Part shown: in pieces, positions 1-64,000 of the stretch | Position numbering within the stretch: the first letter of the stretch is position 1 | How the letters are laid out: every line of letters starts with the position of its first letter | NCBI GenBank assembly: GCA_045588365.1 | Contig: JAZNEB010000024.1 | Coordinates: 114,854-178,853, forward strand | DNA: 64,000 nucleotides | Source: Clostridia bacterium | GTDB taxonomy: Bacteria > Bacillota > Clostridia > CAKSNL01 > HGM11501 | Direction of reading: 5' to 3' | The notes under the pieces: model-generated | What the model was told of the DNA's origin: nothing | The model's database searches: none | The model's input: only the letters and a program-made list of their open reading frames with translations | Made by a program: the position numbers and the translations under genes

Positions 1-702
1 ATATATCAACCAGGTATTCTTCTGTTAAAGAATTCACCTTAGAATTCATATAAGGGCCTATTTCTCCTGCTTTGTCTATATTGTCCCATGCTTCATTGGG
101 CTTTAAGAGACATATTTCTTCAGGTGTCCAGTGACTATCGCTTTTTAATTTCTTCGGAACTACCTTTACATAACGCACCTTGATATTGGCACCATAGCCG
201 TACTTCCGGCATAAAATATCGGAATATCTGTTTTTGGCATCGAAGGTCATTATATCAAAGTCGTAATAGTTTACTCCGTCCTCAGACACCGATATATAAC
301 CTTCCTCCATTGCTTGTGAAGGATGCAGGTTGTTATTTCCCGATGCCGCCCAGGGGCGCCATACTCTCGAATATACCCTTACGCCCGAAAATAAGCGAGC
401 TTCTTTCAAATCAATTATAACCTCCACGGGGTTTTCGGCCAAGCTGTTCCAGGAAGCTGCCGCCGAATGAATCGACATATGCTCTGAATTGAAATCTGTA
501 TCGTCCGAGGAAATTTTGGAGTCGGCAATTTTTTCACTGCCGTAATTGATTACGACTCCCTCCCCCAATTTAAAGGTTATATCCCAAACGCTTTCGGTCT
601 TAAGCAGGGCTTCGTCAGCATAAGGATCAATCAGGCTGCCTTCTGCAAAGACTGTTGCACTAATACTTAAACATAGTACCAGTGACAAAAAAATACTGCA
701 AA
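1..702 (-). CDS. Secreted protein with F5/8 type C (discoidin)-like domain; start near 702, 3' end runs off the window
   Basis: Minus-strand ORF begins MKKICSIFLSLVLCLSISATVFA (signal peptide) and continues without a stop to position 1. It contains a ...GVRVYSRVW... block resembling the discoidin-like repeats of the 3476-aa protein. Absent from the ORF track because it is truncated. Confidence 0.5.
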
Positions 703-739
703 TTTTCTTCATTCCCTTTCCTCCTATAGTAGCATTTTG

Positions 740-1285
740 TTATTTTTCGTATAATTCAATGGATTCCTTGCCGTCTGCCTCCTCCAAAAAAACCTTTACT
801 ATTTCAGATTTGGAGGTGGGAATATTTTTCCCTATAAAGTCAGGACGGATGGGAAGCTCTCTGTGTCCTCTGTCAACTATTGCCGCAAGCTTTATCTTGG
901 AAGGTCTTCCCATTTCCATCAGGGCATCCATTGCGGCACGGACTGTCCTTCCCGTAAATATAACGTCGTCGGTCAGAATGACCTCCTTGCCCTTTATATC
1001 AAAATCTATATTCGTTCCCGATACCACAGGCTCCTTTGTTTTGTCTTCCTTAAGGTCGTCTCTGTATAAGGTGATATCCAGCTCCCCTACAGGAACATCT
1101 ATTCCTTCTATCTGATAAATACATTGCGAAAGCCTTTTTGCAAAGGGAACTCCTCTTGTCTTTATGCCAACAAGGCAAAGCTTTCTGACATCTTCCGTAT
1201 TTTCAAGGATTTCGTGGGCAATTCTTTTTATACTGCGGTTTAATATATCCGCATCGTATAATACAGTTTTAAGCTTCATATTCAA
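740..1285 (-). CDS. pyrR: Bifunctional pyrimidine operon regulator / uracil phosphoribosyltransferase PyrR
   Basis: 181 aa, VLYDADILNRSIKRIAHEILENTED...LVGIKTRGVPFAKRL...ILTDDVIFTGRTVRAAMDAL; typical PyrR length and PRPP-binding motif. The ORF begins with TTG; an ATG (MKLKTV) lies 2 codons in. Confidence 0.9.
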   Translation of the reverse strand: MNMKLKTVLYDADILNRSIKRIAHEILENTEDVRKLCLVGIKTRGVPFAKRLSQCIYQIEGIDVPVGELDITLYRDDLKEDKTKEPVVSGTNIDFDIKGKEVILTDDVIFTGRTVRAAMDALMEMGRPSKIKLAAIVDRGHRELPIRPDFIGKNIPTSKSEIVKVFLEEADGKESIELYEK

Positions 1286-1292
1286 TAATAAA

Positions 1293-1318
1293 TAAAGGCT
1301 CCCACAAGGGAGCCTTTA
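1293..1318 (-). terminator. GC-rich hairpin plus U-rich tract between pyrP and pyrR; terminator or attenuator
   Basis: AAAGGCTCCC-ACAA-GGGAGCCTTT perfect 10-bp stem; on the minus strand it is followed by AUUUAUUAUU, immediately upstream of pyrR. Confidence 0.45.
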
Positions 1319-1331
1319 TCTTTTCTCCTTT

Positions 1332-2678
1332 TTACTGCTCTTTAGCTCCTTTGAGCATAAGGTTTGCCAATATACCTAAAATCAAAGCTGTTGCAATATT
1401 TGTAAGTGTAACTGCACCGAAGTTGATAGCAAGTCCGCCGATACCGCAGATTAAAATTACGCTTACTACGAAAAGGTTCTTGTTCTGTTCCAGGTCAACC
1501 TTCTGAATCATCTTAAGACCTGATACAGCTATGAAACCGTAAAGTGCGATACATACACCGCCCATGATGCAGGGAGGAATAGAATCAACGAATGCAACGA
1601 AGGGTCTGAAGAAAGCAACGATGACAGAAAGAATTGCAGCAGTTGCAATTGTTACAACGGAAGCATTCTTTGTGATAGCTACGCAGCCAACAGATTCACC
1701 GTAGGTTGTGTTGGGGCATCCGCCGAAGAATGCACCAACCATGGAGCCAACACCATCTCCAAGCAGAGTTCTGTGGAGACCGGGATTTTCTAAAAGATCC
1801 TGATCGATAATTGTGCTTAAGTTCTTGTGGTCTGCAATATGTTCAGCAAATACAACGAAAGCAATGGGAACATAAGCAACTGCGATTGTTGCAATATAAG
1901 CGCCTGTTATTTCACCAAAGCCCCCGAAAGCTGTAAGGAATGTGAACTTTGGAATTGTGAAGAAAGTGGAAAGTCCGAATCCGTCAGCTGTTAAAGCTGT
2001 GAAATAGCTGAAGTCTATAATCTTTATGGCATCAATTCCTGCCGCATTGCCGATAACGGTCATAACAGCTGCAACTACATAACCTGCAAGGATACCGATG
2101 ATGAAGGGAATGAGCTTTGCCATTTTCTTACCGTAAACGGAAGCAGCCATTGTAACTGCAAGTGTTACAAGACCAACGATGATGCAAGCATAGGGAGAAC
2201 CGCAGCCTGCTACTTCGCCGTTCTGAAGGTCGCCAACAGCGTTTCCTGCCAAGGATAAACCGATGATGGAAACTGTGGGGCCGATTACAACTGTGGGCAT
2301 AAGTACGTTAATCCACTTAACGCCTGCAAGCTTTACGATAAGTGCGATTATTACATATACAAGACCTGCAAACACAGCACCGATGATAAGACCTGCATAG
2401 CCCAAAGCCATGGATACGCCACCTGCAAACGCAGCAGCCATAGAACCTAAGAAAGCAAAGGAGCTTCCAAGGAAAACAGGACTGTTAAACTTTGTGAATA
2501 AAAGATATACCAATGTTCCGAGACCTGCACCAAAAAGTGCTGCAGCGGGCTGCATACCATTTCCGATGATAATCGGAACTACCAATGTTGCCGCCATAAT
2601 TGCCAGAAGCTGCTGGATAGCAAAAATAATAATCTGACCGAAAGCGGGCTTGTCTTTTACGCCATAAATCATTTTCAT
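1332..2678 (-). CDS. pyrP: Uracil permease (NCS2 xanthine/uracil permease family)
   Basis: About 448 aa polytopic membrane protein, MKMIYGVKDKPAFGQIIIFAIQQLLAIMAATLVVPIIIG...; NCS2 family features. The likely start is MKMIYG, preceded by GGAGG. The ORF-track N-terminal extension overlaps the attenuator hairpin. Confidence 0.85.
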   Translation of the reverse strand: MKMIYGVKDKPAFGQIIIFAIQQLLAIMAATLVVPIIIGNGMQPAAALFGAGLGTLVYLLFTKFNSPVFLGSSFAFLGSMAAAFAGGVSMALGYAGLIIGAVFAGLVYVIIALIVKLAGVKWINVLMPTVVIGPTVSIIGLSLAGNAVGDLQNGEVAGCGSPYACIIVGLVTLAVTMAASVYGKKMAKLIPFIIGILAGYVVAAVMTVIGNAAGIDAIKIIDFSYFTALTADGFGLSTFFTIPKFTFLTAFGGFGEITGAYIATIAVAYVPIAFVVFAEHIADHKNLSTIIDQDLLENPGLHRTLLGDGVGSMVGAFFGGCPNTTYGESVGCVAITKNASVVTIATAAILSVIVAFFRPFVAFVDSIPPCIMGGVCIALYGFIAVSGLKMIQKVDLEQNKNLFVVSVILICGIGGLAINFGAVTLTNIATALILGILANLMLKGAKEQ

Positions 2679-2695
2679 TTTTACCGACCTCCAAT

Positions 2696-2800
2696 TTTTT
2701 TCAAAAAAACACCTTGTCCGACGCAAACGGACAAGGTGTAAAATGTCAAAATCCAAAAAAGCTCTTGCCGACGTCTCTGCATCGAATTAAAGATTTTTTT
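2696..2800 (-). promoter_or_regulatory. PyrR-dependent transcription attenuator in the pyrP leader
   Basis: Minus-strand RNA reads ...UUUAAUUCGAUGCAGAGACGUCGGCAAGAGC..., close to the PyrR binding-loop consensus UUUAAnUCCAGAGAGGCUnGCAAG. This is followed by a perfect 11-bp hairpin CACCUUGUCCG-loop-CGGACAAGGUG plus UUUUUUU, placed directly before the RBS and start of pyrP. Confidence 0.6.
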
Positions 2801-2857
2801 GCTAACAGAATTATATCACATTCCATTTAATTTGTAAAGCAAATTTTGACAAATTAT

Positions 2858-5635
2858 TTATTTTTTTACTCTGGAAATTATGTATGCGGTTCTTCCCAGT
2901 ATAATTGCCGCTTCGGCTCTTATTATGCTCGAATCTGGGCGGAATGTTCCCATCTCATCACTGCCTGTTAAAATACCCGCATCGTATAAAGCATAGATTT
3001 CTTTTCCGTATTTCTGCTCCCTTGAAACATCGGGAACTGTTCTCGAATTTATTTTGGTAAGCCAGCTTGCCTCAACGCTTCCGTAGAAAATATATGCCAT
3101 TTCCGCCCTTGTGGCAACCTTGTTGTAGTCAGCAAAGTCCCCATCCTTTATTATGCCTTTATTTATTGCATAATTTACATAGGGGCCGAACCAATCTCCG
3201 CCATTTGAATCAAAGGCCTCATTATCCTTTTTATTATTGCTGTAAAGACGGGCTGCCATGGTAATAGCTTCTGCCAGAGTCATTGTTCCTTCAGGATTGA
3301 AGGTGGTATCACTGTTACCCTGCATCAGTCCCGCTTCGCAAACAGTCATTACATTGTCATAATACCAGTTGGCTTCCGTAACGTCGGCAAAGCTCTTACC
3401 AAAGCTCTTGACGTTGAATTTCACATATCCCGTAAAGCTTTCGCCCTCGTAGGTATAGCCCGTAAACGAAACCTGAGCCACTCCCTTAAATCCGTTTTGG
3501 GGAATGAAGGTTACATCATTTATGGAAGGGTCTCTGTCTATATAATAGCTCTTTCCTGCAGTATGCTCATACTGGCTCGCCGTTCCGTAGTTTACATAAA
3601 GCTTTCCTGCCGCTGAATTCATAACTCCCAGCTTGATGTAATAGATGGATTCGTCCAGAGCCTCAAGACAGGCGGTATTGAATTCTCCTACAGTAAGCTG
3701 CTTGCCTGACTTATTTACATTGTTATAGATTATTTCCGCCTTATCTGTAGCTGTCTCTTCATCCGATGAATCTGCGCCCTTATATGTTATTTTTATCTTT
3801 CCCGATACTGCATTGGCTGAGGATGAAGATGAATAACCCGTGTATGAAAGGGTAACTGTTCCTTTATAGTTTTTCTTGGGTACAAAGCTTACATATTTTA
3901 TATAGGGAGAGGCCGAATTATAGTACTTCTTGGATGCAGAAACCTTTGCTTCGTCGTCCCCGTCGTAGTCATAGTAAAGGGTTCCGTACGAAGATGAGGG
4001 AAGCGAAAACTTCATGCTGTACAAAGCTTTTCCCGTAACCTTCTTGTATGCAGTATTTATCTTTGTATAGCTCATGGTAACAGTTTTGTTTACATCTGCT
4101 TCCACTGTGATTGTCTGAATTTCTTCGTCTTCATCGTCCTCGTCATCATCACCGTCTGCCGACTTTATCTTGACGGAAATTTTACCCTCGTAATATTTGG
4201 AGCTTGTATAATAGCCCTTATATTCCAAAGTAATTGTTCCCGAATAGTCATAATCCGGAACCAGAGTCAAATCGGAAATATCAGGGTCCTCGTCATAGTA
4301 AAAACCGTCCCCTTTTGCCACTTTATCCTCGTCGTCCCCGTCGTAGTCATAGTATAAAACTGCCTTGCTTGATGAGGGAATGGTTGTAAATACTATCTTT
4401 ATAAGCTCTTCGTCAACACTGTCTTCAAAGTTGTCGTAAAAATCGTCCCCGTCAAACTCCAGTTCGTCGTCGTTATACACTGATAAGGAAATGGTATCAA
4501 TGTCATAATCCTCGTCCTCATCTTCATCCTCTTCATCATCTGACGAGGTGGATTTAACCTTTATTTCTATTTTAGCCTCATAGTACTTACTTGAGGTGTA
4601 ATAGCCCTTATATGTAAGTGTAACGGTTCCCGAGGTTCCTTTCTTGGGAACAAAGTAAACATCTGAAATCTCATCCTCACTTGAGTACAGAAATTCATCT
4701 GTCTTGGTTACTTTCTTTTCGTCATCGCCTTTGTAATCATAATAAAGTGTGCCCTGACTTGTGGAGGGAAGCTTGGTAAATACAATCCCTAAAAGCTCCT
4801 TGTCTGCCGCATCCTCACAAACATCTGCAAAATCGTCTCCGTCAAATGCCAATGTCTTGTTGTTGTAAACGCTATAGGATATCTTATCTGCTTCAATTTC
4901 TTTTTCTATTGTTATCTTTATTGTTCCCGAAAGAGTCGGGTATGATGTTTTGCTTCCGTAAGCCGTATAAGCTATTTCAATCGTTCCCTCTTTTTTGGGA
5001 ACAAAGGCTATATTATCAAGCTCTGATGAGTCAAGCTTTTCATTTTTCTTTATTGCTTCCTGATCATCCCCGTCATAGTCATAATAGAGCTTTCCGTAGG
5101 TAGTTGAAGGAAGTGCGGGAATTTTTATATAGCCGAATTTTTCACCTGTGGCTTTTTTGTAGGCTCCCGAAAAATCATCCTTATCAAAATATACTTCTTT
5201 TCCCTGTTTTCCCGTATATTCTATATCTTCTAAGGCAGGCTCGTCTTCTTCTGTTTCATTGCTTCCCTCTGATGAGCTGCTGTCATTTGAAGAGTCGCTC
5301 TCATTTGAAGAATCGCTTTCGCTTGAAGAATCGCTTTCGCTTGAAGAATCGCCTTCGCTTGAAGAATCGCTTTCGCTCGAAGAATCGCTCTCACTTGAAG
5401 AATCGCTTTCGCTTGAAGAATCGCCTTCGCTTGAAGAATCGCTTTCGCTCGAAGAGTCGCTCTCACTTGAAGAATCGCTTTCGCTTGAAGAATCGCCTTC
5501 TGTTGCTCCGGTGCTTTCTTCAGTATTTCCCTCTGTTGCTTCTTCCTCCCCGAGCACTCCAAATGTGTAAACACCCGACATAATTATCGACATAATCAAT
5601 ATTAAGGATATAATTTTCAAAATGTTTTTTTTCAT
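2858..5635 (-). CDS. Cell-surface protein: signal peptide, Ser/Asp-rich linker, about five repeated YDYDGDD-containing beta-rich modules, three C-terminal SLH domains
   Basis: The start is likely MKKNILKIISLILIMSIIMSG at 5635; the upstream ORF extension overlaps the carD terminator. The C terminus has three FADV...W / TRAE SLH-like repeats (FADVTEANWYYDNV..., FGPYVNYAINKGII..., EIYALYDAGILTGS...). Confidence 0.8.
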   Translation of the reverse strand: MKKNILKIISLILIMSIIMSGVYTFGVLGEEEATEGNTEESTGATEGDSSSESDSSSESDSSSESDSSSEGDSSSESDSSSESDSSSESDSSSEGDSSSESDSSSESDSSNESDSSNDSSSSEGSNETEEDEPALEDIEYTGKQGKEVYFDKDDFSGAYKKATGEKFGYIKIPALPSTTYGKLYYDYDGDDQEAIKKNEKLDSSELDNIAFVPKKEGTIEIAYTAYGSKTSYPTLSGTIKITIEKEIEADKISYSVYNNKTLAFDGDDFADVCEDAADKELLGIVFTKLPSTSQGTLYYDYKGDDEKKVTKTDEFLYSSEDEISDVYFVPKKGTSGTVTLTYKGYYTSSKYYEAKIEIKVKSTSSDDEEDEDEDEDYDIDTISLSVYNDDELEFDGDDFYDNFEDSVDEELIKIVFTTIPSSSKAVLYYDYDGDDEDKVAKGDGFYYDEDPDISDLTLVPDYDYSGTITLEYKGYYTSSKYYEGKISVKIKSADGDDDEDDEDEEIQTITVEADVNKTVTMSYTKINTAYKKVTGKALYSMKFSLPSSSYGTLYYDYDGDDEAKVSASKKYYNSASPYIKYVSFVPKKNYKGTVTLSYTGYSSSSSANAVSGKIKITYKGADSSDEETATDKAEIIYNNVNKSGKQLTVGEFNTACLEALDESIYYIKLGVMNSAAGKLYVNYGTASQYEHTAGKSYYIDRDPSINDVTFIPQNGFKGVAQVSFTGYTYEGESFTGYVKFNVKSFGKSFADVTEANWYYDNVMTVCEAGLMQGNSDTTFNPEGTMTLAEAITMAARLYSNNKKDNEAFDSNGGDWFGPYVNYAINKGIIKDGDFADYNKVATRAEMAYIFYGSVEASWLTKINSRTVPDVSREQKYGKEIYALYDAGILTGSDEMGTFRPDSSIIRAEAAIILGRTAYIISRVKK
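5259..5500 (-). repeat. Perfect tandem 18/36-bp repeat encoding (SESDSS)n
   Basis: gaagaatcgctttcgcttgaagaatcgccttcgctt... repeats about 13 times on the + strand. It is in frame within the SLH protein and generates repeat-driven spurious ORFs in other frames. Confidence 0.9.
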
Positions 5636-5715
5636 AGCCTTCGTCCTTTCTTTATACTTTTTAAACCTTATGCTTTTATAATACATTAAAACCCCCGCAA
5701 AGTCAATGCAAATAA

Positions 5716-5741
5716 AAAAAGAAGGCGACAGCCTTCTTTTC
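5716..5741 (-). terminator. Rho-independent terminator after carD-like gene
   Basis: Minus strand: GAAGGCUGUCGCCUUC followed by UUUUUUU, immediately after the stop at 5740. Confidence 0.6.
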
Positions 5742-6288
5742 ATATTCTTTCAGGAGTTAATTCCCCAAGCATAAAGGGAATAACCTCCGACTTTTCAATT
5801 TTAAAAATAGTTTTAAGCTCTTCTACCAAAAGGTCTTCCACTTCCACATAAAAGTATTCGTCCAGCTTGTGAAGCCTTTTACCCTGCTCTGAAAGTTCTT
5901 CCTTATGGAGCTTTATGGTTTTTACAAAAGAAGCTATTGACGCTCTGTCCGCTTCGTTTATAGCCGCCTTGTACTTATCCCGTCTTGCCCTGTCATTTTC
6001 AATCCACTCTGAAGGCTTTGCTTCTTTCACAATGAGTATAAATTCCTCGGCGGTTATAATTTTCCTGAGCTTGGTTTCGGCTGTTTTCCCCTCTACCGGC
6101 ACGAAAAAAACCGCACTTGACTTTCTGACCGGGGTAAGTATGTAGTAGCTTATTTTTTTATCTGCAATTTTTCTCTCTTCTATTGCACTTATACTGCAAA
6201 GACCCTCTCCGCCGTAAAGCACCATATCCCCTAAATTATACATGTCTGCCTCACTCATTTTCATTAGTATGCTTATATTATACCACAA
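5740..6288 (-). CDS. CarD/CdnL family transcriptional regulator (RNA polymerase-binding)
   Basis: N-terminal YNLGDMVLYGGEGLCSISAIEERKIADKKISYYIL matches the CarD_CdnL_TRCF fold pattern; about 170 aa. Confidence 0.7.
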   Translation of the reverse strand: MWYNISILMKMSEADMYNLGDMVLYGGEGLCSISAIEERKIADKKISYYILTPVRKSSAVFFVPVEGKTAETKLRKIITAEEFILIVKEAKPSEWIENDRARRDKYKAAINEADRASIASFVKTIKLHKEELSEQGKRLHKLDEYFYVEVEDLLVEELKTIFKIEKSEVIPFMLGELTPERI

Positions 6289-6339
6289 AACTCCCGTCTG
6301 TTCAAGGGATATTTTGACAAAAAAAGCCGAAATAACCCT

Positions 6340-7512
6340 TTATTTTCCTTGTCTTTTTGCACATTCTATTAAAGATCCCCTGTCATTTTTTATATTTTCC
6401 TCTATCACTTCATCAAGGAGATAATTAAGGATAGTTCCTATTTTTCTTCCGCCGAAACCCAGTTCCTTAAGCTCATCTCCTCCTATAACAAGATCTGTTA
6501 TTTTGGTGCAGGATTTTTCGCATTCATCAATCATTGATAAAATTTCCTTTAATCTTGCATCATCAATTTCTTCTTTAAGGCGTTTAAGCTCTGCCGTCAT
6601 TTTTAATATCTCACAATCAAAATCTCTCAAAAGATATTTTATTGCCTTAATATCAGAAAAAGCTTTTCCGTAAAGCTTCACCAACGACAAAACCTCATGA
6701 GTTGTTTTTTTGTCCGCCTTGAGACTTCCCATAACTTCCTTTATTTCCGCAAAGGTCAGGCCATCAAGCAAAAGCGCAAAATTTACGGAAAGACTTTCTG
6801 AAATTTCCCCGGCAAATTCAGGGTTTATCTTTTCAAACAGGGGATTTATCACCGAAAAAACACTTTTAAACGAAGATATTACCCTTCCTTTATCCCTTCC
6901 CGCCATAAGCTTTTTAAGCTCAGAATAAATCCTCTCTTTTGAAATATTCAATAAAAGCTCTTTGTTTTTAAGTAAGGACTCCTCCGTATTTTTATCTATG
7001 GCAAATCCAAGTGTTGCGGAAAACCTTAATGCCCTCATTATTCTTAAGGCATCCTCGGAAAATCTTCTGTCGGGCTCTCCCACACATTTTATTATTTTTT
7101 TATCAAGGTCCTCCTTTCCCGAAAGAGGGTCGAAAAGATTTAAATTTTTATCCATCGCCATGGCGTTTACCGTAAAATCACGTCTCATTAAATCTTCTTT
7201 CAATTCTTTGGTAAATAAAACCTTTTCGGGATGGCGGGAATCTGAATATTTCCCGTCAATGCGGTAGGTGGTGATTTCAATGGCTTTTCCGTCTATGACA
7301 GGAGCTATTGTTCCGTGTTTTTCTCCCGACAACACCTTTTTTTCGCGGGGGAAACACCTTTTTATTTCTTCGGGAAGCGCATTTGTGGCAATGTCAAAAT
7401 CAGAAGGTGTCTTTCCCATTAAAATATCCCTTACACAACCGCCCACAAGATAGGCAGAAAAGCCATTTTTCTCAAGGCTTTCTATGGCATATAAGACATC
7501 CTTGCCTAACAT
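6340..7512 (-). CDS. cca: CCA-adding tRNA nucleotidyltransferase
   Basis: LVGGCVRDILMGKTPSDFDIATNALPEEIKRCF... polymerase-beta nucleotidyltransferase head plus tRNA-NT body; 390 aa. Confidence 0.85.
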   Translation of the reverse strand: MLGKDVLYAIESLEKNGFSAYLVGGCVRDILMGKTPSDFDIATNALPEEIKRCFPREKKVLSGEKHGTIAPVIDGKAIEITTYRIDGKYSDSRHPEKVLFTKELKEDLMRRDFTVNAMAMDKNLNLFDPLSGKEDLDKKIIKCVGEPDRRFSEDALRIMRALRFSATLGFAIDKNTEESLLKNKELLLNISKERIYSELKKLMAGRDKGRVISSFKSVFSVINPLFEKINPEFAGEISESLSVNFALLLDGLTFAEIKEVMGSLKADKKTTHEVLSLVKLYGKAFSDIKAIKYLLRDFDCEILKMTAELKRLKEEIDDARLKEILSMIDECEKSCTKITDLVIGGDELKELGFGGRKIGTILNYLLDEVIEENIKNDRGSLIECAKRQGK

Positions 7513-7581
7513 TTTTACTCCCCTTTCTTTTTTATCAGTTAAAAATCCTTGCCGTTCCGTCCTTTGCTATCGACAGCATCT

Positions 7582-9477
7582 CTACCTTTCCTTGTAATAG
7601 TCTCCCAAAACCACCTTATCATTGGTTTCTATACTGTCCTTTACCCTTTTATTCTGCAGTGCAATATATTCCTGCTGGTCTGCAAACAGCTCTTCCTCTG
7701 ACGGCAGATAGTACATACTGCTGTCCATCCAGCCCCAGGTTTCAAAATAGGCAAAGCCGGGATTTTCGGGATCTAAAATATCGTTTCCTATATATCTTCC
7801 CTCATCGGAAAGACCGAAAAGATTCACTATGGTAGGCGCCCAGTCAATGGTCATCATGGGCTTTGACACCTCTAAGGGCTTTATCCCCTCTGCATATATA
7901 AACGCAGGAACTGTGTAAGAAAGAGTGTCCCCCTTCCATTCATTTAAAAGCTCAGAGTCAGAAACCCCGTAAGCAAAGTGGTCCGTATAGCCGATAATTA
8001 CGGTATCTTTCAGGAGGTCATCCTCTTTGAGTCTTTCTAAAAGAAGCCTGAAAAATTCATCTGTATCGTGTGCTAAAATTTCTATGTTATTTTTTTCTTC
8101 GGGAATTTCTTCATTTATGCGGTCTTCCCATATTTCCTTTGCCAAAAGAAGCTTGGGACTGTCTCCCTTATAAGGAAGATGCGCCGAGTAGGTTATGAAA
8201 AAGTTGAAAAACGGGGTTTCTTCCGTCATCTTTTCATAGATTTCATCATTCTTAAGTATGCTGCTGTCAAGCTCCGCCTCTGTCCCCGTAAGATTAAAAT
8301 CCTGAAAGGAATTATACTTATCATAGCCGAAGCTTTTATGCATAATACCTCTGTTATAAAACTCAGGACTGTTAAAATGGAAAGAATTTACCCCATAACC
8401 CTTTTCCTTGAAAAGTCGTGCCAGCGCATAGGGAAAGCTGTTGGTGCTGAAGTTTGATGCACTTACGGCACTTACAGGTGTAAAAAATCCCGTGTTGAAG
8501 GCAAATTCCGAGCTGAAGGTAAAGCCCACCCCGAAAAAGGGCGCATTGTAATTGGTGAAATTTATGCCCTTATTCATCATTTTATAAAGAGTGGGCGTGT
8601 TTTTTTCATCTATCATCCATGTATCCATGCTCTCCATCATTACGGCGATGACATTTTTACCCTCAAAAAGTCCCGTATACTTATGAACCGAAGGTTCGCC
8701 CTTGGCTTCAAAGTATTCATTTATTCCGTGTAAATCCTCCTCGGAATATTTTCCCTCGAAAAAAATATTCTTGCAAAGGTCAAGATATGTAAAATGATAA
8801 AGTCCCGTTATTTCAAACGCCTTATTTATGTCATTGAAGTTTTTATATACCACTCTGGGCTTTTTCCATGTATCCCAGCCGTTTACGTTGTCTTTGTGAA
8901 TTTCAGGTCTCATGCCGATATGGGTAAAAGCCAATGTAAGCAGCGGTATGAGAAATATTAAAATTCCTGTTTTCTTGCCTGTTTTCGGTTTGGTCCACGA
9001 AAAGAGGCCTATTATAAGAGAAATAAGCGCCGCCGACACATATATAATGACCCTTTCATCCACCATATTAAGGGCATAGCCGCAATAGTCCTTTCCCTCA
9101 CCTGCAAGAGCGATGCTTTTAAGCCAGAAAAACTGGTCAAATATTCTGTGATATATATACTGACTTAAGGAAAGGCATATAAAGGCCATAGAAATAGCAA
9201 AGAAAACTATTCTTCCCGCTTTTTTTGGCATAAGAAAAACACAGAAGAAAACAAATATAAAAACCCAGCAAAGCTCAAATATATAAGACACGGTTTTTAC
9301 ATAGCCCTCCGTAAAAAAGCCCGTCCCCTGAATACCTTTAACCAGCATATCAGGGAAAATAAGAGCGAGAGATAAAAATAAAATAAAGTAATATCTTTTT
9401 ATAAATTCAAGTGTCTTTTTCAAACAATACACCGCCCGAAGTTTATTTAATCTACAACATTTTACATATTTCAACAA
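7582..9477 (-). CDS. LTA synthase-like membrane sulfatase / phosphoglycerol transferase family protein
   Basis: N-terminal multi-TM region followed by an extracytoplasmic alkaline-phosphatase-superfamily (sulfatase) domain; 631 aa. Confidence 0.7.
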   Translation of the reverse strand: MLKYVKCCRLNKLRAVYCLKKTLEFIKRYYFILFLSLALIFPDMLVKGIQGTGFFTEGYVKTVSYIFELCWVFIFVFFCVFLMPKKAGRIVFFAISMAFICLSLSQYIYHRIFDQFFWLKSIALAGEGKDYCGYALNMVDERVIIYVSAALISLIIGLFSWTKPKTGKKTGILIFLIPLLTLAFTHIGMRPEIHKDNVNGWDTWKKPRVVYKNFNDINKAFEITGLYHFTYLDLCKNIFFEGKYSEEDLHGINEYFEAKGEPSVHKYTGLFEGKNVIAVMMESMDTWMIDEKNTPTLYKMMNKGINFTNYNAPFFGVGFTFSSEFAFNTGFFTPVSAVSASNFSTNSFPYALARLFKEKGYGVNSFHFNSPEFYNRGIMHKSFGYDKYNSFQDFNLTGTEAELDSSILKNDEIYEKMTEETPFFNFFITYSAHLPYKGDSPKLLLAKEIWEDRINEEIPEEKNNIEILAHDTDEFFRLLLERLKEDDLLKDTVIIGYTDHFAYGVSDSELLNEWKGDTLSYTVPAFIYAEGIKPLEVSKPMMTIDWAPTIVNLFGLSDEGRYIGNDILDPENPGFAYFETWGWMDSSMYYLPSEEELFADQQEYIALQNKRVKDSIETNDKVVLGDYYKER

Positions 9478-9528
9478 GGTTGATTATATACCATATTTCC
9501 AAAAAAATCAATCTTTAACTAAAACCTC

Positions 9529-9558
9529 TTGCAAATCCCTTCTTTTTCTGCTATAATA
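9529..9558 (+). promoter_or_regulatory. Sigma-A type promoter for proS
   Basis: TTGCAA - 17 bp - TATAAT (cttgcaaatcccttctttttctgctataat), about 35 bp upstream of the proS RBS. Confidence 0.4.
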
Positions 9559-9593
9559 TTACACTGTATAATAATGCAAAAGGGGTTTTTAAA

Positions 9594-11288
9594 ATGAAAG
9601 CTACAAAATTACTTATGCCCACCTTGAGAGAGGCTCCCGCAGAAGCGGAGATTGCAAGCCACATTCTCATGATGCGTGCAGGTCTTATATCAAAGCTTGC
9701 CGCAGGCGTATATTCATATTTACCTTTGGGACTTCGTGTTCTTCAGAATACCGAGCGTATAATCCGTGAGGAAATGAATAAGGCAGGTGCTCAGGAGCTT
9801 TTGATGAGTGCTCTTCTCCCTGCAGAATGCTATCAGAAGTCAGGCAGATGGGACCGCTTCGGAGACGATATGTTTCGTCTTAAAGACCGTAATGAAAGGG
9901 ATTTCTGCTTAGGTCCCACCCACGAAGAAATTTTCACACAGACGGTTATTGACTCTGTTCACTCCTATAAGGACTATCCTTATACCCTTTATCAGATTCA
10001 GACCAAATACCGTGATGAGCGCCGTCCCAGATTCGGCGTTATGCGTACAAGAGAATTTTTAATGAAGGATGCTTACAGCTTCGATATTTCCAAAGAGGGA
10101 CTTGATGCTTCCTACGATGCAATGTACGACGCTTATAAGAAAACCTTTGACCGCATGGGCCTTGACTATATGATAGTTGATGCCGACACAGGTGCTATGG
10201 GCGGCTCAGGAAGTCAGGAATTCATGGTGATATCCGACGTTGGCGAGGATACTATTGCCTACTGCGAAGCATGCCGTTATTCTGCAAATATCGAAAAGGC
10301 TGTTTGTATCAAGGGCGAGTCCTCCAAAGAAGAAATGAAGGAAATGAATAAGGTTGAAACTCCCGATGCAAAAACCATCGAAGAGGTTGCCGCTTTCTTC
10401 GGCAAAGAGGCTAAAGACTTTGTTAAGACCATGATTTATAAAGCTGACGAAAAAATCGTTGCAGTTTTAGTTCGTGGAGACAGGGAAATCAACGAAATCA
10501 AGCTGGCAAATACTTTGGGTGTAGCGGAAGTTGCCCTTGCCGATGCATCAGATGTTGTTTCCGTAACAGGTGCTAAGGTCGGCTTTGCAGGTCCCGTAGG
10601 TCTTAAGATTGACGTTATAGCAGATAACGAAGTTATGGGAATGAGAAACTTTATAGTTGGCGCAAACGAAGACGATTGCCACATAGAAAATGTAAATCCC
10701 GAAAGAGACTTCAAGGCAACTTTAGTTGCTGATATCCGTTGCATCGCTGACGGCGATATCTGTCCCGTTTGCGGCAAAGAAATTAAAACTGCTCAGGGTA
10801 TTGAGGTAGGACATATCTTTAAGCTGGGCACAAAATATTCCGAAGCACTGGGTCTTAACTTTACCGATGATTCAGGAGAAGCAAAGCCCGTAATAATGGG
10901 CTGCTACGGAATAGGCATCAACCGTTGTGTTGCCGCTATAATTGAACAGAATCACGACGAGGCGGGCATTATCTGGCCTATGGACGTCGCTCCCTACAAG
11001 GTGGTTGTTGTTCCCGTAAATTATTCTGATGAAACCCAGAAGGCTTTGGCTGACGAAATTACCGAAAAACTGGAAAATGCGGGAATTGAGGTTATTTTAG
11101 ACGACAGAGACGAACGTCCAGGCGTTAAATTCAAGGACTGGGATTTAATCGGCATACCCGTAAGAATTACAATAGGCAAAAAGGCAGCAGAGGGCATTTG
11201 CGAATATAAGTTAAGGTGCGAAAAGGAATATTCGGAAATGGCAAAGGATGATGCCATAGCTTCTGCAATTTCAAAGGTAAGAAAATAA
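9594..11288 (+). CDS. proS: Prolyl-tRNA synthetase (bacterial type with editing insertion)
   Basis: [32 protein letters not shown]...; class II aaRS motifs, INS domain, C-terminal anticodon-binding domain; 564 aa. Confidence 0.95.
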
Positions 11289-11325
11289 TAATAAAGCTAT
11301 AGATTTAAAGAAAGGAGAGTTTAAT

Positions 11326-12318
11326 ATGTCCCTTCAGGCACAGGTAATAGGCATTGATCTGGGAACCACCTCGGTTTTGGTTTATGTCCCCGATAAAGGC
11401 GTTGTTTTAAGAGAGCCTTCTTTGGTTGCAATTGATGCATCCACTAAAAAAATCCGTGCAGTAGGAAGCGAAGCGGAAGCTCTTCTTTCAAAATCTCCCG
11501 GTGAGGTTTTAGCTATCCGCCCTCTTAAGGACGGAGTTATATCCGACTATTTCACCACAGAAAAAATGCTCCGCACCTTCCTTTTGAGAGTGTGTAAAAA
11601 CAGAATTATAAAGCCAAAGGTTGTTATTTCTGTTCCCAGCTCAGTTACGGAGGTTGAAAAGCGTGCCGTGGTTGAGGCGGCAGAAGCAGCAGGTGCAATG
11701 CAGGCTCTCGCCATTGAAGAGCCTCTGGCGGCGGCTATCGGCGCAGGAGTGGATATTTCAAAGCCTCTTGGCACTTTGGTGGTAGATATCGGGGGCGGCA
11801 CTACAGACACCGCTGTCATTTCTTTCGGCGGCATAGTAAAGGCTCATTCAATTAAAACTGCGGGAAACCGTCTGGATGAAGCTATAGTCCGTTACATAAG
11901 AGACAAGTATGGTGTAGCTATAGGAGAACGTACCGCCGAGGAGATAAAGATAAATATCGGCTGTGTATTCCCCAGGGATGACGAGCTTTCCATGGAGGTT
12001 TTAGGCAGAAGCTTGGTTTCAGGTCTTCCCAAAACCATTACCGTTACGGGCTCGGAGCTTTTAGCCCCTCTTACCGAATGTTTTTACGATATTATTGATT
12101 CCATACATCAGACACTTTCCGTTACCCCTCCCGAGCTTGTAAGTGATTTAAGCTCCACGGGTATTGTTTTAACGGGCGGAGGAAGCCTTATTTCAGGCGC
12201 TGCAGGCCTTATACAACGAGAAACCGGCTTAGTTGTTCACCCTGCTGATGACGCTGTGGCTTCCGTTGCCAAGGGAACAGGTCTGGCACTTTCAGTAATC
12301 GAGTATATGAACCAATGA
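11326..12318 (+). CDS. mreB: Rod shape-determining protein MreB/Mbl (actin-like ATPase)
   Basis: IGIDLGTTSVLVYV...VIDIGGGTTDTAVIS... actin-fold phosphate-binding motifs; 330 aa. Confidence 0.85.
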   Translation: MSLQAQVIGIDLGTTSVLVYVPDKGVVLREPSLVAIDASTKKIRAVGSEAEALLSKSPGEVLAIRPLKDGVISDYFTTEKMLRTFLLRVCKNRIIKPKVVISVPSSVTEVEKRAVVEAAEAAGAMQALAIEEPLAAAIGAGVDISKPLGTLVVDIGGGTTDTAVISFGGIVKAHSIKTAGNRLDEAIVRYIRDKYGVAIGERTAEEIKINIGCVFPRDDELSMEVLGRSLVSGLPKTITVTGSELLAPLTECFYDIIDSIHQTLSVTPPELVSDLSSTGIVLTGGGSLISGAAGLIQRETGLVVHPADDAVASVAKGTGLALSVIEYMNQ

Positions 12319-14495
12319 GTATTTTTTCCAAACGGCCGGCACTTGTTTTAATAAGCTTTATCTTGGGAGTATTTTTATATAGATACTCCCTTTTTCTTTC
12401 GTTGCTCTTTTTAGCTCTTTCTCTTTTATCTTTGATTTTTCTCGGGAAAAAGGGACTCGTTCTTATTTTATGTGCAGTTCTTTTTTCTTTCGGCGGATTA
12501 TATACATCCTCAACAGAAAAATCAAAAACCAATGAGGCTCAAAGTCTTTTGGATAAGACAGACTATATAAAGGGAACCGTAATCTCCATTCCCGAAGAAG
12601 AAATTTACGGTTTTTCCGCCATTGTTGATTCAGATGGCGGAAAAATCTTTTTAATGACAAAGGAAAGCACCTTTAAATATAAAGACGAAATTATCCTTAA
12701 GGGAAAATTCTCCCTCCCCGATAAAAAGAGCAGAAGCTTTGATTTTGATTATTCGGACTATCTTAAAAGCAAGGGGATTTACATAACCTGCTTTGCAGAA
12801 GAAGTCATATCTTTAAGAAATTCGAGAAGCTCTTTTAATATAGTTGATATTGCCGCAGCATTAAAGGAATATCTTTTGAAAAAAGCGTCTTCCCTTTGGT
12901 CGGATGAAACTTTAATGTTTGCCCGTTCCATTTTGCTTGGGGATTCCTCTCTTTCATCTCAGGAGTTCAGGGAAAAGCTTGCAAACGCCAGCATCTCCCA
13001 TGTAGTCTCCGTGTCGGGAACCCACGTTTCTTTAGTGGCGGCAGCAGTGATGTTCCTTATAAATAAGCTTTCTTTAAAAAAGCGTTATCTTAAGTTTATA
13101 ACCCTTCCTTTTGTGTGCTTTTTCGTTATTTTGGTATCCCCGGCACCCTCTGCCATGCGCTCTTTACTTATGTTTATCCCCTTTGTCGTTGCATGGATTT
13201 ACTTTTTCAGTTATGACGCCCTAACATCCTTGATTGTTTCAGGGACTTTAATTTTGCTTTATAATCCATTCTCGGCTTTTTCACTTAATTTTCTTTTATC
13301 CTTCGGAGCCATTTGGGGAATTATACTTTTCACAAAGCCCTTTATAAGATATCTTAAAATAATTCCCATCCCGTATATTACCGATTGCCTTTCGGTTACT
13401 CTTGCGGCGCAGGTTTTCATTTTGCCCGTTTTACTTTTCACTTTCGGGAAAATCCCGCTGTTTTCCCTTCTGGCAAATCTCCTGATTGTGCCGCTTATAC
13501 CCTTTATTATGGGTTTTGGTTATTTAGCTCTGGCTTTGCCCGGAGGACTTTTCTTTGACTTTCTTACAGATTTGCTCATTGGCGCTTCAATTAAAATTGC
13601 CGGATTTTTCGGCAAAGCTCCTTTTTCCAATCTGAGCCCTGCATACTCTCCCGCCCTTTTTATGGCGACATTCATATCTTTTATACTTTTGCTGGTTTTC
13701 TTTTTCATAAAGAAAAACAAAATAGCTTCATTTATACTTTTGAACCTTTGCCTTTTATCACTTTTATTAACCTTCATCTCGCCTTCTGTATTTCCCCTTG
13801 AGGAAACCCGCTTTTTAGATTGCGAAAGAGGCTCATGCACCATTGCTATAAACGGAAGCTGCTCTGTAATGGTTGACCTTGAATCAAGCGAAAATGATTT
13901 TTCCAAAAACACCTTAATACCCTATCTTAAACGTAATGGCCATTCCTCTCTTGACGTATTGGCTTTAACGGAATATAATAACAGTGATGAAATTATTTTC
14001 TTTCTTCAAAGCTTTCCCGTAAGATATCTTATCCTTCCCGAAAATACAAAAGACGATTTGCTTTTGGATTTTGCAAAATCTAAAGGCTGCAAGGTTATTT
14101 TTGCATCGGAAAATGACTCCTTTACTATCGGAGGAATAACTCTTTTCGTTCCCTATGAGGCCTTGGGCAAAGCTACCTATATCATTGAAAATAACGGTGG
14201 CCGTTCCCTTGTTACGGGAGATATAAATGTTTACGAGGAAGAGGCTTTGGCAGAAAGTCTTTCCGAATCCAGAACGCCAATAGATGTACTCATCGCTCCC
14301 CGAAACGGAAATAAAGGGTCCTGCACCGCTTCTTTACTTAAGAGTGCAAATCCAAAAAGTGTAATAGTAAGTACAAACCGTAACCTTTCGGACAATTTTG
14401 CTGAAAGACTCCATGGTTTTAACCTTTTATCCACAAAAGATTCAGGAGATATAGTCCTTAAAAAGGGCATGATAATACCATATAAAAAGAGGTGA
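12315..14495 (+). CDS. comEC: ComEC/Rec2 DNA internalisation competence protein
   Basis: Polytopic membrane core with SHVVSVSGTHVSLVAAAVMFLI (competence domain) plus a C-terminal metallo-beta-lactamase-like region; 726 aa; 4-bp overlap with mreB. Confidence 0.85.
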   Translation: MSIFSKRPALVLISFILGVFLYRYSLFLSLLFLALSLLSLIFLGKKGLVLILCAVLFSFGGLYTSSTEKSKTNEAQSLLDKTDYIKGTVISIPEEEIYGFSAIVDSDGGKIFLMTKESTFKYKDEIILKGKFSLPDKKSRSFDFDYSDYLKSKGIYITCFAEEVISLRNSRSSFNIVDIAAALKEYLLKKASSLWSDETLMFARSILLGDSSLSSQEFREKLANASISHVVSVSGTHVSLVAAAVMFLINKLSLKKRYLKFITLPFVCFFVILVSPAPSAMRSLLMFIPFVVAWIYFFSYDALTSLIVSGTLILLYNPFSAFSLNFLLSFGAIWGIILFTKPFIRYLKIIPIPYITDCLSVTLAAQVFILPVLLFTFGKIPLFSLLANLLIVPLIPFIMGFGYLALALPGGLFFDFLTDLLIGASIKIAGFFGKAPFSNLSPAYSPALFMATFISFILLLVFFFIKKNKIASFILLNLCLLSLLLTFISPSVFPLEETRFLDCERGSCTIAINGSCSVMVDLESSENDFSKNTLIPYLKRNGHSSLDVLALTEYNNSDEIIFFLQSFPVRYLILPENTKDDLLLDFAKSKGCKVIFASENDSFTIGGITLFVPYEALGKATYIIENNGGRSLVTGDINVYEEEALAESLSESRTPIDVLIAPRNGNKGSCTASLLKSANPKSVIVSTNRNLSDNFAERLHGFNLLSTKDSGDIVLKKGMIIPYKKR

Positions 14496-14499
14496 TTTT

Positions 14500-15495
14500 A
14501 TGAATTTTGCCGAGCTTAAGAAAAATCTTAAAGAGGGTCTTTCTTCTCTGTACTATTTTTACGGAGAGGAGGTTTATCTTTTAAATTATATGAAAGATAA
14601 ATTAACCCAGATGGCAATAGACTCTGACTTTGCAGAATTCAATCATCTTATTTTATCAGGAAGAGACTTATCAAAGGACAAAATTGAGGATTTCTTTGAA
14701 GCCTACCCTGTTATGAGCGAAAGGAAGCTTCTTTATATAAAGGATGCTTCTCTCTTTTCCTCAAAGGGGGAGGATTATCTTCCCTTGTTGTCAGATATCC
14801 CCGACTATGTAACTGTCCTGATTACGGAGGACTCTCCCGATAAAAGGAGCAGGGTTTATAAGGAGCTTTCCAAAAAAGCCGTAATATGCGAATTTACCTA
14901 TCTTGAAAGACCCGAGCTTAAAAGCCATATATCAAAAAAGCTCTCCTCGGAGAAAAAAGATATGAATCCAAAGGATATGGACTATCTTTTGGAGCTTACT
15001 GGGCCTGATTTAACCAATATCAGACTTCAGCTTCAAAAGCTCATTGCCTTTTCGGGCGGAAGAAATCTTATTACCAAAGAGGACATAGATAAAAATATCA
15101 CTCCTCCCCTTCTTTCCAGAATTTATGATATTTCCGAAGCTGTTTTATCAAAAAATCCGGACTATGCCTTAAAGCTTTTATCTGACCTTAAGAAAGGCAA
15201 CGAGTCCGCCTTAAGAATTTTGTCCGTCTTAGGCTCTTATTTTTCGGACCTTTACAGAGCATACGTTCTTTCCAGAGAGAATTTAAGCTATAACGATATG
15301 CTCACGGCCATGAATTTGCCTCCCACAAGAAAATTTGTAGCAGATAAAATGTTCAAAAGGGTTAAAAATGTCAATCCCGAATTTTTAAGAAGCTGTATTT
15401 CCGCCTGCTCCAAAGCTGAAAATCAGGTGAAAATGGGTGTTCTTTCAGACTGGCAGACATTGGAGCTCACAGTTTTAAGTTTTCTTAATTCCTGA
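14500..15495 (+). CDS. holA: DNA polymerase III delta subunit
   Basis: 331 aa. Conserved comEC-holA synteny; N-terminal LYYFYGEEVYLLNYMKDKL matches the delta subunit pattern. Confidence 0.8.
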   Translation: MNFAELKKNLKEGLSSLYYFYGEEVYLLNYMKDKLTQMAIDSDFAEFNHLILSGRDLSKDKIEDFFEAYPVMSERKLLYIKDASLFSSKGEDYLPLLSDIPDYVTVLITEDSPDKRSRVYKELSKKAVICEFTYLERPELKSHISKKLSSEKKDMNPKDMDYLLELTGPDLTNIRLQLQKLIAFSGGRNLITKEDIDKNITPPLLSRIYDISEAVLSKNPDYALKLLSDLKKGNESALRILSVLGSYFSDLYRAYVLSRENLSYNDMLTAMNLPPTRKFVADKMFKRVKNVNPEFLRSCISACSKAENQVKMGVLSDWQTLELTVLSFLNS

Positions 15496-15512
15496 TAATA
15501 AGGGGTGTTTTT

Positions 15513-15926
15513 ATGTGGTTCATACTTTCTATTTTATCTGCTTTTTTTGCGGCAACCACTTCAATTCTCGCCAAGGTTGGTATTGACGGGGTAAACTCAA
15601 ATCTGGCCACAGCAATAAGGACGGTTGTGGTGGTTTTTATGGCGTGGGGTATGGTTTTTCTGACCAACGCTCAGGGCGGTCTTTCCGATATAAGTAAAAA
15701 AAGCTGGATTTTCCTTATTGCATCAGGTCTTGCAACCGGTGCATCATGGCTTTGCTATTATAAAGCGCTCCAGTTGGGAGAAGCATCAAAGGTTGTTCCT
15801 ATTGATAAATTGAGTGTTGTCATCACTTTGATTTTAGCATTCACATTTCTCCATGAACAATTTACTCCAAAATCCCTTATCGGTTGTGTTTTAATCGGCA
15901 TCGGAACTTTGGTCATGGTTATATAA
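15513..15926 (+). CDS. EamA-like small DMT-family transporter (4-TM half-size)
   Basis: 137 aa, four hydrophobic helices, EamA-type ...KVVPIDKLSVVITLILAFTFLHEQFT... Confidence 0.6.
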   Translation: MWFILSILSAFFAATTSILAKVGIDGVNSNLATAIRTVVVVFMAWGMVFLTNAQGGLSDISKKSWIFLIASGLATGASWLCYYKALQLGEASKVVPIDKLSVVITLILAFTFLHEQFTPKSLIGCVLIGIGTLVMVI

Positions 15927-15962
15927 AATTAAACTTTACATAGCTTAAGTGAAAGAAAAGTC

Positions 15963-15995
15963 TTGACTTTTTTGAAGATTTGTAGTATTATCTTA
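15963..15995 (+). promoter_or_regulatory. Promoter for tRNA-Arg
   Basis: TTGACT - 17 bp - TATTAT, ending about 10 bp before the tRNA 5' end. Confidence 0.35.
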
Positions 15996-16004
15996 ATGTT
16001 GTCT

Positions 16005-16081
16005 GTGCATGTAGCTCAGCTGGATAGAGCACTTGGCTACGGACCAAGGTGTCGAGGGTTCGAATCCTTTCATGCACGCCA
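16005..16081 (+). tRNA. tRNA-Arg (anticodon ACG) with encoded CCA
   Basis: Cloverleaf read by hand: acceptor GUGCAUG/CAUGCAC, D arm GCUC-AGCUGGAUA-GAGC, anticodon stem CUUGG/CCAAG with loop CUACGGA, T arm GAGGG-UUCGAAU-CCUUU, discriminator G, CCA. Confidence 0.85.
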
Positions 16082-16117
16082 AACAAAAAACCACCCACGG
16101 GTGGTTTTTTTGTTTGC
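16082..16117. terminator. Bidirectional rho-independent terminator after the tRNA
   Basis: AAACAAAAAACCACCCACGGGTGGTTTTTTTGTTTG: a palindrome with poly-A/poly-T arms. Confidence 0.6.
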
Positions 16118-16261
16118 GGTTTCAATCTTAAGGATTCGAACCCTGAGAGGGCATTTAGCGTATAAAAAAAGTTGCCAGGGGCAAGTTTTTTAGCTAAATG
16201 GTGCGTAGGCGGGTACCGAAACCGCAGGTTTGGGTCGCCGAGCAAGGGAGATGCGTAGCAT

Positions 16262-16323
16262 ATCCTTCCTTTCATGCACGCCAAACAAAAACACCATCCT
16301 TTTGGGTGGTGTTTTTGTTTTTC
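16262..16323 (+). repeat. Direct duplicate of the tRNA-Arg 3' end (about 26 nt) plus a second, related bidirectional terminator
   Basis: CCTTTCATGCACGCCAAACAAAAA is identical to the tRNA 3' portion plus the start of its terminator, followed by CACCATCCTTTTGGGTGGTGTTTTTGTTTTT. Inverted T-arm-like copies CTTAAGGATTCGAACCCTG(A/T)GAGGGCAT occur at 16128-16160 and 16455-16485. Confidence 0.6.
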
Positions 16324-16488
16324 AATGGATTTGAAAGGATTCGAAAGGCGTGTCCAAGAAAATGATTGATTATCATTTTCCACGCCGTGGCTTTCTCGCA
16401 AGAAAGCGAATCCGTCGTGGCCTCTTTCCCTCTGTATGCGTGGAAGCTTACTTTCTTAAGGATTCGAACCCTGTGAGGGCATCGCTTT

Positions 16489-17043
16489 CTATTCCCTGAT
16501 TTCATAATCAAAGCTAATCATTCTTACGCCGAAAAGTTCTTCTGCCCGGTCGTTATTCAATGTGCGAGAAAAAGCCCGTCCCCGACGATCGATGTAAAGA
16601 GCATCTACTCGGTCAACATTATCTGGACCGGCGCTCCAACCTGTATCCATATAAAATTCAGCACTGCCGGCATAGTAATAGATTTCGGAGGCATTATACC
16701 CTAAAAGCTCTGTAGTATCTACGTCGGAAAGGTCAAGCAGAGTAAAGGAAAGAACCTCATTCCCGTCTTCTTTTGTTTCCTTACTTGGAATGTATATGGT
16801 ATATTTTTTATTGATGACAGAAGCTGTAGAAAAAATGTTTATATCATATTCATCAAACTCACAAACAGCGGTATCGGAAATTGTAATGATTTCTCCGTTC
16901 AGCGAATATTTCAAGGTGAAATCTATTTCTTTTTTTCCTTCATAAATAAATTCTTTAACCAAAGTTATTACAGGCATACTAAAGCAAAAAATAATGAAAG
17001 CATTTAAGGCTATTCCAATAGCAATAAGTAAAGCTTTTTTCAT
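16489..17043 (-). CDS. Small N-terminally membrane-anchored protein; candidate immunity protein (paralog of 55080-55646 and 55664-56236)
   Basis: 184 aa, MKKALLIAIGIALNAFIIFCFSMPVITLVKEFI... with conserved C-terminal AEELFGVRMISFDYEIRE; about 60% identical to the two locus-2 paralogs. Confidence 0.6.
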   Translation of the reverse strand: MKKALLIAIGIALNAFIIFCFSMPVITLVKEFIYEGKKEIDFTLKYSLNGEIITISDTAVCEFDEYDINIFSTASVINKKYTIYIPSKETKEDGNEVLSFTLLDLSDVDTTELLGYNASEIYYYAGSAEFYMDTGWSAGPDNVDRVDALYIDRRGRAFSRTLNNDRAEELFGVRMISFDYEIRE

Positions 17044-17096
17044 AAAAATCCCCTTTTATTTCACTTCTTTGAGTGCAGAAATTACGGAATCTTTTA

Positions 17097-17447
17097 TCAA
17101 TTGTCAGTTGTTTCTCCTTTCGTTTTGATAAAGCCTATGAAAAACACTATACTCCATAAAAAAATCGCAATTCCATACTCCGCTATGGCGATAACTTTTC
17201 CGATGGAAAGCTCGTCGTATTTACTTATAAATGTAACATACGGAAGTAGGAAAATGCATATTTCCAAAAGTCCTTTGAAAAAATTACCTTTACTTGTTTT
17301 CATTTCCATCATGACAAGATAAAAAGGATGTGCCGACATTATGGGAAGCATTATAAATAGATTTTCTGAATTTAAAATTCTGAAAAAAAGTAATAATATC
17401 GAAGGGATGCTTTTTATCAAAAATTTTTTTACCGCTTCTTTTTTCAT
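17097..17447 (-). CDS. Small 3-TM membrane protein (holin-like or immunity candidate)
   Basis: 116 aa, three hydrophobic helices; sits between the PG-binding toxin-like gene and the small anchored protein. Confidence 0.45.
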   Translation of the reverse strand: MKKEAVKKFLIKSIPSILLLFFRILNSENLFIMLPIMSAHPFYLVMMEMKTSKGNFFKGLLEICIFLLPYVTFISKYDELSIGKVIAIAEYGIAIFLWSIVFFIGFIKTKGETTDN

Positions 17448-17464
17448 GACATCACCTTTTTCTT

Positions 17465-18535
17465 TTATTTTCCGTTTACTATAATTCCGTCAGAAAGAAT
17501 AATATTTTCTAAATATCTAACTTTAGGAATTATGCCCAGGACTTGCAAAACTCCTCCGTTTATAAGCATAGTCTGCGCTATTTGACTGCAATTGGAGAAA
17601 AGCAAATTATATCTAGGATTTTTTGTAGCGATATTTATTCCACTTTCTAAAATTTTCTTTCCCTGCTCGGGGGTTATTTTGTATTTTAACCCCTTATCAT
17701 ATTGTTCCGTACAAAAATCCCCATTTGATGTTGGAGTTTTAATTGTTGCTCCCCAAAGAAATTTATCGGTAGTTTCTTCATCAAAAACTCCTATTCGCAT
17801 ATCTGATTGAACACCAAAAGGCCATACTCCTGCTTTAGAGTGCTTAATGTAACTAAATAAAATACTTTCTCCATCTTCGTTTATCAAAAGCAACCCTGCA
17901 TGTCCGGCTCCATACGCACCTTGATTATCAATCAGATAATACGCCTGTGTAATACTTTCAGTATCATAATTTCTTAAATTATCTACCGTAACATCTATTG
18001 CTATCTGAGCTGTTCTTCTATCATTTTCCGTTGCTATAGCATACGCCTCATCAAAAACTGTCAGCAATTTATACTTCGCTGAATCCTCGCCATAGTTATA
18101 TGCATCGGGGTCTTCGCTCCATTCGCCCTTTGCATTATAGCCCGGCTTTATTACTCCCGATTCTTTTATTTTGCTTGTTTCCGGGCTTTTGCTCTCTGCA
18201 TCTGAATTCATAAAATATAAATCCTCTGTTTCAGAAACATCGGAAGAAAACATGTTTTCTTTCTCCTTCTTTTTATCGCTTATAGCTTTCCAGGTTTTGT
18301 CTCCCACAATACCGTCGGGAACAAGACCGTTTTCCTCCTGAAACTTTATGACAGCATTAAATGTGTTTATACCAAAAATTCCGTCTTCCGAAAGCTGTCT
18401 TCCCAAGGCGTCGGTATAGCCCATAGAATTAAGCTCCTTTTGAAGCACCTTTATTGTTTCGGGTGAGCCTGTATGGACAGATAATGTACTGCCCTCATCT
18501 TTTAACTCTTCAAATTCAAATTCGTTGTTATTCAT
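17465..18535 (-). CDS. PG_binding_1-domain protein with C-terminal permuted papain-fold (LRAT/NlpC-P60-like) domain; candidate cell-wall-targeting toxin or lysin
   Basis: 356 aa with no signal peptide. N terminus LQKELNSMGYTDALGRQLSEDGIFGINTFNAVIKFQEENGLVPDGIVGDKTW (peptidoglycan-binding repeat). C terminus AYYLIDNQGAYGAGHAGLLLIN...YNLLFSNCSQIAQTML, aligning with the His...NCEH block of 58418-60136. Confidence 0.6.
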   Translation of the reverse strand: MNNNEFEFEELKDEGSTLSVHTGSPETIKVLQKELNSMGYTDALGRQLSEDGIFGINTFNAVIKFQEENGLVPDGIVGDKTWKAISDKKKEKENMFSSDVSETEDLYFMNSDAESKSPETSKIKESGVIKPGYNAKGEWSEDPDAYNYGEDSAKYKLLTVFDEAYAIATENDRRTAQIAIDVTVDNLRNYDTESITQAYYLIDNQGAYGAGHAGLLLINEDGESILFSYIKHSKAGVWPFGVQSDMRIGVFDEETTDKFLWGATIKTPTSNGDFCTEQYDKGLKYKITPEQGKKILESGINIATKNPRYNLLFSNCSQIAQTMLINGGVLQVLGIIPKVRYLENIILSDGIIVNGK

Positions 18536-18718
18536 TTTATCATATTTCCTCCTTATTTACAATAATTTTTTGAAAGTGCTTACGCACTAACCCCCTATCT
18601 ATAACTATTATAACACAAAAAGTTAAATTTATCAAGAATAAATTAACCTAATGGGCGTATTTATTTTGATGTGTTGCCTTTAGAATAGGTTTTGAACTTA
18701 TTTTCCCTTCAAAAAACA

Positions 18719-18995
18719 CTTGCTTTTTTCTACATTATATGTTAGAATGTTTTATAATGTAAAAAAGCTATGAACGGGAAAGTAAGTTTTTCATTTTCTG
18801 TAAAGAGAGGGAGTGCCGTGGGCTGAAAGCCTCCCCGTGAAAAGAAATTCCGAAGTTCGCCCGGGAGCTGCATTTCTGAAACCAAGTAGGATTTGCCGTT
18901 TTGCCTTGCGTCAAAGGATTAAAGTGCCTTTTTTAAGGAATTAGGGTGGTACCGCGGATTTTTTCGTCCCTGCTTTTGCAGGGACTTATTTTTTT
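18719..18995 (+). promoter_or_regulatory. T-box riboswitch leader (Phe specifier) with promoter and terminator, upstream of pheS-pheT
   Basis: Promoter TTGCTT-17-TGTTAGAAT; stem I with an AGAGA GA-motif; UUC present in a candidate specifier loop (gaaattccgaaguucgcc); canonical T-box AATTAGGGTGGTACCGCG at 18939-18956; terminator GUCCCUGC-UUUU-GCAGGGAC plus U9 at 18966-18995. Confidence 0.8.
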
Positions 18996-19017
18996 ATTAT
19001 ACCAAAGGAGTGTTAAA

Positions 19018-20037
19018 ATGAAACAACAGCTCGAACAAATCAAACAGGAGGCAATTTCTGCTCTTGAAAATGCCCACCTTATGTCTGAAATTGAAGATTT
19101 CAGAATTGCCTTCTTAGGTAAAAAGGGAAAGCTTACATCTGTTTTAAGAGGAATGGGTGCTCTTTCTCCCGAAGAAAGGCCCGTTATCGGACAGATGGCA
19201 AACGAAATAAGAGAATTTATTGAAAAGAACGTTGAAGAAAGGAAGGGTGCAATCCTTAAAGAGGAGAAATCCAGAAAGCTTCGTGAAGAAATTATTGACG
19301 TAACTCTTCCCGGCAAGAGAAAGAACAGTGCAAATCTCCACCCCCTTGCAAAGGTGTCAAGAGACCTTGAAAACATCTTTTTGGGAATGGGCTTTTCCAT
19401 CGTTGAAGGACCCGACGTGGAGTACGACCACTATTGCTTTGAGGCCTTAAATATGCCTAAGGACCATCCTGCAAGAGACACTCAGGATACCTTCTATATT
19501 ACAGAGAACATTCTTCTTCGTACCCAGACTTCTTCCGTACAGATAAGAACCATGGAAAATCAGAAGCCGCCCATAAGAATTATCTCCCCCGGCAGAGTTT
19601 ACCGTTCCGACACGGTGGATGCCACTCATTCTCCCCTTTTCCATCAGCTTGAAGGGCTTGTAATTGACAAGGGCATCACCATGAGCGATCTGGTGGGAAC
19701 ACTTGAAACCTTTGTAAAATCCTTATACGGCGACGATATTAAAATCCGTTTCCGTCCCCACCACTTCCCCTACACTGAGCCCAGTGCCGAGGTTGACATG
19801 TCCTGCTTTGCCTGCGGACAGAAGGGCTGTCCCATCTGTAAGGGCGAAGGCTGGATTGAAATCTTAGGCTGCGGTATGGTTCACGAAAAGGTTTTGGAGG
19901 ATGCAGGAATTGACCCCAAGGTATATTCCGGCTTTGCTTTCGGTATTGGTCTTGAACGAGTTGCCATGATGAAATATGATATTGATGATATGCGTCTGCT
20001 TTACGAAAACGATGTTCGTTTTCTCAAGCAGTTTTAA
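19018..20037 (+). CDS. pheS: Phenylalanyl-tRNA synthetase alpha subunit
   Basis: [20 protein letters not shown]... through class II core motifs ([30 protein letters not shown]). The ORF-track start at 18946 overlaps the T-box terminator, so the true start is the ATG at 19018 with RBS AAAGGAG. Confidence 0.95.
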
Positions 20038-20051
20038 AGGAGGTGCCTTAA

Positions 20052-22430
20052 ATGAATTTACCTTTAAGCTGGCTTAAAGACTACATGGATATAAATTTAG
20101 ACGATGTAAAAGGCTTTTGTGATGCCATGACAATGTCAGGCTCCAAGGTTGAAACCTTTGAGGAGCTTGGAAACAAGTTTTCAAATGTTGTTACAGGCAA
20201 AATCGAATCCATCGTTCCCCATCCCGATTCTGACCACATGGTTATCTGTATGGTAAACGTGGGAACAGAAACCTTGAAAATCGTAACAGGCGCTCCCAAT
20301 GCAAAAGAAGGTGCAACCGTTGCAGTTGCCATGATTGGTGCAGTTTTACCGGGAGATTTCAAAATAAAGAAGTCCCGTCTCCGTGGAGAGGATTCTTTCG
20401 GTATGCTCTGCTCCCACGACGAACTGGGACTTTCCTTCGCCGATGTTCCCGGCGCCTCTGAAGACGGAATTATTCTTTTCCCTGAGGAAATGAACTTACC
20501 CTTAGGCCTTGATGTAAAAAAGGCTTTAGGTCTTGACGAAGTGGTGGTTGAATTTGAAATCACCCCCAACAGACCCGACTGTCTTTCCATCAACGGTCTT
20601 GCAAGAGAGGCTGCGGCAACCTTCCGTATTCCCTTTAATATGCCCAAGGTGGAAGTTAAAGGTTCGGGCGGAGACGTAAATGACTATGCCAAGGTTTCCG
20701 TTTTAGCTCCCGACCTTTGCCCCAGATATGCTGCGAGAGTTGTTAAAAATGTAAAAATCGAACCCTCTCCCGCCTGGATGCAGAAGCGTTTGTCCGCTGC
20801 AGGTCTTCGCCCCATAAACAATATAGTTGACATAACAAACTATATCTTACTTGAATATGGTCAGCCCATGCACGCCTTTGACTTAGAATTCTTAGAGGGC
20901 AGAGAAATCATTGTCCGCCGTGCCAAAGACGGTGAAACCATCAAGACCTTAGATGAGCAGGACAGAACCTTAACAAGCGAAAATCTGGTTATTTCCGATG
21001 CCAAAAAGGCAGTTGCCGTTGCAGGTGTTATGGGCGGCTTCAATTCTGAAATTACCGAAAATACTAAGGCAATATTGTTTGAATGTGCCAACTTCTTCGG
21101 TCCTTCCGTAAGAAGAACAGCATCTTCCATTGGCCTTCGAACCGACGCTTCCGCAAAGTATGAAAAGGGTCTTGACCCCGAAAATGTACTTCCTGCACTT
21201 AACCGTGCCTGCCAGCTTATCGAAATGCTTGGAGCAGGTGAGGTTGTTGACGGAATTATCGACGTAAACAATTCAGAAAAGTTTGAAAAGAAAATTCCTT
21301 TCAGTCCCGAGAGAATCAATAAGTTTTTAGGCATGAATATCTCGGAAGAATTTATGATTGACGTTCTTACCCGTCTTGAGCTTAAGGTTGAAGATGGCTA
21401 TTGCCATATTCCCTCTTTCAGAAGTGATATTTACGGCGAGGCTGATATTGCCGAGGAAGTTATGAGAATGTACGGCTATGACAAGATTAACCACACACTT
21501 CCCGTAGCTCAGGTTACAAGCGCCCTTAGAACACCCAGACAGAAATTGGAATGTCTCTTATCTGATACATTGGCATCCTTTGGCTACTATCAGATTATGA
21601 CCTATAGCTTCACAGATCCCAAGCTTTTGTCCTATGTAAATGAAGATTCTGATAAAGCAATTCATCTTTCAAATCCTCTGGGCGTTGAAAACTCTGTAAT
21701 GAGAACAAGCATCCTTTCAAGCCTTCTTGAAATTTTGTCCACAAACTACCGTTACAGAAATCCTGCAGCACAGCTTTTTGAAATCGGAACGGTTTATCTT
21801 CCCAAGAGTCTCCCCTTAGAGGAGCTTCCCGTAGAAAAGAAGCTTATCGCACTGGGATGCTACGGAAAAGACTGCGACTATCTTACCATTAAGGGCACGG
21901 TTGAAGAACTTTTGGAGGAAGCAGGAATTTATAACTATTCCTTTGAAAGGGCATCTGAAGAAGCTTGCTTCCATCCCGGAAAAGCCGCTTATATCTATGC
22001 AGGAGATAAGAAAATCGGTATTTTGGGCGAAGTTCATCCCGACGTTTTGGAAAAGTTTGAAATTGAAGACAGAGCCTATGTCTGCGAAATGGACTTTGAG
22101 GAAGTTTTCGCACTTTCAAACGATTCTCCCAAGTATAAAAAGGTTGCAAAAATGCCTGCTATCCAGCGTGATATTGCAGTTTTGGTGGATAAGGAAGTTC
22201 CCGTTGCCAAAATCAGGGACATCATTGTAAAAACCTCAGGAAAGAACTTAGAATCCGTTACTCTCTTTGACGTATATGAGGGCAAGCAGATTCCCGAGGG
22301 CAAAAAGAGCGTTGCTTACAATGCTGTTTACAGAAGTGCAACCGAAACCTTAAAGGACGAGGAAATAAGCCGTATCTTTAATAAAATAATAAAGAACTTA
22401 GAGCGTGAACTTGGCGCTGAGTTACGATAA
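20052..22430 (+). CDS. pheT: Phenylalanyl-tRNA synthetase beta subunit
   Basis: 792 aa with tRNA-binding, B3/B4, B5 and ferredoxin-fold anticodon-binding regions, directly downstream of pheS. Confidence 0.95.
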   Translation: MNLPLSWLKDYMDINLDDVKGFCDAMTMSGSKVETFEELGNKFSNVVTGKIESIVPHPDSDHMVICMVNVGTETLKIVTGAPNAKEGATVAVAMIGAVLPGDFKIKKSRLRGEDSFGMLCSHDELGLSFADVPGASEDGIILFPEEMNLPLGLDVKKALGLDEVVVEFEITPNRPDCLSINGLAREAAATFRIPFNMPKVEVKGSGGDVNDYAKVSVLAPDLCPRYAARVVKNVKIEPSPAWMQKRLSAAGLRPINNIVDITNYILLEYGQPMHAFDLEFLEGREIIVRRAKDGETIKTLDEQDRTLTSENLVISDAKKAVAVAGVMGGFNSEITENTKAILFECANFFGPSVRRTASSIGLRTDASAKYEKGLDPENVLPALNRACQLIEMLGAGEVVDGIIDVNNSEKFEKKIPFSPERINKFLGMNISEEFMIDVLTRLELKVEDGYCHIPSFRSDIYGEADIAEEVMRMYGYDKINHTLPVAQVTSALRTPRQKLECLLSDTLASFGYYQIMTYSFTDPKLLSYVNEDSDKAIHLSNPLGVENSVMRTSILSSLLEILSTNYRYRNPAAQLFEIGTVYLPKSLPLEELPVEKKLIALGCYGKDCDYLTIKGTVEELLEEAGIYNYSFERASEEACFHPGKAAYIYAGDKKIGILGEVHPDVLEKFEIEDRAYVCEMDFEEVFALSNDSPKYKKVAKMPAIQRDIAVLVDKEVPVAKIRDIIVKTSGKNLESVTLFDVYEGKQIPEGKKSVAYNAVYRSATETLKDEEISRIFNKIIKNLERELGAELR

Positions 22431-22436
22431 ATAATA

Positions 22437-22462
22437 AGCACCGCCTTTGGCGGTGCTTATCA
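22437..22462. terminator. Palindromic terminator AAGCACCGCC-TTT-GGCGGTGCTT (copy 1 of 3 in the window)
   Basis: 8-bp GC-rich stem; near-identical copies at 54944-54970 and 60281-60312. Confidence 0.6.
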
Positions 22463-22481
22463 AAAATGAAAGGAATAAGCC

Positions 22482-23219
22482 ATGTCTGTTTGCATTAAGG
22501 CGAGGGTTGAGTCCTATGATGTTACCCCCGGTAATTTAATTCGTCAGTCATCAGTTTTCCGTCTTTGCCAAAAGGCTGCCTGCGACGATTTGGATAATTT
22601 CGGAGGAAGCTTTGAAAAGCTCCTTGAAAACAACCTTGCTTTTGTAATTACAAAAATGGAAATCACCTATTTCAAGGACATAAAAACCTATGACGAAATA
22701 GAAGTAATTTCCCGTCCCAGAGGAATTTCAGGTCCCGCTTTTATAAGGGACTATGAGATCACAAAAAACGGAGAAAGGCTTGCTTACGCTTCCTCTTACT
22801 GGGTTTTGATTGACGTTGCCAAAAGGAAATTCAAAAGACCTTCATCCCTTGAGGGGATTTGCGAAATTGTTCCCGATATGGAAAACATCTATCCCATGGA
22901 AATGAAAAAAATCCACTTGGACACAAAAGAAATGGAAAAGGTTGATGAAAGACGGGTATACTATGGAAGCATTGACAGAAACAACCACATGAATAACACC
23001 TTCTATCCCGATATTCTTTTTGACTATCTACCCTCAGGATTTTTAGACACCCTTACGGGAAAAACCATAACAATCCAGTACAGCTCCGAAATTCTTTTGG
23101 GCGAAAGCTTCACGGTTTATACAAAAGAAGACGGAAATGACTTTTTCCTTTGTGCCAGAAACGAAGAGTCCCAAAAGGATATTTTTTCTGCACAGATTAC
23201 ACTAAGTAAAAAGGACTGA
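22482..23219 (+). CDS. Acyl-ACP thioesterase
   Basis: 245 aa, double hotdog-fold pattern of the acyl-ACP thioesterase family (…LAFVITKMEITYFKDIK…NNHMNNTFYPDIL…). Confidence 0.75.
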   Translation: MSVCIKARVESYDVTPGNLIRQSSVFRLCQKAACDDLDNFGGSFEKLLENNLAFVITKMEITYFKDIKTYDEIEVISRPRGISGPAFIRDYEITKNGERLAYASSYWVLIDVAKRKFKRPSSLEGICEIVPDMENIYPMEMKKIHLDTKEMEKVDERRVYYGSIDRNNHMNNTFYPDILFDYLPSGFLDTLTGKTITIQYSSEILLGESFTVYTKEDGNDFFLCARNEESQKDIFSAQITLSKKD

Positions 23220-23223
23220 TATA

Positions 23224-24204
23224 ATGATAAATATAGCTATTGCGGGCTACGGAAATTTAGGACGTGGCGTTGAATGTGCCATAAAGCAGAATCCTGACCT
23301 TTCTCTTTACGGGGTTTTCTCAAGAAGAAATCCCGATAGCGTAAAGACCTTAACCGGTGCTTCTGTCTATGCCATGGACGATATATTAAATCACAAGGAG
23401 AATATTGACGTTTTGATTATCTGCGGAGGAAGTGCAACGGACCTTCCCGTTCAGACCCCCTCCCTCGCAAAGCATTTCAATGTGGTGGACAGCTTTGACA
23501 ATCATGCAAACATTCCCGCTCACTTTGAAAATGTGGATAAGGCGGCAAAAGAGGGTAAAAATGTTGCCATGATTTCCGTAGGCTGGGACCCCGGTATGTT
23601 CTCCTTAAACCGCCTTTACGCCTCTGCTATTCTTCCCCAGGGCAATGATTATACATTCTGGGGAAAAGGTGTCAGCCAGGGCCATTCTGACGCTATAAGA
23701 CGTATTTCGGGGATTTTGGATGCAAAGCAGTACACCATTCCCTTAGAAGAAGCATTAAATGCCGTAAGAAGCGGAGAAAATCCTACACTCACAGCACGCC
23801 AGAAGCATAAGAGAGAATGCTTTGTTGTTGCAGAGGAGGGCGCTGATTTAGAGCGTATCGAAAGAGAAATCAAGACCATGCCCAACTATTTCGAGCCTTA
23901 TGATACTACCGTTCATTTCATTTCCATGGAGGAAATGAAGAAAAACCACAATACTCTTCCCCATGGGGGCTTCGTTATAAGAAGCGGAAAAACAGGGCTT
24001 ATCGGCGAAAACACCGAAATTATAGAGTACAGCTTAAAGCTTGACTCCAACCCCGAATTTACCGCATCCGTTTTAGTTTGCTTTGCAAGGGCGGTTTACC
24101 GCCTGAAAAAGGATGGTCAGACAGGCGGAAAAACAGTGTTTGATGTACCTCCCTCCTACCTTTCAGCCGAAAGTGCAGAAAATTTAAGAGCACATCTTTT
24201 ATAA
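23224..24204 (+). CDS. ddh: meso-Diaminopimelate D-dehydrogenase
   Basis: MINIAIAGYGNLGRGVECAIK...VGWDPGMFSLNRLYA...FWGKGVSQGHSDAIRRI...KHKRECFVV...LPHGGFVIRSG..., co-linear with the Corynebacterium-type Ddh. Confidence 0.85.
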   Translation: MINIAIAGYGNLGRGVECAIKQNPDLSLYGVFSRRNPDSVKTLTGASVYAMDDILNHKENIDVLIICGGSATDLPVQTPSLAKHFNVVDSFDNHANIPAHFENVDKAAKEGKNVAMISVGWDPGMFSLNRLYASAILPQGNDYTFWGKGVSQGHSDAIRRISGILDAKQYTIPLEEALNAVRSGENPTLTARQKHKRECFVVAEEGADLERIEREIKTMPNYFEPYDTTVHFISMEEMKKNHNTLPHGGFVIRSGKTGLIGENTEIIEYSLKLDSNPEFTASVLVCFARAVYRLKKDGQTGGKTVFDVPPSYLSAESAENLRAHLL

Positions 24205-24207
24205 AAT

Positions 24208-24241
24208 AAAAGGTATAAGGATTAATCCTTATACCTTTTAT
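24208..24241. terminator. Bidirectional terminator between ddh and the giant SLH gene
   Basis: AAAAGGTATAAGGAT-TAA-TCCTTATACCTTTT perfect palindrome. Confidence 0.6.
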
Positions 24242-24286
24242 TATGCAAAAAATATCCCAAGGCTTCTGCCTTGGGATATTTTAATT

Positions 24287-27200
24287 TTATCTGCCTAAGA
24301 GATTCATTAATCTGGTAAGCATAACTACTGCTTCTGCTCTGGTAGCTTCCTTCTTAGCACCGAAGGTTCCGTCGGGGTATCCTGAGATAACGCCCTTGTC
24401 AGCTGCCCAGTTAACCTGGTAGTTTGCATAGGTGGAAATTTCAGCCTTATCAGCAAAGCTTGCTTCGCCTGAGATTTCCCACTCTGCTCCAACCTTGGTA
24501 GCATAACGGTAAATCATGGTTGCCATCTGTTCTCTTGTAATCTTTGCATAGGGTGAGAATGTGTCTTCAGTAGTACCCATTGTGATACCCTGATTTACTG
24601 CCCATGCAACTGCATTAGCGAACCAGTCGCCTACATTTACGTCTGCAAAGTTCTCAGAGCCGTCTGATGTCTGACCTGATATCTTATAAAGAATCTGGCA
24701 GAACTCAGCTCTTGTAATATCGCTGTCGGGGTCAAAGGCTGTCTCTGACTTACCGTTTACGATATAGTCAACATACATATTGCTGATGGCTTCCTTAGCC
24801 CAGTGATTCTGAATGTCAGCAAGGTCTGTTGCCTGACGAACCTTTCTTACATAGGGATATACTGTCAGGCTGCCTGTAACTCCTGTGTTTGCATAAGGAA
24901 CTGTGTAAGCAGCGTCAAGATACCAGCCTACAAATTCGTATCCTGCCTCTACAGCGGGAGCTGAAAGAACTGTGCCCTTGGTAACTGCCTGTGTTCCGAC
25001 ACCTGAAATTACAACCTGGAACTTATCGCTTACGCCGCCGAAGCCGCCGCCACCGAAGCTTTCAGGCTTATCGTCATCGGATGAGTCGCCTCCGCCGCCC
25101 TGAGGTCTCTGAGGCTGACCGCCTGACTGCTTGAGTTCCCAAACAGCAACGAATGTCACGTCTTCATCAGGCATTACGAATGGGTCGCCTGCGCTGTAAA
25201 GAGTATATTCTTCTCCTTCTGCTACAACCTCTCCAGTCCAGTTCCAGCCCTTAAAGGTATAGCCAGTAAGCTTAAGGCTGCTTGATGCGATGGTGATTTC
25301 GTCGCCTTCCATATAGAACTTGGAAGCGGGAACGGTTCCCTTTGCACCGTGTTCGTCAACGTAGGTTACCTTACGACGGGTAACACCCTCTGCATCAGCA
25401 ATGATGTGAATGTCGCCTCTTGCGTTGAATATTGTAATTACACCGATTTCATCGCCGGGATTTAAGCTCATAAGAGATACTTCGCCGGGAACGGTTGTCT
25501 TTACATAAGAGAAGTCAAGACCGCATACAAGAACGTGTCCGTCCTGTGTGATTTCGGTAATTTCGTTGGGAAGCTCCTCTCCCTCGTGAGCTACCAATGT
25601 AACCTCTAAGGTTTCACCCTTTGTAGCTGTCGTAGGAGTATCAGCTGTTGTGGAAAGACCAACTAAGTCGGTTGTTACCTTAACTTCGCCGGGAGCAACG
25701 GCAACTGTACTTACCTTAACAACTGCATCTGCATAAAGGTCAGCAATCTTGAATTCTTCTGTCTTTGTACCCTTTCTTGTAACCTCACCCTTAACAGCAA
25801 CGTTCTTTTCTGTTGCTACTCTTTCAATAAGGTTGATGTCGGCAACGGAGAAGTTGGAGTTTCCTCTCTTCATCCAGATATAAAGACCGTCCAATTCAAT
25901 GGGATCAAATGTGATTGCCTGAAGTGTTTCATTTGCTAAAAGAGTACCTGTCTTGAAGGGAGTGTCAGCAATAACGCTGTCAACTATTGCATAGAGCTTA
26001 TATTCTCTTACGCCCTGTCCTGCTGCATAAGCATTGGGGCTTGTTAAGTGAATTCTGTGCTGCCAGCTCATGGAAGAAAGTGTAACTCTTCTTCCGAATA
26101 TAGCGGTAATATCAAGGTCGTTATTTACAGAGTCGTAGCTTCCGCCATGACCTGCTGTATCGGACCAGACATCAGTTGTATTGTTGTTATCAAATGCTCT
26201 GTGGATACCGTAGTCTCTGCCGGAATTTCTAAAGCCATTTGTGGTAAGAGTCCATGTATCATCAAACAGCAAGGGCTTTTCTTCATAGGTAGTCTGGATG
26301 TTTTCTTCGATTTCCCATACAGCCTCATATCCGTCTTCTATGATGGTTGCAACAAATACTGTATCCTCATGACGCTTTGCATCGAAGGGAGATACTGAAA
26401 CCTCACCAATTACTTCGCCTGTTTCCTTATCTACTCTCTTAGCAATAACTGTTACGTTAGCATCCTGAGAACCGAATGTTACAGAGTGGATTTCTTCTTC
26501 CACATAGCCTGCGGGAACACTTACGTCATCGCCCATAACAAAGCTCATAACGAAGTCGAATTCTTCGGGAAGAACTGAGCTTCCGTTATCTAAGAAGAAG
26601 TCCTTTGTGATAACGATTGTCTCGCCCTGTGTATTGATGTAGGAGGGGTCAACTGTGGTAATTACTTCGCCCTCTGCCACAACCCTGATTGCCGAAAGAG
26701 CAACTGCATCGTTGTAAACTACGCCGAAGGACACATCCCTGGGGTCAGTCTCTGAGAAGAGAGCTCTCTCTCCCTCAAAGGTGATTTCTGCAGGATTCAA
26801 GCTTCTTCCTGAACCGGGCTTGTAGAGACAGATTTCCATTATACTTGTAGGATTGGAAGTGGTAACAATGCAAAGTCTTAAGTATCTTGCAGTTACGTTT
26901 ACTTCCTCGCCGTTTATCATAAACTTGATGTCGTCGTAGGAATTTTTGTTTGAGCCCTTATCAAGAGTTGCCTTCCAGGTGTCTGAGGTGAGCCAGTTTA
27001 CACCGTCGTTTGATACCTGGAGATAAGCCTTATTCATTGTCTGACCGAACTGACGGTTTCCTCCGCTTACCCATACTCTGTGATATACTCTTACACCCGA
27101 GAAGGTGTGAGGAATCTGATAGTCAATTTCGATAACGGGATATGCCCCTGTTGTGCTGTCAGAGTAAATTTCAGCTGCTGCACTTTCAACTGTAAAGCCG

Positions 27201-30200
27201 CTGGATTTAAGCTTCTTGTCGTCATCGGAGTTTGTCATAATTTTTCCGTCGGCAGTTCTTCTTACAACACCTCTGTCAATGAGGTTTCCTACTCCGCCGC
27301 CGTTGGAATAGCCTGATACATACTTGATTGTGTTTGCGAAGTTATAGGGAAGAACTTCATCACTAAACAGCTTTTCACCGAAGCTTACATTAAGTACGGC
27401 AGACATTTCGCCGCCAAATACTTCGATTGTTGTTGCTACACCTGCAGTCTTTATTGCACTCAGTGCGCCCTTCTTGATGGTGAGCTTCATTGTTTCTGCA
27501 TCAAATGTATAGTTGGATGAAGAAACTGTCGCTCCGCCAACCTTAACGCCTGTTACGGGAAGGTCGGTATAAACAACAACTTCTTCATTTGCATTTGCCT
27601 TCTCAAGAGTTACAGAGGTCATAACGCCGCCGAACTCATTGTAAATTCTGAGAGAAGGTGCAAGGAATCTGATTGATGCCGCTGTAGCATACTGCGTATT
27701 TGAGATATAAATTCTTAAGTATCTTACTTCTGCATTCTTAGAGAAGCTGAGGTCGGTAGTTCTTGCACTGCCTGTTGCCTTTCCGTCGTAAAGCTTCTCC
27801 CATGTTTCAAAGTCATCAGAGCCAAAGATTTCAACCTTGGACCAGTTAGGCTGATACTTTCCTCCTTCATATCTTGCATAGTAACGAAGACCGCCGATTT
27901 CTGCTGTAGCACCAAAGTCGATGTCAAGATAATGGTTGTTGCCTTCGTTTGTTTCACCGTGGTAACGGTAACCACCTGTTAATTCTGCCAATGTTGATCT
28001 GAAGAATGCATTTACGGGGTGGTTTGCTCCCGCATTGTTCCATACAGAGTCAGGTCTTACTGCAAAATCGGGATATTCTGTGATGATATCAATTTCATCT
28101 GAAGCAAAGGTAGCATCGGTAGATAATGCATTTGCCTTTGTTGCCCAGTAACCCGAAAGAATTACCGAATAGGTGAGATATGAATTGTCCTCAAACTTAA
28201 CCAAAAGCTGAAGCTTTCCTGTTTCAAGACCCAACGCCTTATATACGTCAAATGCCTTACGGAAGTCGCTTCTTCCGATTGTAATTGTTTCTTCATTTGC
28301 TGTGAAGGGAATTACAGTTCCGTCAGATTTCAATACTACCTTGGTAACTGAAAGACCCTTTATGTTCTTAAGCTCAAGCTTTTCTGTTCTTGCTACAGAA
28401 GTGCCATTGTAGTAGCTGAACTTGAACTCGGTCTCTGTGCAGTCGTTAACCTTCAAGGTGGTCTCACTTACTTCGCCGCCTGCGAAATAAACCTTTAAGG
28501 GATATGTTCCAACTTCAAATTCTAAGAAGTATTCCTGGTCGATCGTAATTTTGTCTGCTTCAACCAGATATCTGGTGTTGGAAATTTCTTCTCCGTTAAA
28601 TTCAACCTTGGAAATTGCCTTTCCTGAAGGATAGGTAATATAGTTAACAACAACGTCTTCCTGAAGCTCGGGAGCACCCTTTTCAAACTCTAAAGTGCCC
28701 AATATTCTTGAAGAAGGCTTTAAGATACGGATAGCATTTGCTGTGGGATAGCCTGTATTACCGATATAGATTCTTAAGTATCTTACTTCGGTATTGCCAT
28801 CAAACCACAAATCGTTAATTCTTTCGCTTGTTGCGGAGCCTTCATAAAGGGTTTCCCAAGTTTCAAAGTCAGTTGAACCGGAAATTACAATCTGGCTCCA
28901 GTTGGGATCCAAGAAGGGAAGTCCGGTGGTGCCGTTGGTAGCAATTCTTGCAATGTAACGAACGCCGCCTACGGTTACGTTTTCACCGAAATCAACATCA
29001 AGGTAGTGGTTTCTTCCTTCATCGGTTGAAGCATGATAACGCTGACCTGCAGCCTCCTCTGAGATTTCTTCCTGGAAGAATGCGCCTGCAGGATGGTTAC
29101 TTACAGCATTGTTCCATACAGAGTCGGGTCTTATTGCGAAGTTTTCATAGTCAAGAATGTTAATTTCATCTGTATCAAAGGTTGCATTTACTGTCAAAAC
29201 ACCTGTCAAATCTGCTGCTGTTACCCAATCACCGGAAATGGTAATGGTATAAGTTAAGGTTGTATCATCCTCGAAGGTAACTACTACCTTATGCGCACCT
29301 TCTTCCAATCCCATTGCTGCATATACGTCAAATGCCTGACGGAATGCTGTTCTTGTGATTGTGATATTGCTTGTGTTTGCAGTAAAGGGAATTTCAACTG
29401 TTTCATCTTCAAAGAGAGTAACCTTGGTTACGTTAAGTCCCTTTACGTTATTGAGAACTATTTCTTCTGTTCTTCTGACTGAAGTTCCTGACAAGTAGGA
29501 GAACTTAAATTCTGTCATTAAGCTGTTTGCAACCTTAAGCGTTGCGGTAACAGGATCAGCAATATCATTAAAGTAAAGCTTAAGTTCATAGTCGCCTATA
29601 TTCATTCCAACTAAGCTTTCCTTTTTGATTGTAACTGTTCCGTATTCACCAATAAAGTAATCCTCGGAAGAAATTTCTTCTCCTTCAAGTTCAATCTTGG
29701 AAAGAGTCTTTCCGGAAGGATAGGTTACATAGTTAATTACAACATCATCTGCAATCTCTGTTGCTCCTGCTTCAAAACGTAATTCATTTGTTACTCTCGA
29801 GGTGGGCTTCAAGAAGCTTAAGGAGTTTGCTGTTACGTGAGCATTTACACCCTCGATGTAAATTCTTACATATCTTACGCTTGCATTGTCGCTAAATCCA
29901 AACTCGTTTATTCTCTGGCCGTTATTTGCAGCCCCTTCATAAAGCTTTGTCCATGTTTCAAAGTTTGTAGAACCGTAGATTATAACCTTCTTCCAGTCGG
30001 GAGTATAGTTTCCGCTTTCAAGCCTTGCCTGATAGCGCAAGCCGCCTACGGTTACAGTTTCACCGAAGTCAACATCGATATAGTGGAGCTTTCCTTCGGT
30101 TGTTTCGGCGTGGTAGTTATATCCGGTTACACCCTCTGCCGCTCTGGGATAGAAGAATGAGCTCATGGGATGGTTTTTCCATGCGTTATTCCATACAGAG

Positions 30201-33200
30201 TCTGCTCTTACAGCAAAGTTGTCAAGCTCTGTAACGTCAATTTCGTCATCATCGTAAGCTTTTAAAGAAGCATCAGACATTAATGTTATTTCCTGGAAGT
30301 CTGCCTTGGTGAACCAGTGACCTGTCATATTGATGGTGTAGATCATAGATACTCCGCCTTCAAACTCAACCTTTACTTTAATCTGTCCGCCATCCTTGCC
30401 CATTTCCTTATAAACATCAAATGCCTTACGGAAGTTGCTTCTTGTAATAGTAATTGTTTCTTCATCAGCGGTGAAAGGAATTTCCACTGTATTGTCCTCT
30501 AAAAGAGTAACCTTTGTTGCTGTGAGTCCCTTTACATTGTTTAATGTAATATTCTCCGCTCTTGTAAGAGATGTACCACTTCTGTAAGTGAACTTAAATT
30601 CAACCTGGCTGAAGTCAATTACATCAATGCTTGCAGATAAAACTTCACCTGTTCCAAAGGTTATCACAACCTCATGGCTTCCCTTTTCAAGAGAAAGTGC
30701 AAATTCTTCTGAAAGAACAATCTTTTTATCAACTAAAGTATAGTCTGTATTTAATGTAAGTTCTTCTTCGTCAACCTCTACCTTGGTAACCTCGGTAGCA
30801 TCAACTGTAAGAGTAATGTCGTCTATTATAACATCCTCAGGAACGGAAACGTCAATCTGTACATTTCCTTCATTTGTAATTCTGGGAAGATTTGCAATCT
30901 GAGCTGCAGTCTTGGTTACAACATCCTCATCATCAATGGGATCAATAAGACGGATTTCGGAGAATGCCCATACGTTCTGAACATAATTCGGATTATTTTC
31001 TGCAATTTCAGTCGCTTCAACCTTTAAGTATCTTGCCTTAAGGTTGTACTGTGTTCCGCCGTATACAGCCATCATGTCCTGACTTAAGTTGATTCTTGCA
31101 CCCGAGAACATATCAGACTTTAACCAGGTTTCTCCGTCCTCAGAAACATAGATATAGCCCTTGGTCATGTTCTGATGACCGCCGTTGTTTTCGAACAATT
31201 TGGTGCCATCGCCTGAAATTCTGCCGTAAACTCTTACACCGGAGAAGGTCTTCTCTTCGCCTAAGTCTATCTCAATCCATGCTGTTGTGGCATCGGCAGT
31301 TCCCTGTTTATTTGCTGCAACTGCATTTGCGATTTCAACAAACTGGCCTGATATTTTTCCGTAAGCGTTATCAAAAGCATAGATAAGCTTGTTAAGTGAG
31401 CTTGCTGTAGCAGTACCATTTGTGCTACCCAGTGTCAGTGCACTTTCTAAAGTTTCTTTTGCAGGAAGGTCTATATCTCCCTTTGCTAAGGGGTTAAAGT
31501 CGCCACCGATAAAGTTATGCGAAAGTTCTTCGCTCGGCCAATCTTCCTTATCCCTGGGCTTTAACACTTCAATTTCCATTATACAGGTGTACTTTGTTCC
31601 ACCGTTCTGGGTTGCGAGAGTTACAACCTTGATACCAACTAATTCCTCAGCCTCTTCAAGGTATATGCTCTTAGGCTGTCTGTCATAGCCTTCTGAACCC
31701 TGAACGTCGTACTTGGTATATAAAATTCTTCCGTCAATAATATGTCTTTCTTCGGTGCCGTCCGCAGTTTTATATATACCTATAAGTCTTACATCCATGG
31801 GGCTTGATCCATGGCTTGCGTCAGGTCTGTGATAGAGTCTTACACCGCCAACGGGAATTTCCTCATTGAACATAATTGTAACGGTCTTTGCATCTAAAAG
31901 TCCCTGTCCTGTTGCAGTTGTTTGGTGGTTTCCGTGCCAGCCGTTGGTGTAAAGGTTTCCTAATGTAACTCCGTCAAAAAGTCGGGGAGTCCATGTCTTG
32001 ACATTGGATTCAACAGGCTCTGCAGTTTCTCCGTCGTGAGTTGTTGAACCAACCTTGGTATTTGCCATATCTATATATACGGAAGGATCATAGAAGTCAG
32101 ATAAGCCTGCTGTCTGTGCAGGAGTCAAAGCAGCTTCATTTGCAATGGGATCTAAAAGTCTGATTTCAGAAACTGTCCAGTTTCCTGCTTCGCCACCGTA
32201 AAGCTTAGTTGCTACAAGCTTTACATATCTTGCCTTTATGTTCTTGGCTTCTTTGCCGAACTTTGTGGGAACATCCTGATAAAGAGCTGTTTTGCTTGCT
32301 GCAGCAAAGCCGTCTGTACTATACCAGTTTTCACCGTCTGAGGATAACAGGAGATAACCGTGTGTGAGTCCCTGCATACCTGACGCATAAACAGTTGTGG
32401 CATTTTCACGTCTGTTGTAAACTCTTAAGCCCGAGAAGGTAATCTCTCTGCCTAAGTCAAACTCAATCCACGCCTTTTCGTTTGCAGCTGTATTTACACA
32501 GTACAAGTATTCAAAATGACCGGGAGATGCACCTGTATAGCCCATTAAGTTATCATAAAGATATTTCGAAGGCCACTGAACGGGATTTTCCGCATTCTCT
32601 GCATCCGAACCGATTGTAACGGTTACAGGAGGCATGGAGAAATCACCGTCTGCAAAGGTCAAAGGATAGGTGATTTCTGCAGAAGGTCTCAATTCAACTG
32701 CCTTGGGCTTTAAGATTTCAATTTCCATAAGAGCAACAAATGAAGGATTTGTTGCAGGATTTTCACCCTGGAATACAAGGTCAATACCCACAAGGTCCTC
32801 TAAGGGGTCATCAAAATAGATGCTCTTACCGTCTAAGTCATAGCCAGAAGCATTTAATGTGAATGTAACATGATGTCTTGAAAGGGGAAGCTTCTTTGTT
32901 CCGCCGTTTCCGTCATCATAAATTCCTACAACGTCAAAGTAGCCGGGTGTTCCTGTTCCATTCTGTCTGGGATAAAGTCTTACACCGGCAACAGTTTTTT
33001 CGCCGTCAATAAAGTCGTCATTGAACATAACTGTAATGGTTCTGCCTGCATCATCTGTACCGCTTGCAGACTGCCAGCCGTAAAGGTTGAATGCAGAAGA
33101 CTCTATAACTCCGTCAAAGAGCTGAGATATATTATAGCTGCTTGCTAAAGCAGAACCGTAAGCAGAATTTTCAAGGTCGATATATTTATCCGCCTTGTAG

Positions 33201-34717
33201 TAATCCGTTCCGCCCATTGCTACTTTTGCTTCAGCTTCTTCCAAAAGTGCAACATAATTTGTAGCAGTATCTCCGTCTTCTTCATATCCGCCGGAAAGGG
33301 CGAGCTTCTGAACACCCGAAAGCTCATCATAAGCCTCTCTTGCAGCTTCAACTAAGCCCTTGTTTGTTTCAAAAGCATCGTCATCTTCAAAATCCAAATC
33401 TTCCAGTGCTTCAATCTTGGATATAACTGCAACAGCGGAAGCCTCTTCCTTATAAGAGGAAAGATTAGCCATATCAATTATATCATTGCCTCTGGGAGCC
33501 AGGAAACGGATTTCAGAATTTGCCTGATGTATACTACCTCTGTCTATAACAAGTCTTATGTATTTGGCGTTAACCATATCGTATGGGGTTTCGCCAAAGC
33601 TTACATAAAGGTCCTGTTTAAGAGTATTTTCCGCTGTAACAAGGTCAGCTCTTGCCCAGTTAGTGCCGTCTGCAGAAACCTCAAGGTAACCGCCGGAAAA
33701 TCTCTGATTTCCGCCGCCGTTTGACCAAGGTACATACTCTCCATCCACAACAGATGTTCTCTGATAAAGTCTGATACCGGAAAAGCTGAAAGGAACGTAA
33801 GATGTGATTGTGAAGGTAGCTGTGCAGCCTTCTTTCAAAGCTCCGTCCACTTTTTCAATGGCGTTCTGATAGCACATATATGTACCAAGATTATAGTCAG
33901 TAAGATTAGAGATAGCGCCTTCAATTACCGCATTAGCCGTTCTTTCTCCCTGTCTGGAAACTTCAATAGAATAGAAAGCAGGAGCAAAAGCCGGAACTTC
34001 TCCGGCACCTACGCCCTTGCCTGCGAAATCTGTATAATTCTCAGAAGGTTTCAATATATCAAGACCTGCAAATGCAGTAAAGCCAACACCGGGATTTCTT
34101 CCGCCCGAACCGTCAGCAACATGTGCAACAACTATTTTAAGTCCTTTAACGGTAGCATCGGCACCTTCTGCAAAGTAAACGTTTTTACGAACATTTGCAG
34201 CGTTGTCTCCGTCCTTTTCATAGTCTCCGACATCTCCAGAGAAAAGGATTTTTTCCCCGTCTTCATAAATACCTTTAACTATAATAAAGCGGGGAGCTCC
34301 ACCCAGATTATTTCTGGGCCAGATACCAATACCGCCAACTTCAATTCCTCCGTCGGTAAATTTTTCTTCATTAAACATAACCGTAATGGTCTTCTTAGCC
34401 AAAGCCGCTTCGGTAACTCCTGCAGCATCGGTCGTTGAATGCCATATGGTTGTGTAATTATCACTGTCAAAGAGGTTTGAAGCGCTTCCCTGAGCAACAC
34501 TTCCCACTTCACAGCTTTCTATGTAAGTTGCATAGTCATAGTAATCTGCTTCGGAAGCAAAAAGTTCTGCTTCTTCCTCCTCATCTTCAAATTCCTCTGC
34601 CTCAATAACTTCGGGTTCAAGTTCTGCCTCTTCCCCGAATATGGGCATGGTTGTAAAACCTGTGCATAAAGATACTAACATACACAAGCTTAAAACAACA
34701 GATAAGATTTTCTTCAT
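24287..34717 (-). CDS. Giant (3476 aa) SLH-anchored surface protein with multiple F5/8 type C (discoidin)-like domains, Ig-like repeats, two Listeria-Bacteroides-type repeats and three C-terminal SLH domains
   Basis: Signal peptide MKKILSVVLSLCMLVSLCTGFTTMPIFG. Recurring ...TITVMFNEE...GG(V/I)RLY.R... discoidin-like units; ...YEFVGWYLDAAYTV... (Flg_new-like); C terminus has three SLH-like repeats (AISNMYVDYIVNGKSETAFDPDSDITRAEF..., FADVNVGDWFANAVAWAVNQGI..., FADKAEISTYANYQVNWAADKGVISGY...). Confidence 0.85.
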   Translation of the reverse strand: MKKILSVVLSLCMLVSLCTGFTTMPIFGEEAELEPEVIEAEEFEDEEEEAELFASEADYYDYATYIESCEVGSVAQGSASNLFDSDNYTTIWHSTTDAAGVTEAALAKKTITVMFNEEKFTDGGIEVGGIGIWPRNNLGGAPRFIIVKGIYEDGEKILFSGDVGDYEKDGDNAANVRKNVYFAEGADATVKGLKIVVAHVADGSGGRNPGVGFTAFAGLDILKPSENYTDFAGKGVGAGEVPAFAPAFYSIEVSRQGERTANAVIEGAISNLTDYNLGTYMCYQNAIEKVDGALKEGCTATFTITSYVPFSFSGIRLYQRTSVVDGEYVPWSNGGGNQRFSGGYLEVSADGTNWARADLVTAENTLKQDLYVSFGETPYDMVNAKYIRLVIDRGSIHQANSEIRFLAPRGNDIIDMANLSSYKEEASAVAVISKIEALEDLDFEDDDAFETNKGLVEAAREAYDELSGVQKLALSGGYEEDGDTATNYVALLEEAEAKVAMGGTDYYKADKYIDLENSAYGSALASSYNISQLFDGVIESSAFNLYGWQSASGTDDAGRTITVMFNDDFIDGEKTVAGVRLYPRQNGTGTPGYFDVVGIYDDGNGGTKKLPLSRHHVTFTLNASGYDLDGKSIYFDDPLEDLVGIDLVFQGENPATNPSFVALMEIEILKPKAVELRPSAEITYPLTFADGDFSMPPVTVTIGSDAENAENPVQWPSKYLYDNLMGYTGASPGHFEYLYCVNTAANEKAWIEFDLGREITFSGLRVYNRRENATTVYASGMQGLTHGYLLLSSDGENWYSTDGFAAASKTALYQDVPTKFGKEAKNIKARYVKLVATKLYGGEAGNWTVSEIRLLDPIANEAALTPAQTAGLSDFYDPSVYIDMANTKVGSTTHDGETAEPVESNVKTWTPRLFDGVTLGNLYTNGWHGNHQTTATGQGLLDAKTVTIMFNEEIPVGGVRLYHRPDASHGSSPMDVRLIGIYKTADGTEERHIIDGRILYTKYDVQGSEGYDRQPKSIYLEEAEELVGIKVVTLATQNGGTKYTCIMEIEVLKPRDKEDWPSEELSHNFIGGDFNPLAKGDIDLPAKETLESALTLGSTNGTATASSLNKLIYAFDNAYGKISGQFVEIANAVAANKQGTADATTAWIEIDLGEEKTFSGVRVYGRISGDGTKLFENNGGHQNMTKGYIYVSEDGETWLKSDMFSGARINLSQDMMAVYGGTQYNLKARYLKVEATEIAENNPNYVQNVWAFSEIRLIDPIDDEDVVTKTAAQIANLPRITNEGNVQIDVSVPEDVIIDDITLTVDATEVTKVEVDEEELTLNTDYTLVDKKIVLSEEFALSLEKGSHEVVITFGTGEVLSASIDVIDFSQVEFKFTYRSGTSLTRAENITLNNVKGLTATKVTLLEDNTVEIPFTADEETITITRSNFRKAFDVYKEMGKDGGQIKVKVEFEGGVSMIYTINMTGHWFTKADFQEITLMSDASLKAYDDDEIDVTELDNFAVRADSVWNNAWKNHPMSSFFYPRAAEGVTGYNYHAETTEGKLHYIDVDFGETVTVGGLRYQARLESGNYTPDWKKVIIYGSTNFETWTKLYEGAANNGQRINEFGFSDNASVRYVRIYIEGVNAHVTANSLSFLKPTSRVTNELRFEAGATEIADDVVINYVTYPSGKTLSKIELEGEEISSEDYFIGEYGTVTIKKESLVGMNIGDYELKLYFNDIADPVTATLKVANSLMTEFKFSYLSGTSVRRTEEIVLNNVKGLNVTKVTLFEDETVEIPFTANTSNITITRTAFRQAFDVYAAMGLEEGAHKVVVTFEDDTTLTYTITISGDWVTAADLTGVLTVNATFDTDEINILDYENFAIRPDSVWNNAVSNHPAGAFFQEEISEEAAGQRYHASTDEGRNHYLDVDFGENVTVGGVRYIARIATNGTTGLPFLDPNWSQIVISGSTDFETWETLYEGSATSERINDLWFDGNTEVRYLRIYIGNTGYPTANAIRILKPSSRILGTLEFEKGAPELQEDVVVNYITYPSGKAISKVEFNGEEISNTRYLVEADKITIDQEYFLEFEVGTYPLKVYFAGGEVSETTLKVNDCTETEFKFSYYNGTSVARTEKLELKNIKGLSVTKVVLKSDGTVIPFTANEETITIGRSDFRKAFDVYKALGLETGKLQLLVKFEDNSYLTYSVILSGYWATKANALSTDATFASDEIDIITEYPDFAVRPDSVWNNAGANHPVNAFFRSTLAELTGGYRYHGETNEGNNHYLDIDFGATAEIGGLRYYARYEGGKYQPNWSKVEIFGSDDFETWEKLYDGKATGSARTTDLSFSKNAEVRYLRIYISNTQYATAASIRFLAPSLRIYNEFGGVMTSVTLEKANANEEVVVYTDLPVTGVKVGGATVSSSNYTFDAETMKLTIKKGALSAIKTAGVATTIEVFGGEMSAVLNVSFGEKLFSDEVLPYNFANTIKYVSGYSNGGGVGNLIDRGVVRRTADGKIMTNSDDDKKLKSSGFTVESAAAEIYSDSTTGAYPVIEIDYQIPHTFSGVRVYHRVWVSGGNRQFGQTMNKAYLQVSNDGVNWLTSDTWKATLDKGSNKNSYDDIKFMINGEEVNVTARYLRLCIVTTSNPTSIMEICLYKPGSGRSLNPAEITFEGERALFSETDPRDVSFGVVYNDAVALSAIRVVAEGEVITTVDPSYINTQGETIVITKDFFLDNGSSVLPEEFDFVMSFVMGDDVSVPAGYVEEEIHSVTFGSQDANVTVIAKRVDKETGEVIGEVSVSPFDAKRHEDTVFVATIIEDGYEAVWEIEENIQTTYEEKPLLFDDTWTLTTNGFRNSGRDYGIHRAFDNNNTTDVWSDTAGHGGSYDSVNNDLDITAIFGRRVTLSSMSWQHRIHLTSPNAYAAGQGVREYKLYAIVDSVIADTPFKTGTLLANETLQAITFDPIELDGLYIWMKRGNSNFSVADINLIERVATEKNVAVKGEVTRKGTKTEEFKIADLYADAVVKVSTVAVAPGEVKVTTDLVGLSTTADTPTTATKGETLEVTLVAHEGEELPNEITEITQDGHVLVCGLDFSYVKTTVPGEVSLMSLNPGDEIGVITIFNARGDIHIIADAEGVTRRKVTYVDEHGAKGTVPASKFYMEGDEITIASSSLKLTGYTFKGWNWTGEVVAEGEEYTLYSAGDPFVMPDEDVTFVAVWELKQSGGQPQRPQGGGGDSSDDDKPESFGGGGFGGVSDKFQVVISGVGTQAVTKGTVLSAPAVEAGYEFVGWYLDAAYTVPYANTGVTGSLTVYPYVRKVRQATDLADIQNHWAKEAISNMYVDYIVNGKSETAFDPDSDITRAEFCQILYKISGQTSDGSENFADVNVGDWFANAVAWAVNQGITMGTTEDTFSPYAKITREQMATMIYRYATKVGAEWEISGEASFADKAEISTYANYQVNWAADKGVISGYPDGTFGAKKEATRAEAVVMLTRLMNLLGR
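27790..30790 (-). repeat. Three tandem internal repeats of about 1 kb (about 335 aa each) inside the giant gene
   Basis: The protein blocks (T/V)EFKFSY.SGTS..R(T/A)E.I.L(N/K)N(V/I)KGL..TKV.L..D.TV.IPFTA.....ITI.R..FR.AFDVY...G recur at about aa 1310, 1640 and 1975. The DNA copies are diverged by roughly 20-30%. Confidence 0.6.
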
Positions 34718-35010
34718 GAAACCACTCCTTTACAATTGCTTCTTATCACTTTATGTCTGTATGGTCATAAGCGTTAAAACCGCATGCCGCAAGGGTTCCC
34801 ACCCTCTTTTCAGGCACAAATGAGCTTTCGACATTTACTCATTTATGCGACAATGAGCGCATTATGACATCATACTGTATCTTATATAATACATCAAAAT
34901 ACCCCCCGGTGTCAACAAAAATAAATTTTTTTCTCCTTTATTTTTTCTCTTTTTTTATTTTAGGACACTTTGCACAAATTCTTTGTTTTTTTCTGTGCAA
35001 TTTCACCACC

Positions 35011-35047
35011 AGGTTTTCTTTTTCGCAATAAAAAAAGACGGATTTTC
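35011..35047 (-). terminator. Terminator after the AEC transporter gene
   Basis: AAAAAAAGACGGA-UUUU-CCGUCUUUUU. Confidence 0.55.
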
Positions 35048-35058
35048 CGTCTTTTTCC

Positions 35059-35994
35059 TTATCTTGCTCCCAGCATAAAAATTATAGGAATTGTAATTGC
35101 CGAAAGGGCGTGGGATATAAGTGCCATTCCTGCCGCCTTTGCGGTGTCCTTGCCGTAGGCTCCCGGAATAACCACGGTATTTAATCCAAGGGGCATGGAA
35201 ATAAAGCAAAGAGCACATTTATATGTAATATCGTCAAGATTCAGGTAAGGTGCAATTAAAATGAATATCAGGGGTATTATCACAAGACGTATAATGCTCA
35301 CCAGATAAACCTTTCCGTCCGTAAAGGTTTTCTTAAGGCTTATGGTAGCTATGGTAATACCCGTAAGGAGCATTGCCACAGGGCTCATACACGCCTTTGC
35401 CGAGGATACAACATCCTCCAGAAAGCCGGGCATTTTAATTCCCGTAAGTCCCAAAAAGGCGCCTATTATCATGGCTATGAACATGGGATTGCATAAAGCC
35501 TTTAACCTTTCCTTAAAGCTTTGTCTGTTTCCTGTCCCCCCTATTAAAAGAGAGGGCACAGCCCAGAGATAAATGGCAATCCAGCCGGGAAGAGTAAAGG
35601 TTATGTACTGTAAAAAGATTTCGGGGAACAGTGCTTCAACCACCGCATTTCCCATAAATCCGAAATTGGCAAATATAAGTCCGTAGGCGTAGATATTCTG
35701 CTCATACTTGTCTTTTGAAAGAGCTTTCACCAAAAGAAGCATAATAGGAATCATAATAAGAACCAAAACGGCACTTGTCAGAAAGATATTTCCCGTTTCC
35801 TTAAATTTATCCACCGTAAAATCATTGGCAAAGGTTAAAAGCACCAGTGCCGGAACGAACAGTACATTTTCAAGTCTCGATAAAACCAGTCGTGTACTTT
35901 CGGGAAGGACATTTACCTTCCCCAATACATAGCCTATTATAATGAAGGTAAATAAAAAACCTATTTTGTCTAATGTAGATATAAATAATTCCAT
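35059..35994 (-). CDS. AEC-family (auxin efflux carrier / malate permease-like) transporter
   Basis: 311 aa with about 10 TM helices and the two-repeat AEC architecture; N terminus MELFISTLDKIGFLFTFIIIGYVLGK. Confidence 0.7.
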   Translation of the reverse strand: MELFISTLDKIGFLFTFIIIGYVLGKVNVLPESTRLVLSRLENVLFVPALVLLTFANDFTVDKFKETGNIFLTSAVLVLIMIPIMLLLVKALSKDKYEQNIYAYGLIFANFGFMGNAVVEALFPEIFLQYITFTLPGWIAIYLWAVPSLLIGGTGNRQSFKERLKALCNPMFIAMIIGAFLGLTGIKMPGFLEDVVSSAKACMSPVAMLLTGITIATISLKKTFTDGKVYLVSIIRLVIIPLIFILIAPYLNLDDITYKCALCFISMPLGLNTVVIPGAYGKDTAKAAGMALISHALSAITIPIIFMLGAR

Positions 35995-36002
35995 TTTGTC
36001 TC

Positions 36003-36797
36003 CTAAAATCTTATGCCTAAAAGCTTCCGGGCATTTTTATAAAGCATTTTTTTGTTCTCTCTTTTGGAAAAGCCGAAGCTTAAAAGCTTTTCCACCGTTC
36101 CCCTGGGGTTGTGCATCGGAAAATCGGAGCCGAAAAGAACCTTGTCTGTTCCGTGATTTTCTATAATCCTTATTGCCTGAGCACTGTCCATAAAATCAAT
36201 AGAGCTTGAAGCGTCAAGATACAAGTTATCGAATTTACCCACAAGATACTCTTCAGCCTCGTCCCACACACTGTAGCCTCCAAGGTGTGCTGCAATTACC
36301 GTAAGGTCGGGGAAGGCCGCACACACATTTGCAACCCTTTTGGGATGTGAAAGGTCCGAATTTTTGTCTCCCACATGAAAAAGAACGGGCAGACTGCCTC
36401 TTGCTGCCTCGTACACAGGAAGAGCCTTTTCCTCGTCAAGAGCAAAATTCTGAAAATCCGAATGAATTTTAATTCCCAGAAGACCAAGGCTTTTTATTCT
36501 TTCGGTTTCTCCCTTTATATCGGGAAAGTCAGGGTGCATTGTCCCGAAGCCCACAAACTCCCTGTTTTCCGAAACCAGCTTTGCTATATAGTCGTTTATA
36601 TGCTCCACCTGTTCAGGCTTTGTGGCGGTGGAATGAATGAGGCATTTTGCTATCCTGCCTTTCTTCATCTCATTTTTTATGTTTTCCACATTTCCCACAC
36701 TGTACATAGAAACTCCGTAGTAATCGCCTGTTGCCCTTGTGGCTTTCTCGGCAATCTTTTCGGGAAATACATGGACGTGTGCATCAAAAACCTTCAT
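36003..36797 (-). CDS. Amidohydrolase-2 family metal-dependent hydrolase (TIM barrel)
   Basis: MKVFDAHVHVFPEKI... HxH metal motif and conserved His/Asp downstream; 264 aa. Confidence 0.65.
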   Translation of the reverse strand: MKVFDAHVHVFPEKIAEKATRATGDYYGVSMYSVGNVENIKNEMKKGRIAKCLIHSTATKPEQVEHINDYIAKLVSENREFVGFGTMHPDFPDIKGETERIKSLGLLGIKIHSDFQNFALDEEKALPVYEAARGSLPVLFHVGDKNSDLSHPKRVANVCAAFPDLTVIAAHLGGYSVWDEAEEYLVGKFDNLYLDASSSIDFMDSAQAIRIIENHGTDKVLFGSDFPMHNPRGTVEKLLSFGFSKRENKKMLYKNARKLLGIRF

Positions 36798-36860
36798 TTG
36801 TCAACGCTCCTTTGTCAATTCCCTACATTATACGCTTTAAGTCTCTTTTTGTCAACAATT

Positions 36861-37184
36861 TCAGCTTATAAAATCCTCGAAAATCATAAGAGCTTTTTCA
36901 AGATTTTCCGTTACAATCCCTTCTTTTAATATTTCCTCGTCCTTTTGTCTTAAGGGTGATGCTTTCCCGCTCCTCACCATCTCCTCTTTATCGCCCTTAA
37001 GTGCCAGAATTACAATTTCACCGTTATCAGATAAAATCAGCTTATATAAAATTTCTGCCTTGTTTTCAATTTTCGCCGAGCTTGCCTCCTTTAATTTTAT
37101 ACTTTCCTTTTCTCCCGTAAATATAAAGGCAGAAGAAAAAATAAACACAAAAAGGCATATAAGACCGAAAATTTTTTTAATCAT
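36861..37184 (-). CDS. Small secreted hypothetical protein
   Basis: 107 aa with N-terminal signal peptide MIKKIFGLICLFVFIFSSAFIFTG. Confidence 0.4.
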   Translation of the reverse strand: MIKKIFGLICLFVFIFSSAFIFTGEKESIKLKEASSAKIENKAEILYKLILSDNGEIVILALKGDKEEMVRSGKASPLRQKDEEILKEGIVTENLEKALMIFEDFIS

Positions 37185-37322
37185 AAAAAATCCCCTTTTT
37201 TAGTTTTCCTTGCCATAGTATTCCCTTTATAAAAAAAATGATACTTTGTAATACTTTTTTAAAAAATATGTGTTATAATGTGTATCGTGGGGTTTTATCC
37301 CCTATCGGTTTTACGGAAAGGG

Positions 37323-39560
37323 ATGATTTTTTTGGCAGAAAGAAAAAAAGTTTCTCACAGACGAAAAAGAAGAAAAAAATTACATTTATCTGCTTTTATA
37401 TTTAAATGCATTCTTGTCTTATTGGCTCTGTCCGTTATTGCGGGAGCTGCCGTTTGTATTTTTACCGAGCCTATTGATGCAACCTTGTTAAGTATGAAAA
37501 TGTCCTCGGTGATATACTACGAAAATGACCAGGGCGAAAAGGTAATCGTTCAGAATCTTTACAGCGATGAAAACCGAACCTGGGTGGATTTTGAGAAAAT
37601 TCCACTCAATATGAAAAACGCCTTTATCGCCATTGAGGACGAAAGATTTTATTCCCATCCCGGCTTCGACTTAAAAAGACTGGGCGGTGCAGTAATAAAT
37701 ACAGGTCTTCGCATTTTCGACAAAAACCGTCCCGTTTACGGTGGAAGTACCATCACCCAGCAGCTGGTTAAAAACTTAACCGGGGAGGACGAGCGTTCCT
37801 TCCTCCGCAAGGCAAAGGAAATTTACAGAGCCTTCCGCCTTGAAAAGGATATGTCCAAAAACGATATTTTGGAGCTTTACTTAAACTCTATATATTTAAG
37901 TCAGAACTGTAACGGTGTAGGTGCCGCATCAAGAACCTATTTTGCCAAGGAAGTGTCCGAGCTTTCTTTGGCAGAATGTGCCTCCATCGCAGGCATTACC
38001 CAGTACCCCTCTCTTTACGACCCCTACAGAAATCCCGAAGCCAACAAAGAAAAGCAGCTTTTAGTCCTTGGCAAAATGCTTGAGCTTGGTATGATTTCAG
38101 AGGAAGAATATGTTGATGCCAAGGATGAAGAGCTTACCTTTGCAAGGGCTGAGGGGCATTCCAATACATACTATTCTTATTTTGTTGATACCGTCATTGA
38201 AGAGGTTATGAACGATTTAACAGGCGAATACAACTATACCCAGACCATGGCAGAAAGTATGCTCTATACAGGCGGTCTTCAGATTAAATGTACCATCGAC
38301 CCCCAGATTCAGGCTGTACTGGAAAAGGTTTATACCTCTGAGGAAAACTATATTAAAAAAGGCGACGAAATGATGCAGTCCGCCATGGTTGTTACAGAAG
38401 CTTCTACAGGCGAAATAAAGGGTATCGTGGGAGGCATGGGAGAAAAAAGCGGTTCCAGAACCTTTAACCGTGCCACCGCTTTAAGACAGCCGGGTTCTTC
38501 CATAAAGCCCATCGCTGTCTATGCTCCCGCCATAGAAAACGGAGTTATCAACGAAGCTACCGTTATAGATGACTTTGAAACCACATTTATTATTGACGGC
38601 GGCACTGAATGGACCCCCAGAAATTCGGGAAATTCATTTTTAGGACCTGTTTCTCTCCGTACTGCCGTTGCAAAATCCTTAAATATTCCTGCCGCAAAGG
38701 TTTTGGAGGAAACGGGAATAAATACTTCATATAACTTTTTAACCCAGAAGCTGGGAATAACGTCTTTAGTTGAAAAAAGACAGACTGCCGAGGGCATAGT
38801 TTCGGACAAAGCTCTGGCAGCCCTTTCTCTGGGCGGTCTTACCGACGGAGTTTCACCCATAGAAATGGCAAGCGCCTATGCTCCCTTTATAAACAACGGG
38901 TATTATATAACGCCTCACACTTATACGGAAATTTACGATTTCAACGGGGAGCTTTTATTCAGAAAACGTCCCGAAACGCACCGTGCAATGAAAGATTCCA
39001 CAGCCACTATCGTAACTGACCTTTTAACCTCCGTTGTCAAGGAAGGAACGGGTACTTCGGCTTATTTCCCTGGTCCCGAGCTGGCGGGAAAGACAGGTAC
39101 CACCACCAACAACCACGACAAATGGTTTGTAGGCTATACCCCCTCACTGGTTGCTGCAACCTGGGTGGGCTATGACAACCCTTCTGCCATAAATTCCTAC
39201 GGAAATCCTGCGGCAAGACTCTGGCAGGCTGTAATGTCAAAAATCGATTATTCAAAAAGACCAAAAAGCTTTTCAAGAGTTCTTTCCTATGAGGGATTAG
39301 AAGAATATCATATCTGTTCTGTCAGCGGTCTTTTAGCCCGTGATTTCTGCATAGAGGCAGACACGGTTTATTCGGTGCTTTTAGACGATAAATCCTACAG
39401 AGCTCTGGACGAATGTGAGGAGGACGCTCATTTCGAAGAGTTACCCGATGAGGAAATTATCCCTCCTGAGGGAGATTTGCCTCCTCAGGATGTTATTCCG
39501 GATGTCCCCGAGAATGACAGTGATGCTTCAAACACTGCCCCATCTGTAACAGAATTATAA
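37323..39560 (+). CDS. Class A penicillin-binding protein (transglycosylase + transpeptidase), PBP1A-like
   Basis: N-terminal TM anchor, GT51 motifs (EDERFYSHPGFD, GGSTITQQLVKN) and transpeptidase SxxK (SSIKP), SxN, KTG(T). The start could also be the ATG at 37278. Confidence 0.85.
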   Translation: MIFLAERKKVSHRRKRRKKLHLSAFIFKCILVLLALSVIAGAAVCIFTEPIDATLLSMKMSSVIYYENDQGEKVIVQNLYSDENRTWVDFEKIPLNMKNAFIAIEDERFYSHPGFDLKRLGGAVINTGLRIFDKNRPVYGGSTITQQLVKNLTGEDERSFLRKAKEIYRAFRLEKDMSKNDILELYLNSIYLSQNCNGVGAASRTYFAKEVSELSLAECASIAGITQYPSLYDPYRNPEANKEKQLLVLGKMLELGMISEEEYVDAKDEELTFARAEGHSNTYYSYFVDTVIEEVMNDLTGEYNYTQTMAESMLYTGGLQIKCTIDPQIQAVLEKVYTSEENYIKKGDEMMQSAMVVTEASTGEIKGIVGGMGEKSGSRTFNRATALRQPGSSIKPIAVYAPAIENGVINEATVIDDFETTFIIDGGTEWTPRNSGNSFLGPVSLRTAVAKSLNIPAAKVLEETGINTSYNFLTQKLGITSLVEKRQTAEGIVSDKALAALSLGGLTDGVSPIEMASAYAPFINNGYYITPHTYTEIYDFNGELLFRKRPETHRAMKDSTATIVTDLLTSVVKEGTGTSAYFPGPELAGKTGTTTNNHDKWFVGYTPSLVAATWVGYDNPSAINSYGNPAARLWQAVMSKIDYSKRPKSFSRVLSYEGLEEYHICSVSGLLARDFCIEADTVYSVLLDDKSYRALDECEEDAHFEELPDEEIIPPEGDLPPQDVIPDVPENDSDASNTAPSVTEL

Positions 39561-39562
39561 AA

Positions 39563-39596
39563 AAATCCCTGAGCAAAGGCTCAGGGATTTTTTTAT
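39563..39596. terminator. Bidirectional terminator between the PBP and nagB-like genes
   Basis: AAAAAATCCCTGAGC-AAAG-GCTCAGGGATTTTTTT. Confidence 0.6.
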
Positions 39597-39601
39597 TGAA
39601 A

Positions 39602-40540
39602 TTAGTTACATTCAGCAACAAGGGGACCTGCCAATTCAGCAAGATAGAATAATCTGCCGGGCATTGTAGGCATAAATGTTGAAGGAATGCTCTTATCGGG
39701 ACCATAGTGGAGTGTGGTAAGGAAGCTCATTCCCTGCCAACCCATTCCACGGCCAAGTGCGCCGTCGCAGCCGCCGATAATGTAGTCAGCCTGCATGAAG
39801 AGGCCGGGGCCGATGGTGTTTGCACGGCAAGGAACCAATGTTGTACGGCTCTTGAAGCTGGTGATTGCATTCTGCTCTATTGTTAAAGGATGAAGCTTTG
39901 CAGCGATTCTGTAATTCTGGCTCTTCCATTCTTCAACTGTTGCAAATTCTGCACCGAAGTGAGGCTCCCAGAAAGCGATATGGCACATTCTGCCGATACC
40001 GAATACCAAAACGAGCTTTGCGCCCTCTGCCTTTAACTTTGCAATCTTTTCAGGATATGTAGGAAGGTTCTGCTTTGTAGCAAAGTTTCTCTGGCTTTCG
40101 GGAACTGTGTTTTCTCCAAGCTTGTTGAAGAAAGCTTCCTTCATGCTGTACTCGAAGGATGCAGGATTTGTGTTGTCAAGGGTGTTACCCTCTGCATCTG
40201 CCCATTCGTCCATATTGAAGGTGTAAACGTGGTCGCACTTAATATTCCATTCGTTAATGAAATAGGAAGCCCACTTATACATACCCATGGGGCCAACGGG
40301 TAGAATCATAGCAAGCTTCTTGCCCTCTTCCTTTGCTTTCTTGATCTGCATTGCGATTTCGTGTCCCATAAGAGTATCGAACTCATAGATGTTCTGACAT
40401 TCAACGGGATTAAAATCCTTGTGCCAGAAATTTTCTCTTGCAACTCCCTTTTCGCAGCAAGCATCAATTTTCGCCATATCCCAGCCTTCGGGATAGAAGC
40501 CTTCCAAAAGGCTGCCTTTTACTGTTGATAAAAAGTCCAT
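39602..40540 (-). CDS. Glucosamine-6-phosphate deaminase/isomerase-like (NagB/6-phosphogluconolactonase superfamily) protein
   Basis: ...[16 protein letters not shown]...[14 protein letters not shown]... aligns to the NagB signature (FNLDEY). Confidence 0.6.
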
Positions 40541-40576
40541 GATTTTTATTCCTTTCTTTATATAAATTTTAATCTT

Positions 40577-41275
40577 TTACGGTAACAATCTCTTGGTCAA
40601 CATTCTGGGCCAGGAAAGCTCCTGAATGAAACCTTCTGCATAAGGAACGCCTGACTGAATTCCTCTGAAGCGTGAGCAGGTCTTTACGAACTCAGCAAAG
40701 TCAATGTGATCGTGGTCTCTCATCCACTTAAGCTGGCTTTCATGACATTCAAGCATCTCAAGCTTTAAGTCAATTTCTTCTGTAATGTCAACATACTCTG
40801 TGGGAATGAAGTTCATTCCTGCCAGGTTGTCCATATAGAAAATGGGAGTTACTTCCGCAACGCCCTCTCTTCCGTAGTGAGGAACGCTTGCAGCAAAGGA
40901 TGCATCAAAAACAAGCTTTGATACTGCAAGATGGTCGGGCATATAGTCCGTCTTGGAATGAGTGATGATAAAATCGGGCTTTCTTTCTTTTATAAGGTCA
41001 ACAATTTTATCACGCTGTGCCATATCGCAGCCGTTGGGAAGAAGGTCGCCAATATCCATTGTTACAACTTCAATACCTGCCAAGCTGCCTGCCTTTTTAG
41101 CTTCTCCTATTCTTATTTCACGAAGCTCCTTGGGCTGGATTATTGCATGACCCATATCGCCGTTTGCCACGTGGCACACAGTAACCTTGTCGCCTCTTTT
41201 TACGCATTTTGCCAATGTTCCGCTGCATCCGATTTCTATATCATCAGGATGACATCCGATTGCTAATACATTCAT
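40577..41275 (-). CDS. PIG-L/LmbE family N-acetylglucosaminyl deacetylase
   Basis: MNVLAIGCHPDDIEIGCSGTLAKCVKRGDKVTVCHVANGDMGH: the canonical (A/C)HPDDE zinc motif. Confidence 0.75.
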   Translation of the reverse strand: MNVLAIGCHPDDIEIGCSGTLAKCVKRGDKVTVCHVANGDMGHAIIQPKELREIRIGEAKKAGSLAGIEVVTMDIGDLLPNGCDMAQRDKIVDLIKERKPDFIITHSKTDYMPDHLAVSKLVFDASFAASVPHYGREGVAEVTPIFYMDNLAGMNFIPTEYVDITEEIDLKLEMLECHESQLKWMRDHDHIDFAEFVKTCSRFRGIQSGVPYAEGFIQELSWPRMLTKRLLP

Positions 41276-41372
41276 GAATTAACCCTCTCTTTCAATATTT
41301 TCATAACGGTAAATATATAGCATACACATTGTATCATATAAATGTTAAAATTTCAAGAATTTTCTTTTATAT

Positions 41373-41409
41373 TAAAAAAAAGCTGAACGACAGTGTCGTT
41401 CAGCTTTTT
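41373..41409 (-). terminator. Terminator after the Cys-rich giant SLH gene
   Basis: AGCUGAACGACA-G-UGUCGUUCAGCU flanked by A/U runs. Confidence 0.55.
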
Positions 41410-41414
41410 ATCAC

Positions 41415-44400
41415 TTATTCATTTTTAAGATAACCGGTGAAAAATTCTGCGATTTCAGCTCTTGTTGCAAAAGCCTTAGGCATAAGATTTCCTTTGCTTC
41501 TTTCTTTTATAAATCCTTTGCCGACTGCCCAGTTCAGTGAAGAAATTGCATATTCAGAAATTTCAGAAGCATCATCAAAGTGGAGATTTTCCTCCATTGT
41601 AAGAGCGTTCATTCCTTTGTATACAGCATATCTTAACATAATTGCTGCAAGCTGTTCACGGGTAACATTTTTATCCGGTGCAAATTCGTTTTCCGTTACG
41701 CCGTTTACAATACCGTTCTGCTTTGCCCAGGATACTGCATTTCCGTAATACGCCCCCATATCCACATCGGAGAAGGGTATTGAACGATTTGTTGCAGGCT
41801 CTCCCTCTGCACGATAAAGAATTGTAACAAGCATTGCTCTTGTGAGGTTACCTTCCGGTTCAAATTCGTCATCCGATACTCCAACCATAAGATTATTGCT
41901 TACAACATATAAAACATAAGGGTAGAACTTATCTGTTTCCTTAACATCTTTGAATTCAATTTTTTCCACCTTATTCCATTTAGCAAAAAGTGTAAAGCTC
42001 TTTATCACCTTTGTATTAAAATCATAAGCTTTTTCCAGTAACTCATCGGTATACCAACCACCAAATTCAAATCCTTCTCTTACGGGAGCTTCAGGCTCTG
42101 CAATAGTTTCATTCATTTTCACAGATTTCTTTTCCACATTACTTCCGCCATTGGTTTCAAACTTCACAGTATAAACGACACTTCCTCCGCCACCGCCTGT
42201 GGCAACTCTCTTAGGTGCGTCTTTATCATTATATACAACTGCATAGGTTGAGAATTTATCCGTTTTGAAGGAGAAGCTGTTATCCCCCTTGTTGAAATTG
42301 CCTTCTATTACATCTGTAACAATATTTCCTGTTTCATCCTCGTGAATACGGATAATTCTGTAAGTTCTCTTTTTTGATTTATCCGTGTTTATAAGTTCTT
42401 CGGGAATCTCAATCGTGATAGTTATTTTGCCCGAAGTCTCCGTAATCTGTGTTTCTGCTACTTCATTATCTGAAACAACTTCCTTGAACAGTTCAATATT
42501 AAGATACATACCGATTTCCGTTGTTTCATCAAGCCCGTTTTCTTCCTCTCCGATTACAGCTTCCGCCACTTCCTTATCAGTTGCAGAAACTTCATTGACC
42601 GGAATATCTGTAACATCAAGATAAACTCCTACTGTAGCATTTCCACTTGCAACAGATGCCTGTTCCTCTTCAGTAAGAACACTGTTAAACAATTCCACTC
42701 CGTTCTGAACTTTAAGTGTTGCATTTGCTCCATTGTTTTCTGCTTTTGTTGTATTTGTAACAGCCTCTTCAACACTCTGTTCTACTATAAGAGTATCGTA
42801 TGCACCGCATTTGCAGGTTCTTTTAAAGTTACCTTCTCTGTCTTCTTTCCAGTCCCCAAAGCTATGAGCTTTTACAACTTCTTCAGAACATACAGAGCAT
42901 TTTCCGCTGTGCGTTCCATCCTTATTATCAGCCCAGGAATTCACCTTGTGCTCAGCCTTTTCTGCTGCCGTACAGGTTTCGCCGTTTTCACAATAGCGTA
43001 TATGGCCGCTTTCGCCGCCTGTTTCCCAAGCTCCAAAGCGATGTTTGTGCTTAAGCATGGGAATTGCTTCATCCATGCTGTGACTGCATACAAGGCAGGT
43101 ATAGGTAATTACGCCTTCTTCGGTTTCTGTTGCTTCCTTTGTTATTTCGCCGTCATTCCACATATGGTTCTGACGCTGATATGCCGTGCATCCGTTTTCG
43201 TTTATGCAAACGTGTGTATGTGTTTCATCATCATCGGCAATCCATTTACCAAAGCTGTGGTCGCACACAATTTTTGAAATAACCTCGGATTTTTCAAATC
43301 CACAATCAACGCAGGCATATTTCTTAATACCGGTTTCTGTTACTGTTGCCTCTTTTACTGTCTCGCCTTCATCTAAAGCATGCTCCCTGGTGCGTTCTCC
43401 TTTGCAAACAGAACAGGTCTTTTTATGAGCAGTGCCTCCTTCTGAAGTCCACTTGCTCCATTCATGGTTTTCTGTTTCAGATATACCGCAGCCTTCACGC
43501 TTACAGCTATGCGAATGTACATCTGCCACCGCATTAACGCCGGTATCTTCCCATTCATCCCAGTCGTGGTCTAAAGCAGGAAGTATTACATCTTCCTCAT
43601 TAAGCTTGCTGTTTCCTTCTATATCACTAAATTTGCCATTACATCCTTCGCAGCAGTAATAGGAAATGTTTCCGTCTTCGGTACAGGTAGCAGCTTTTCC
43701 GGGGGTATTCGTCATTTTATGCTTATGTTCAAGAACCGGTATTTCACGTTCATCAATATGGCTATTGTCATTCTGACATATGCGCTGTTCCGTACCTTCC
43801 GTTGTTTCTGTGGGAGCGACAACTACTTCCCAGTCACTCCATTTATGACCGAGGGCAGGACGTGTTGTATAATTTTCATAGCCGCATACATCGCAGGATA
43901 TGTAATTCTGTCCCTCATCATCGCAGGTCTCGGCCTGAACTACTTCGCTTTTAATGTTATGCGTTTCCGTTTCGGAGAAATCGCAGCCCTCGTTAAGGCA
44001 AAAATGTATATGCTCATCTGCATCTTTGCTTTCCCACTTGCCTAAATTATGATTATCAGGCTCAGATGCCACACTTTCTTCCTTGTTTTCCGGACAATGC
44101 TGGCAGGTGTAGAGTATGGATCCTTCTTTTACGCAAGTAGGCTCTGTTATGCTCTTTCCATTGTCCCATTCGTGTTCTTCTGTGCGTGTTCCCTCACAAA
44201 CAGAGCAGGTCTTTTTGTGATTTTCTTTTCCGTCTGTATCCCACTTTCCAAAGTCGTGGGTGTCTTCTTCCGTTTCACCGCATTCCTTTACAAGACAGAT
44301 TCGGCTGTGCTTATCTTCACCGACATCTTCCCACTTGCTCCATTCGTGCTCTGTAACTTTAATAGCTTCGGTATTTGTAGCGCCACATTCGCTTGTACAG

Positions 44401-46688
44401 GTATATGTTGTTTCGCCTTCTTCATAGCAGGTAGGAGCTTTTGTTTCCGTTCCGTCATCCCAGGTGTGGTCTTCGGTTTTAGTTTTGCCGCATTCACAGC
44501 TTCCTGTATGGGTGCCGTCTTCGTTATCCTTCCAGTTTGTAAATTCGCAGGTGTGATTATCTACTGTAGGAACATCGTAACGGTAGAGGCTTATGGCATA
44601 CTGGTTATCATTGGTGGGTGTGGTATCAGTTTCGGAATCCCAACCCTCAGAACCTACCAGAGCCCAGTCTTCACCGCAGATAAAGTAATATTCGGTATCG
44701 CCATCTTCGTTGACGTACTCACGGAAACGAAGTGTAAACATGGCTCCGCCTATAGCGTAGTAGTTGGCAGGATACATAAGCAAGTCGCCTTCTGCTATGT
44801 TTTCATCTATGTTGCCTCGCGCTACCTGTTCGGCGTGGGTATAACCGTCCATATCGTCACGGTATGTGTCATCATCCACCTCTGTAGTGTAGAAATCGAT
44901 TGCCCACGCACCGCCGTCCCACATACCATACTCACCATTAACATAACGTGGAACACCCATATAGCCGGTATTATAAAGGCTATAACTCTGGAATGAATAA
45001 ACGCAATAGTTGGGAAGCAAAGGCATAACCGTAGTCAATCCCATCTCCGTAAAATTCCATTGTTCGGGATTTACGTCAAGCATAAATTCCGAAGGAACTG
45101 CATTTCCCACATAATTCTGATTGAGCAGTGAAATGCTTCCGTCCTCATACGGAACAACTTCAATGGCATTGATGTTTTCACCGCAATCAATAATTCCCTG
45201 TTCATTGGTTTCTCCCGAAGTTTCTTCATCAAGACCTCCCAAAGCAAAATACTTATCGCCGATTTTTGCAACAAAGATATACATATCTTCTTCGTTGATA
45301 TCATCAAGTGAAGTTATTTTTGTGTAAACGGGATTTTCGAGACCGCAGTTATCGCATTTTCCCGTATCTGTATTAAATGCGTGACCTGTAGCCGGAACCT
45401 TTGAAGCCATAGCTTCTTCCCAATACTCATTTTCTTTGCTCTCATCCATAAACATTCCGCAATCTTCACAAAGCCAATATGGGCCGGAACCCGGTTCAAA
45501 GCAAGAAGGTTCTATTACCTCACCTTCTATGTGTATTGCATTCGGATGCCATATCTCGCCGCAGTTGTCACAATAGTTATCATCGCCGTATTCATGACCT
45601 GGAGCATAAACGGTGAGATAATATTCATAATTGCTGTAACCTTCGGGAAGCACGATATACTCCGTTGCTTCGGCGTTGGCAAAATATATCTTACAATCCT
45701 CGCAGTACCAGTATTCAAGGTTTCCGTCCTCTGTGCAGGTTGCTTCAACTGCCGCATTATGTATCATATCCGGGTGCTCACAACGTTCCATATACAGCAT
45801 AATGTTATGGGCACGGTTGTCAATAGCGTCACCGTTTTCATCCTCGGACCAGGAAAGTACCGCGGAAAATTTCGGCTGAGCACCACTGTCATCAAACAGT
45901 ATCAGTGGGCTGTTAAGTGCCCATCCGAAAAGATATCCCTTGTCAGCTGCGTAATCACTCAGTTCCGTACTCTGTTCAAAACGGATGGACTGGGGAAAAA
46001 CGTCATAAGAGGTATCTACGTCGCAGAGATTCTCTCCGTGAACCACGATTTTTCCGTCCAAAACCGTCATATATCCATTATCGGGCGAAAGGATATATGT
46101 ATCCGAAAGTTCTTTATAGGTGAAAAACTCTACTGTATCAGAATCTACCGTAACAGAACCGTCTTCTTCAACAAATTCGGAAAGGTCTATTGCCACACGT
46201 GAACCGTCTTCATTTGTTTCGTTGCCCATTGCGTAGAGCTTTCCGTTATACTCTCCCACAAACAGGAATTTAAAACCGTCCAGATATGGGGTTAATGTGT
46301 GCATACCGCTATTTGCATAGTCATCCTCGTCATAATAAGGATGCTCGGAAGGCACAAAAAGTTCAAAATTCTCTTCAGTTTTACTGTACTCACAGCCCAC
46401 ACAATCATTGCTGTGTACTCCGGGGGTGATAACAACATCTGCCGGTGAAATTTCCTCAGTCATCCCCTCGTCAGAGTAACATTTATCGCAGGTATAATAA
46501 CTGCAGTACCAGAACTCGATATTCCCCGGCGTGGTGCAGTTGCCCATAGTAGCCTCGATATGGGTAACACTGCCGCTGTGCGATGCATGAGCATTTTCTT
46601 CCGCAAGTGCAACCGCCGGCATCAAGCCCGCAATCATAATTATAGCCATAACTACGCCCATCAGTTTCCTGAATTTTCTTATTTTCAT
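41415..46688 (-). CDS. Giant (1757 aa) secreted Cys/His-rich repeat protein with a Listeria-Bacteroides repeat and three C-terminal SLH domains
   Basis: Signal peptide MKIRKFRKLMGVVMAIIMIAGLMPAVALA. About 20 reiterated modules of about 30 aa of the form H.W......H...C...C / E.TC...G...Y.C..C; ...EGFEFGGWYTDELLEKAYDFNTKV... (Flg_new-like). C terminus has three SLH repeats (FKDVKETDKFYPYVLYVVSNNLMVGV..., FSDVDMGAYYGNAVSWAKQNGIVNGV..., FDDASEISEYAISSLNWAVGKGFIKE...). Confidence 0.8.
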   Translation of the reverse strand: MKIRKFRKLMGVVMAIIMIAGLMPAVALAEENAHASHSGSVTHIEATMGNCTTPGNIEFWYCSYYTCDKCYSDEGMTEEISPADVVITPGVHSNDCVGCEYSKTEENFELFVPSEHPYYDEDDYANSGMHTLTPYLDGFKFLFVGEYNGKLYAMGNETNEDGSRVAIDLSEFVEEDGSVTVDSDTVEFFTYKELSDTYILSPDNGYMTVLDGKIVVHGENLCDVDTSYDVFPQSIRFEQSTELSDYAADKGYLFGWALNSPLILFDDSGAQPKFSAVLSWSEDENGDAIDNRAHNIMLYMERCEHPDMIHNAAVEATCTEDGNLEYWYCEDCKIYFANAEATEYIVLPEGYSNYEYYLTVYAPGHEYGDDNYCDNCGEIWHPNAIHIEGEVIEPSCFEPGSGPYWLCEDCGMFMDESKENEYWEEAMASKVPATGHAFNTDTGKCDNCGLENPVYTKITSLDDINEEDMYIFVAKIGDKYFALGGLDEETSGETNEQGIIDCGENINAIEVVPYEDGSISLLNQNYVGNAVPSEFMLDVNPEQWNFTEMGLTTVMPLLPNYCVYSFQSYSLYNTGYMGVPRYVNGEYGMWDGGAWAIDFYTTEVDDDTYRDDMDGYTHAEQVARGNIDENIAEGDLLMYPANYYAIGGAMFTLRFREYVNEDGDTEYYFICGEDWALVGSEGWDSETDTTPTNDNQYAISLYRYDVPTVDNHTCEFTNWKDNEDGTHTGSCECGKTKTEDHTWDDGTETKAPTCYEEGETTYTCTSECGATNTEAIKVTEHEWSKWEDVGEDKHSRICLVKECGETEEDTHDFGKWDTDGKENHKKTCSVCEGTRTEEHEWDNGKSITEPTCVKEGSILYTCQHCPENKEESVASEPDNHNLGKWESKDADEHIHFCLNEGCDFSETETHNIKSEVVQAETCDDEGQNYISCDVCGYENYTTRPALGHKWSDWEVVVAPTETTEGTEQRICQNDNSHIDEREIPVLEHKHKMTNTPGKAATCTEDGNISYYCCEGCNGKFSDIEGNSKLNEEDVILPALDHDWDEWEDTGVNAVADVHSHSCKREGCGISETENHEWSKWTSEGGTAHKKTCSVCKGERTREHALDEGETVKEATVTETGIKKYACVDCGFEKSEVISKIVCDHSFGKWIADDDETHTHVCINENGCTAYQRQNHMWNDGEITKEATETEEGVITYTCLVCSHSMDEAIPMLKHKHRFGAWETGGESGHIRYCENGETCTAAEKAEHKVNSWADNKDGTHSGKCSVCSEEVVKAHSFGDWKEDREGNFKRTCKCGAYDTLIVEQSVEEAVTNTTKAENNGANATLKVQNGVELFNSVLTEEEQASVASGNATVGVYLDVTDIPVNEVSATDKEVAEAVIGEEENGLDETTEIGMYLNIELFKEVVSDNEVAETQITETSGKITITIEIPEELINTDKSKKRTYRIIRIHEDETGNIVTDVIEGNFNKGDNSFSFKTDKFSTYAVVYNDKDAPKRVATGGGGGSVVYTVKFETNGGSNVEKKSVKMNETIAEPEAPVREGFEFGGWYTDELLEKAYDFNTKVIKSFTLFAKWNKVEKIEFKDVKETDKFYPYVLYVVSNNLMVGVSDDEFEPEGNLTRAMLVTILYRAEGEPATNRSIPFSDVDMGAYYGNAVSWAKQNGIVNGVTENEFAPDKNVTREQLAAIMLRYAVYKGMNALTMEENLHFDDASEISEYAISSLNWAVGKGFIKERSKGNLMPKAFATRAEIAEFFTGYLKNE

Positions 46689-46896
46689 ATCCGTCTCTCC
46701 TTTTCATATTGCATAATCGCACTTTCCGTTGACTAAAACAACCTCTTGTGCTATAATCTTATTATAAAATAAGTTTTATAATAAAACCCCACACTTTTTT
46801 AAAAAATTGGTGTGGGAAAGATGAAAAAGTGTGGGATTTGGTGTGGTACAGGTTGAAAAAGCTGCTTTTAAGAGGCGGGATCTTCTGGGAGATAAT

Positions 46897-47952
46897 ATGA
46901 TGAAAAAGAATTTTTCCGGCATACTTTTAATGCTTATTATGGCGATTTTCCTATCAGGCTGCAGCACTATCGGAAGCAAAACAGCCAATATGTCCGTTAT
47001 TTACTTAGTAACTTCGATAGTTTCTTTGCTGCTTTTAATTGCATACTTCATATTTATAGAAAAGAAGGAAATCTGGTTTTCGCTTTTGTTTATTTCGGTA
47101 TTCATTGTTAATACAGGTTATTTTTTACTGTCTGTTTCTGAAACTCTCGAAAAAGCACTTGTCTCTAACCGCATTGCTTATTTGGGCTCGGCATTTTTGC
47201 CCTTGTCAATGCTTATGACAATTATAAATGTTTCCAGGCTTAACTACAGAAAGTGGGTTCCTGCTGTTTTACTAGGAATTACACTCATCGCCCTTTTCAT
47301 TGCTGCCAGCCCAGGATATAGTGATATTTACTATAAATCTATTACACTTGAAGTCATAAACGGGGTATCCTTCCTTAAGAAAGAATATGGAGCATGGCAT
47401 GCTTTTTATCTTTATTATCTGGTATTATATTTCGCTTTGATGATCGCCATAACTATCTATGCTGCAGCAAAAAGAAATATTAAATCGGGTATTCAATCGG
47501 CAATAATTTTAGTATCGGTATTCGTAAATCTCTGCGTATGGTTGTTGGGCCAGCTTATAGATATGAACTTTGAATTTTTATCCATATCCTACATAATCAG
47601 CGAGCTGTTTCTCATTTCTGTATATCTGATGGTACAGAATGTCGAAAATCGTTTGAATGCGGTTTCGGAAAGTTCAGCTGTTTCAGAAGACTCCTCAACC
47701 GGAAAAGAAACAATCTCTGAAATGTATATGGAAAAATGCAGATATCTCGAAAAAAATGTTTCAACTCTTACACCAACCGAAAAAGTTATTTATAATTTTT
47801 ATCTTTCAGGTAAATCCACCAAAGAAATCATGAAGGAACTGAACATAACCGAAAACACCTTGAAATTCCACAATAAGAACATTTATTCAAAACTCGGGGT
47901 AACATCCAGAAAACAGCTTTTGGAATATGTAAATATCCTTAAATCAATTTAA
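46897..47952 (+). CDS. Membrane-bound LuxR-family transcriptional regulator (polytopic N-terminal domain + C-terminal HTH_LuxR)
   Basis: Six or more TM helices, then TPTEKVIYNFYLSGKSTKEIMKELNITENTLKFHNKNIYSKLGV (GerE/LuxR HTH); divergent from the Cys-rich SLH gene. Start taken at the MMKKNF ATG. Confidence 0.7.
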   Translation: MMKKNFSGILLMLIMAIFLSGCSTIGSKTANMSVIYLVTSIVSLLLLIAYFIFIEKKEIWFSLLFISVFIVNTGYFLLSVSETLEKALVSNRIAYLGSAFLPLSMLMTIINVSRLNYRKWVPAVLLGITLIALFIAASPGYSDIYYKSITLEVINGVSFLKKEYGAWHAFYLYYLVLYFALMIAITIYAAAKRNIKSGIQSAIILVSVFVNLCVWLLGQLIDMNFEFLSISYIISELFLISVYLMVQNVENRLNAVSESSAVSEDSSTGKETISEMYMEKCRYLEKNVSTLTPTEKVIYNFYLSGKSTKEIMKELNITENTLKFHNKNIYSKLGVTSRKQLLEYVNILKSI

Positions 47953-47960
47953 AAGAAAAT

Positions 47961-47990
47961 AAAAGAGTCCGAAGGACTCTTTTATTTTCT
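47961..47990. terminator. Bidirectional terminator between the LuxR regulator and the lipoprotein gene
   Basis: AAAGAGTCC-GAA-GGACTCTTT flanked by A/T runs. Confidence 0.6.
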
Positions 47991-48623
47991 TTTAAATTTT
48001 GTTTCTTTGAGGATTTCCCAGAACATATCAACCGTAGCTGCCTCTTTTCCCTCTTCCTCTCTGGAATTTGAGACAAACTCAAGACTGTTTCTTCCAAGCT
48101 CATAGTTAACATAAAAAGTTGCTTTCGAAAGGGCCTCGGGAGTATCCGCAGAATAAAGCTTATTTCCGTCGGTTTTATAGTAAAGCTCTGCATCAACATT
48201 ACCTAAAACTCCCAGAACGTCAACGCTTTCTATCATTCCTTTTAAAAGCTCATCCTCGCTCATACCCTTGGATGCAAGCAAATCGCTTAAATTCACATTA
48301 AGTTCATCCGCTAAAGACCCAAGGTACGCCAAAAGCGGCTTTCTTAATATCTCAAGCATCTTTTCCGATGCCTCGTCAAAGGTCTCCTCATCAAGATACA
48401 TCTTATATTTCCCGTCGTTGCCGAACTCGTAATACATTCCCACTTCGAGACCTTTATAGTTAACCTTTGTAAAATCCTCCCCTACCTCGGAGAACATTTC
48501 CTCGGCAAGCTCACTTATGTCAAGCTTTCCGTACCAGGTTCCAACCAGTGTTTTCTCGTTGCAGCCCGTAACAAAAAGTGTTGTTATAAAAATCAGGCAC
48601 AATATAAATGTGATTTTTTTCAT
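47982..48623 (-). CDS. Lipoprotein of unknown function
   Basis: MKKITFILCLIFITTLFVTGC lipobox; 213 aa, acidic. Confidence 0.5.
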   Translation of the reverse strand: MKKITFILCLIFITTLFVTGCNEKTLVGTWYGKLDISELAEEMFSEVGEDFTKVNYKGLEVGMYYEFGNDGKYKMYLDEETFDEASEKMLEILRKPLLAYLGSLADELNVNLSDLLASKGMSEDELLKGMIESVDVLGVLGNVDAELYYKTDGNKLYSADTPEALSKATFYVNYELGRNSLEFVSNSREEEGKEAATVDMFWEILKETKFKRK

Positions 48624-48653
48624 AATATCCTCCTTAAGCCAAGCCCATAAGAC

Positions 48654-49160
48654 TTATAAATTCGTTACTTTTCTTATGGTTGCAGCACCTTTTTCTAAAG
48701 ATACGCTTCCTGTACGGCATATTTCCAGAATATTGAAATCTCTCATCAGGTCGATAAACTCGTCAATCTTTCTGGTATCTCCCGTGAGACGGAACATAAT
48801 AGCTTCTTTTGTATAGTTGACGGTTTTTGCTCCGAAAGCATCTGCCGCCGTTAAAATATCCTCTCTTGTCCCGGGATTGTTTTCCATCTTAATCAGCATA
48901 AGCTCCGAGCTTACGGTTTCTTCTTTATTAAGCTCTCTTATGGAGGACACGTCAGGCAATTTATAAAGCTGATTTATAAGCTGTTCCTTGTTAAGCTCAT
49001 CACCGTCGAAAACCACGGTAATTCTGGAATATTCATTAGATTCCGTTTCGCTCACCGTAAGAGCACTTATATTAAAGCGTCTTCTTCTGAACATACTGGT
49101 AACTCTGTTTAATACACCAAATCTGTTTCTTACCAAAACCGCCAATGTATATCTTTCCAT
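48654..49160 (-). CDS. ilvH: Acetolactate synthase small (regulatory) subunit
   Basis: MERYTLAVLVRNRFGVLNRVTSMFRRRRFNISALTV... ACT domain plus C-terminal domain; 168 aa; directly downstream of ilvB. Confidence 0.85.
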   Translation of the reverse strand: MERYTLAVLVRNRFGVLNRVTSMFRRRRFNISALTVSETESNEYSRITVVFDGDELNKEQLINQLYKLPDVSSIRELNKEETVSSELMLIKMENNPGTREDILTAADAFGAKTVNYTKEAIMFRLTGDTRKIDEFIDLMRDFNILEICRTGSVSLEKGAATIRKVTNL

Positions 49161-49162
49161 TA

Positions 49163-50824
49163 TTATTTCTCCTTAACCTTGATATTATCCTTTTTATCCG
49201 GAATCTGCATGGGCAAAACTTCCTCAGCCTTGTCAATTATACAGTCTATTACGAAAGGTCCCTCAAAGGAAAAAGCCTCCGAAAGTGCTGTTTCAAGGTC
49301 AGAAAGATTTTCCGCCCGTCTGCCTTCTGCCCCGAAAGCCTTTGAAAGAGCCACAAAATCGGTTTTTCTCGTAACTTCCGTCCCTGAATAATGCTTTTCG
49401 TAAAAATGTGTCTGCCACTGGCGGACCATTCCCAAAACCCCGTTATTCATAATTAAAATAACTACGGGTATTTTCTCTGTTACCATTGTAGCCAGCTCTG
49501 TAAGATTCATGGAAAAGCTTCCGTCTCCCGTTATTAAAACCGACCTCTCACCTAAAGCTAACGAAGCTCCCATAGAAGCACCCATACCGAAGCCCATGGT
49601 CCCGAGACCACCTGAAGACAAAAACCGTTTTTCCTTTTTAAATTTTACAAATTGTGCAGTCCACATCTGATGCTGACCTACATCTGTTGCTACGGGAGTA
49701 TTTTCTCCAAGAAAGCCTGACAAAAGCTCCAAAATGTTTTTGGGAGTCATACCCTCTCTTTTGTCTTCATTTTCTTTTTCAATTTCCTTAAACTTTTTTA
49801 TTTCCTTCTGCCATTCAGGATTTTTCTTTTCGCCTACCAAAGGCAAAAGCTTTATTAAGGTTTCCTTTAAGTCCCCTCGGAGGCAGTGGTCTGTGGGCAT
49901 AATCTTTGAAAGCTCCGCCCCGTCGATATCTATATGAACTATCTTAGCCTTATCTGAAATCCTGCTTTTATCTCCTCTTGCCCTTTCTGAAAAACGTACG
50001 CCCAAAGCTATAATAAGGTCTGCATTTTCCATAGTTAGGGAGTTCGCTTTATTTCCGTGCATTCCCGAAAGCCCCAGATATCTTTCATTATCTGAGGGAA
50101 GAGTTGAAATTCCCATAAGGGAGCTTCCCATGGGAGCATCAATTTTTTCTGCCAGCTCCATCATCAATTCCTTGGCTCCCGAGGTGGAAAGACCACCACC
50201 GAAATAGATATAGGGCTTTTTGGCTTTATTGATAGCCTCTGCAGCCTCTTTAATCCTTATTTCCTTTGCGGAAAAAGGCTCATCCGTTTTTATTCCCGTC
50301 TTTTCGGTATATTCCCACATGGCTTTTTGCACATCACCGGGCACGTCAATTAAAACTGGCCCCTGTCTTCCCGATAATGCCAGAGAAAACGCCTCAATTA
50401 TTGTGTCCTGAAGCTCACTTACGTCATCCACAAAATAGTTATGCTTTGTGATTGGAAGTGTTATACCGGTTATATCTATCTCCTGAAAGTTGTCGTTTCC
50501 AATCTGGCTTGATGCCACATTTCCCGTGATTGCCACCATTGGCACAGAATCAAGGTGAGCTGTAGCAATACCAGTTACAAGATTTGTAGCTCCGGGACCC
50601 GAGGTTGCCATTACAACCCCTACTTCACCGGTTGCTCTTGAATATCCGTCTGCCGCATGGGCTGCCCCCTGCTCATGGCAGGTAAGGACATGGCGGATTT
50701 CATCCTTATATTTATAAAGAGAATCATAGACGTTTAATATCTGTCCTCCGGGATAGCCAAAGACAACCTTGCAATTTAAATCAATCAAAGTTCTGACTAA
50801 AATATCTGCACCTGACAAAAGCAT
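49163..50824 (-). CDS. ilvB: Acetolactate synthase large subunit (ThDP-dependent)
   Basis: 553 aa, ...GYPGGQILNVYDSL...; TPP-binding GDGSF...N motif. Confidence 0.85.
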   Translation of the reverse strand: MLLSGADILVRTLIDLNCKVVFGYPGGQILNVYDSLYKYKDEIRHVLTCHEQGAAHAADGYSRATGEVGVVMATSGPGATNLVTGIATAHLDSVPMVAITGNVASSQIGNDNFQEIDITGITLPITKHNYFVDDVSELQDTIIEAFSLALSGRQGPVLIDVPGDVQKAMWEYTEKTGIKTDEPFSAKEIRIKEAAEAINKAKKPYIYFGGGLSTSGAKELMMELAEKIDAPMGSSLMGISTLPSDNERYLGLSGMHGNKANSLTMENADLIIALGVRFSERARGDKSRISDKAKIVHIDIDGAELSKIMPTDHCLRGDLKETLIKLLPLVGEKKNPEWQKEIKKFKEIEKENEDKREGMTPKNILELLSGFLGENTPVATDVGQHQMWTAQFVKFKKEKRFLSSGGLGTMGFGMGASMGASLALGERSVLITGDGSFSMNLTELATMVTEKIPVVILIMNNGVLGMVRQWQTHFYEKHYSGTEVTRKTDFVALSKAFGAEGRRAENLSDLETALSEAFSFEGPFVIDCIIDKAEEVLPMQIPDKKDNIKVKEK

Positions 50825-50884
50825 ATAAACGCCTCCTTTTCTTTCATTAAACTTTATTTTATATCTATAATCTTATTTTGTCAA

Positions 50885-51532
50885 CTACCATATAAAGTTG
50901 GACCTTGCTGCTTCTCCGTTATCAATAAGTATATCCTGTGCGGTCATTGATTTGTTTATGACTGTTACAAAATATGCCCAATCGGCTATTTCAGAAGGTT
51001 CTGCCCATTTTTTTATAAGGGTTTCATCCATGATTTTACCCCAGAGCCGAGGGTCATTCATAACGTGGCTGTTAAGCTCCGTACGGACTCCCCCGGGAGA
51101 TAAGCTGTTGCTTGTGGCATTATATTTCGCAATTCTTAAGGCCACGTTTTTCATGTAGCTTACCATTCCGCCCTTGCTTGCAGCATACACGGGAAATTCT
51201 GCTCCCGTAGATGCGGAGGCGGATGCAATGAATAAAATGCTTTTTATGTTTTTATTTATTCCATACTTTTCGGTAACACGGATTGTTCCCTTTAGGTTTA
51301 TGTCAATATCATCTTCTGAATCCTGGACTCCTGCATTGTTGATTAAAATATCTATGCCTGAAATATCGGGAAGTTCTGAAGAAAAGATATCCCCCTGAAA
51401 GTGAGTATATTTTTCATGTTTAAGGCTTTCTTTTTCTATATCGATGCCAAAAACCTCATGGCCCTCGTCCAAAAACTTTTTGGCAATGGCATATCCTATA
51501 CCCTTAGAAGTTCCTGTAATTAAAACTCTCAT
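50885..51532 (-). CDS. Short-chain dehydrogenase/reductase (SDR) family oxidoreductase
   Basis: MRVLITGTSKGIGYAIAKKFLDEGHEV (TGxxxGxG) ... NNAG ... YAASK catalytic motif. The start is taken at MRVLITG because the ORF-track start overlaps the upstream gene. Confidence 0.7.
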   Translation of the reverse strand: MRVLITGTSKGIGYAIAKKFLDEGHEVFGIDIEKESLKHEKYTHFQGDIFSSELPDISGIDILINNAGVQDSEDDIDINLKGTIRVTEKYGINKNIKSILFIASASASTGAEFPVYAASKGGMVSYMKNVALRIAKYNATSNSLSPGGVRTELNSHVMNDPRLWGKIMDETLIKKWAEPSEIADWAYFVTVINKSMTAQDILIDNGEAARSNFIW

Positions 51533-52272
51533 TTCGTTCCCACCTTTATAAGATATTCTTTTCCCACTTCTTCTTTTTCCCACTTCTTAAGTATTCTGTA
51601 CCCTAATTTCGCAAAAATAAGTTCTGTCAAAAGCTCAATTAAAACGCCGGTCAGGGCACAGTTTATACACTGAATAAGACTCCAGCCGAAAAAGGCACGG
51701 CTTACCAAAAGGGCAAAAACCAGATTGTCAGAAAGCTGTCCCAATGTAGTTGATATATAAGTTCTTTTGAAAAAGGCTAAAAATCCTTTTTTGTTTTTGC
51801 AAAGCTTTTTCCCTACGAAGTGATTGGTGAAGTTATTTACAAAGGCAGATACCAAAAACGATACGGCACTTCCAAAAATCACATACCAGGAGCCGCCGAA
51901 GGTTTTGTCCAAAGCATTATTAATGGCTTCACCAAAAGAGGAATCAAAAGATGCTCCCCAGCTTCCCGGAATTTTACTTACCAGAAAGAAAACCAGACAA
52001 AGTCCCAGGTTTATTATAATTGCAATTACGGATATTTCCGTTGCCGCCTTTGGCCCGAAGCGGTTGGTTATTATATCCATGGTCAGAAAAGCAAACCAGG
52101 AAATGACCATTCCGCAGTCCAATGCCATAAATGAATAGGGCAAATGGATGCTTTTATTCGCCAGTAAATTCATGGAAAAAACCGTCAGTATAAAAAGCAC
52201 GAAAATAATTGACGGTACGGACTTTACCAAAAGACTTATCTCTTCTTTTTTTCTTTTAATCTTACCAATCAT
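51529..52272 (-). CDS. YhhQ/VUT-family queuosine-precursor transporter
   Basis: ...FLTMDIITNRFGPKAATEISVIAIIINLGL..., similar to E. coli YhhQ FLATDLTVRIFGAPLARRIIFAV; 6 TM helices; RBS GGAGGA before the MIGKIK start. Confidence 0.65.
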   Translation of the reverse strand: MIGKIKRKKEEISLLVKSVPSIIFVLFILTVFSMNLLANKSIHLPYSFMALDCGMVISWFAFLTMDIITNRFGPKAATEISVIAIIINLGLCLVFFLVSKIPGSWGASFDSSFGEAINNALDKTFGGSWYVIFGSAVSFLVSAFVNNFTNHFVGKKLCKNKKGFLAFFKRTYISTTLGQLSDNLVFALLVSRAFFGWSLIQCINCALTGVLIELLTELIFAKLGYRILKKWEKEEVGKEYLIKVGTK

Positions 52273-52380
52273 TTTATCCTCCAAATATAAAAGGGTAGCA
52301 TAATGCCACCCTTTTTTCCATAGTTTTATTCTGGGCTTACGCCCGAACAGGATGGTTACGAACTGTTCCAGGTAAAAATT
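52273..52380 (-). promoter_or_regulatory. Structured leader of the yhhQ-like gene: terminator-like hairpin before the RBS, possible preQ1-type aptamer
   Basis: Minus-strand RNA: GAACAG-UUCGUAACCAUC-CUGUUC hairpin, GGGC-GUAA-GCCC, AAUAAAACUAUGG tail (resembling the preQ1-I AAAAAACUA tail), then AAAAGGGUGGCAU-UAUGCUACCCUUUUAUAUUU, an intrinsic-terminator-like hairpin, immediately before GGAGGA-ATG. Confidence 0.35.
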
Positions 52381-52560
52381 TTTCAATAAAGAAAAATTTT
52401 TACCGAAGTTGACTCTTCGTTAAAAATGCGAATAGCATTTTAGAAGATGTCAACACATTATTTACCAAAATGCGAACAGCATTTTGTTTTTTTCAATAAA
52501 GAAAAATTTTTACCGAAGTTGACTCTTCGTTAAAAAATGCGAATAGCATTTTAGAAGTGT
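52373..52560. repeat. Tandem duplication of about 112 bp (2 copies) in the yhhQ-trehalase intergenic region
   Basis: TTTCAATAAAGAAAAATTTTTACCGAAGTTGACTCTTCGTTAAAAATGCGAATAGCATTTTAGAAG...TGTCAA... occurs twice; each copy carries the AAAAUGC-UAUUC-GCAUUUU hairpin and a TTGACA hexamer on the minus strand. Confidence 0.7.
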
Positions 52561-52579
52561 CAATCAGATATTTAGTTTT

Positions 52580-53809
52580 TTATTTATCATTTTCTTTAAC
52601 TAACTTCTTGGAGTAAAGATAAATCCCTGCACTCCAACCCATCATGGGTGGTGTCTTATATTCCTTGGTAGCAGAAACACTGCCGTCAATGGAATTGTAC
52701 TTTTCCCAGAGCTGTCCTGTTGCTTCAAAGTTCATATCAGCAACTTCAATGTATTTTTTAGCAAGTCGTATGGCATCCTCGGTATATCCGTAACGCATAA
52801 AGCCTTTCATTAACAAAAGCTGTAATGGAGGCCATCCGTGAGGGAAGTCCCACTGAAGATTCATTAAATCGTCTCTCTTTTCACAAGCGGCAACTGCATA
52901 TCTTCCTTCAAGGCGGGGAAGTAACTTCATGGTCTTTTCAGCCTGTTCTGCTGTAGCAAGTCCAACGAACAAAGGATAGAACATGGCAAGTGATACCAAG
53001 TCCCCTTTCTTTTTATTAACAAAATCATAGTCGCAGAACGCTCCAATTTCTTCGTCCCACATAAGCTCATTCATAAGGGTGGCTCTCTTTTCAGCTCTCT
53101 CTTCCCAGATGTTTTCTTCACCCAGGCCAAGCTCCTTTGAGAAGTAAGCCATATTGGTCTCAAGACCGTAAAGCATGGAGTTTAAGCACACAAAGTTAAA
53201 GTGATGATTGTAAACTCCCGCACGGGAGGAAAAGTCCCATCCGCTTTCTGCCCCTGACTGGAAGCTTAAGCTGTATTCTAAAATTTCTTCTTCGGATGTT
53301 GGCATCTCCCTATGTATTCTTCTGCAGTACTCCCTGGCGCATTTTTCATGCTTTGGGTCTGCCCCTAAATATCTGTTAAGGCCGCTTTCGGTCATTCTAT
53401 TTTTCTGCCAGAACTTATATTCCTTTGTTAAAGCATCATAGGCTGTTTTAAGCCATTCTTTATTGGGAAGAGCCTTGTAAACCTCTAAAACCATCATTGA
53501 CAAAAAGGGAGGTTGGCTTCTTGTTTCAAACATATGCCTGTTTGCATTGGGAACATAGCCAAAACGGTTTACCATGTAAATCATGTTGTCAACATTATCC
53601 CTTGCGCTTTCTTCCCTACCGCTTAAAAGCAGACCGAAGTTTGTGAAAAATGTACCCCAGTAGTAAATTTCGTTAAACATGGAACCAACACCTGCAACAG
53701 TGTAAGGCTTGGGCAACCCTATAAATCCATCAGGTCCCTCTGTATCTTCTGTTCTGAAACGGTAATTGCTGTCCCATGTTTTTTCAATGTACTTCTCAAC
53801 TTTATTCAT
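52580..53809 (-). CDS. treA: Alpha,alpha-trehalase (GH37 family)
   Basis: ...SGWDFSSR... and ...QWDFPHGWPPLQ... trehalase signature blocks; about 410 aa. Confidence 0.8.
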   Translation of the reverse strand: MNKVEKYIEKTWDSNYRFRTEDTEGPDGFIGLPKPYTVAGVGSMFNEIYYWGTFFTNFGLLLSGREESARDNVDNMIYMVNRFGYVPNANRHMFETRSQPPFLSMMVLEVYKALPNKEWLKTAYDALTKEYKFWQKNRMTESGLNRYLGADPKHEKCAREYCRRIHREMPTSEEEILEYSLSFQSGAESGWDFSSRAGVYNHHFNFVCLNSMLYGLETNMAYFSKELGLGEENIWEERAEKRATLMNELMWDEEIGAFCDYDFVNKKKGDLVSLAMFYPLFVGLATAEQAEKTMKLLPRLEGRYAVAACEKRDDLMNLQWDFPHGWPPLQLLLMKGFMRYGYTEDAIRLAKKYIEVADMNFEATGQLWEKYNSIDGSVSATKEYKTPPMMGWSAGIYLYSKKLVKENDK

Positions 53810-53931
53810 AAAATAACCTCCTTGATATGAATTCAAGAAAATTATACACTATTTTAAATTATTTTTGAATGCACTAAACGCTTAAAAAAATTGTACTTTT
53901 AGCTGCTTTTAGAATTAACCTTACTATCATT

Positions 53932-54897
53932 TCATTTTTTATCCATGTATCTAAGCTGCTGCGCTTTTGTGTTTCTCTCCCAGAAAACACCGTCTGAATA
54001 ACCCTGAATAGTTTTATCTTTATCTGCCATTTCAAGCCTTTTTTCACATATGGCGGCGTAGTCTTCGTTTTTCTCTATTCCAATAAAATGTCTTTTAAGT
54101 TTTTTTGCCACAACCGATGTGGTTCCCGAGCCTAAAAAGGGGTCAAAAATCACATCCCCCTCATTTGAGCTTGCCAAGATGAGCTTTGCAAGAAGCTTTT
54201 CGGGCTTTTGAGTGGGATGGGGCGTGTTTTCCGCCATGGACCAGTAGGGAACGGATAAATCGTCCCAGAAATTGGACGGATAGGTGTTTCTGAAATTTCC
54301 GTCTTTTGTTTCTTCCCAGTCCTTGGGTGCTCCGTCTTTTTTGTAAGGTGCCATTACCCTTCTTCTAATTTTTACGTCATCAACGTTGAAAGTATAATCC
54401 TTGCCAAAAGTAGCAAACCATATATCTTCCATGCCGTTTTTCCAGTTGCCTTTGGCCCCTCTGCCCTTTTCCCTTTGCCAGGTAATGCGGTTTTTTATGT
54501 GAAAATATTTTTTTAATACATTTCCTATTATCATGCCTGACTCCCAGTCGCAGCAAACATAAAGGGAGGCGTTTTTCTTTAAAAGAGGGAGTACTTTTTT
54601 AATCCAATTTTCGGTGTATTCTTCATATTCCTCTTCGGTGGTTTTCTTAAATTTATTTCCCCCGAAGTTTTTTTCCATATTATAAGGAGGATCTACAATA
54701 AGCAGGTCCACAAAAGCTTTTGGAAGAAAATCCATTATCTTTAAGGTGTCGCCCAACAGAGTTTTATCTAAAACTTCAGGTAAGGAAATCTCTTTTTCTA
54801 TTTTTAAGCACCGCGCAAGATAAAGCTTTTTTTCTTCTTCCATAAGCCTTATGGTCTTATTTCTCTCTGTCAAAGCTCCCACCTCCCCAAAGTACAA
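53932..54897 (-). CDS. Solitary DNA methyltransferase (N6-adenine/N4-cytosine, beta class)
   Basis: Motif IV LLIVDPPYN precedes motif I VIFDPFLGSGTTSVVA: the beta-class order typical of the N6_N4_Mtase family. No adjacent restriction endonuclease candidate. Confidence 0.8.
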   Translation of the reverse strand: MYFGEVGALTERNKTIRLMEEEKKLYLARCLKIEKEISLPEVLDKTLLGDTLKIMDFLPKAFVDLLIVDPPYNMEKNFGGNKFKKTTEEEYEEYTENWIKKVLPLLKKNASLYVCCDWESGMIIGNVLKKYFHIKNRITWQREKGRGAKGNWKNGMEDIWFATFGKDYTFNVDDVKIRRRVMAPYKKDGAPKDWEETKDGNFRNTYPSNFWDDLSVPYWSMAENTPHPTQKPEKLLAKLILASSNEGDVIFDPFLGSGTTSVVAKKLKRHFIGIEKNEDYAAICEKRLEMADKDKTIQGYSDGVFWERNTKAQQLRYMDKK

Positions 54898-54943
54898 TTA
54901 CTTATCATATATTGTACTTTAGGTTAAAAGAAAAGTCAAGAAA

Positions 54944-54970
54944 AAAAGCACCGCCAAGGGCGGTGCTTTT
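54944..54970. terminator. Palindromic terminator AAAGCACCGCC-AAG-GGCGGTGCTTTT (copy 2 of 3)
   Basis: Same 8-bp stem as 22437 and 60281; lies between the MTase and toxin/immunity cassette 2. Confidence 0.6.
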
Positions 54971-55079
54971 CAGGGGCAAATTACTTAAAAAGCAGTTTTA
55001 TACTAAGAAACTTATAATCTTCCGATCAAAAATGACTGTAACAAAAAGCGGGCGTCGCCTTTTGTCTGCCGTCACCACT

Positions 55080-55646
55080 TTACTTCTTCCTGATTTCATA
55101 GTCGAAGCTGATCATTCTTACGCCGAAAAGCTCTTCTGCTTTGTCGTTATGTATAATTTGGCTTTGACTATGTCCGTAATCATCTATATAAGAAACATCT
55201 ACACCATTCGGGTCATGGGGTGGATTATCTCCCCAACCGATATCCATATAAAAATTCGCATTTCCGGCATAGTAATAGATTCGAGTGGCATTATGCCCAA
55301 AAAGATCTGTAGTCTCTACGTCGGAAAGATCAAGTAAATTGAAGGAAAGATGCGCATCTGCGTCTTCTTTTGTTTCCTTACTTGGGATGTATATTTTATA
55401 TACCTTTTCAATTCCTGGCGCTGAATAAAATGTGAACTTATGGCGGTCAAACTCACAAACAGCAGTATCGGAAATGGTGATGACCTCTCCGTTTAGTGAA
55501 TACTTTAATGTAAAGTCTATTTCCTTTTTTCTTTCCGGAATAAATTCTTTAACCAAAGATATTACAGGCATACTAAAACAAAGAAAAATGAAAGCATATA
55601 AAACTGCGCCAATAGCAAAAACGGCAATGAGTAAAGTTTTTTTCAT
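55080..55646 (-). CDS. Small N-terminally anchored protein, candidate immunity protein (tandem paralog 1)
   Basis: 188 aa, MKKTLLIAVFAIGAVLYAFIFLCFSMPVISLVKEF...AEELFGVRMISFDYEIRKK. The first 60 aa are identical to the neighbouring paralog; the central region diverges. Confidence 0.6.
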   Translation of the reverse strand: MKKTLLIAVFAIGAVLYAFIFLCFSMPVISLVKEFIPERKKEIDFTLKYSLNGEVITISDTAVCEFDRHKFTFYSAPGIEKVYKIYIPSKETKEDADAHLSFNLLDLSDVETTDLFGHNATRIYYYAGNANFYMDIGWGDNPPHDPNGVDVSYIDDYGHSQSQIIHNDKAEELFGVRMISFDYEIRKK

Positions 55647-55663
55647 AAAAATCCCCTTTTATT

Positions 55664-56236
55664 TTACTTCTTCCTGATTTCATAGTCGAAACTAATCATT
55701 CTTACGCCGAAAAGCTCTTCTGCCTCGTCTGCAGTAAAGCTACCATAAACAATCTTTCCGTCCTTTTTGTAAGCAAATTCAACCCAGTCATCGCTGATAC
55801 TTTGGGGGGGAACGGGATGTTGCCCGGATTCATTCATATAGAAATTTCCATTTCCACCATAGAAATAAAGCTCCAGTATCTCTTTTCCAAATTTTTCATA
55901 TGTGTTCTCTTTCCGTAAATCAAGTAAAGTTATAAACAAAGCTTCATTGTCCATATCGGGCTTTTCCTTGCCCGGGATGTATATTTTATATACCTTTTCA
56001 ATTCCTGGCGCTGAATAAAATGTGAACTTATGGCGGTCAAACTCACAAACAGCAGTATCGGAAATGGTGATGACCTCTCCGTTTAGTGAATACTTTAAGG
56101 TGAAATCTATTTCTTTTTTTCTTTCCGGAATAAATTCTTTAACCAAAGATATTACAGGCATACTAAAACAAAGAAAAATGAAAGCATATAAAACTGCGCT
56201 AATAGCAAAAACGGCAATGAGTAAAGTTTTTTTCAT
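55664..56236 (-). CDS. Small N-terminally anchored protein, candidate immunity protein (tandem paralog 2)
   Basis: 190 aa. Same N- and C-terminal blocks; immediately downstream of the GHSKGG hydrolase gene through the conserved junction AAGTAAAATAAAAGGGGATTTTTATG. Confidence 0.6.
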   Translation of the reverse strand: MKKTLLIAVFAISAVLYAFIFLCFSMPVISLVKEFIPERKKEIDFTLKYSLNGEVITISDTAVCEFDRHKFTFYSAPGIEKVYKIYIPGKEKPDMDNEALFITLLDLRKENTYEKFGKEILELYFYGGNGNFYMNESGQHPVPPQSISDDWVEFAYKKDGKIVYGSFTADEAEELFGVRMISFDYEIRKK

Positions 56237-56248
56237 AAAAATCCCCTT

Positions 56249-57601
56249 TTATTTTACTTCTTTGAGTGCACCAATGGCGGACTCGATTTTGTGATTTTTA
56301 TATCCCCCGTACAAAATAGCTGCAACTTTTAATACGTCTATTAAGTTTGAAGGTGTTTTCGGAATGAATTTAAGTAAATGTGCCCATTCATTCTGATCCG
56401 GCAGGAAAGTTACATCAACATTTTCATTTACATACTTTTGGACATCGTGTAAAATCTCATTTTCCACTATGTAAGCTTTAATATTACCGGTATAATTTTC
56501 AGACGAAACTCCGTAGTCTTCTAAGTTTGCCCAGGCGGGATTGAAAACCACGGCATCGCAATTTGTAGCAGTTGCTGCGGCAATTGCCTCGGCACCACCC
56601 TTTGAGTGTCCCACAAAGGTTACCTTTTTATCCCCGGCATAATTTTTGAAAATCTTTGCATAAGCGATGGCTTCTTTCATATCTCTGGAATCGGGTCCTG
56701 AAACCTGTTCGAAATTGTTTTCCCAATCAATCCACTCTTTACTTCCCTCGTAAGCAACTATATATTCTGATGGGTCATAAGGATTGTCGTCTTTCTTAAT
56801 ATATACTCCCAGTTTTAACCCCTCTCTGCCACGGAAACAATGAAGCAATTCCCAGATGGATACTTCTTTATCGTCGTCACTTGAATTTTCATCATTATTA
56901 TATATATGCTGTGCAATTTCTGCGGCATCAAGATCAAAATCGGATATTTCATCCACCTTTGTGCTGAGATTTTTTAGGGGGACTTTGCCGGAAGGTAAAT
57001 CAAGCGCTACTGTTTCGTAGACAGGAGGCTTAAATAAATTAAATTCCTCATCTGCGTAATTAAATTCAGCTTGTTCTTCTTCGGTAAAACTTGTTTCGTT
57101 TTCTGATGGATAAGGGAACTTTACTTCTTTTGGGAAAGAATTATATAAGGCATCTTCATATATGCTTTGAGAAAAGTTTTCCGAAGAAGGCTCTTTCGCC
57201 TCATTATCTTTCTCTCTTTTTTTATCACTTATAGCTTTCCAGGTTTTATCACCTACAACACCATCGGGAAAAAGGCCGTTATCCTCCTGAAACTTTATAA
57301 CAGAATTAAATGTGTTTATGCCGTAAATGCCATCTTCCTCTAGCTTTTCACCTCTGCCGTCGGTATAGCCCATAGAATTAAGTTCCTTTTGTAATTCCTT
57401 TATGGTATAAGGTGAGCCGGAATGTACCGAAAGCTCTGATCCCTTTTCCTTTAAGCTTTCAAAATCTTCCTCATTTTCTGCGAAAGCATCCTCGGTTACC
57501 GCATTTTCCTTAATGCGGGCAGGGGAAGTTTCAAAGGCCTTGTCTATAGTGGCAAAAGCTCCGTGTTTTCGCGGATTATTAACATTATCACTGGCTTCCA
57601 C
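56249..57601 (-). CDS. PG_binding_1-domain protein with C-terminal alpha/beta-hydrolase (lipase/esterase-like, GHSKGG) domain; 5'-truncated relative to its paralog and lacking an ATG start
   Basis: One PG-binding repeat (LQKELNSMGYTDGRGEKLEEDGIYGINTFNSVIKFQEDNGLFPDGVVGDKTW). C terminus ...YIVAYEGSKEWIDWENNF...KVTFVGHSKGGAEAIAAA... (nucleophile elbow GxSxG). The reading frame stays open upstream to a stop at about 57656 with only a GTG at 57601. Confidence 0.6.
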   Translation of the reverse strand: MEASDNVNNPRKHGAFATIDKAFETSPARIKENAVTEDAFAENEEDFESLKEKGSELSVHSGSPYTIKELQKELNSMGYTDGRGEKLEEDGIYGINTFNSVIKFQEDNGLFPDGVVGDKTWKAISDKKREKDNEAKEPSSENFSQSIYEDALYNSFPKEVKFPYPSENETSFTEEEQAEFNYADEEFNLFKPPVYETVALDLPSGKVPLKNLSTKVDEISDFDLDAAEIAQHIYNNDENSSDDDKEVSIWELLHCFRGREGLKLGVYIKKDDNPYDPSEYIVAYEGSKEWIDWENNFEQVSGPDSRDMKEAIAYAKIFKNYAGDKKVTFVGHSKGGAEAIAAATATNCDAVVFNPAWANLEDYGVSSENYTGNIKAYIVENEILHDVQKYVNENVDVTFLPDQNEWAHLLKFIPKTPSNLIDVLKVAAILYGGYKNHKIESAIGALKEVK

Positions 57602-57644
57602 ATCATTTTGCGGAGAGACTGCTCCGCTGTCTGTGTTGGAGAGG

Positions 57645-58403
57645 TTAGTTATACTTTATAACACAAGCTATACCGTAGCAAATGACAGTTGATACTATTT
57701 TAATTAAACCTATATTCAAGTCATCTCCTATAGGTATAAACCAGATAAGCTGCGCTACTAATAGGATAAATCCCTTATACAGGATATCCCCTTTAGCTGC
57801 GAAGCGATAGCTTACAATCGCGGTATATATGGGTTCTGCTACCATCCAAAAGAGAAAAGCAACCACTGCCACAGTACTGTATTTTGTAAATATCAGTAAT
57901 AAATCGACGAGATAGAAGCATCCTGAAGGAACAAAGCACAAAAGAAACCATTTAACACCGTTTTTGTGACGGAAAGATATGTACTTTATGAAGCAAGCAA
58001 TTGCAAAGCAAAGGGTGATTCCTATTATCTGATAAATACCTGCGGTAAGCTCCATTTCTGCTATCATAGGCCAGTCATTAATACTGTTTCTAAAATAAGG
58101 AATGAACCATAATATTTGAGGAGAAATCAAAGCAAGATACATAAATATAGCACTTTTCTTATTTATGAAATAATAACTCACTCCTGCAAGATATAATGGA
58201 TTTACCATAAACAAATAAAAACTGAACAAAAATAAATTCTGCAATTCATCAGAATCAGATAATTCCAAATACAGCTGAAAAACAGCCACAGGTAACAGGC
58301 AGAGTAAAATCCATATAGCCGCTTTTACAACAATTTTCAAAAATTTCATAAAAATCACTCCATGTCTAAGCTTTAAGTAAATTTTATTGATAATGCCTTC
58401 CAA
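57645..58403 (-). CDS. Polytopic membrane protein (about 7 TM), candidate immunity or export/holin-like partner
   Basis: 252 aa, hydrophobic helices throughout, Trp/Tyr/Phe-rich; sandwiched between the two PG-binding genes. Confidence 0.5.
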   Translation of the reverse strand: MEGIINKIYLKLRHGVIFMKFLKIVVKAAIWILLCLLPVAVFQLYLELSDSDELQNLFLFSFYLFMVNPLYLAGVSYYFINKKSAIFMYLALISPQILWFIPYFRNSINDWPMIAEMELTAGIYQIIGITLCFAIACFIKYISFRHKNGVKWFLLCFVPSGCFYLVDLLLIFTKYSTVAVVAFLFWMVAEPIYTAIVSYRFAAKGDILYKGFILLVAQLIWFIPIGDDLNIGLIKIVSTVICYGIACVIKYN

Positions 58404-58417
58404 AATTGTTCCTTAAA

Positions 58418-60136
58418 TTACTTCTCTATTTCCGTTTTAAAAGTTAAATTCGGCGCATGCTTTTTCGCTATATTTACGCCCCCTATGTTAAGTATAGATA
58501 GTGCCACATGCTCACAATTTTGCTCCAACAAGTTGTATTGAAAATTTTCTGCTATGGTTATGGCCACAGCCTGTTCAAACATTGCCTTGCCAAGTGCCGG
58601 TTTAATTGAATATTGAGAACTGTTTTCATACTGTTCTGATATGTATTTACCAGATGTTGACACTCCATAACTCTTTTTGTTTTCAAGAAAATACTGAGTT
58701 TCGTACTTTCCCAAAACACTTATTCTCATTTCTGAGTCAGAATCTTTTAATTTATCCTGATCTTGAGGATAAAAGCTAAATAAAACTCCTTCTCCACTTT
58801 CGTTGACCAGCAAAACTCCAGCATGTCCCATTCCACTGGCCCCATCTGAATCATTTAAATAGTATGCTGTCGTAATTGATGTATCATCGAAATTTCTCAA
58901 ATCTGTTATAGCATAGTTTGCAGTATATTCCGCTACCTTATCACCATTTCCAATTGCTATCTCGCGAACCTCTGTCAATTCTTCCATCAAAGCTTCTTTT
59001 GCAGGGGTATTATTAAAATCCTGTTCCTTGCGATAATCTGTATTTATAATATTTCTTTGATCCGGATTGTTAATAAAGTTACGCACTTCCTCCTCGTCAA
59101 ATCCATATTTACCTACAAAAGTATCAACCATTGTTGTAGCTGCCTCTTTAATTTTTTCTTCAGCCTTGTCTTTTATCCATTCTTTCGCATCTTCAGCTTT
59201 TCCTTTTACCCATTCTTCTGCCTCTTCAACTTTTCCTTTGGCGTATCCAAGTACACAATCAAAATCCAAATCTGCTACATTTCCATAGTACAGCTCTGCT
59301 TGGTCTGGTATTTCTGCTTTTTCTTCCGGCAAAAAGGAAATCTCAGCATTTGCCCCGTCATAGCTTTTCTTTCTTCTCACTTTTTCAGCCGTTATACCCG
59401 AAGTTTTTTTCCGTTTATCACTTATAGCTTTCCAGGTTTTATCACCTACAACACCATCGGGAAAAAGGCCGTTATCCTCCTGAAACTTTATGACGGCATT
59501 GAATGTGTTTTTGCCGTAAATGCCATCTTCCTCTAGCTTTTCACCTCTGCCGTCGGTATAGCCCATAGAATTAAGTTCCTTTTGTAATTCCTTTATGGTA
59601 TAAGGTGAGCCGGAATGTACCGAAAGCACAGAACCCTTTTCCTTCAGGCTTTCAAAATCTTCCTCATTTTCTGCGAAAGCATCCTCGGTTACCGCATTTT
59701 CCTTAATGCGGGCAGGGGAAGTTTCAAAGGCCTTGTCTATAGTGGCAAAAGCTCCGTGTTCCCTTGGATTATTAACATTATCCCGGGCTTCCACATCATT
59801 TTGCGGAGAGACTGCTCCGCTGTCTGTGTTGGAGAGGTTAGTATAATTTTCCTCTTCTTCCTTTTTCTTTTTATCCACCATAGATTTCCAGGTTTTGTCG
59901 CCCACAACACCGTCGGGAAAAAGTCCGTTGTCCTCTTGGTATTTTATGACAGCATTAAATGTGTTTTTGCCGAAATCTCCGTCCTCTGAAAGCTTCCTTC
60001 CCCAGGCGTCAGTATAACCCCACTCATTTAAGCTTTTTTGCATTTCGCGTATAGCGATTGGGTCTCCTGTATGGACAGATAGCGTGCTACCCTCATCTTT
60101 TAAGTCTTCAAATTCAATTTCGTTGTTTTTATTCAT
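58418..60136 (-). CDS. Tandem PG_binding_1-domain protein with C-terminal permuted papain-fold LRAT/NlpC-P60-like domain (His...NCEH); candidate toxin or lysin
   Basis: 572 aa, no signal peptide. Two peptidoglycan-binding repeats (aa about 20-85 and 170-235), a Lys/Glu-rich coiled linker, and C terminus TAYYLNDSDGASGMGHAGVLLVNESGEGVLFSF...YNLLEQNCEHVALSILNIGG. The NCEH with an upstream catalytic His is the hallmark order of LRAT-type permuted NlpC/P60 enzymes. Confidence 0.65.
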   Translation of the reverse strand: MNKNNEIEFEDLKDEGSTLSVHTGDPIAIREMQKSLNEWGYTDAWGRKLSEDGDFGKNTFNAVIKYQEDNGLFPDGVVGDKTWKSMVDKKKKEEEENYTNLSNTDSGAVSPQNDVEARDNVNNPREHGAFATIDKAFETSPARIKENAVTEDAFAENEEDFESLKEKGSVLSVHSGSPYTIKELQKELNSMGYTDGRGEKLEEDGIYGKNTFNAVIKFQEDNGLFPDGVVGDKTWKAISDKRKKTSGITAEKVRRKKSYDGANAEISFLPEEKAEIPDQAELYYGNVADLDFDCVLGYAKGKVEEAEEWVKGKAEDAKEWIKDKAEEKIKEAATTMVDTFVGKYGFDEEEVRNFINNPDQRNIINTDYRKEQDFNNTPAKEALMEELTEVREIAIGNGDKVAEYTANYAITDLRNFDDTSITTAYYLNDSDGASGMGHAGVLLVNESGEGVLFSFYPQDQDKLKDSDSEMRISVLGKYETQYFLENKKSYGVSTSGKYISEQYENSSQYSIKPALGKAMFEQAVAITIAENFQYNLLEQNCEHVALSILNIGGVNIAKKHAPNLTFKTEIEK

Positions 60137-60280
60137 TTTATCATCCTTTCGTTAATTTTGCAAGTGTATTTACTCGAGTAACCCTGCATATAATATTATA
60201 ACACATTTAACTTGATATGTCAATACTTATTTTGCTTCTAAAGTTATTTATAACCTTTGGAGCGGCTTTTAAAGCACATA

Positions 60281-60312
60281 AAAAAGCACCGCCTTTGGCG
60301 GTGCTTTTTTAC
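60281..60312. terminator. Palindromic terminator AAAAAAGCACCGCC-TTT-GGCGGTGCTTTTTT (copy 3 of 3)
   Basis: Between cassette 2 and the AKR gene; same stem as 22437 and 54944. Confidence 0.6.
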
Positions 60313-60327
60313 CTTTTAGTTGTCTAT

Positions 60328-61173
60328 TTATCTCTTTATAAGATTAAAATACTCATTATCCCAGCGGGTAGGATCCCAGTAGGAACGGGTGTTGGTGTCA
60401 AGCTGTGCAATTTTTACCATATCTTCATCGGTTAAAGCAAAATCGAATACATCCTTGTTTGCGATAATTCTTTCCTTTTTAACGCTCTTGGGAATAACTA
60501 CATGGCCTGACTGTACGTGCCAGCGAACCATTACCTGAGCGCCGCTCTTTCCGTACTGCTGACCGATTTCGGTGATTACGGGATTATCAATTAAAGAGTG
60601 GTCCCGTCCGCCAAGTGGGCTCCAGGCTTCAACCTGAATTCCCATAGCCTTGCAGTATGCCTTAACATTCTTCTGCTGATAGGAAGGATGCATCTCAACC
60701 TGATTGATTGCAGGAAGAGTGTAGCCTCTGTCAAGTAAAGCCTGAATCTGATAAGGCTCAAAGTTACTTACACCGATAACACGAATTCTCTTTGCCTCAT
60801 AAAAGGACATCAAAACTTCGTAAGCTTCAATGAAATTGGGAACGGGCCAGTGAAGTAAAAGCTGGTCCCAGTATCCCCCGGGAGCTATGGAAAGAGACTT
60901 TTCAATGCCCTCTTTAACTGTGTTGGCTCTTATATCAGCAGAAGCAACCTTGCTGGTTAAGAAAATTTCTTCTCTCTTTATTCCGCTTTCAATTACGCCC
61001 TTTGCCACGTCTTCTTCATTGTTGTATGCAACGGCAGTATCAATGTGGCGATAGCCTGCTTCAATAGCCCATCTTACGGCTGTGCTTGTTTCTGCACCGG
61101 GCTCTGAATGGAAAACGCCAAGACCAATCTGGGGAATTTCCACGCCGTTGTTCAATTTAATCATAGGTATCAT
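60328..61173 (-). CDS. Aldo/keto reductase (2,5-diketo-D-gluconate reductase-like)
   Basis: MIPMIKLNNGVEIPQIGLGVF...HIDTAVAYNNEE... AKR catalytic tetrad context; 281 aa. Confidence 0.8.
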   Translation of the reverse strand: MIPMIKLNNGVEIPQIGLGVFHSEPGAETSTAVRWAIEAGYRHIDTAVAYNNEEDVAKGVIESGIKREEIFLTSKVASADIRANTVKEGIEKSLSIAPGGYWDQLLLHWPVPNFIEAYEVLMSFYEAKRIRVIGVSNFEPYQIQALLDRGYTLPAINQVEMHPSYQQKNVKAYCKAMGIQVEAWSPLGGRDHSLIDNPVITEIGQQYGKSGAQVMVRWHVQSGHVVIPKSVKKERIIANKDVFDFALTDEDMVKIAQLDTNTRSYWDPTRWDNEYFNLIKR

Positions 61174-61187
61174 AATTATTTTCCTTT

Positions 61188-62237
61188 CTACGCTCTGTTC
61201 TTTTCTGCAAGATTTAAAAGAGCTCTTATATATCCGTAGGCATAAGCGGTCTCCGCATAACCTTTTGTTACATCAACCATTCTGGGAGTGTGGTCCATTA
61301 TAAGTGTGCCGTTATATCCCACTTCAGCTAAGGTTTTCATGATAGGAAGCATATCGTTGCTGCCCTCGTCTATAAAGGTTTCCTCAAAGAAAGGAAGCTT
61401 GCCACGGACATTTCTGAAGTGAACAAGATAAATCTTGCCTTTTTCGTTAAATTCACGGATAGCCTGGAAAATATCACCGAAGGTATCGGGCGCCTCTAAG
61501 CAGCATCCGCAGCAAAATTCCATTCCAAGGAAAGGACTGTCGCAAATGGAATATGCCTTTCTGTAATCGTCATAGTTTTTAATGAGGCAGGCAACTCCGC
61601 CCATGCTCTCAACAGGAGGGTCATTGGGATGAAGTGCCAGACGAACGCCGTATTCCTCGGCAAAGGGAATTACCTTTTTAATGAAGTAGGTAAAAGTGTC
61701 CCACATTTCATCAATGGTATATTCTCTTCCGTGAGTGAGACCTGTCTTTACAAAGGTTTCTCTGTCAATGGGCTTTTGAGTGTATCTGGTCTCTGTTGTG
61801 GTCTTGCCATCGGTAAATACGCTCATATCACATATTCTTGTAAGTGAACCGCCTCTTGCAGGTGCATCCCAGTCGCTTGCCCAGCAACCGTCAGGCTCCC
61901 AGGTAAAGGTAGTGGTGTGAATTCCTGCCTCGGATAAAATTTTAAGGCAGTCGATGAAATGAGCTATTGCCTCATCTCTCTTTTCTGTTCCCAAAATTAT
62001 ATCCTCGTTTTTAGCTATATGAACGGAGCCCACGTTAAAGAGTGTGATTCCGTGTTTTGCAAGACGGTCCTTTAAGTCCTTTATAAACTTAACGGTAAAC
62101 TGCTCTTCGCTTATCCAGGTATAGCCGTGATTTATTCCCAGCTGCTCTAAAAATATCAAATCGGCTTCCGTTGCCAGTGGGTCAATTTTCGCACAGAGCT
62201 TGATGCCCGGTGCTAAAACGGGTAAATTCTTATGCAT
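61188..62237 (-). CDS. uxuA: D-mannonate dehydratase
   Basis: ...AEEYGVRLALHPNDPPV... aligns with E. coli UxuA VGVRMAVHPDDPP; 349 aa. Confidence 0.75.
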   Translation of the reverse strand: MHKNLPVLAPGIKLCAKIDPLATEADLIFLEQLGINHGYTWISEEQFTVKFIKDLKDRLAKHGITLFNVGSVHIAKNEDIILGTEKRDEAIAHFIDCLKILSEAGIHTTTFTWEPDGCWASDWDAPARGGSLTRICDMSVFTDGKTTTETRYTQKPIDRETFVKTGLTHGREYTIDEMWDTFTYFIKKVIPFAEEYGVRLALHPNDPPVESMGGVACLIKNYDDYRKAYSICDSPFLGMEFCCGCCLEAPDTFGDIFQAIREFNEKGKIYLVHFRNVRGKLPFFEETFIDEGSNDMLPIMKTLAEVGYNGTLIMDHTPRMVDVTKGYAETAYAYGYIRALLNLAEKNRA

Positions 62238-62249
62238 AAAAACCTCCGC

Positions 62250-63275
62250 TTATTTGCAGGAAATAAGGATTTTTCCTATGTTCTTTCCGCTCATCATTTT
62301 AGCTAAAGCTTCGGGTGTCTCGGAAAGAGGATAGATGTCGGAAACAATAGCTTCCACGGGAAGATTCTTTGAAAGTTCCAAAAGAGCATCAACGCCGTTG
62401 GCAAAGTCCTCCTGAGAATATAATCTTGAACCTATAAGGGTCTGCTCCTTAAAGGAAACCTTACCTAAGATAAATTCAACGGGTGCTCCTGATAATCCTA
62501 AGGACATAACAGTTCCGCCAACCTTACAGATATCGGGAAGCACCAAAAGGCTTGCCTTTGCACCTGTTGCATCGATAACGATGTCAAAGCCGGCGCCTTC
62601 TGTCTTTTCCTTTGCCACTTCCTTAAGGTCTGCTTCCATGGGATTAACTGTGTCAAGTGAAAGCTTTTTAGCAAGATTTATTCTGTCGGGATTTATTTCA
62701 GATACGGTAACGCTCTTTGCTCCGAGTCTTTTTGCATAGCTTGCAACAACAAGACCGATTGTTCCTGCACCTGCGATAAATACCTTTGATTTTTCGTTTA
62801 CTCCTGCTCTTCTGCAAACGTGAGCTGCAACTGCGAAAGGCTCGGACAGTGCCGCTACCTCGTCAGATAATCCGTCGGGAGCTTTAACTAATTTATCAAC
62901 ATCTGCAACGGTGTATTCTTCAAATCCGCCGTTTTTGTGAATTCCCAAAAGCTTTAAATTTTCGCAGGCATTTGAGTAGCCACTCTTACATGCTGCACAA
63001 GTGCCGCATTCAACAACGGGGTTTACAACAACTCTGTCCCCTGCCTTAAGGTCGCCCTTATAACCTTCGGGGAGAGTTTCAATGACGCCTAAAATTTCGT
63101 GGCACAAAACAACGGGAGCTTTTGCGGTCATATGAAGTCCCTTATAAACTGTGATATCAGAGCCGCAAACACCGCCATATACCATTTTAAGAAGTGCCTC
63201 GTTTCCCCGGGGAATGGGCTTTTCAAGCTCGGTCATTTCTAAATCGTTCCAATTTTTCAATAAAGCTGCTTTCAT
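62250..63275 (-). CDS. Zinc-dependent medium-chain alcohol/polyol dehydrogenase
   Basis: GGVCGSDITVYKG...CHE..G (catalytic Zn), CGTCAACKSG (structural Zn), GAGTIGLV Rossmann motif; 341 aa. Confidence 0.75.
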   Translation of the reverse strand: MKAALLKNWNDLEMTELEKPIPRGNEALLKMVYGGVCGSDITVYKGLHMTAKAPVVLCHEILGVIETLPEGYKGDLKAGDRVVVNPVVECGTCAACKSGYSNACENLKLLGIHKNGGFEEYTVADVDKLVKAPDGLSDEVAALSEPFAVAAHVCRRAGVNEKSKVFIAGAGTIGLVVASYAKRLGAKSVTVSEINPDRINLAKKLSLDTVNPMEADLKEVAKEKTEGAGFDIVIDATGAKASLLVLPDICKVGGTVMSLGLSGAPVEFILGKVSFKEQTLIGSRLYSQEDFANGVDALLELSKNLPVEAIVSDIYPLSETPEALAKMMSGKNIGKILISCK

Positions 63276-63300
63276 TATTTAACAACACCTTTCTTATATG

Positions 63301-64000
63301 TTAAGCCAATGGCTTACGTGAAATCAATGTTTCAAATACTTCTTCTTGGCCTTTTTCAAGGACAATATATTCGCCGGGATGATTTAATGCATTTACGGGA
63401 GCTGACTGGGGCTGGATACTGATAAAGCCCTTATCTCCGCCCTTATTCCATACAACCCAGTTTTTGAAGTTAGCTGAACGCTTGTAGCAGTACTCACCTA
63501 TTGTTGCCGTGTTAAAGCCTGAATCGGTATAGATATTATGAAGGTCAAGTCCCTCTGTGTTTCTTCCTGAAACAATCTGTCTGTCCTGCTCGGTTAAAGG
63601 AATTTCCTTTATTGCTTCAAAGTTTTCACCTGTTTCCCATGCTTTTCCCAAAGAAATGGATACGATGGGACGGGCATAAAACATTGTGTGAACGCCGAAT
63701 ACCAAAGGCATATTGCCCTCGCCCGTATTGAGGATGGAAAATCTCTGTTTGAGACCTTCATCACTTAAAGTGCAGGTTACTGTAAGACGGAAGGGGAAAG
63801 GATATCTTTCGCCCTTATTTTCATATTCGCCGATTGCCATGCTCTTTGACTTATAGATAAGCTTCATGGGAGCACTGTGCATAGAGCCGTGAATTCTATA
63901 AGGCTTATCGGGATAGGGGTGTGTCATGGTGTACTGCTTGCCTTCGAAGGGGAAACCGTTATTTGTAAGACGGTCGGGAGGCAAAAGCATAGGTGTTCCG
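63301..64000 (-). CDS. Aldose 1-epimerase (mutarotase) family protein; start lies beyond the window
   Basis: Galactose-mutarotase-like beta-sandwich motifs (...HPGEYIVLEKGQ..., ...VVWNKGG...). The ORF is open at the window edge. Confidence 0.55.
   Translation of the reverse strand, partial: GTPMLLPPDRLTNNGFPFEGKQYTMTHPYPDKPYRIHGSMHSAPMKLIYKSKSMAIGEYENKGERYPFPFRLTVTCTLSDEGLKQRFSILNTGEGNMPLVFGVHTMFYARPIVSISLGKAWETGENFEAIKEIPLTEQDRQIVSGRNTEGLDLHNIYTDSGFNTATIGEYCYKRSANFKNWVVWNKGGDKGFISIQPQSAPVNALNHPGEYIVLEKGQEEVFETLISRKPLA

Follow-up and report, generated by a model that had tools for sequence, protein, structure and literature searches.

Polymorphic toxins of the Rhs/WapA type and of the LXG/T7SS type combine a conserved N-terminus with variable C-terminal toxins that are exchanged by recombination, have their cognate immunity gene immediately 3' of the toxin gene and occur alongside arrays in which toxin tips and immunity genes stand as orphans (Zhang et al. 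2012, PMC3482391; Whitney et al. 2017, PMC5555719). Peptidoglycan-binding (PGB) and LysM domains are listed among the accessory adhesion domains of these toxins (Zhang et al. 2012, PMC3482391), and an earlier note on the DNA studied here, which knew of no PGB-domain-led family, therefore overstated the novelty of such an arrangement. The operon described here, from an uncultured gut Clostridia bacterium, resembles these systems in all of the above, and its toxin tips are also found on RHS proteins. In contrast to them, however, its toxins carry no signal peptide, LXG/WXG domain, RHS shell or MuF domain, the conserved part consists merely of one or two PG_binding_1 domains, and all immunity candidates observed are embedded in the membrane, anchored to it or lipoproteins, while no nucleases or other toxins with cytoplasmic targets were seen on this leader. 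We consider, with a probability of about 0.8, that this is a chromosomal polymorphic toxin/immunity operon serving antagonism between related bacteria.

The operon lies in a window of 64,000 nucleotides and comprises five ORFs in the order W1-W2-W3-W4-W5, all on the minus strand and with the coordinates listed in the earlier note. Upstream of W1 there is a sigma-A-like promoter of perfect consensus (60195..60223, minus strand; TTGACA, a 17 nt spacer and TATAAT, with an extended -10 TG), an observation additional to that note and the sole 12/12 consensus match within 52-62 kb. The W1 ATG is located 59 nt downstream and has an AAAGGA ribosome-binding site, and the promoter would be expected to drive the entire W1-W5 operon. 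The block is modestly AT-rich (37.4% GC vs 41.1% for the window, within the lowest 3% of equally sized windows) and is flanked by an N6_N4 DNA methylase gene on one side and by aldo-keto reductase and sugar-acid genes on the other (Pfam), both as previously described. The near-identical 26-bp palindromes thought to bracket it are also real (a G+C stem between A and T runs; chance expectation 0), but they are ordinary bidirectional intrinsic terminators, the left-hand one (54942..54970) ending the toxin operon after W5 and the right-hand one (60279..60311, element 60280-60308) ending the upstream aldo-keto reductase operon. Given this terminator structure, the presence of another copy behind pheT, at 22438, and the lack of any similarity between the three copies outside the hairpin, we ruled out the palindromes as island borders.

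W1 (58418..60136, minus strand), the first toxin, is a 572-aa protein with two PG_binding_1 domains (about residues 18-90 and 170-243; Pfam, E 7.7e-31), a linker that is helical and contains three amphipathic repeats of 11 residues, and a C-terminal domain (about residues 370-572) in which the previously reported GMGHAG and NCEHV motifs correspond to His438 and Cys541. This His is invariant across 31 distant homologs and the Cys is conserved in at least 90% of them. The domain is predicted to be a permuted-papain (LRAT/PPPDE/TseH-like) cysteine hydrolase acting through these two residues, whose substrate is probably a membrane lipid or a lipid-linked wall precursor, or alternatively a peptidoglycan peptide. 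It is extremely rare (6 matches among 5.8 billion proteins in a word search), and LRAT-like homologs occur on RHS proteins immediately past the DPxG cleavage motif. Profile searches proposed by the earlier note left its LRAT assignment below threshold (16.4 vs 24.3 bits with Pfam) and returned no match to the Pfam TseH model. Accordingly, the likeness of W1 to LRAT/PLAAT (H-rev107) phospholipase-acyltransferases and related H-box/NC proteins, such as PLAAT4 (7zot) and Aichivirus 2A (7zv6), is a sub-threshold one; W1, in which no second His of the PLAAT triad could be made out, carries an extra helical N-terminal subdomain, and its lipid activity is putative. The Vibrio cholerae effector TseH (PDB 6v98; immunity protein TsiH) is 15% identical to W1, but is delivered by a Gram-negative T6SS and has no PGB domain, whereas W1 has PGB domains and its immunity candidate is a polytopic membrane protein.

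That candidate, W2 (57645..58403, minus strand), is indeed polytopic, although we counted eight hydrophobic segments rather than the seven reported, arranged as an internal tandem duplication of a 4-TM unit; its true start is probably the ATG at 58349. Single W2-type units are 141-151 aa long, contain four TM segments and end in a charged C-terminal tail, and the family has no invariant acidic or His residues. Wherever the region 3' of an LRAT-type-A toxin gene could be read, it contains a W2 homolog, as the next gene in L001, L005, L014 and L030 and in second position, behind another polytopic protein, in L006. Loci lacking an LRAT-type-A toxin have no W2 homolog, the one exception being L007, where an orphan copy shares 88% identity with the immunity gene of L005. 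This strict gene pairing suggests that W2 is the cognate immunity protein against W1. A comparable arrangement operates in the pneumococcal fratricide pair CbpD/ComM (reviewed in PMC6963621). There, the wall-binding Cys/His hydrolase CbpD (CHAP, NlpC/P60-related) kills non-immune kin and the polytopic protein ComM confers immunity. CbpD, however, has a signal peptide and choline-binding and SH3b targeting domains, is competence-regulated and is not polymorphic, and ComM shows no relation to W2 in so far as this was tested, W2 having no Pfam match. Nor does W2 match anything in NCBIfam or PHROGs (phage families, holins included).

The second toxin, W3 (56249..57601, minus strand; 450 aa), combines one PG_binding_1 domain (about residues 56-129; Pfam, E 2.9e-13) with a C-terminal domain (about residues 215-450) that profile searches placed as Mbeg1-like (Pfam) and Phospholipase-like (precomputed PF26363). 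It contains the previously noted GHSKGG motif with the nucleophile Ser333, as well as Glu382 and a probable His437, and is predicted to be a Tle-like phospholipase A using these three residues. The sole PDB sequence relative of this domain is the T6SS lipase effector Tle of Enterobacter cloacae (PDB 7ubz/9cys; 7ubz_B, E 3.7e-6), aligned over about 105 residues only, with the GHSxGG nucleophile elbows (GHSKGG/GHSLGG) and the catalytic Glu (VENEIL/VEGELL) in register. Tle is a PLA1/A2 toxin with the triad Ser341/Glu393/His448 (PMC11470151) and, like the predicted W3, an antibacterial PLA toxin neutralised by an extracytoplasmic immunity protein; it is activated through an AGE crosslink and carried by the T6SS, whereas W3 has a PG-binding leader. 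Homologs of the W3 domain are found at the C-termini of RHS and DUF4280/PAAR-like proteins.

W4 (55664..56236; 190 aa) and W5 (55080..55646; 188 aa), both on the minus strand, are tandem paralogs of 67% identity with one N-terminal TM helix each (residues 5-23 in W4), in agreement with the earlier description. The two are nearly the same over the first ~90 and the last ~20 residues and diverge in the middle, and the extracytoplasmic domain of W4 is mostly beta in an AF2 model of low confidence (pLDDT 57), so that, as far as this model goes, W4/W5 with their uncleaved TM anchor would differ from Tli, the all-helical lipoprotein that confers immunity to Tle. Each of the leader-phospholipase genes found, in L007, L008, L015 and L016, has a member of this family directly 3' of it (two copies in L008), and this strict association suggests, as the earlier note had proposed for its anchored proteins, that W4 and W5 provide immunity to W3 and its variants.

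The 5' end of W3 contains a recombination scar, also absent from the earlier note: a ~430-nt copy (57221..57648, minus strand), 97% identical to the W1 inter-domain linker and second PG-binding domain (59414-59841), that starts precisely at the stop codon of W2. The start codon of W3 is GTG, without a convincing ribosome-binding site, and the gene may be poorly expressed. W3 is thus evidently a displaced module whose 5' end was copied from W1.

The comparison across genomes proposed by the earlier note was run on related gut Clostridia MAGs and bears out its central proposal. The same short PG-binding leader is present on at least five unrelated C-terminal domain types, two of which are also RHS toxin tips. 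The site beside dxs is taken by an LRAT-A toxin in L005 and by a phospholipase in L007, the leaders of which are 95% identical in protein, with complete divergence beyond; likewise, the W3 leader and linker share 91% DNA identity over 585 nt with L013, which then continues into an LRAT-B domain. A short N-terminus with a Met before the PG-binding domain recurs across many genomes, and leader genes, which occur in several copies (at least eight in MAG JBGVKY01), vary in chromosomal position from genome to genome. In L018 an RHS core is followed by a PG-binding domain and toxin, the same unit as in W1 and W3, and LRAT-B toxins share the pre-toxin motif 'PGYN..G.WSE.PDAD' with RHS tips. Pairing extends to the remaining types, with other polytopic proteins following LRAT-B, ~165-aa anchored proteins following domain 4 and a DUF5050 lipoprotein following domain 5. 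Orphan toxin tips (L001_11590, L029_9762, L030_7400) and orphan immunity genes (L007_2167, L005_6548, window 16489-17043) are common. Because the MAGs that supplied most of the comparison loci are fragmented, with contig breaks inside the repeated leader, some locus reconstructions and copy counts are uncertain; the pairing statistics are also weakened by the phylogenetic non-independence of the loci.

Searches with tblastn and Pfam located another locus belonging to this system within the window (16489..18535, minus strand), the 'cassette 1' of the earlier note. It encodes a 356-aa leader-LRAT-type-B toxin (17465-18535) with PG_binding_1 and a weak match to Pfam TseH (17 bits, cut-off 27), a polytopic protein of ~115 aa (about 17100-17447) and the orphan W4/W5-family immunity gene mentioned above (16489-17043).

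Neither W1 nor W3 contains any hydrophobic segment, and hence neither has a Sec, Tat or lipoprotein signal; the start codon of each ORF is already the first one past an upstream stop, and no LXG/WXG domain and no linked exporter were found either. The earlier note suggested that polytopic proteins such as W2 could be holin-like exporters, instead of or besides conferring immunity, and the size and shape of the W2-type unit are holin-like. Holin-like proteins are used by clostridial large toxins. Moreover, the signal-less layout with PG_binding_1 ahead of the enzyme resembles that of phiKZ gp144-type endolysins (PDB 3bkh, 9xps), the best PDB matches of the PG-binding domain (E 6e-9). We nevertheless regard an exporter role as unlikely, because such specificity for one toxin type is unexpected of an exporter: W2-type genes occur only with LRAT-type-A toxins, or as leftovers where a relative has one, and are missing from the phospholipase-only L008, the domain-4 L011, the domain-5 L017 and the LRAT-B loci, which have other downstream proteins. 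The lack of any PHROGs match for W2 and the orphan tip L001_11590, which moves together with its polytopic partner L001_11895 (a homolog of L006_2533) in the pattern of immunity, also speak against it. The endolysin-like features, including matches of the PG-binding domains to endolysin PHROGs (E about 1e-27), could point to a degraded prophage lysis cassette of endolysins with an N-terminal wall-binding domain and holins, as could AT-richness and missing signal peptides, and the earlier note had offered this alternative. It is highly improbable, as the phage matches cover the PG-binding domain only, neither IMG/VR nor a set of 50,697 phage genomes contains a relative of either enzyme domain, both of which recur on RHS and PAAR-type toxins, and no phage structural, integrase or lysis genes were found in the window or any related locus. 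The catalytic domains are unrelated to those of phiKZ gp144-type endolysins, phage context and holin are absent, and immunity genes and domain swapping are present.

Housekeeping autolysins, envelope-remodelling enzymes or SleB-like sporulation/germination enzymes acting in the mother cell, with the membrane neighbours as regulators or partners, would account for the missing signal peptides; wall hydrolases with polytopic partners exist, and spore cortex-lytic SleB is the best NCBIfam match, which is confined to the PG-binding domain (E 3.6e-24) and falls far short of the cut-off. This is very unlikely for genes that vary in site and copy number, switch C-terminal domains, leave orphan fragments, belong to so rare a family, share enzyme domains with RHS toxins and stand behind a sigma-A-like promoter. 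The RHS connection could instead mean that stand-alone leader-toxin genes are silent reserve cassettes, expressed after recombining into the 3' end of an RHS-type toxin; L018, the shared pre-toxin motif and the displaced, poorly initiated W3 fit such a role. There is very little chance of it, given the perfect promoter and good ribosome-binding site of W1, its ATG about 10 codons before the PG-binding domain, the recurrence of this N-terminus elsewhere, and a window with no RHS gene and only four tblastn matches to the leader.

As a polymorphic toxin system, the operon would be transcribed from one strong vegetative-type promoter through W1-W2-W3-W4-W5 to the terminator, giving toxins built of a ~10-residue N-terminus, one or two PG_binding_1 domains, a low-complexity linker and a C-terminal enzyme. 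Because neither export signal nor exporter was found, we infer extracellular action from the location of the putative immunity proteins only; our best guess is that toxin is released when a subpopulation lyses, or else through a non-classical, unlinked route. The PG-binding module would then tether it to peptidoglycan, from where the enzyme could act from outside on the envelope of a Gram-positive neighbour, while the producer would be shielded, where each toxin acts, by W2 against W1 and by W4/W5 against W3. New linker-PGB-toxin-immunity cassettes enter the conserved leader by recombination and shift the older module downstream, and the DNA of W3-W4-W5, evidently one such displaced module, attests to diversification by cassette insertion. 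The operon is a real, little-described form of a known bacterial warfare system.

The region of the window between 55080 and 60136 is occupied by five minus-strand open reading frames, W1 (58418-60136, 572 aa), W2 (57645-58403, 252 aa), W3 (56249-57601, 450 aa), W4 (55664-56236, 190 aa) and W5 (55080-55646, 188 aa), confirming the 55-60 kb block that an earlier note had picked out. Downstream of a perfect sigma-70-type promoter (60223-60195; TTGACA, 17 nt, TATAAT and an extended TG) come an AAAGGA ribosome-binding site and the ATG of W1. The GC content of the block is 37.4%, compared with 41.1% for the window, placing it in the lowest 3% of equal-sized windows, and it is flanked by DNA methylase and trehalase genes on one side and by sugar-acid genes on the other. 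Two 26-bp palindromes, which the earlier note had read as brackets of an island, are G+C hairpins between runs of A and T, and both are bidirectional intrinsic terminators, one closing W1-W5 and one closing the aldo-keto reductase operon upstream. An identical 8-bp stem (GCACCGCC/GGCGGTGC) is found in three terminators of the window (22438-22456, 54948-54966 and 60286-60304; expected by chance, 0). Because identity is confined to the hairpin, with no similarity outside it among the three copies, and the copy at 22438 lies behind pheT, we rejected the palindromes as mobile-element ends or island borders.

Judging from the sequence, W1-W5 probably form a polymorphic toxin/immunity operon (we estimate a probability of approximately 0.8), in which W1 and W3 would be toxins sharing a leader, that is, a short N-terminus with one or two PG_binding_1 domains, and W2, W4 and W5 are predicted immunity proteins. 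The assignment is based on a shared leader with switching C-terminal domains (tips), paired downstream genes and orphan cassettes, features by which polymorphic toxin systems are defined (PMC3482391). This part of the earlier proposal is supported, whereas its holin, lysis-cassette and palindrome-bracket ideas are not.

PG_binding_1 (PF01471, cut-off 23 bits) matches W1 with 106.5 bits over two domains (E 7.7e-31) and W3 with 50.2 bits over one domain (E 2.9e-13). It also matches, with 56.5 bits, a third leader toxin of the window (17465-18535, minus strand, 356 aa), which has one PG-binding domain and an LRAT-like domain of type B. This toxin belongs to cassette 1 (16489-18535, GC 37.7%), located between an EamA transporter gene and pheS, together with a polytopic protein of ~115 aa (about 17100-17447, minus strand) and an orphan immunity gene of the W4/W5 family (16489-17043, minus strand). 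Neither W1 nor W3 contains a hydrophobic stretch, the N-terminus included, and both ORFs are already maximal. The PG-binding domain begins ~10 residues past the initiator Met, leaving no room for a separate secretion domain, and in Pfam and NCBIfam the N-terminal parts match only PG_binding_1 and no recognisable secretion or trafficking module (Sec signal, LXG/WXG, PAAR, RHS, TPS or MuF). Inspection of the N-termini by eye revealed no double-glycine bacteriocin-type leader, Tat or lipobox motif, and no Pfam match to the LXG/WXG100 features of T7SS substrates was found in W1, W3 or the neighbours examined. PG-binding domains have been listed among the accessory adhesion modules that polymorphic toxins carry (PMC3482391, PMC12419801); in the literature that we searched, with incomplete coverage, we found no account of signal-less toxins whose conserved part consists of such a domain alone.

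An AlphaFold model of the W1 C-terminus, calculated with six homologs, is confident in its core (pLDDT around 90). The domain shows the papain-like alpha+beta fold of the permuted papain hydrolases (LRAT/PLAAT, PPPDE, YiiX and TseH). The catalytic His precedes the Cys (H438 in GMGHAG, C541 in NCEHV); all of 31 diverse homologs have the His, and at least 90% of them have the Cys. Pfam LRAT (PF04970) gives a sub-threshold 16.4 bits with W1 (cut-off 24.3), while Pfam TseH (PF25218) does not match W1 and reaches 17.0 bits, against a cut-off of 27, with the cassette-1 toxin. As these scores lie below the gathering thresholds, the W1-type domain would be a new family within the fold, a member of neither Pfam LRAT nor TseH. 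The domain is rare, with six relatives found by word search in 5.8 billion proteins. A profile search of 1.84 billion representatives, which was partly filled by PG-binding proteins since columns of that domain had entered the profile, and from which only matches at profile positions ~237-434 were kept, recovered dozens of 50%-identity clusters. The 30 clusters inspected include an RHS protein of 709 aa that ends in the domain, and at least three more that contain YD repeats or begin with the "...NFVDPTG" cleavage motif of the RHS core directly before the domain.

Between the PG-binding domains and the hydrolase of W1 (59140-59238, residues ~300-332) lie three tandem 11-residue amphipathic repeats (KGKVEEAEEWV, KGKAEDAKEWI and KDKAEEKIKEA), and a similar stretch is present in L006, one of the comparison loci (L numbers) from related gut Clostridia MAGs. 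A resemblance to lipid-binding 11-mer repeats is speculative. We favour a membrane lipid or a lipid-linked wall precursor as the substrate of the W1 hydrolase, given the LRAT/PLAAT-like NCEH motif, the three amphipathic repeats and the short loops of the predicted polytopic immunity protein; the alternative would be a peptide bond of the peptidoglycan.

The C-terminal domain of W3 is phospholipase-like. The precomputed annotation PF26363, 'Phospholipase-like', is assigned to P0007, a protein identical to W3, and to all 38 homologs, and the Pfam family Mbeg1-like gives W3 21.3 bits (cut-off 21.1). The sole PDB relative is 7ubz_B (E 3.7e-6), the T6SS phospholipase Tle of E. cloacae, a PLA1/A2 toxin with the triad Ser341/Glu393/His448 (PMC11470151). 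In the alignment, GHSKGG of W3 falls on the nucleophile elbow and VENEIL on the catalytic-Glu segment, so that Ser333 and Glu382 coincide with Ser341 and Glu393 of Tle. His437 of W3 lies outside the aligned stretch, and its role as third triad member is deduced solely from N/S-H conservation in L007, L008 and L016. In many of the 38 homologs the phospholipase domain is preceded by RHS repeats, by an RHS-associated core or by a DUF4280/PAAR-like domain.

The 5' end of the W3 region (57221-57648, ~430 nt) is 97% identical to the linker and second PG-binding domain of W1 (59414-59841), and this duplicated stretch begins exactly at the stop codon of W2. W3 starts with a GTG behind a small hairpin, without a well-placed Shine-Dalgarno sequence. 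Over 585 nt, the leader and linker of W3 are 91% identical in DNA to L013, after which the two diverge and L013 continues into an LRAT-B domain. In the simplest reading of the sequence, W3 would be a displaced module, a 'linker-PGB-LRAT-A-W2' cassette (PGB, PG-binding domain) having recombined into an older two-PGB phospholipase gene and moved the old phospholipase tip downstream along with its two putative immunity genes. Comparable displacement gives rise to orphan CdiA-CT and Rhs-CT modules.

A leader scan of genomes identified further MAGs besides JBGVKY01, a MAG of fecal Clostridia in which the leader occurs at least eight times. The MAG contigs break inside the leader, which makes some copy counts and locus structures uncertain. 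Translation of these genes revealed at least five unrelated C-terminal domains on one leader, each of five domain types having its own downstream gene family (15 loci). LRAT-like type A (LRAT-A; W1, L014, L005, L006 and L030) is followed by W2-type units with four transmembrane segments, LRAT-like type B (LRAT-B; L013, L029, L042 and the cassette-1 toxin) by other polytopic proteins, and the phospholipase (W3, L007, L008, L015 and L016) by the W4/W5 family. Two further, Pfam-negative types, domain 4 (L011, L034 and L015_10072) and domain 5 (L017), are accompanied by anchored proteins of ~165 aa and by a DUF5050 lipoprotein, respectively. L005 and L006 (LRAT-A) and L007 (phospholipase) occupy one chromosomal site adjoining dxs, and the leaders of L005 and L007 are 95% identical and followed by complete divergence. 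The C-terminal swapping for which the earlier note had suggested looking is thus found at this site, and the switch, together with the range of domains on the leader, bears out its picture of a shared N-terminal module with swappable C-terminal domains. Orphan toxin tips lie downstream of main genes (L001_11590 with L001_11895; L029_9762; L030_7400 with L030_8057), L001_11590 being followed by the partner of its parent toxin. An RHS protein (L018, 45-1103) has a post-cleavage C-terminal piece made of PG_binding_1 and a Pfam-negative domain of ~150 aa; as the released piece has the PGB-plus-toxin arrangement of W1 and W3, the unit would also travel as RHS cargo.

A leader-profile search of 5.8 billion proteins, dominated by generic tandem PG-binding proteins, added little on C-terminal diversity. 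When metagenome contigs were scanned with the leader, all matches were generic PG-binding proteins, 40-54% identical over residues 28-86, and exact-sequence look-ups of W1 and P0007 matched no contig. Five toxin loci from different MAGs (L005, L006, L015, L017 and L030) lie directly downstream of nrdD/nrdG, the genes for anaerobic ribonucleotide reductase and the corresponding activase, so that this position looks like a hot spot of insertion; a secreted C39-like protein is encoded nearby on the opposite strand. In L008, genes for an ArsR-family regulator and a DUF1648 membrane protein (6872-7752) directly precede the leader-phospholipase toxin, an arrangement that recalls the Bacillus SdpR/SdpI immunity-signalling pair.

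The earlier note had suggested that the polytopic membrane proteins could be holin-like exporters. W2-type genes are present in every LRAT-A locus with a readable downstream region (in L006 the homolog is second), and all LRAT-like genes in the loci of the six W1-domain relatives are followed by polytopic membrane proteins. W2-type genes are absent from loci with neither an LRAT-A toxin nor an L007-type leftover, phospholipase-only loci included; the only leftover is the orphan gene L007_2167, 88% identical to the L005 immunity gene. This distribution, tied to LRAT-A toxins, argues that W2 is a predicted immunity protein rather than an exporter, and W2 has no match in Pfam, NCBIfam or PHROG, that is, to no known phage family, holins included. 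No acidic or His residue is invariant across the W2 family, which points to binding or shielding rather than to catalysis. One or two W4/W5 homologs come after each leader-phospholipase gene, and further orphan immunity genes are L005_6548 and the one in cassette 1. W4 and W5 are mosaic, with nearly identical N- and C-terminal parts and different middles, as would suit proteins that protect against variants of the toxin. An AF2 model of W4 (three paralogs, pLDDT 57) is too poor for fold searching. Since every immunity candidate is membrane-embedded, membrane-anchored or a lipoprotein, we infer that all leader toxins act on the envelope from outside. In pneumococci, immunity to the wall-binding Cys/His hydrolase CbpD is likewise conferred by a polytopic protein, ComM. 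W1 and W2 resemble this pair in combining a putative wall-binding Cys/His hydrolase with a polytopic protein, W2 being predicted to confer immunity. The CbpD/ComM system has been reviewed (PMC6963621).

A phage lysis cassette of holin and endolysin, raised in the earlier note as a lysin/holin island, would also combine PG-binding enzymes with membrane proteins, and PHROG endolysin families do match these proteins, within the PG-binding domain only. Neither the IMG/VR contigs nor 50,697 phage genomes contain a relative of the enzyme domains of W1 and W3, W4 and W5, like W2, have no PHROG match, and no phage genes were found in the window parts examined, which carry the housekeeping genes comEC, holA, pheST and ilvBN and genes for a PBP and an SLH protein. 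With no phage context in the parts examined, no known holin family and no relative of the enzyme domains in these phage collections, this explanation is not supported. As to how such toxins would leave the cell, no recurrent exporter (T7SS, holin or other) was found across 16 loci, in which the only recurrent non-toxin, non-immunity genes are the syntenic housekeeping nrdD/nrdG, the C39-like secreted protein and dxs. A more tentative idea, to which we give rather less than even odds, is that the leader itself is a delivery module of a new kind for interbacterial toxins of Gram-positive bacteria, exported by an unrecognised, unlinked non-Sec, non-T7SS route or released by programmed lysis, and then docking on target peptidoglycan. 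The toxins would then make up a class of their own among polymorphic toxins, acting on the envelope alone, and LRAT-A, LRAT-B, domain 4, domain 5 and the W2-type four-transmembrane and W4/W5-type immunity proteins would be families new to Pfam.

The region encoding the C-terminal part of W1 and W2 (57516-59691) is 99.3% identical in DNA to L014 (JBGVKY010000019.1, from MAG JBGVKY01), whereas the sugar-acid genes of the same MAG (L011, 13618-16269) are 87.4% identical to window positions 61336-64000. The module has either been transferred horizontally in recent times, or a short contig has been mis-binned; a near-identical W1-W2 module beside neighbour genes of only 87% identity hints at cassette movement between species. 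In L011 (7992-10071), JBGVKY01 also encodes a two-PGB domain 4 toxin with an anchored immunity gene, ~3.4 kb (three genes) upstream of homologs of the window genes at 63301-63990 and 62250-63275, so that a further toxin cassette may lie just beyond position 64000. Elsewhere on the minus strand, the window contains a very large ORF of 3476 aa (24287-34717) and a 1757-aa ORF (41415-46688) with three SLH domains and a Listeria-Bacteroides repeat, probably encoding an S-layer-anchored surface protein.

The interbacterial toxins of strictly anaerobic gut Firmicutes are poorly charted in comparison with T6SS, CDI and T7SS systems. The locus adds a compact, recombining toxin family in which a peptidoglycan-binding domain is the sole conserved part, several toxin and putative immunity domains without a name in current family databases, and a clear pairing of a predicted lipid- or wall-directed cysteine hydrolase with small, predicted polytopic immunity proteins. 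It also raises the question of how signal-less, wall-binding toxins exit a Gram-positive cell; if they do so by a new export route or by regulated lysis, this would have a bearing on competition among gut commensals.

Follow-up and report, generated by a model that had tools for sequence, protein, structure and literature searches.

In polymorphic toxin systems a shared N-terminal region is combined with unrelated alternative C-terminal toxin domains, each followed by its immunity gene (Zhang et al. 2012, PMC3482391). The tandem T7SS immunity paralogues esaG and tipC evolve by recombination between homology blocks (Garrett et al. 2022, PMC9484751), and in V. cholerae T6SS effectors have been sequentially displaced, leaving arrays of orphan immunity genes behind (Kirchberger et al. 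2017, PMC5361080). Lipase domains of the DUF2974/Mbeg1-like family (PF11187) are found in Bacteroides Rhs T6SS effectors and in Xanthomonas T4SS X-Tfe effectors (PMC11854122, PMC6536674). The Tle lipase of E. cloacae has the catalytic triad Ser341/Glu393/His448, and its activation requires its immunity protein (PMC11470151).

The window analysed here, i.e., the whole stretch of 64,000 nucleotides from a Clostridia MAG, contains two loci, cassette 1 and cassette 2, with all annotated features on the minus strand (Table 1). We consider it probable (roughly 75%) that in both an uncultured gut Clostridia species carries a polymorphic toxin-immunity system whose modules are swapped by recombination and in which a small protein provides immunity to a lipase. 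The toxins begin with one or two peptidoglycan-binding domains and end in an exchangeable toxin domain, which is either LRAT/NlpC-like with a multi-TM partner, or a GHSKGG alpha/beta-hydrolase lipase with a partner of 184-190 aa. The PG_binding_1 N-termini of the three toxins in the window are 62-94% identical to each other, with C-terminal domains that are LRAT/NlpC-like or lipase. T-box leader and SLH proteins are also present in the source lineage.

Table 1. Features of the two cassettes, by descending position within each cassette; positions are those of the window.
Feature	Position	Strand	Description
Cassette 2
Promoter-like site	60195-60223	-	Ahead of the operon; TTGACA-17-TGnTATAAT, 12/12
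572-aa toxin	58418-60136	-	Two PG_binding_1 and an LRAT/NlpC-like C-terminal domain (GHAG…NCEH motifs)
252-aa multi-TM protein	57645-58403	-	Putative immunity partner of the LRAT/NlpC-like domain
437-nt direct repeat	57221-57657	-	95.9% identical to 59414-59849 within the 572-aa gene; begins at the stop codon of the 252-aa gene
Lipase toxin ORF	56249-57601	-	450 codons from GTG 57601; PG_binding_1 and Mbeg1-like/Tle-like alpha/beta hydrolase; ends …IGALKEVK-stop
Junction copy 1	56220-56263	-	0 mismatches; toxin end KEVK-stop, RBS AAAGGGG, ATG and MKKTLL of proximal immunity gene
Proximal immunity gene	55664-56236	-	190 aa; unique "gamma" variable region (codons ~91-172); presumed cognate of the adjacent lipase
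Junction copy 2	55630-55673	-	1 mismatch (first base G); end of proximal immunity gene (…RKK-stop), toxin-type tail and RBS
Distal immunity gene	55080-55646	-	188 aa; "alpha" type; orphan
Mosaic breakpoint in distal gene	55383-55395	-	Triplet test
Cassette 1
Cassette-1 toxin	17465-18535	-	356 aa; PG_binding_1 and LRAT/NlpC-like C-terminal domain
116-aa TM protein	17097-17447	-	Short relative of the 252-aa TM protein
Lipase toxin 3' remnant	17056-17103	-	QLIKDSVISALKEVK-stop; homology to intact toxin tails from ~17088
Junction copy 3	17027-17070	-	0 mismatches
Orphan immunity gene	16489-17043	-	184 aa; "beta"-like

The loci agree with polymorphic toxin systems (PMC3482391) in the shared N-terminal region with unrelated alternative toxin domains, in an immunity gene that follows the toxin domain across PG_binding_1 and RHS scaffolds, and in orphan cassettes and remnants, here together with a 437-nt homology arm and truncated lipase loci in metagenomes; they differ in that no secretion or trafficking domain or linked secretion system was found at the loci. 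The likeness to esaG/tipC arrays (PMC9484751) lies in non-identical tandem immunity genes downstream of a polymorphic toxin in Firmicutes, in conserved 5', central and 3' blocks that flank variable segments and hold the breakpoints, and in interspersed toxin gene fragments. On the other hand there are only two copies here, the toxin is a PG_binding_1 fusion and not an LXG/T7SS substrate, the immunity proteins form a membrane-anchored all-beta family unrelated to EsaG (DUF600) or TipC, without a Pfam model and without T7SS linkage, and one joint lies in a 10-nt microhomology and not in a long homology block. As in the V. cholerae T6SS (PMC5361080) and the orphan CT/immunity modules of Rhs and CDI systems, a new module replaces the effector while the old immunity gene stays downstream, the orphans have near-identical cognate counterparts in other strains, remnants of effector 3' ends are found, and a partial toxin copy has a homology arm in common with the main gene. 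In contrast to these systems the loci belong to Gram-positive-type Clostridia, lack a T6SS, Rhs or CdiA scaffold, have a small peptidoglycan-binding module as their constant region, and form short arrays.

The repeated junction and mosaic immunity genes

The 44-nt junction AAAGAAGTRAAATAAAAGGGGATTTTTATGAAAAAARCTTTACT is present in three copies in the window, as the sequence-only reading of this DNA had noticed, and none of 100 shuffles matched. The likeness extends beyond the RBS, beginning 34-45 nt ahead of the ATG and continuing over the entire gene: positions 17077-16853 of cassette 1 are 86% identical to positions 56270-56037 of cassette 2, and positions 17088-16495 are 75% identical to the corresponding stretch of the relative L001. 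The middle copy had been taken for a further toxin end. It is, however, the end of the proximal immunity gene (…EIRKK-stop) joined to a toxin-type tail, and the stop codon of that gene lies 4 nt earlier than, and in another frame from, the toxin stop. The joint falls within the 10-nt microhomology AAGAAGTAAA (55663-55672), which is found at toxin ends as well as at the ends of immunity genes.

Sliding-window identity and triplet tests (Fisher p 1e-13 to 1e-44, lowest 3e-44) show that the immunity genes are mosaic, that the breakpoints fall in conserved blocks, of which the junction is one, and that modules are exchanged between strains by homologous recombination in these blocks. The tandem genes of cassette 2 share a 5' block (55373-55672 vs 55963-56262, 300 nt at 97.3%) and a 3' block (55079-55145 vs 55663-55729, 67 nt at 94%), but their central regions, already noticed to differ, show only about 30-55% DNA identity, and dS is saturated there. 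Of the informative sites in the distal gene, 56 of 61 on the 5' side of the breakpoint agree with the proximal gene, whereas 139 of 139 on the 3' side agree with L001. From position ~55383 into the downstream flank, i.e., over its 3' two-thirds, the distal gene is about 99% identical to the single immunity gene of L001, L002, and L004, all of which are located at the same chromosomal site as cassette 2. Its variable region is 99% identical to that of the cognate immunity protein of L004, which follows a lipase of a different tail type. The dN/dS ratio is at most ~0.13 in the conserved blocks, and that of the variable region (0.2-0.5) gives no signal of positive selection. A link between the toxin tail and the immunity variable region is at most suggestive: in five pairs a Pearson correlation of r=0.77 was driven by one pair and the rank correlation was not significant (Spearman p=0.23). 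The immunity gene is composed of approximately four exchangeable modules between strongly conserved blocks, which are the junction with the start codon, KKEIDFTLKYS…CEFD, IYIP, and AEELFGVRMISFDYEIRKK.

It had been suggested that the junction may act as a recombination hotspot, to be checked by the clustering of breakpoints in related genomes. Crossovers do occur at the junction, but it is only one of about five conserved blocks that bear breakpoints, and the upstream breakpoints of toxin displacements are scattered (13, 42, and 80 codons). There is a substantial chance, although somewhat short of even, that the junction is not special at all, that it is conserved for the last helix of the lipase, a strong RBS and a Lys-rich signal-anchor start, and that crossovers are no commoner there than elsewhere with 30-40 nt of identity. 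Besides the scatter and the breakpoints in the four other blocks, this is favored by the position of the putative catalytic His437 (see below), which lies 13 codons before the stop in a tail that is conserved at the protein level in distant relatives. Three independent joints at the junction speak against it, i.e., the switch between L004 and L001, which have identical toxin tails and unrelated immunity 5' modules, the immunity-immunity joint of cassette 2, and the loss of the immunity gene directly after …GGTAAA in L012. An unremarkable junction modifies the explanation by module swapping and does not compete with it.

The tandem pair could instead have arisen by a recent duplication of one immunity gene followed by fast point-mutational divergence of the central specificity region. 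The close identity of the terminal blocks would be expected from this, and an unequal crossover at AAGAAGTAAA would give the observed joint. The pair is nevertheless not as fresh as had been proposed, with 8 differences in 300 nt compared to ~1% between orthologous flanks of different strains, and the low identity of the centers is difficult to reconcile with recent divergence in place. Moreover, the distal center is 99-100% identical to the single-gene strains L001, L002, and L004 at the same site, and the proximal variable region is closest to the distant relative L007 (40%). The divergence has therefore been imported and not built up in place, and we regard the duplication with in-place divergence as improbable. 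A duplication followed by a module swap is possible.

Displaced toxins and retained immunity genes

In cassette 1 the frame TGA(17106-17104) QLIKDSVISALKEVK TAA(17058-17056) comprises 15 codons, and no longer minus-strand ORF covers it. That the ALKEVK-encoding stretch is a genuine toxin 3' remnant is supported by the presence of the same tail on intact toxins in L003 and L004, where it lies directly upstream of members of the small-protein family, and by longer remnants in L001 and L012 (~42 and ~80 codons, compared to ~13 in cassette 1). The variable region of the cassette-1 immunity protein is 77% identical to that of the protein beside an intact Y-type lipase in L003. In L001, nt 1-51 are 100% identical to the lipase linker of the window, after which the sequence switches to a C-terminal domain of the cassette-1 type. 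The order of an LRAT/NlpC-like toxin followed by a multi-TM gene is kept in L001 (293 aa) and L012 (274 aa). These comparisons show that an LRAT/NlpC-like toxin cassette displaced the lipase module at three loci, i.e., cassette 1, L001, and L012. The earlier suggestion that immunity genes are retained after toxin loss holds, as orphans are still present where 13-42 codons of the lipase are left (cassette 1 and L001), and at least seven metagenome loci have a 5'-truncated lipase ORF ahead of an immunity ORF. A tRNA-like GGTTCGAATCC motif just past the orphan gene was rejected as a tRNA and is part of a 29-nt repeat.

We propose that cassette 2 started as a resident Y-tail lipase with an alpha immunity gene, and that this pair was overwritten by an X-tail lipase with a gamma immunity gene. 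The incoming piece would have been joined by illegitimate recombination in AAGAAGTAAA, so that the alpha gene remained downstream as an orphan and the middle copy of the junction arose. Whereas the joint itself is shown, this order of events is inferred, and a tandem duplication followed by a module swap fits equally well. The 437-nt repeat could serve as a homology arm able to fuse the lipase module to the upstream gene. In cassette 1, L001, and L012 the LRAT/NlpC-like cassette replaced the lipase domain, with 3' remnants of different length, and the old immunity gene was kept in two of the three cases. The orphans would then guard against Y-tail lipases still made by sister strains.

The lipase domain and its membrane-anchored partner

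The lipase frame is open from a stop at 57658-57656 but has no ATG and a poor RBS. For this reason the ORF resembles an orphan module, and the proximal immunity gene may at present guard against a silent toxin. In Pfam the protein matches PG_binding_1 (50 bits) and, at the border of significance, Mbeg1-like (PF11187, DUF2974; 21.3 bits vs a cut-off of 21.1), whereas a relative in L006 reaches 29.0 bits. Antibacterial effectors use this Pfam family, to which the window protein belongs at a borderline score, as their C-terminal domain; X-Tfe architectures may include PG_binding_1 as well, and metagenomic relatives are Rhs fusions, but the small-protein partner family is not described in these reports (PMC11854122, PMC6536674).

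In the PDB the lipase domain matches the E. cloacae T6SS lipase effector (7ubz_B; phmmer E=2e-6, residues 287-392), in an alignment that spans GHS(K/L)GG and VE(N/G)E(I/L)L, i.e., the nucleophile elbow and the acidic residue. A triad of Ser333 (GHSKGG, nt 56594-56611), Glu382 (VENEIL), and His437 (KNH) is predicted, which maps onto Ser341/Glu393/His448 of Tle. The AF2 model of the lipase domain, built from a three-sequence alignment, is poor (pLDDT 43), and the assignment was therefore made from the sequence alignment alone. GHSKGG (Ser333) and His437 are invariant in 26 relatives, and Glu382 only in the three-sequence alignment. The system is like that of Tle/Tli (proposed Tle6 group; PDB 7UBZ/9CYS; PMC11470151) in the triad and in an immunity protein that is extracytoplasmic, here by prediction. 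It differs in that the Tle6 immunity protein is an ankyrin-repeat lipoprotein and not, as predicted here, a TM-anchored beta domain, in T6SS delivery, for which no genes were found here, and in the low identity of the lipases.

The small proteins of 184-190 aa consist of a single N-terminal membrane helix and an all-beta domain, in the AF2 model a TM helix at residues 2-34 followed by the beta domain (pLDDT 90). None of 30 members matched Pfam or NCBIfam, ankyrin repeats included, no PDB entry matched by sequence, and the best PDB match of the model in Foldseek (E=0.03, TM 0.25) was not meaningful. A faint Foldseek match to staphylococcal Csa1A (DUF576) was dismissed as noise. The family is visible only by exhaustive profile search and metagenome scan. 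Word-indexed protein searches returned six immunity, two toxin, and one N-terminal match and not the window's own toxins, while scans with the immunity alignment gave one genome locus only and nothing in JGI metagenomes or IMG/VR.

Of 69 GHSKGG lipase-domain ORFs in metagenomes 43, RHS-repeat toxins among them, are followed by a family ORF no more than 200 nt away, and the remaining 26 have no detectable family member downstream. Ten toxin ORFs were scanned, of which seven, among them every long one, are RHS-repeat proteins. The N-terminus is hydrophobic in 46 of 48 partners, and a lipobox-like motif is present in eight of the 48. PG_binding_1-lipase toxins are followed by family members in L007 and L008, and by two tandem paralogues, 44% identical, in L006. 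Gut and termite-type metagenomes contain the family beside Rhs toxins and beside toxins that bind peptidoglycan. From the conservation of this neighborhood across distant lineages and different N-terminal scaffolds we infer, with good support, that the small proteins provide immunity to GHSKGG lipase toxins, in agreement with the earlier suggestion that they are cognate to the lipase-type toxin. The N-terminal helix would tether the beta domain at the outer face of the membrane, where it most likely binds and blocks an incoming lipase.

Lipases of Pseudomonas and Burkholderia depend on a specific helper, Lif, and the small protein might likewise be a foldase, activator, or export partner. An N-terminal anchor, a gene position immediately downstream of the lipase, and weak PDB matches to family I.2 lipases, which need Lif (E ~0.1-0.2), are in line with this, and a dual immunity and helper role has a precedent in the activation of the E. 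cloacae Tle by its immunity protein. The fold of Lif is helical. The small-protein model is all-beta, and no Pfam or PDB sequence match to Lif was found. In addition, orphans persist beside lipase remnants of 13-42 codons, and allelic mosaicism, non-identical tandem copies and pairing with Rhs toxins are common traits of immunity genes but would serve no purpose in a foldase, which makes a pure helper quite improbable. That the cassettes are decayed phage or autolysin lysis modules, with a PG-binding lytic enzyme, a holin-like protein and the small proteins as lysis regulators, is most improbable: the best matches of PG_binding_1 among phage proteins and PDB entries are indeed to phage endolysins and amidases, the enzymes lack a signal peptide like endolysins, and multi-TM proteins come after the NlpC-like enzymes, but phage records were matched by the PG-binding domain only, the lipase domain and small protein are absent from 50,697 phage genomes and IMG/VR, both loci lie amid housekeeping genes with no phage genes in the scanned part of the window, and Rhs toxins carry the same lipase and partner pair.

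Delivery and significance

We assume that the toxins are exported and hence have an interbacterial role. Neither a signal peptide nor a hydrophobic segment or known trafficking domain was recognized in them, and Pfam detects no more than PG_binding_1 in this regard; the 572-aa toxin has neither signal peptide nor TM segment, and LXG/WXG domains are absent by Pfam. No secretion genes were found near the loci, where the neighbors are metabolic or housekeeping genes, and none of the ORFs scanned showed T6SS linkage (VgrG/PAAR/Hcp). It is tempting to speculate, although we consider it unlikely, that among the polymorphic toxins of gut Clostridia those with peptidoglycan-binding domains form a delivery class of their own, in which a small wall-binding module is the sole constant part and an undescribed route of release or uptake may involve the multi-TM partner, which varies in size. 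In that case the beta-domain protein would represent a new fold of immunity protein against Tle-like lipases, common to Rhs toxins.

Module swapping, which is commonplace in bacterial toxin loci, has left the repeated junction, the tandem pair and the orphan gene as its scars. The general process is already well known from T6SS, T7SS, Rhs, and CDI systems, which makes for a modest conceptual advance. The locus is nevertheless a small and fully readable case of toxin-immunity evolution in three strains at one chromosomal site, where module swapping, effector displacement and orphan retention are seen together and one joint is resolved to a 10-nt microhomology. The model predicts which type of toxin tail each orphan would neutralize, and it provides a likely function, immunity to Mbeg1-like/Tle-related lipase toxins, for a family of membrane-anchored proteins of ~180-200 aa that has no representative in Pfam, NCBIfam, or the PDB.

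Layout of the two cassettes and the junction

The sequence-only reading had described one junction sequence present three times, a tandem pair of immunity genes and a toxin remnant in cassette 1, and these observations held. Cassette 2 is transcribed in the order promoter, 572-aa gene, 252-aa gene, GHSKGG ORF (the lipase-type toxin), 190-aa gene and 188-aa gene. The two small genes are alike in a 5' block (97.3% over 300 nt, 55963-56262 vs 55373-55672) and a 3' block (94% over 67 nt), whereas between the blocks identity is only about 30-55%. In cassette 1 no longer ORF spanning the lipase remnant was found, i.e., it does not lie inside an unrelated gene, and similarity to the junction and the small genes starts 34-45 nt before the ATG and runs on through the whole gene; the likeness is therefore not limited to the ribosome binding site.

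Features of the two cassettes; both cassettes and all junction copies lie on the minus strand of the window
Feature	Position	Remark
Junction copy, 44 nt	56220-56263	0 expected by chance
Junction copy, 44 nt	55630-55673	1 mismatch; 0 expected by chance
Junction copy, 44 nt	17027-17070	0 expected by chance
Cassette-2 promoter	60223-60195	sigma-70-like, perfect match
572-aa protein, cassette 2	58418-60136
252-aa multi-TM protein, cassette 2	57645-58403
GHSKGG ORF, cassette 2	56249-57601	450 codons
Proximal small gene, cassette 2	55664-56236	190 aa
Distal small gene, cassette 2	55080-55646	188 aa
356-aa protein, cassette 1	17465-18535
116-aa TM protein, cassette 1	17097-17447
Lipase remnant, cassette 1	17103-17056	15-codon frame ending …SVISALKEVK (stop)
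Small gene, cassette 1	16489-17043	184 aa

Cassette 2 is bracketed by one palindromic terminator-like hairpin in opposite orientations (54941-54970 and 60279-60311; AAAAAGCACCGCC-loop-GGCGGTGCTTTTT), and the copy in L001, a locus from another strain, matches 60282-60310 at 29/29 positions. The paired hairpins may be island boundaries or merely alike bidirectional terminators. An adjoining solitary N4/N6 DNA methyltransferase gene (53932-54897; PF01555, 158 bits), with no restriction enzyme gene seen beside it, is kept in L001/L002. Cassette 1 has a tRNA gene on one side and a housekeeping operon on the other, as it directly adjoins a T-box leader (18761-18974, 115 bits) 5' of pheS/pheT. The final 25 nt and flank of tRNA-Arg(ACG) (16005-16081, plus strand) are repeated perfectly at 16267-16291, and a 29-nt element, TCTTAAGGATTCGAACCCTG[A/T]GAGGGCAT, is found at 16126-16154 and at 16454-16482, with 6 nt between the second copy and the stop of the orphan gene in cassette 1; the repeats in this region (16005-16482) look like integration or excision scars at the tRNA. 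The window also holds two very large ORFs (24287-34717, 3476 aa; 41415-46688, 1757 aa), the second of which combines SLH domains with a Listeria-Bacteroides repeat and thus encodes a cell-surface protein.

The toxins and their small partner proteins

One or two PG_binding_1 domains form the N-terminus of each of the three large proteins, in which no hydrophobic segment or signal peptide was found. At their C-termini the 572-aa and 356-aa proteins have related domains (35% identity) that match LRAT and TseH weakly, carry the motifs GHAG…NC(E/S)(H/Q) (NCEH and NCSQ), and may act as toxins of the phospholipase/acyltransferase or the peptidoglycan amidase type. The multi-TM partner of this LRAT/NlpC-like domain has no Pfam match and varies in size (116 and 252 aa in the window, 293 aa in L001 at 727-1608, 274 aa in the related locus L012 at 2465-3289); the 116-aa protein aligns with the 252-aa protein over the C-terminal half of the latter (E=6e-5).

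The GHSKGG ORF ends in an alpha/beta hydrolase that scores just above the cut-off for Pfam Mbeg1-like/DUF2974 (21.3 bits, cut-off 21.1) and matches the E. cloacae T6SS lipase effector 7UBZ (E=2e-6) across GHS(K/L)GG and VE(N/G)E(I/L)L. The triad of that enzyme, Ser341/Glu393/His448 (PMC11470151), aligns to Ser333, Glu382 and His437, and neither the serine motif nor His437 varies among 26 relatives. Since the stop codon follows 13 codons after His437, the toxin side of the junction codes for the enzyme's last structural element. The ORF and its predicted triad are intact; it nevertheless looks like an orphan C-terminal module, as its frame is closed at 57658-57656, its sole start is a GTG at 57601 with the closest GGAG 20 nt upstream, and the start of a 437-nt repeat (57657-57221, 95.9% identical to 59849-59414 in the interior of the 572-aa gene) coincides with the stop codon of the 252-aa gene. 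Recombination between the repeat copies would remove 2.19 kb and place the lipase behind the start of the 572-aa gene.

Every small protein has one N-terminal hydrophobic helix, and in an AlphaFold model (pLDDT 90) a helix (2-34) is followed by an all-beta domain. Sequence searches of Pfam, NCBIfam and PDB with the window proteins and 30 diverse relatives gave no match, and Foldseek against PDB returned nothing meaningful for the model. Close relatives are extremely rare (6 proteins in 5.8 billion; one locus, a fecal Clostridia MAG, among 185,579 species genomes), while about 60 distant ones of 170-210 aa were found by profile among 1.8 billion representatives. A family member is located directly 3' of an intact GHSKGG toxin end in L003 and L004, PG_binding_1-lipase toxins are followed by the distant member P0011 (L007, L008) or, after a 428-aa toxin, by a tandem pair of paralogues with 44% identity (L006), and a member starts within 200 nt downstream in 43 of 69 metagenomic lipase ORFs (those with enough downstream sequence, from 72 lipase-domain loci). 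RHS-repeat proteins make up 7 of 10 toxin ORFs scanned, all long ones among them, and the Rhs DPxGL boundary directly precedes the lipase domain in the alignment consensus. The N-terminus is hydrophobic in 46 of 48 partners, and a lipobox-like motif occurs in 8. A partner that is constant across unrelated delivery scaffolds and displayed outside the membrane has the signature of an immunity protein, which suggests that the small proteins confer immunity to the GHSKGG lipase domain.

In other lineages, metagenome loci carry toxin-immunity-truncated toxin-immunity arrays (L042, L046), two full toxin-immunity modules in tandem (L052), or an Rhs-lipase followed by two or three tandem immunity paralogues (L050, L055, L072). 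Two distant members, P0012 (L009 1-749), which has its own consensus promoter (TTGACA-17-TATAAT), and P0014 (L011 1654-2295), stand alone without a lipase gene and may be free-standing orphan immunity genes.

Mosaic genes of the putative immunity proteins and toxin displacement

In the alignment of the small proteins, modules reassort between TM regions (A/B), middle regions (1/2) and variable regions (alpha/beta/gamma), the combinations being A-1-gamma (proximal), A-1-alpha (distal), A'-2-beta (cassette 1), B-1-alpha (L001), A-2-alpha (L004) and B-1'-beta (L003). In the DNA of the L004 gene, a first stretch of about 200 nt shows 100% identity to the proximal gene, the next matches the cassette-1 gene at 92-95%, and the last agrees with the distal/L001 allele at 100%. 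In triplet tests the breakpoints gave Fisher p from 1e-13 to 3e-44; the distal gene matches the proximal gene at 56 of 61 informative sites 5' of 55395 and L001 at 139 of 139 sites 3' of 55383. Breakpoints are found at the junction/start codon, KKEIDF, CEFD, IYIP and AEELFG, in blocks where purifying selection is strong (dN/dS at most about 0.13; 0.2-0.5 in the variable region).

L001/L002 and L004 are of the same species, at the same site (methyltransferase and trehalase flanks 95-96% identical). In L004 a lipase end of the Y-tail type (…GLFAKLDRKVHPWHSL…) precedes one alpha-type gene. The toxin of L001 is chimeric: its first 51 nt agree with the window lipase linker at 100%, and a cassette-1-type LRAT/NlpC-like domain comes next; the toxin is followed by a 293-aa TM protein, a Y-tail remnant of about 42 codons and an alpha gene. 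In the window an X-tail lipase (…NEWAHLLKFIPKTPSNL…) is followed by the gamma gene, with the alpha gene behind it. Starting at about 55383 and reaching into the flank, the distal gene agrees with L001/L002 at about 99%, and in the variable region it shows 99% identity to the cognate immunity protein of L004, which suggests that it is the resident allele, now an orphan, and that the X-tail toxin and gamma gene are probably newcomers. The sequence-only reading was largely right in its interpretation, except that it took the pair for a fresh duplication and gave the junction a special status. The gamma variable region is closest to that of P0011 (40%), whose toxin tail is also X-like (…NKYAYWAR…YGGI), and the evidence, from five pairs only, is consistent with toxin tail and immunity variable region being paired.

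Native immunity genes (distal gene, L001) end …AGGAAGAAGTAAAGTGG, toxin genes …AAAGAAGTAAAATAAAAGGGG and the proximal gene …AGGAAGAAGTAAAATAAAAGGGG, which places the middle joint inside the common 10-mer AAGAAGTAAA (55663-55672). It is conceivable that a toxin-immunity module was inserted before the old immunity gene by homology-facilitated illegitimate recombination, or that an unequal crossover was followed by a module swap; the joint fits both and the data favour neither.

In L012 a decayed remnant of the lipase, about 80 codons long (KNH changed to KNY), comes after a PG_binding_1 N-terminus, an ORF for an LRAT/NlpC-like C-terminal part and a TM protein of 274 aa; the remnant diverges immediately past …GGTAAA and is not followed by an immunity gene. 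With remnants of about 13, 42 and 80 codons, the upstream breakpoints are scattered. At least seven metagenome loci have 5'-truncated lipase ORFs (71-157 aa) directly 5' of an immunity-family ORF, and several have two or three tandem partners. At the displacement boundary of L001, in the spacer (1620-1700) that separates the 293-aa gene from the lipase remnant, AACACAAGGGGACGGTTCTCC occurs twice in tandem and then inverted (ACAGAACCGTCCC), together a hairpin-forming repeat.

Relation to known systems

Tandem T7SS immunity paralogues recombine at homology blocks (PMC9484751), and in V. cholerae sequential effector displacement leaves orphan immunity genes (PMC5361080); the processes seen here match both, as well as Rhs/CDI orphan modules. 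A lysis-cassette origin is without support, as only the PG-binding domain matched when phage collections were searched with the cassette proteins. The lipase is related to the E. cloacae Tle ('Tle6') group, whereas the small protein is unrelated to the E. cloacae ankyrin Tli (PMC11470151). DUF2974 domains have already been noted in Rhs T6SS effectors and X-Tfe T4SS effectors (PMC11854122, PMC6536674). What is new is the small-protein partner family and a PG_binding_1-only toxin scaffold without a visible export route. The evolution seen is of an ordinary kind; the toxin-immunity pair on which it acts had not been described before.

Follow-up and report, generated by a model that had tools for sequence, protein, structure and literature searches.

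An orphan phospholipase-like toxin module predicted in a polymorphic toxin/immunity operon of a gut Clostridia bacterium

In a 64,000-nt stretch of DNA from a Clostridia bacterium (contig JAZNEB010000024.1; hereafter the window), a toxin gene (gene B) starts in a near-identical copy of an internal segment of the neighbouring toxin gene (gene A), joined directly to the 3´ end of a membrane-protein gene. The reading we prefer, at a probability of roughly 0.7, is that of a chromosomal polymorphic toxin/immunity operon of a gut Clostridia bacterium in which B is an orphan module. The arrangement is real and is an ordinary orphan toxin/immunity module as in rhs and cdi loci, found here in a toxin family that is little described. 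Orphan rhs and cdi modules have no initiation signals of their own and are activated via recombination with the main gene (PMC3967940, PMC3150448).

Results

The operon (cassette 2; Table 1) consists of five genes, all with intact ORFs: toxin A, a membrane immunity gene, orphan toxin B and two immunity paralogs. Its promoter is the only 12/12 sigma-70 match in 54800-60400, no minus-strand terminator was found by the scan between this promoter and position 54970, and the terminator at the operon end is a near-identical copy of a palindrome at 60279-60311. The five-gene array is probably co-transcribed from the gene A promoter. In gene A, PG-binding repeat 1, a linker and PG-binding repeat 2 (Pfam PG_binding_1 in two stretches, E 7.7e-31) are followed by a C-terminal permuted NlpC/P60 (TseH/LRAT-like) domain, a hydrolase that probably attacks lipids. 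This domain reaches neither the TseH nor the LRAT cut-off of Pfam, and its identity to TseH, a T6SS effector of V. cholerae (PDB 6v98), is only 15%.

Gene B opens with a linker fragment and a PG-binding repeat, from which a B-specific linker (57065-57220) leads to a phospholipase-like domain (56252-56950) with the motif GHSKGG. This last domain has a precomputed hit to PF26363 (Phospholipase-like), scores 21.2 bits against Mbeg1-like (cut-off 21.1), and matches PDB 7ubz, a ‘T6SS lipase effector’, with an E-value of 2.3e-6. Proteins of other bacteria carry it in fusion with RHS repeats and with DUF4280 (PAAR-like). The toxins have no signal peptide or other recognised export signal and no secretion-system genes were seen in the loci inspected, so that the role of A and B as secreted antibacterial toxins is a prediction from domain homology and gene context.

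Table 1. Coordinates of the toxin operon (cassette 2) and of cassette 1 in the window
Feature	Position	Strand	Basis or remark
Promoter of toxin operon	60195..60223	-	Sigma-70 scan; TTGACA, 17 nt, TATAAT, TG before -10 box
Gene A, main toxin, 572 aa	58418..60136	-	ATG start, AGGA Shine-Dalgarno
Gene A repeat copy (second half of linker and PG-binding repeat 2)	59414..59849	-	Self-alignment
Toxin domain of gene A	58421..59020	-	His...Cys (GH-AG ... NCEH), permuted papain-like fold
Multi-pass membrane protein, predicted immunity to toxin A	57645..58403	-	Listed from TTG 58403
Repeat copy at 5´ end of gene B	57221..57657	-	Self-alignment
Gene B, orphan toxin, 450 aa from GTG 57601	56249..57655	-	ORF, domain searches
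Immunity paralog 1, 190 aa, N-terminal membrane anchor; predicted cognate of phospholipase toxin	55664..56236	-	Homologue context
Immunity paralog 2, 188 aa	55080..55646	-	Self-alignment
Intrinsic terminator, operon end	54942..54970	-	GCACCGCC-CTTG-GGCGGTGC, then T7
Cassette 1, same toxin family	16489..18535	-	
Cassette 1 PG-binding and TseH-like toxin	17465-18535	-	
Cassette 1 membrane ORF, 116 aa	17097-17447	-	
Cassette 1 remnant of phospholipase gene 3´ end	about 17044-17077	-	Approximately 6-8 codons
Cassette 1 orphan phospholipase-type immunity gene	16489-17043	-	Downstream of remnant

Self-BLASTN aligned the two repeat copies at 95.9% identity across 437 nt (17 mismatches, one gap), as direct repeats on the same strand with an offset of 2,193 bp; an ungapped core of 429 nt (57221-57649 against 59414-59842) has 16 mismatches (96.3%). 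The copies have unique flanks on all four sides. Towards the gene 5´ side identity begins abruptly at ACTAACC (57649/59842), and towards the 3´ side it stops directly after ...AAGTGATAAA (57221/59414), the end of the PG-binding domain (KTWKAISDK). The initial annotation had described about 430 bp of near-identical DNA with sharp boundaries and had proposed this very self-alignment; size and boundaries agree, and the ends lie about 10-40 nt from where it had placed them. The repeat is more than protein-level conservation, since for the other PG-binding pairs in the window (PG1 against PG2, cassette 1 against cassette 2) identity reaches only 80-84% over 115-290 nt and the repeat also spans non-domain linker. 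The core mismatches form three clusters (median gap 3 nt; permutation P about 2e-5). Between the clusters the copies are identical for 113 and 116 nt, and at the two ends of the repeat for another 57 and 78 nt. Because the differences are patchy and mostly synonymous (dN/dS 0.11), they point to gene-conversion mosaicism rather than to a single event followed by clock-like decay.

At the novel joint (57645-57657; ...AAGTATA/ACTAACC...) the TAA stop of the membrane gene (57647-57645) lies within the ACTAACC that opens the repeat. The frame of gene B is open from 57655, behind a TAA at 57658-57656, and GTG 57601, 43 nt past that stop, is its sole canonical start; no ATG, GTG or TTG precedes it in the frame. 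Frame inspection thus agrees with the initial annotation, which had noted a gene without ATG, dependent on this GTG, and an open upstream frame encoding a linker peptide common to both genes (TNLSNTDSGAVSPQNDVEA). No Shine-Dalgarno sequence lies closer than 20 nt to the GTG, and the only nearby GGAG is 20 nt upstream in a 6-bp hairpin stem, whereas AGGA, GGAG or AAGGGG stands 5-12 nt upstream of five other genes of the cassettes (A, the cassette-1 toxin and three immunity genes of 184-190 aa) and of both candidate starts of the membrane gene. The immunity genes, with their normal ribosome-binding sites, are probably made.

The start of gene B aligns with the interdomain linker of A and of the related toxin P0004, not with the native N-termini of P0003 and P0005, two full-length PG-phospholipase homologues with a single PG domain; the 45 residues ahead of its PG domain are accordingly interdomain linker and not the N-terminus of the family. 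The description of B as 5´-truncated therefore holds for the native N-terminus and fails for a bare toxin domain, since translation from GTG 57601 would yield a complete PG-binding domain and the toxin, the architecture of P0003 and P0005. The source annotation lists this 450-aa product (P0001). The suggestion that B is possibly non-expressed is in line with the missing ATG and Shine-Dalgarno sequence, and some expression may nevertheless occur. With dN/dS of 0.26 between the toxin domain and a metagenomic allele, and the value given above for the repeat, there is no sign of decay. The 450-codon ORF, which is intact although the genome is AT-rich, the in-frame GTG and the complete PG-binding domain all speak against a silent gene B.

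The membrane gene likely starts at ATG 58349, as judged from homologues and a GGAG Shine-Dalgarno sequence. Its product joins two units of about 125 aa in tandem, with 48% identity to the product of a 141-aa gene behind an A-type toxin (P0038, locus L010) and 40% to that of a 146-aa gene in locus L008; the second unit is without the partly basic tail of ~20-25 residues that follows ‘KY’ in homologues. Homologues of immunity paralog 1 (186, 194 and 180 aa) are found directly 3´ of full-length PG-phospholipase genes in L008 and L009. Paralog 2 is a mosaic that matches paralog 1 at 97% identity over its first 300 nt and its last 61 nt and has diverged from it in between. Across other genomes the immunity families co-vary with the toxins; the single-anchor family of 184-194 aa had no match in Pfam, NCBIfam or PADLOC.

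The initial annotation had also called for a comparison of the junction in a relative. An independent assembly, MAG fecal_MAG_294, has the same membrane-gene/linker junction; its contig JBGVKY010000019.1 is 99.6% identical over 2,156 nt spanning the joint; the syntenic housekeeping flank of this MAG is only 88.7% identical. The junction is thus not private to the source strain. The MAG shares the GTG-start arrangement as well, although the gene behind the junction there appears to carry a different toxin domain, and the MAG repeat copy combines states seen in one or the other of the window copies. As the junction is common to both assemblies, apparently with another toxin after it, neither the ‘recent’ date nor the ‘recipient’ role that had been ascribed to the event is established. 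One and the same PG head is combined with C-terminal domains of at least four kinds, unrelated or diverged (gene A, P0010/P0011, P0004, gene B/P0005). Signs of displacement occur elsewhere too: of a phospholipase gene, cassette 1 has just the last ~6-8 codons left, ahead of its orphan immunity gene, and L010 contains headless toxins and a toxin/immunity chimera.

Discussion

We propose that gene A is the expressed main toxin, with its membrane immunity protein encoded behind it, and that illegitimate recombination fused the 437-nt block straight onto the membrane gene, whose 3´ end was truncated. The joint would have cost gene B its promoter, ribosome-binding site, start codon and first PG repeat, and alone the gene would be translated poorly or not at all. 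A crossover anywhere in the repeats would delete 2,193 bp, comprising the toxin domain of gene A and its immunity gene, and place a PG1-linker-PG2-phospholipase gene under the A promoter; computed at three crossover points, the fusion is in frame and 564 aa long. If the repeats recombine in this way, the result is a toxin switch, in which the A toxin is exchanged for the phospholipase. Gene conversion among PG repeats probably holds the block nearly identical. Module shuffling between the toxin genes by recombination, as first suggested, is retained. Its direction, a 5´ part replaced by an internal segment of the neighbour, is not established, as two other histories would look alike: an incoming toxin/immunity module may have displaced an older PG1-PG2-phospholipase gene, or a deletion may have run between two full-length paralogs in tandem.

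The competing view with the best claim, although unlikely, is that gene B is a fully functional second toxin started at GTG 57601 through coupling or reinitiation behind the membrane gene. The block would then be kept alike by concerted evolution, as tandem paralogs converted each other's PG-binding heads, with no loss of function. Given the intact ORF, the near GTG and the complete PG_binding_1 domain, as in single-PG P0003 and P0005, termination-reinitiation or weak leaderless-type initiation could give a functional single-PG toxin. The patchy mismatches, the combined states of the MAG copy, the dN/dS of the repeat, the 450-aa annotated product and the recurrence of the start arrangement ahead of an apparently different toxin are also compatible with this view. 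It sits poorly with the missing Shine-Dalgarno sequence, which the neighbouring genes all have, with the linker origin of the 45 residues before the PG domain, and with identity that begins mid-linker, inside the upstream stop codon, where the tail of the membrane gene is lost, the signature of an illegitimate joint.

Far less probable is a phage-type lysis cassette or a set of cell-wall hydrolases (a PG-binding endolysin with a holin-like protein), with the repeat as an ordinary domain duplication. The PG head has its nearest PDB relatives in the modular endolysins KZ144 (3bkh, E 8e-12) and 7rum and in spore cortex-lytic enzymes, it gives sub-threshold SleB matches in NCBIfam, a signal peptide is absent as in endolysins, and a membrane protein gene adjoins. 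However, the window has housekeeping neighbours and no phage genes, no relatives were found in IMG/VR or plasmids, and both catalytic domains are closest to T6SS effectors (TseH for A, a lipase effector for B, which also occurs on RHS and PAAR-like toxins). Swaps of C-terminal domains, co-varying downstream genes and orphan remnants are hallmarks of toxin/immunity systems. We give the least credence to an assembly artefact, a chimeric join or collapsed repeat. The window comes from a 183-kb contig of unstated assembly method, and the related short-read MAG is broken by this toxin family into contigs of 2.2-2.4 kb; but the copies differ at 16-17 positions between four unique flanks, the joint was recovered independently, and all five ORFs are intact.

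Read as an orphan module, gene B fits the layout described for rhs and cdi orphans, the analogy drawn at the outset. In Salmonella Typhimurium LT2, orphan rhs-CT/rhsI (Koskiniemi et al., 2014; PMC3967940) is likewise a toxin fragment downstream of the main toxin/immunity pair, with a block of homology to the main gene, no translation-initiation signals of its own and a linked immunity gene, and recombination between main gene and orphan gives an expressed fusion. In the present case the host is a Clostridia bacterium and no T6SS was seen, the constant region is a PG_binding_1 repeat and linker instead of an Rhs/YD core with a PxxxxDPxGL boundary, gene B still has an entire head domain and an in-frame GTG, and the fusion is a prediction from the reading frame. 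Orphan cdiA-CT/cdiI modules (Poole et al., 2011; PMC3150448) similarly form arrays of 5´-truncated toxin fragments with cognate immunity genes behind the main pair, keep the conserved motif region that immediately precedes the variable domain, and have immunity genes that retain expression signals. Here CdiB/CdiA two-partner secretion and the VENN motif are both absent, and the boundary between conserved and variable parts is the PG-binding domain end.

The LXG/T7SS toxins of Firmicutes (Whitney et al., 2017; PMC5555719) are also polymorphic toxins of Gram-positive bacteria in which the C-terminal domain varies and an immunity gene lies alongside, and some act on the cell envelope. The LXG domain was absent in Pfam scans, and no WXG100 or EssC genes were found in the scanned window ORFs or the inspected related loci. 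Compared with TseH and permuted NlpC/P60 toxins such as Tox-Act1 (PMC12994826), the gene A domain is carried on a PG-binding head without T6SS delivery, and its predicted immunity protein is a polytopic membrane protein. With Tle-type T6SS phospholipase effectors (7ubz), PF26363 and PF11187 (Mbeg1-like), toxin B shares the GxSxG nucleophile motif of alpha/beta-hydrolases and homologues on RHS and PAAR-like carriers; it differs from the Tle-type effectors in head domain, host and an immunity family with a single membrane anchor.

Results

Organization of the operon

Five closely spaced genes, all on the minus strand, are arranged between a promoter and a terminator in the order gene A (the main toxin), a membrane protein gene (predicted immunity for A), gene B (the orphan toxin), and the predicted immunity paralogs imm1 and imm2 (see table). 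The bidirectional terminator of an aldo-keto-reductase gene is located just ahead of the promoter, and a scan from the promoter to position 54970 found no minus-strand terminator.

Features of the toxin operon, listed in the direction of transcription
Feature	Position	Strand	Remarks
Sigma-70 promoter	60223-60195	-	TTGACA, 17 nt with TG, TATAAT; perfect consensus match
Gene A	58418-60136	-	572 aa; two PG_binding_1 repeats, E 7.7e-31
Membrane protein gene	57645-58403	-	start probably ATG 58349
Gene B	open frame 57655-56249	-	one PG_binding_1 repeat
imm1	55664-56236	-	
imm2	55080-55646	-	
Terminator	54970-54942	-	GCACCGCC-CTTG-GGCGGTGC-T7

A palindromic terminator (AAAAAGCACCGCC...GGCGGTGCTTTTT) is present in near-identical copies (28/29 and 25/26 nt) at 60279-60311, 54942-54970 and 22433-22458. 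Two of these flank the cassette exactly, after the aldo-keto-reductase gene and after imm2, and the third follows pheT. They may represent a common terminator or REP-like element, or the footprint of cassette insertion. Directly downstream of the operon is a gene for a solitary N6/N4 DNA methyltransferase (53932-54897; PADLOC MTase_II, E 2e-70) with a promoter-like site of its own at 54939-54911. Outside the adjacent 418-aa ORF (52580-53836), the region 52580-55080 yielded no gene for a restriction enzyme.

A near-identical DNA block in genes A and B

Self-BLASTN of 54500-60400 returned one outstanding pair of repeats, 57221-57657 and 59414-59849, which are 95.9% identical over 437 nt (17 mismatches, one gap), and the same pair was returned by a repeat finder. 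This confirms the near-identical DNA described in the initial annotation, with coordinates shifted by 10-40 nt. The copies are in direct orientation, 2,193 bp apart, and have an ungapped core of 429 nt with 16 mismatches. At the gene-5´ edge, ACTAACC (57649/59842), the block adjoins the end of the membrane protein gene on the B side and the lysine/glutamate-rich end of PG-binding repeat 1 (PG1) on the A side. At the gene-3´ edge, the block stops directly after ...KTWKAISDK, with which the PG-binding domain ends, and beyond it the two genes are wholly divergent. Between the two copies and the remaining PG-binding repeats of the window, identity is only 80-84%, and the block includes the non-domain linker; the identity of the two copies is therefore at the DNA level and extends beyond protein conservation.

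The 16 mismatches are clustered in three places (P about 2e-5). Stretches of 113 and 116 nt without a mismatch lie between the clusters, and the outermost stretches of the block, 57 and 78 nt long, are also identical. Seven of the 12 codons that differ do so synonymously, and dN/dS is 0.11. In the related metagenome-assembled genome (MAG) fecal_MAG_294, the copy in gene A has the A state of the window at one cluster and the B state at another. Repeated gene conversion between PG modules would give such a mosaic, and a single recent event followed by decay would not.

The start of gene B and the upstream joint

The open frame of gene B begins after a TAA at 57658-57656, and a scan of the frame found no ATG, GTG or TTG ahead of the GTG at 57601, which is thus the sole candidate start, as had been proposed. 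No Shine-Dalgarno sequence precedes it. Both gene A and the toxin gene of cassette 1 have one 5-12 nt upstream, as do the three immunity genes of 184-190 aa and the membrane protein gene at either of its candidate starts. The GGAG nearest to the GTG is 20 nt upstream, inside a 6-bp hairpin stem (GCGGAG/CTCCGC) that both repeat copies have and that is not taken for a regulatory element. The RNA at the junction and GTG folds no differently from shuffled sequences (z = -1.08). An orphan module should have no translation-initiation signals of its own; in gene B, the ATG and the Shine-Dalgarno sequence are absent, yet the GTG is in frame and located 43 nt past the stop codon of the preceding gene, such that reinitiation is possible. 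The first 45 residues from the GTG match the interdomain linker of A and of the homologous protein P0004, and are no counterpart of the family N-terminus M...(D/E)(D/E)FxxLK.

The B copy of the repeat starts within the stop codon of the membrane protein gene (AAC-TAA-CC), and the same bases are read as ACT-AAC-CTC in gene A. Two units fused in tandem make up the membrane protein. The second of them stops right after “KY”, and beyond this point the homologues carry a tail of ~20-25 residues, partly basic. The repeat beginning inside a stop codon and the missing tail together argue for an illegitimate joint, and indicate that an immunity gene was probably clipped and fused mid-linker into a PG1-linker-PG2 gene. 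A frameshift or read-through fusion of the membrane protein to B was rejected, the reading frames being different and no sign of a slippery site having been noticed.

The joint in a second genome

The only close relative found is the Clostridia bacterium fecal_MAG_294 (GCA_045123995.1). Its contig 6 (L001) is syntenic with 64000-60027 of the window at 88.7% identity, with a dS of 0.385 for the aldo-keto-reductase gene. Contig 19 (L002; 2.2 kb) is 99.6% identical to 59670-57516 and comprises the toxin domain, the membrane protein gene and an identical joint. Two further contigs, L003 and L004, overlap with it: L002 and L003 share a terminal 141 nt that is the start of L004, and the start of L002 shares a 140-nt run with L004 127-266. 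Overlaps of this kind mark a k=141 assembly graph that broke at a repeat. L004 starts at ACTAACC and has the same GTG-start N-terminus, PG repeat and B-specific linker (91.6% to 57649-57065). Past the B-type linker, it encodes a TseH-like type-2 toxin and then a 282-aa membrane protein. We infer a path parallel to that of the window, from L003 (PG1-linker) through L002 (PG2, A-type toxin, membrane gene) to L004. If this path holds, the toxin in the orphan slot would differ between genomes, and a second breakpoint would lie near 57065.

The joint between membrane gene and linker is thus not private to the strain of the window. The exact junction AAAGTATAACTAACCTCTCCAACAC had 0 matches in JGI metagenome contigs, and a protein-guided search for gene B in the same contigs gave 0 confirmed matches, so the comparison covers one other genome. 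The toxin block is much more alike in the two genomes than are the flanks, which suggests horizontal transfer; either the block moved recently, or the small MAG contigs were mis-binned. In the MAG, the block appears joined to another upstream flank, with a glycoside-hydrolase-like gene in L003.

Predicted toxin domains

In the C-terminal domain of gene A, a His precedes a Cys and both are conserved, as in the circularly permuted papain-like fold of NlpC/P60 proteins of the LRAT/YiiX/TseH group. The His of the GH-G motif (His66) is invariant in an alignment of 8 homologues, and the Cys of NC[DES][HQ] (NCEH in gene A) in all homologues whose sequence extends this far (P0042 ends before it). An AlphaFold model of the domain has a pLDDT of 84. 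Matches to Pfam LRAT (E 0.0049) and, for the cassette-1 toxin, TseH (E 0.0059) were under their cut-offs, and Foldseek found no significant match to the domain in PDB. Since permuted NlpC/P60 toxins, including TseH, are reported to have phospholipase activity (PMC12994826), the A domain probably targets lipids.

The C-terminal domain of gene B has a GHSKGG motif that is conserved in P0002-P0009, and a GxSxG nucleophile elbow together with a family HMM match places it among the Tle-like/PF26363 alpha/beta-hydrolases. It scores 21.2 bits against Pfam PF11187 (Mbeg1-like; cut-off 21.1), its annotated product P0001 has a precomputed assignment to PF26363 “Phospholipase-like”, and it matches PDB 7ubz, a “T6SS lipase effector”, at E 2.3e-6. 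Homologues in other bacteria are fused to RHS repeats and DUF4280 (PAAR-like). A PDB profile search with the family alignment matched only the PG-binding head. Both C-terminal domains are therefore predicted effector-type toxin domains. Comparison of the B domain with a metagenomic allele (L014) gave a dN/dS of 0.26, which indicates that it is or was under purifying selection.

A polymorphic family with co-varying, predicted immunity genes

Judged by the features of polymorphic toxins in Zhang et al. (2012; PMC3482391), the family has a shared PG-binding head (about 70-97% identity) on alternative C-terminal domains. The A-type TseH-like domain occurs in gene A and P0038-P0041, the TseH-like type 2 domain in P0010 (the cassette-1 gene at 17465-18535), P0011 and L004, and the phospholipase domain in gene B, P0002, P0003 and P0005; P0004 has a further C-terminal domain without a family assignment. 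The downstream gene, to which gene context assigns a predicted immunity role, co-varies with the toxin domain. Proteins of the imm1/imm2 family (186, 194 and 180 aa; 190/188 aa in the window) follow full-length PG-phospholipase genes in L008 and L009, loci from other genomes, and members of a membrane family of 141/252 aa are found behind the A-type toxin in L010, L002 and the window. The 141-aa member in L010 and the first half of the 252-aa protein of the window share 48% identity.

This 252-aa protein (57645-58403) is an internal tandem duplication of a ~125-aa unit that in L010 and L008 is encoded singly, as proteins of 141 and 146 aa; the 146-aa homologue in L008 is an orphan behind a phospholipase immunity gene and has no A-type toxin near it. 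Tandem immunity paralogs follow the phospholipase gene in L009 too. In the window, imm1 and imm2 form a mosaic: identity is 97% both over 300 nt (55373-55672 and 55963-56262) and over the final 61 nt (55079-55139 and 55663-55723), and a middle of ~230 nt has diverged. The imm2 middle resembles the orphan immunity gene of cassette 1 (80%, 55233-55672 to 16636-17069). This looks like cassette-style exchange of the specificity region. Two ENA metagenome scaffolds suggest that immunity genes reassort independently of toxins. L015 (1-947) has an imm1-type gene 99.4% identical to that of the window, preceded by cassette-1-type sequence (90.7% to 17263-16853). L014 (1-1392) is 90.6% identical to the window as a whole; its immunity gene is 99.7% identical, and its phospholipase part is clearly more diverged (dS 0.39 vs 0.009 for imm1).

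Export and excluded identities

The N-terminus (MNKNNEIEFEDLKDEGS...) contains no signal-peptide-like hydrophobic stretch, and in Pfam the head domains match only PG_binding_1/3. No T7SS, T6SS or two-partner secretion genes were found among the Pfam-scanned ORFs of the window or the loci L001, L008, L009 and L010. The PG-headed toxins thus show no recognised secretion or trafficking element of polymorphic toxins, for which PGB is listed only as an accessory adhesion domain and not for trafficking (Zhang et al. 2012, PMC3482391). NCBIfam gave only far-sub-threshold matches, through the PG-binding head. Two giant surface proteins, at 24287-34717 (3,476 aa, with five F5/8 type C domains) and 41415-46688 (1,757 aa), have C-terminal SLH domains and Listeria-Bacteroides repeats, from which the host appears to have an S-layer-type cell envelope.

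A phage endolysin/holin lysis cassette was considered and rejected, the neighbours being housekeeping genes and the catalytic domains matching toxin effectors and not lysozyme, amidase or transglycosylase families. A scan of IMG/VR found no relatives of gene A, and distant BLASTN of the whole cassette against the PLSDB plasmids gave no match; a phage or plasmid origin was rejected on these grounds. PADLOC had no match for A, the membrane protein gene, B, imm1, imm2 or the cassette-1 toxin, and the cassette was accordingly not assigned to a known anti-phage defence system.

Discussion

Gene B is best described as an orphan-like toxin module, and in this the initial annotation was largely correct. 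The feature is real and has the layout of orphans in rhs and cdi loci: the fragment is located downstream of the main pair on the same strand, and the block it shares with gene A ends at a domain boundary. The suggestion that the module is possibly non-expressed needs qualification, as some expression from the GTG is possible. The proposal that the 5´ part of B was recently replaced by a segment of its neighbour stands as to its outcome and not as to direction or age. Three histories may account for the arrangement, namely 5´ replacement, displacement by an incoming module, and deletion between tandem paralogs, and all three fit. With the joint present in a second genome and the mismatches forming a mosaic, the event need not be recent.

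Most knowledge of orphan toxin reservoirs comes from rhs and cdi loci of proteobacteria. The present locus brings no new principle and extends the mechanism to a gut Clostridia family with a PG-binding head, two predicted membrane-lipid-targeting domains (TseH- and Tle-related) and no recognisable export signal. In the proposed scheme, the whole array would be co-transcribed and the immunity genes translated, B would be silent or weakly translated, and homologous recombination could bring its toxin domain into the expression site. There is a demonstrated case in orphan rhs toxins (PMC3967940), and the same has been proposed for orphan cdiA-CT modules (PMC3150448). In contrast to the rhs case, the fusion is here a computed one. 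The repeats are in the same reading frame, and simulated crossovers at three points all resulted in deletion of 2,193 bp and a 1,695-nt ORF encoding a PG1-linker-PG2-phospholipase protein of 564 aa. The prediction can be tested: this deletion between the 437-nt repeats should switch the expressed toxin.

A wider interpretation is tentative, and we give it roughly one chance in four. The genes may belong to an undescribed polymorphic toxin family of Gram-positive bacteria (Clostridia), with a PG_binding_1 head lacking a signal peptide and a non-Sec, non-T7SS route of export, in which the PG repeat serves both as wall-targeting head and as recombination handle. Since the head of the orphan is complete and its GTG is in frame, both membrane-targeting toxins may be deployed at once by the operon through termination-reinitiation, and the contrast between block (99.6%) and flanks (88.7%) would reflect movement of whole toxin blocks between species. 

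For annotation, two predicted immunity families are flagged, one of 184-194 aa with no family assignment and one of polytopic membrane proteins, and the annotated 450-aa GTG-start product of B may not be made. The repeats also explain why short-read assemblies break at these toxin loci.

Past displacements have commonly left remnants in loci of this toxin family. Cassette 1 consists of a TseH-like toxin gene, a 116-aa membrane ORF, the ~6-8 last codons of a phospholipase gene (...ALKEVK*) and an orphan phospholipase-type immunity gene. It is located on the minus strand (16489-18535) between tRNA-Arg(acg) (16005-16081) and the pheS T-box leader (18761-18974), and its membrane ORF (17097-17447) is unannotated-looking. 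The array at L010 5562-9668, from another Clostridia locus, is a “graveyard” with no main gene in view. It has two TseH-like toxins of 348 and 302 aa without a PG-binding head, each followed by a small membrane protein, and a linker repeat of 83 nt occurs in both toxin genes (81% identity). The same array encodes a 125-aa chimera of an immunity-type N-terminus and the last 35 residues of a toxin.
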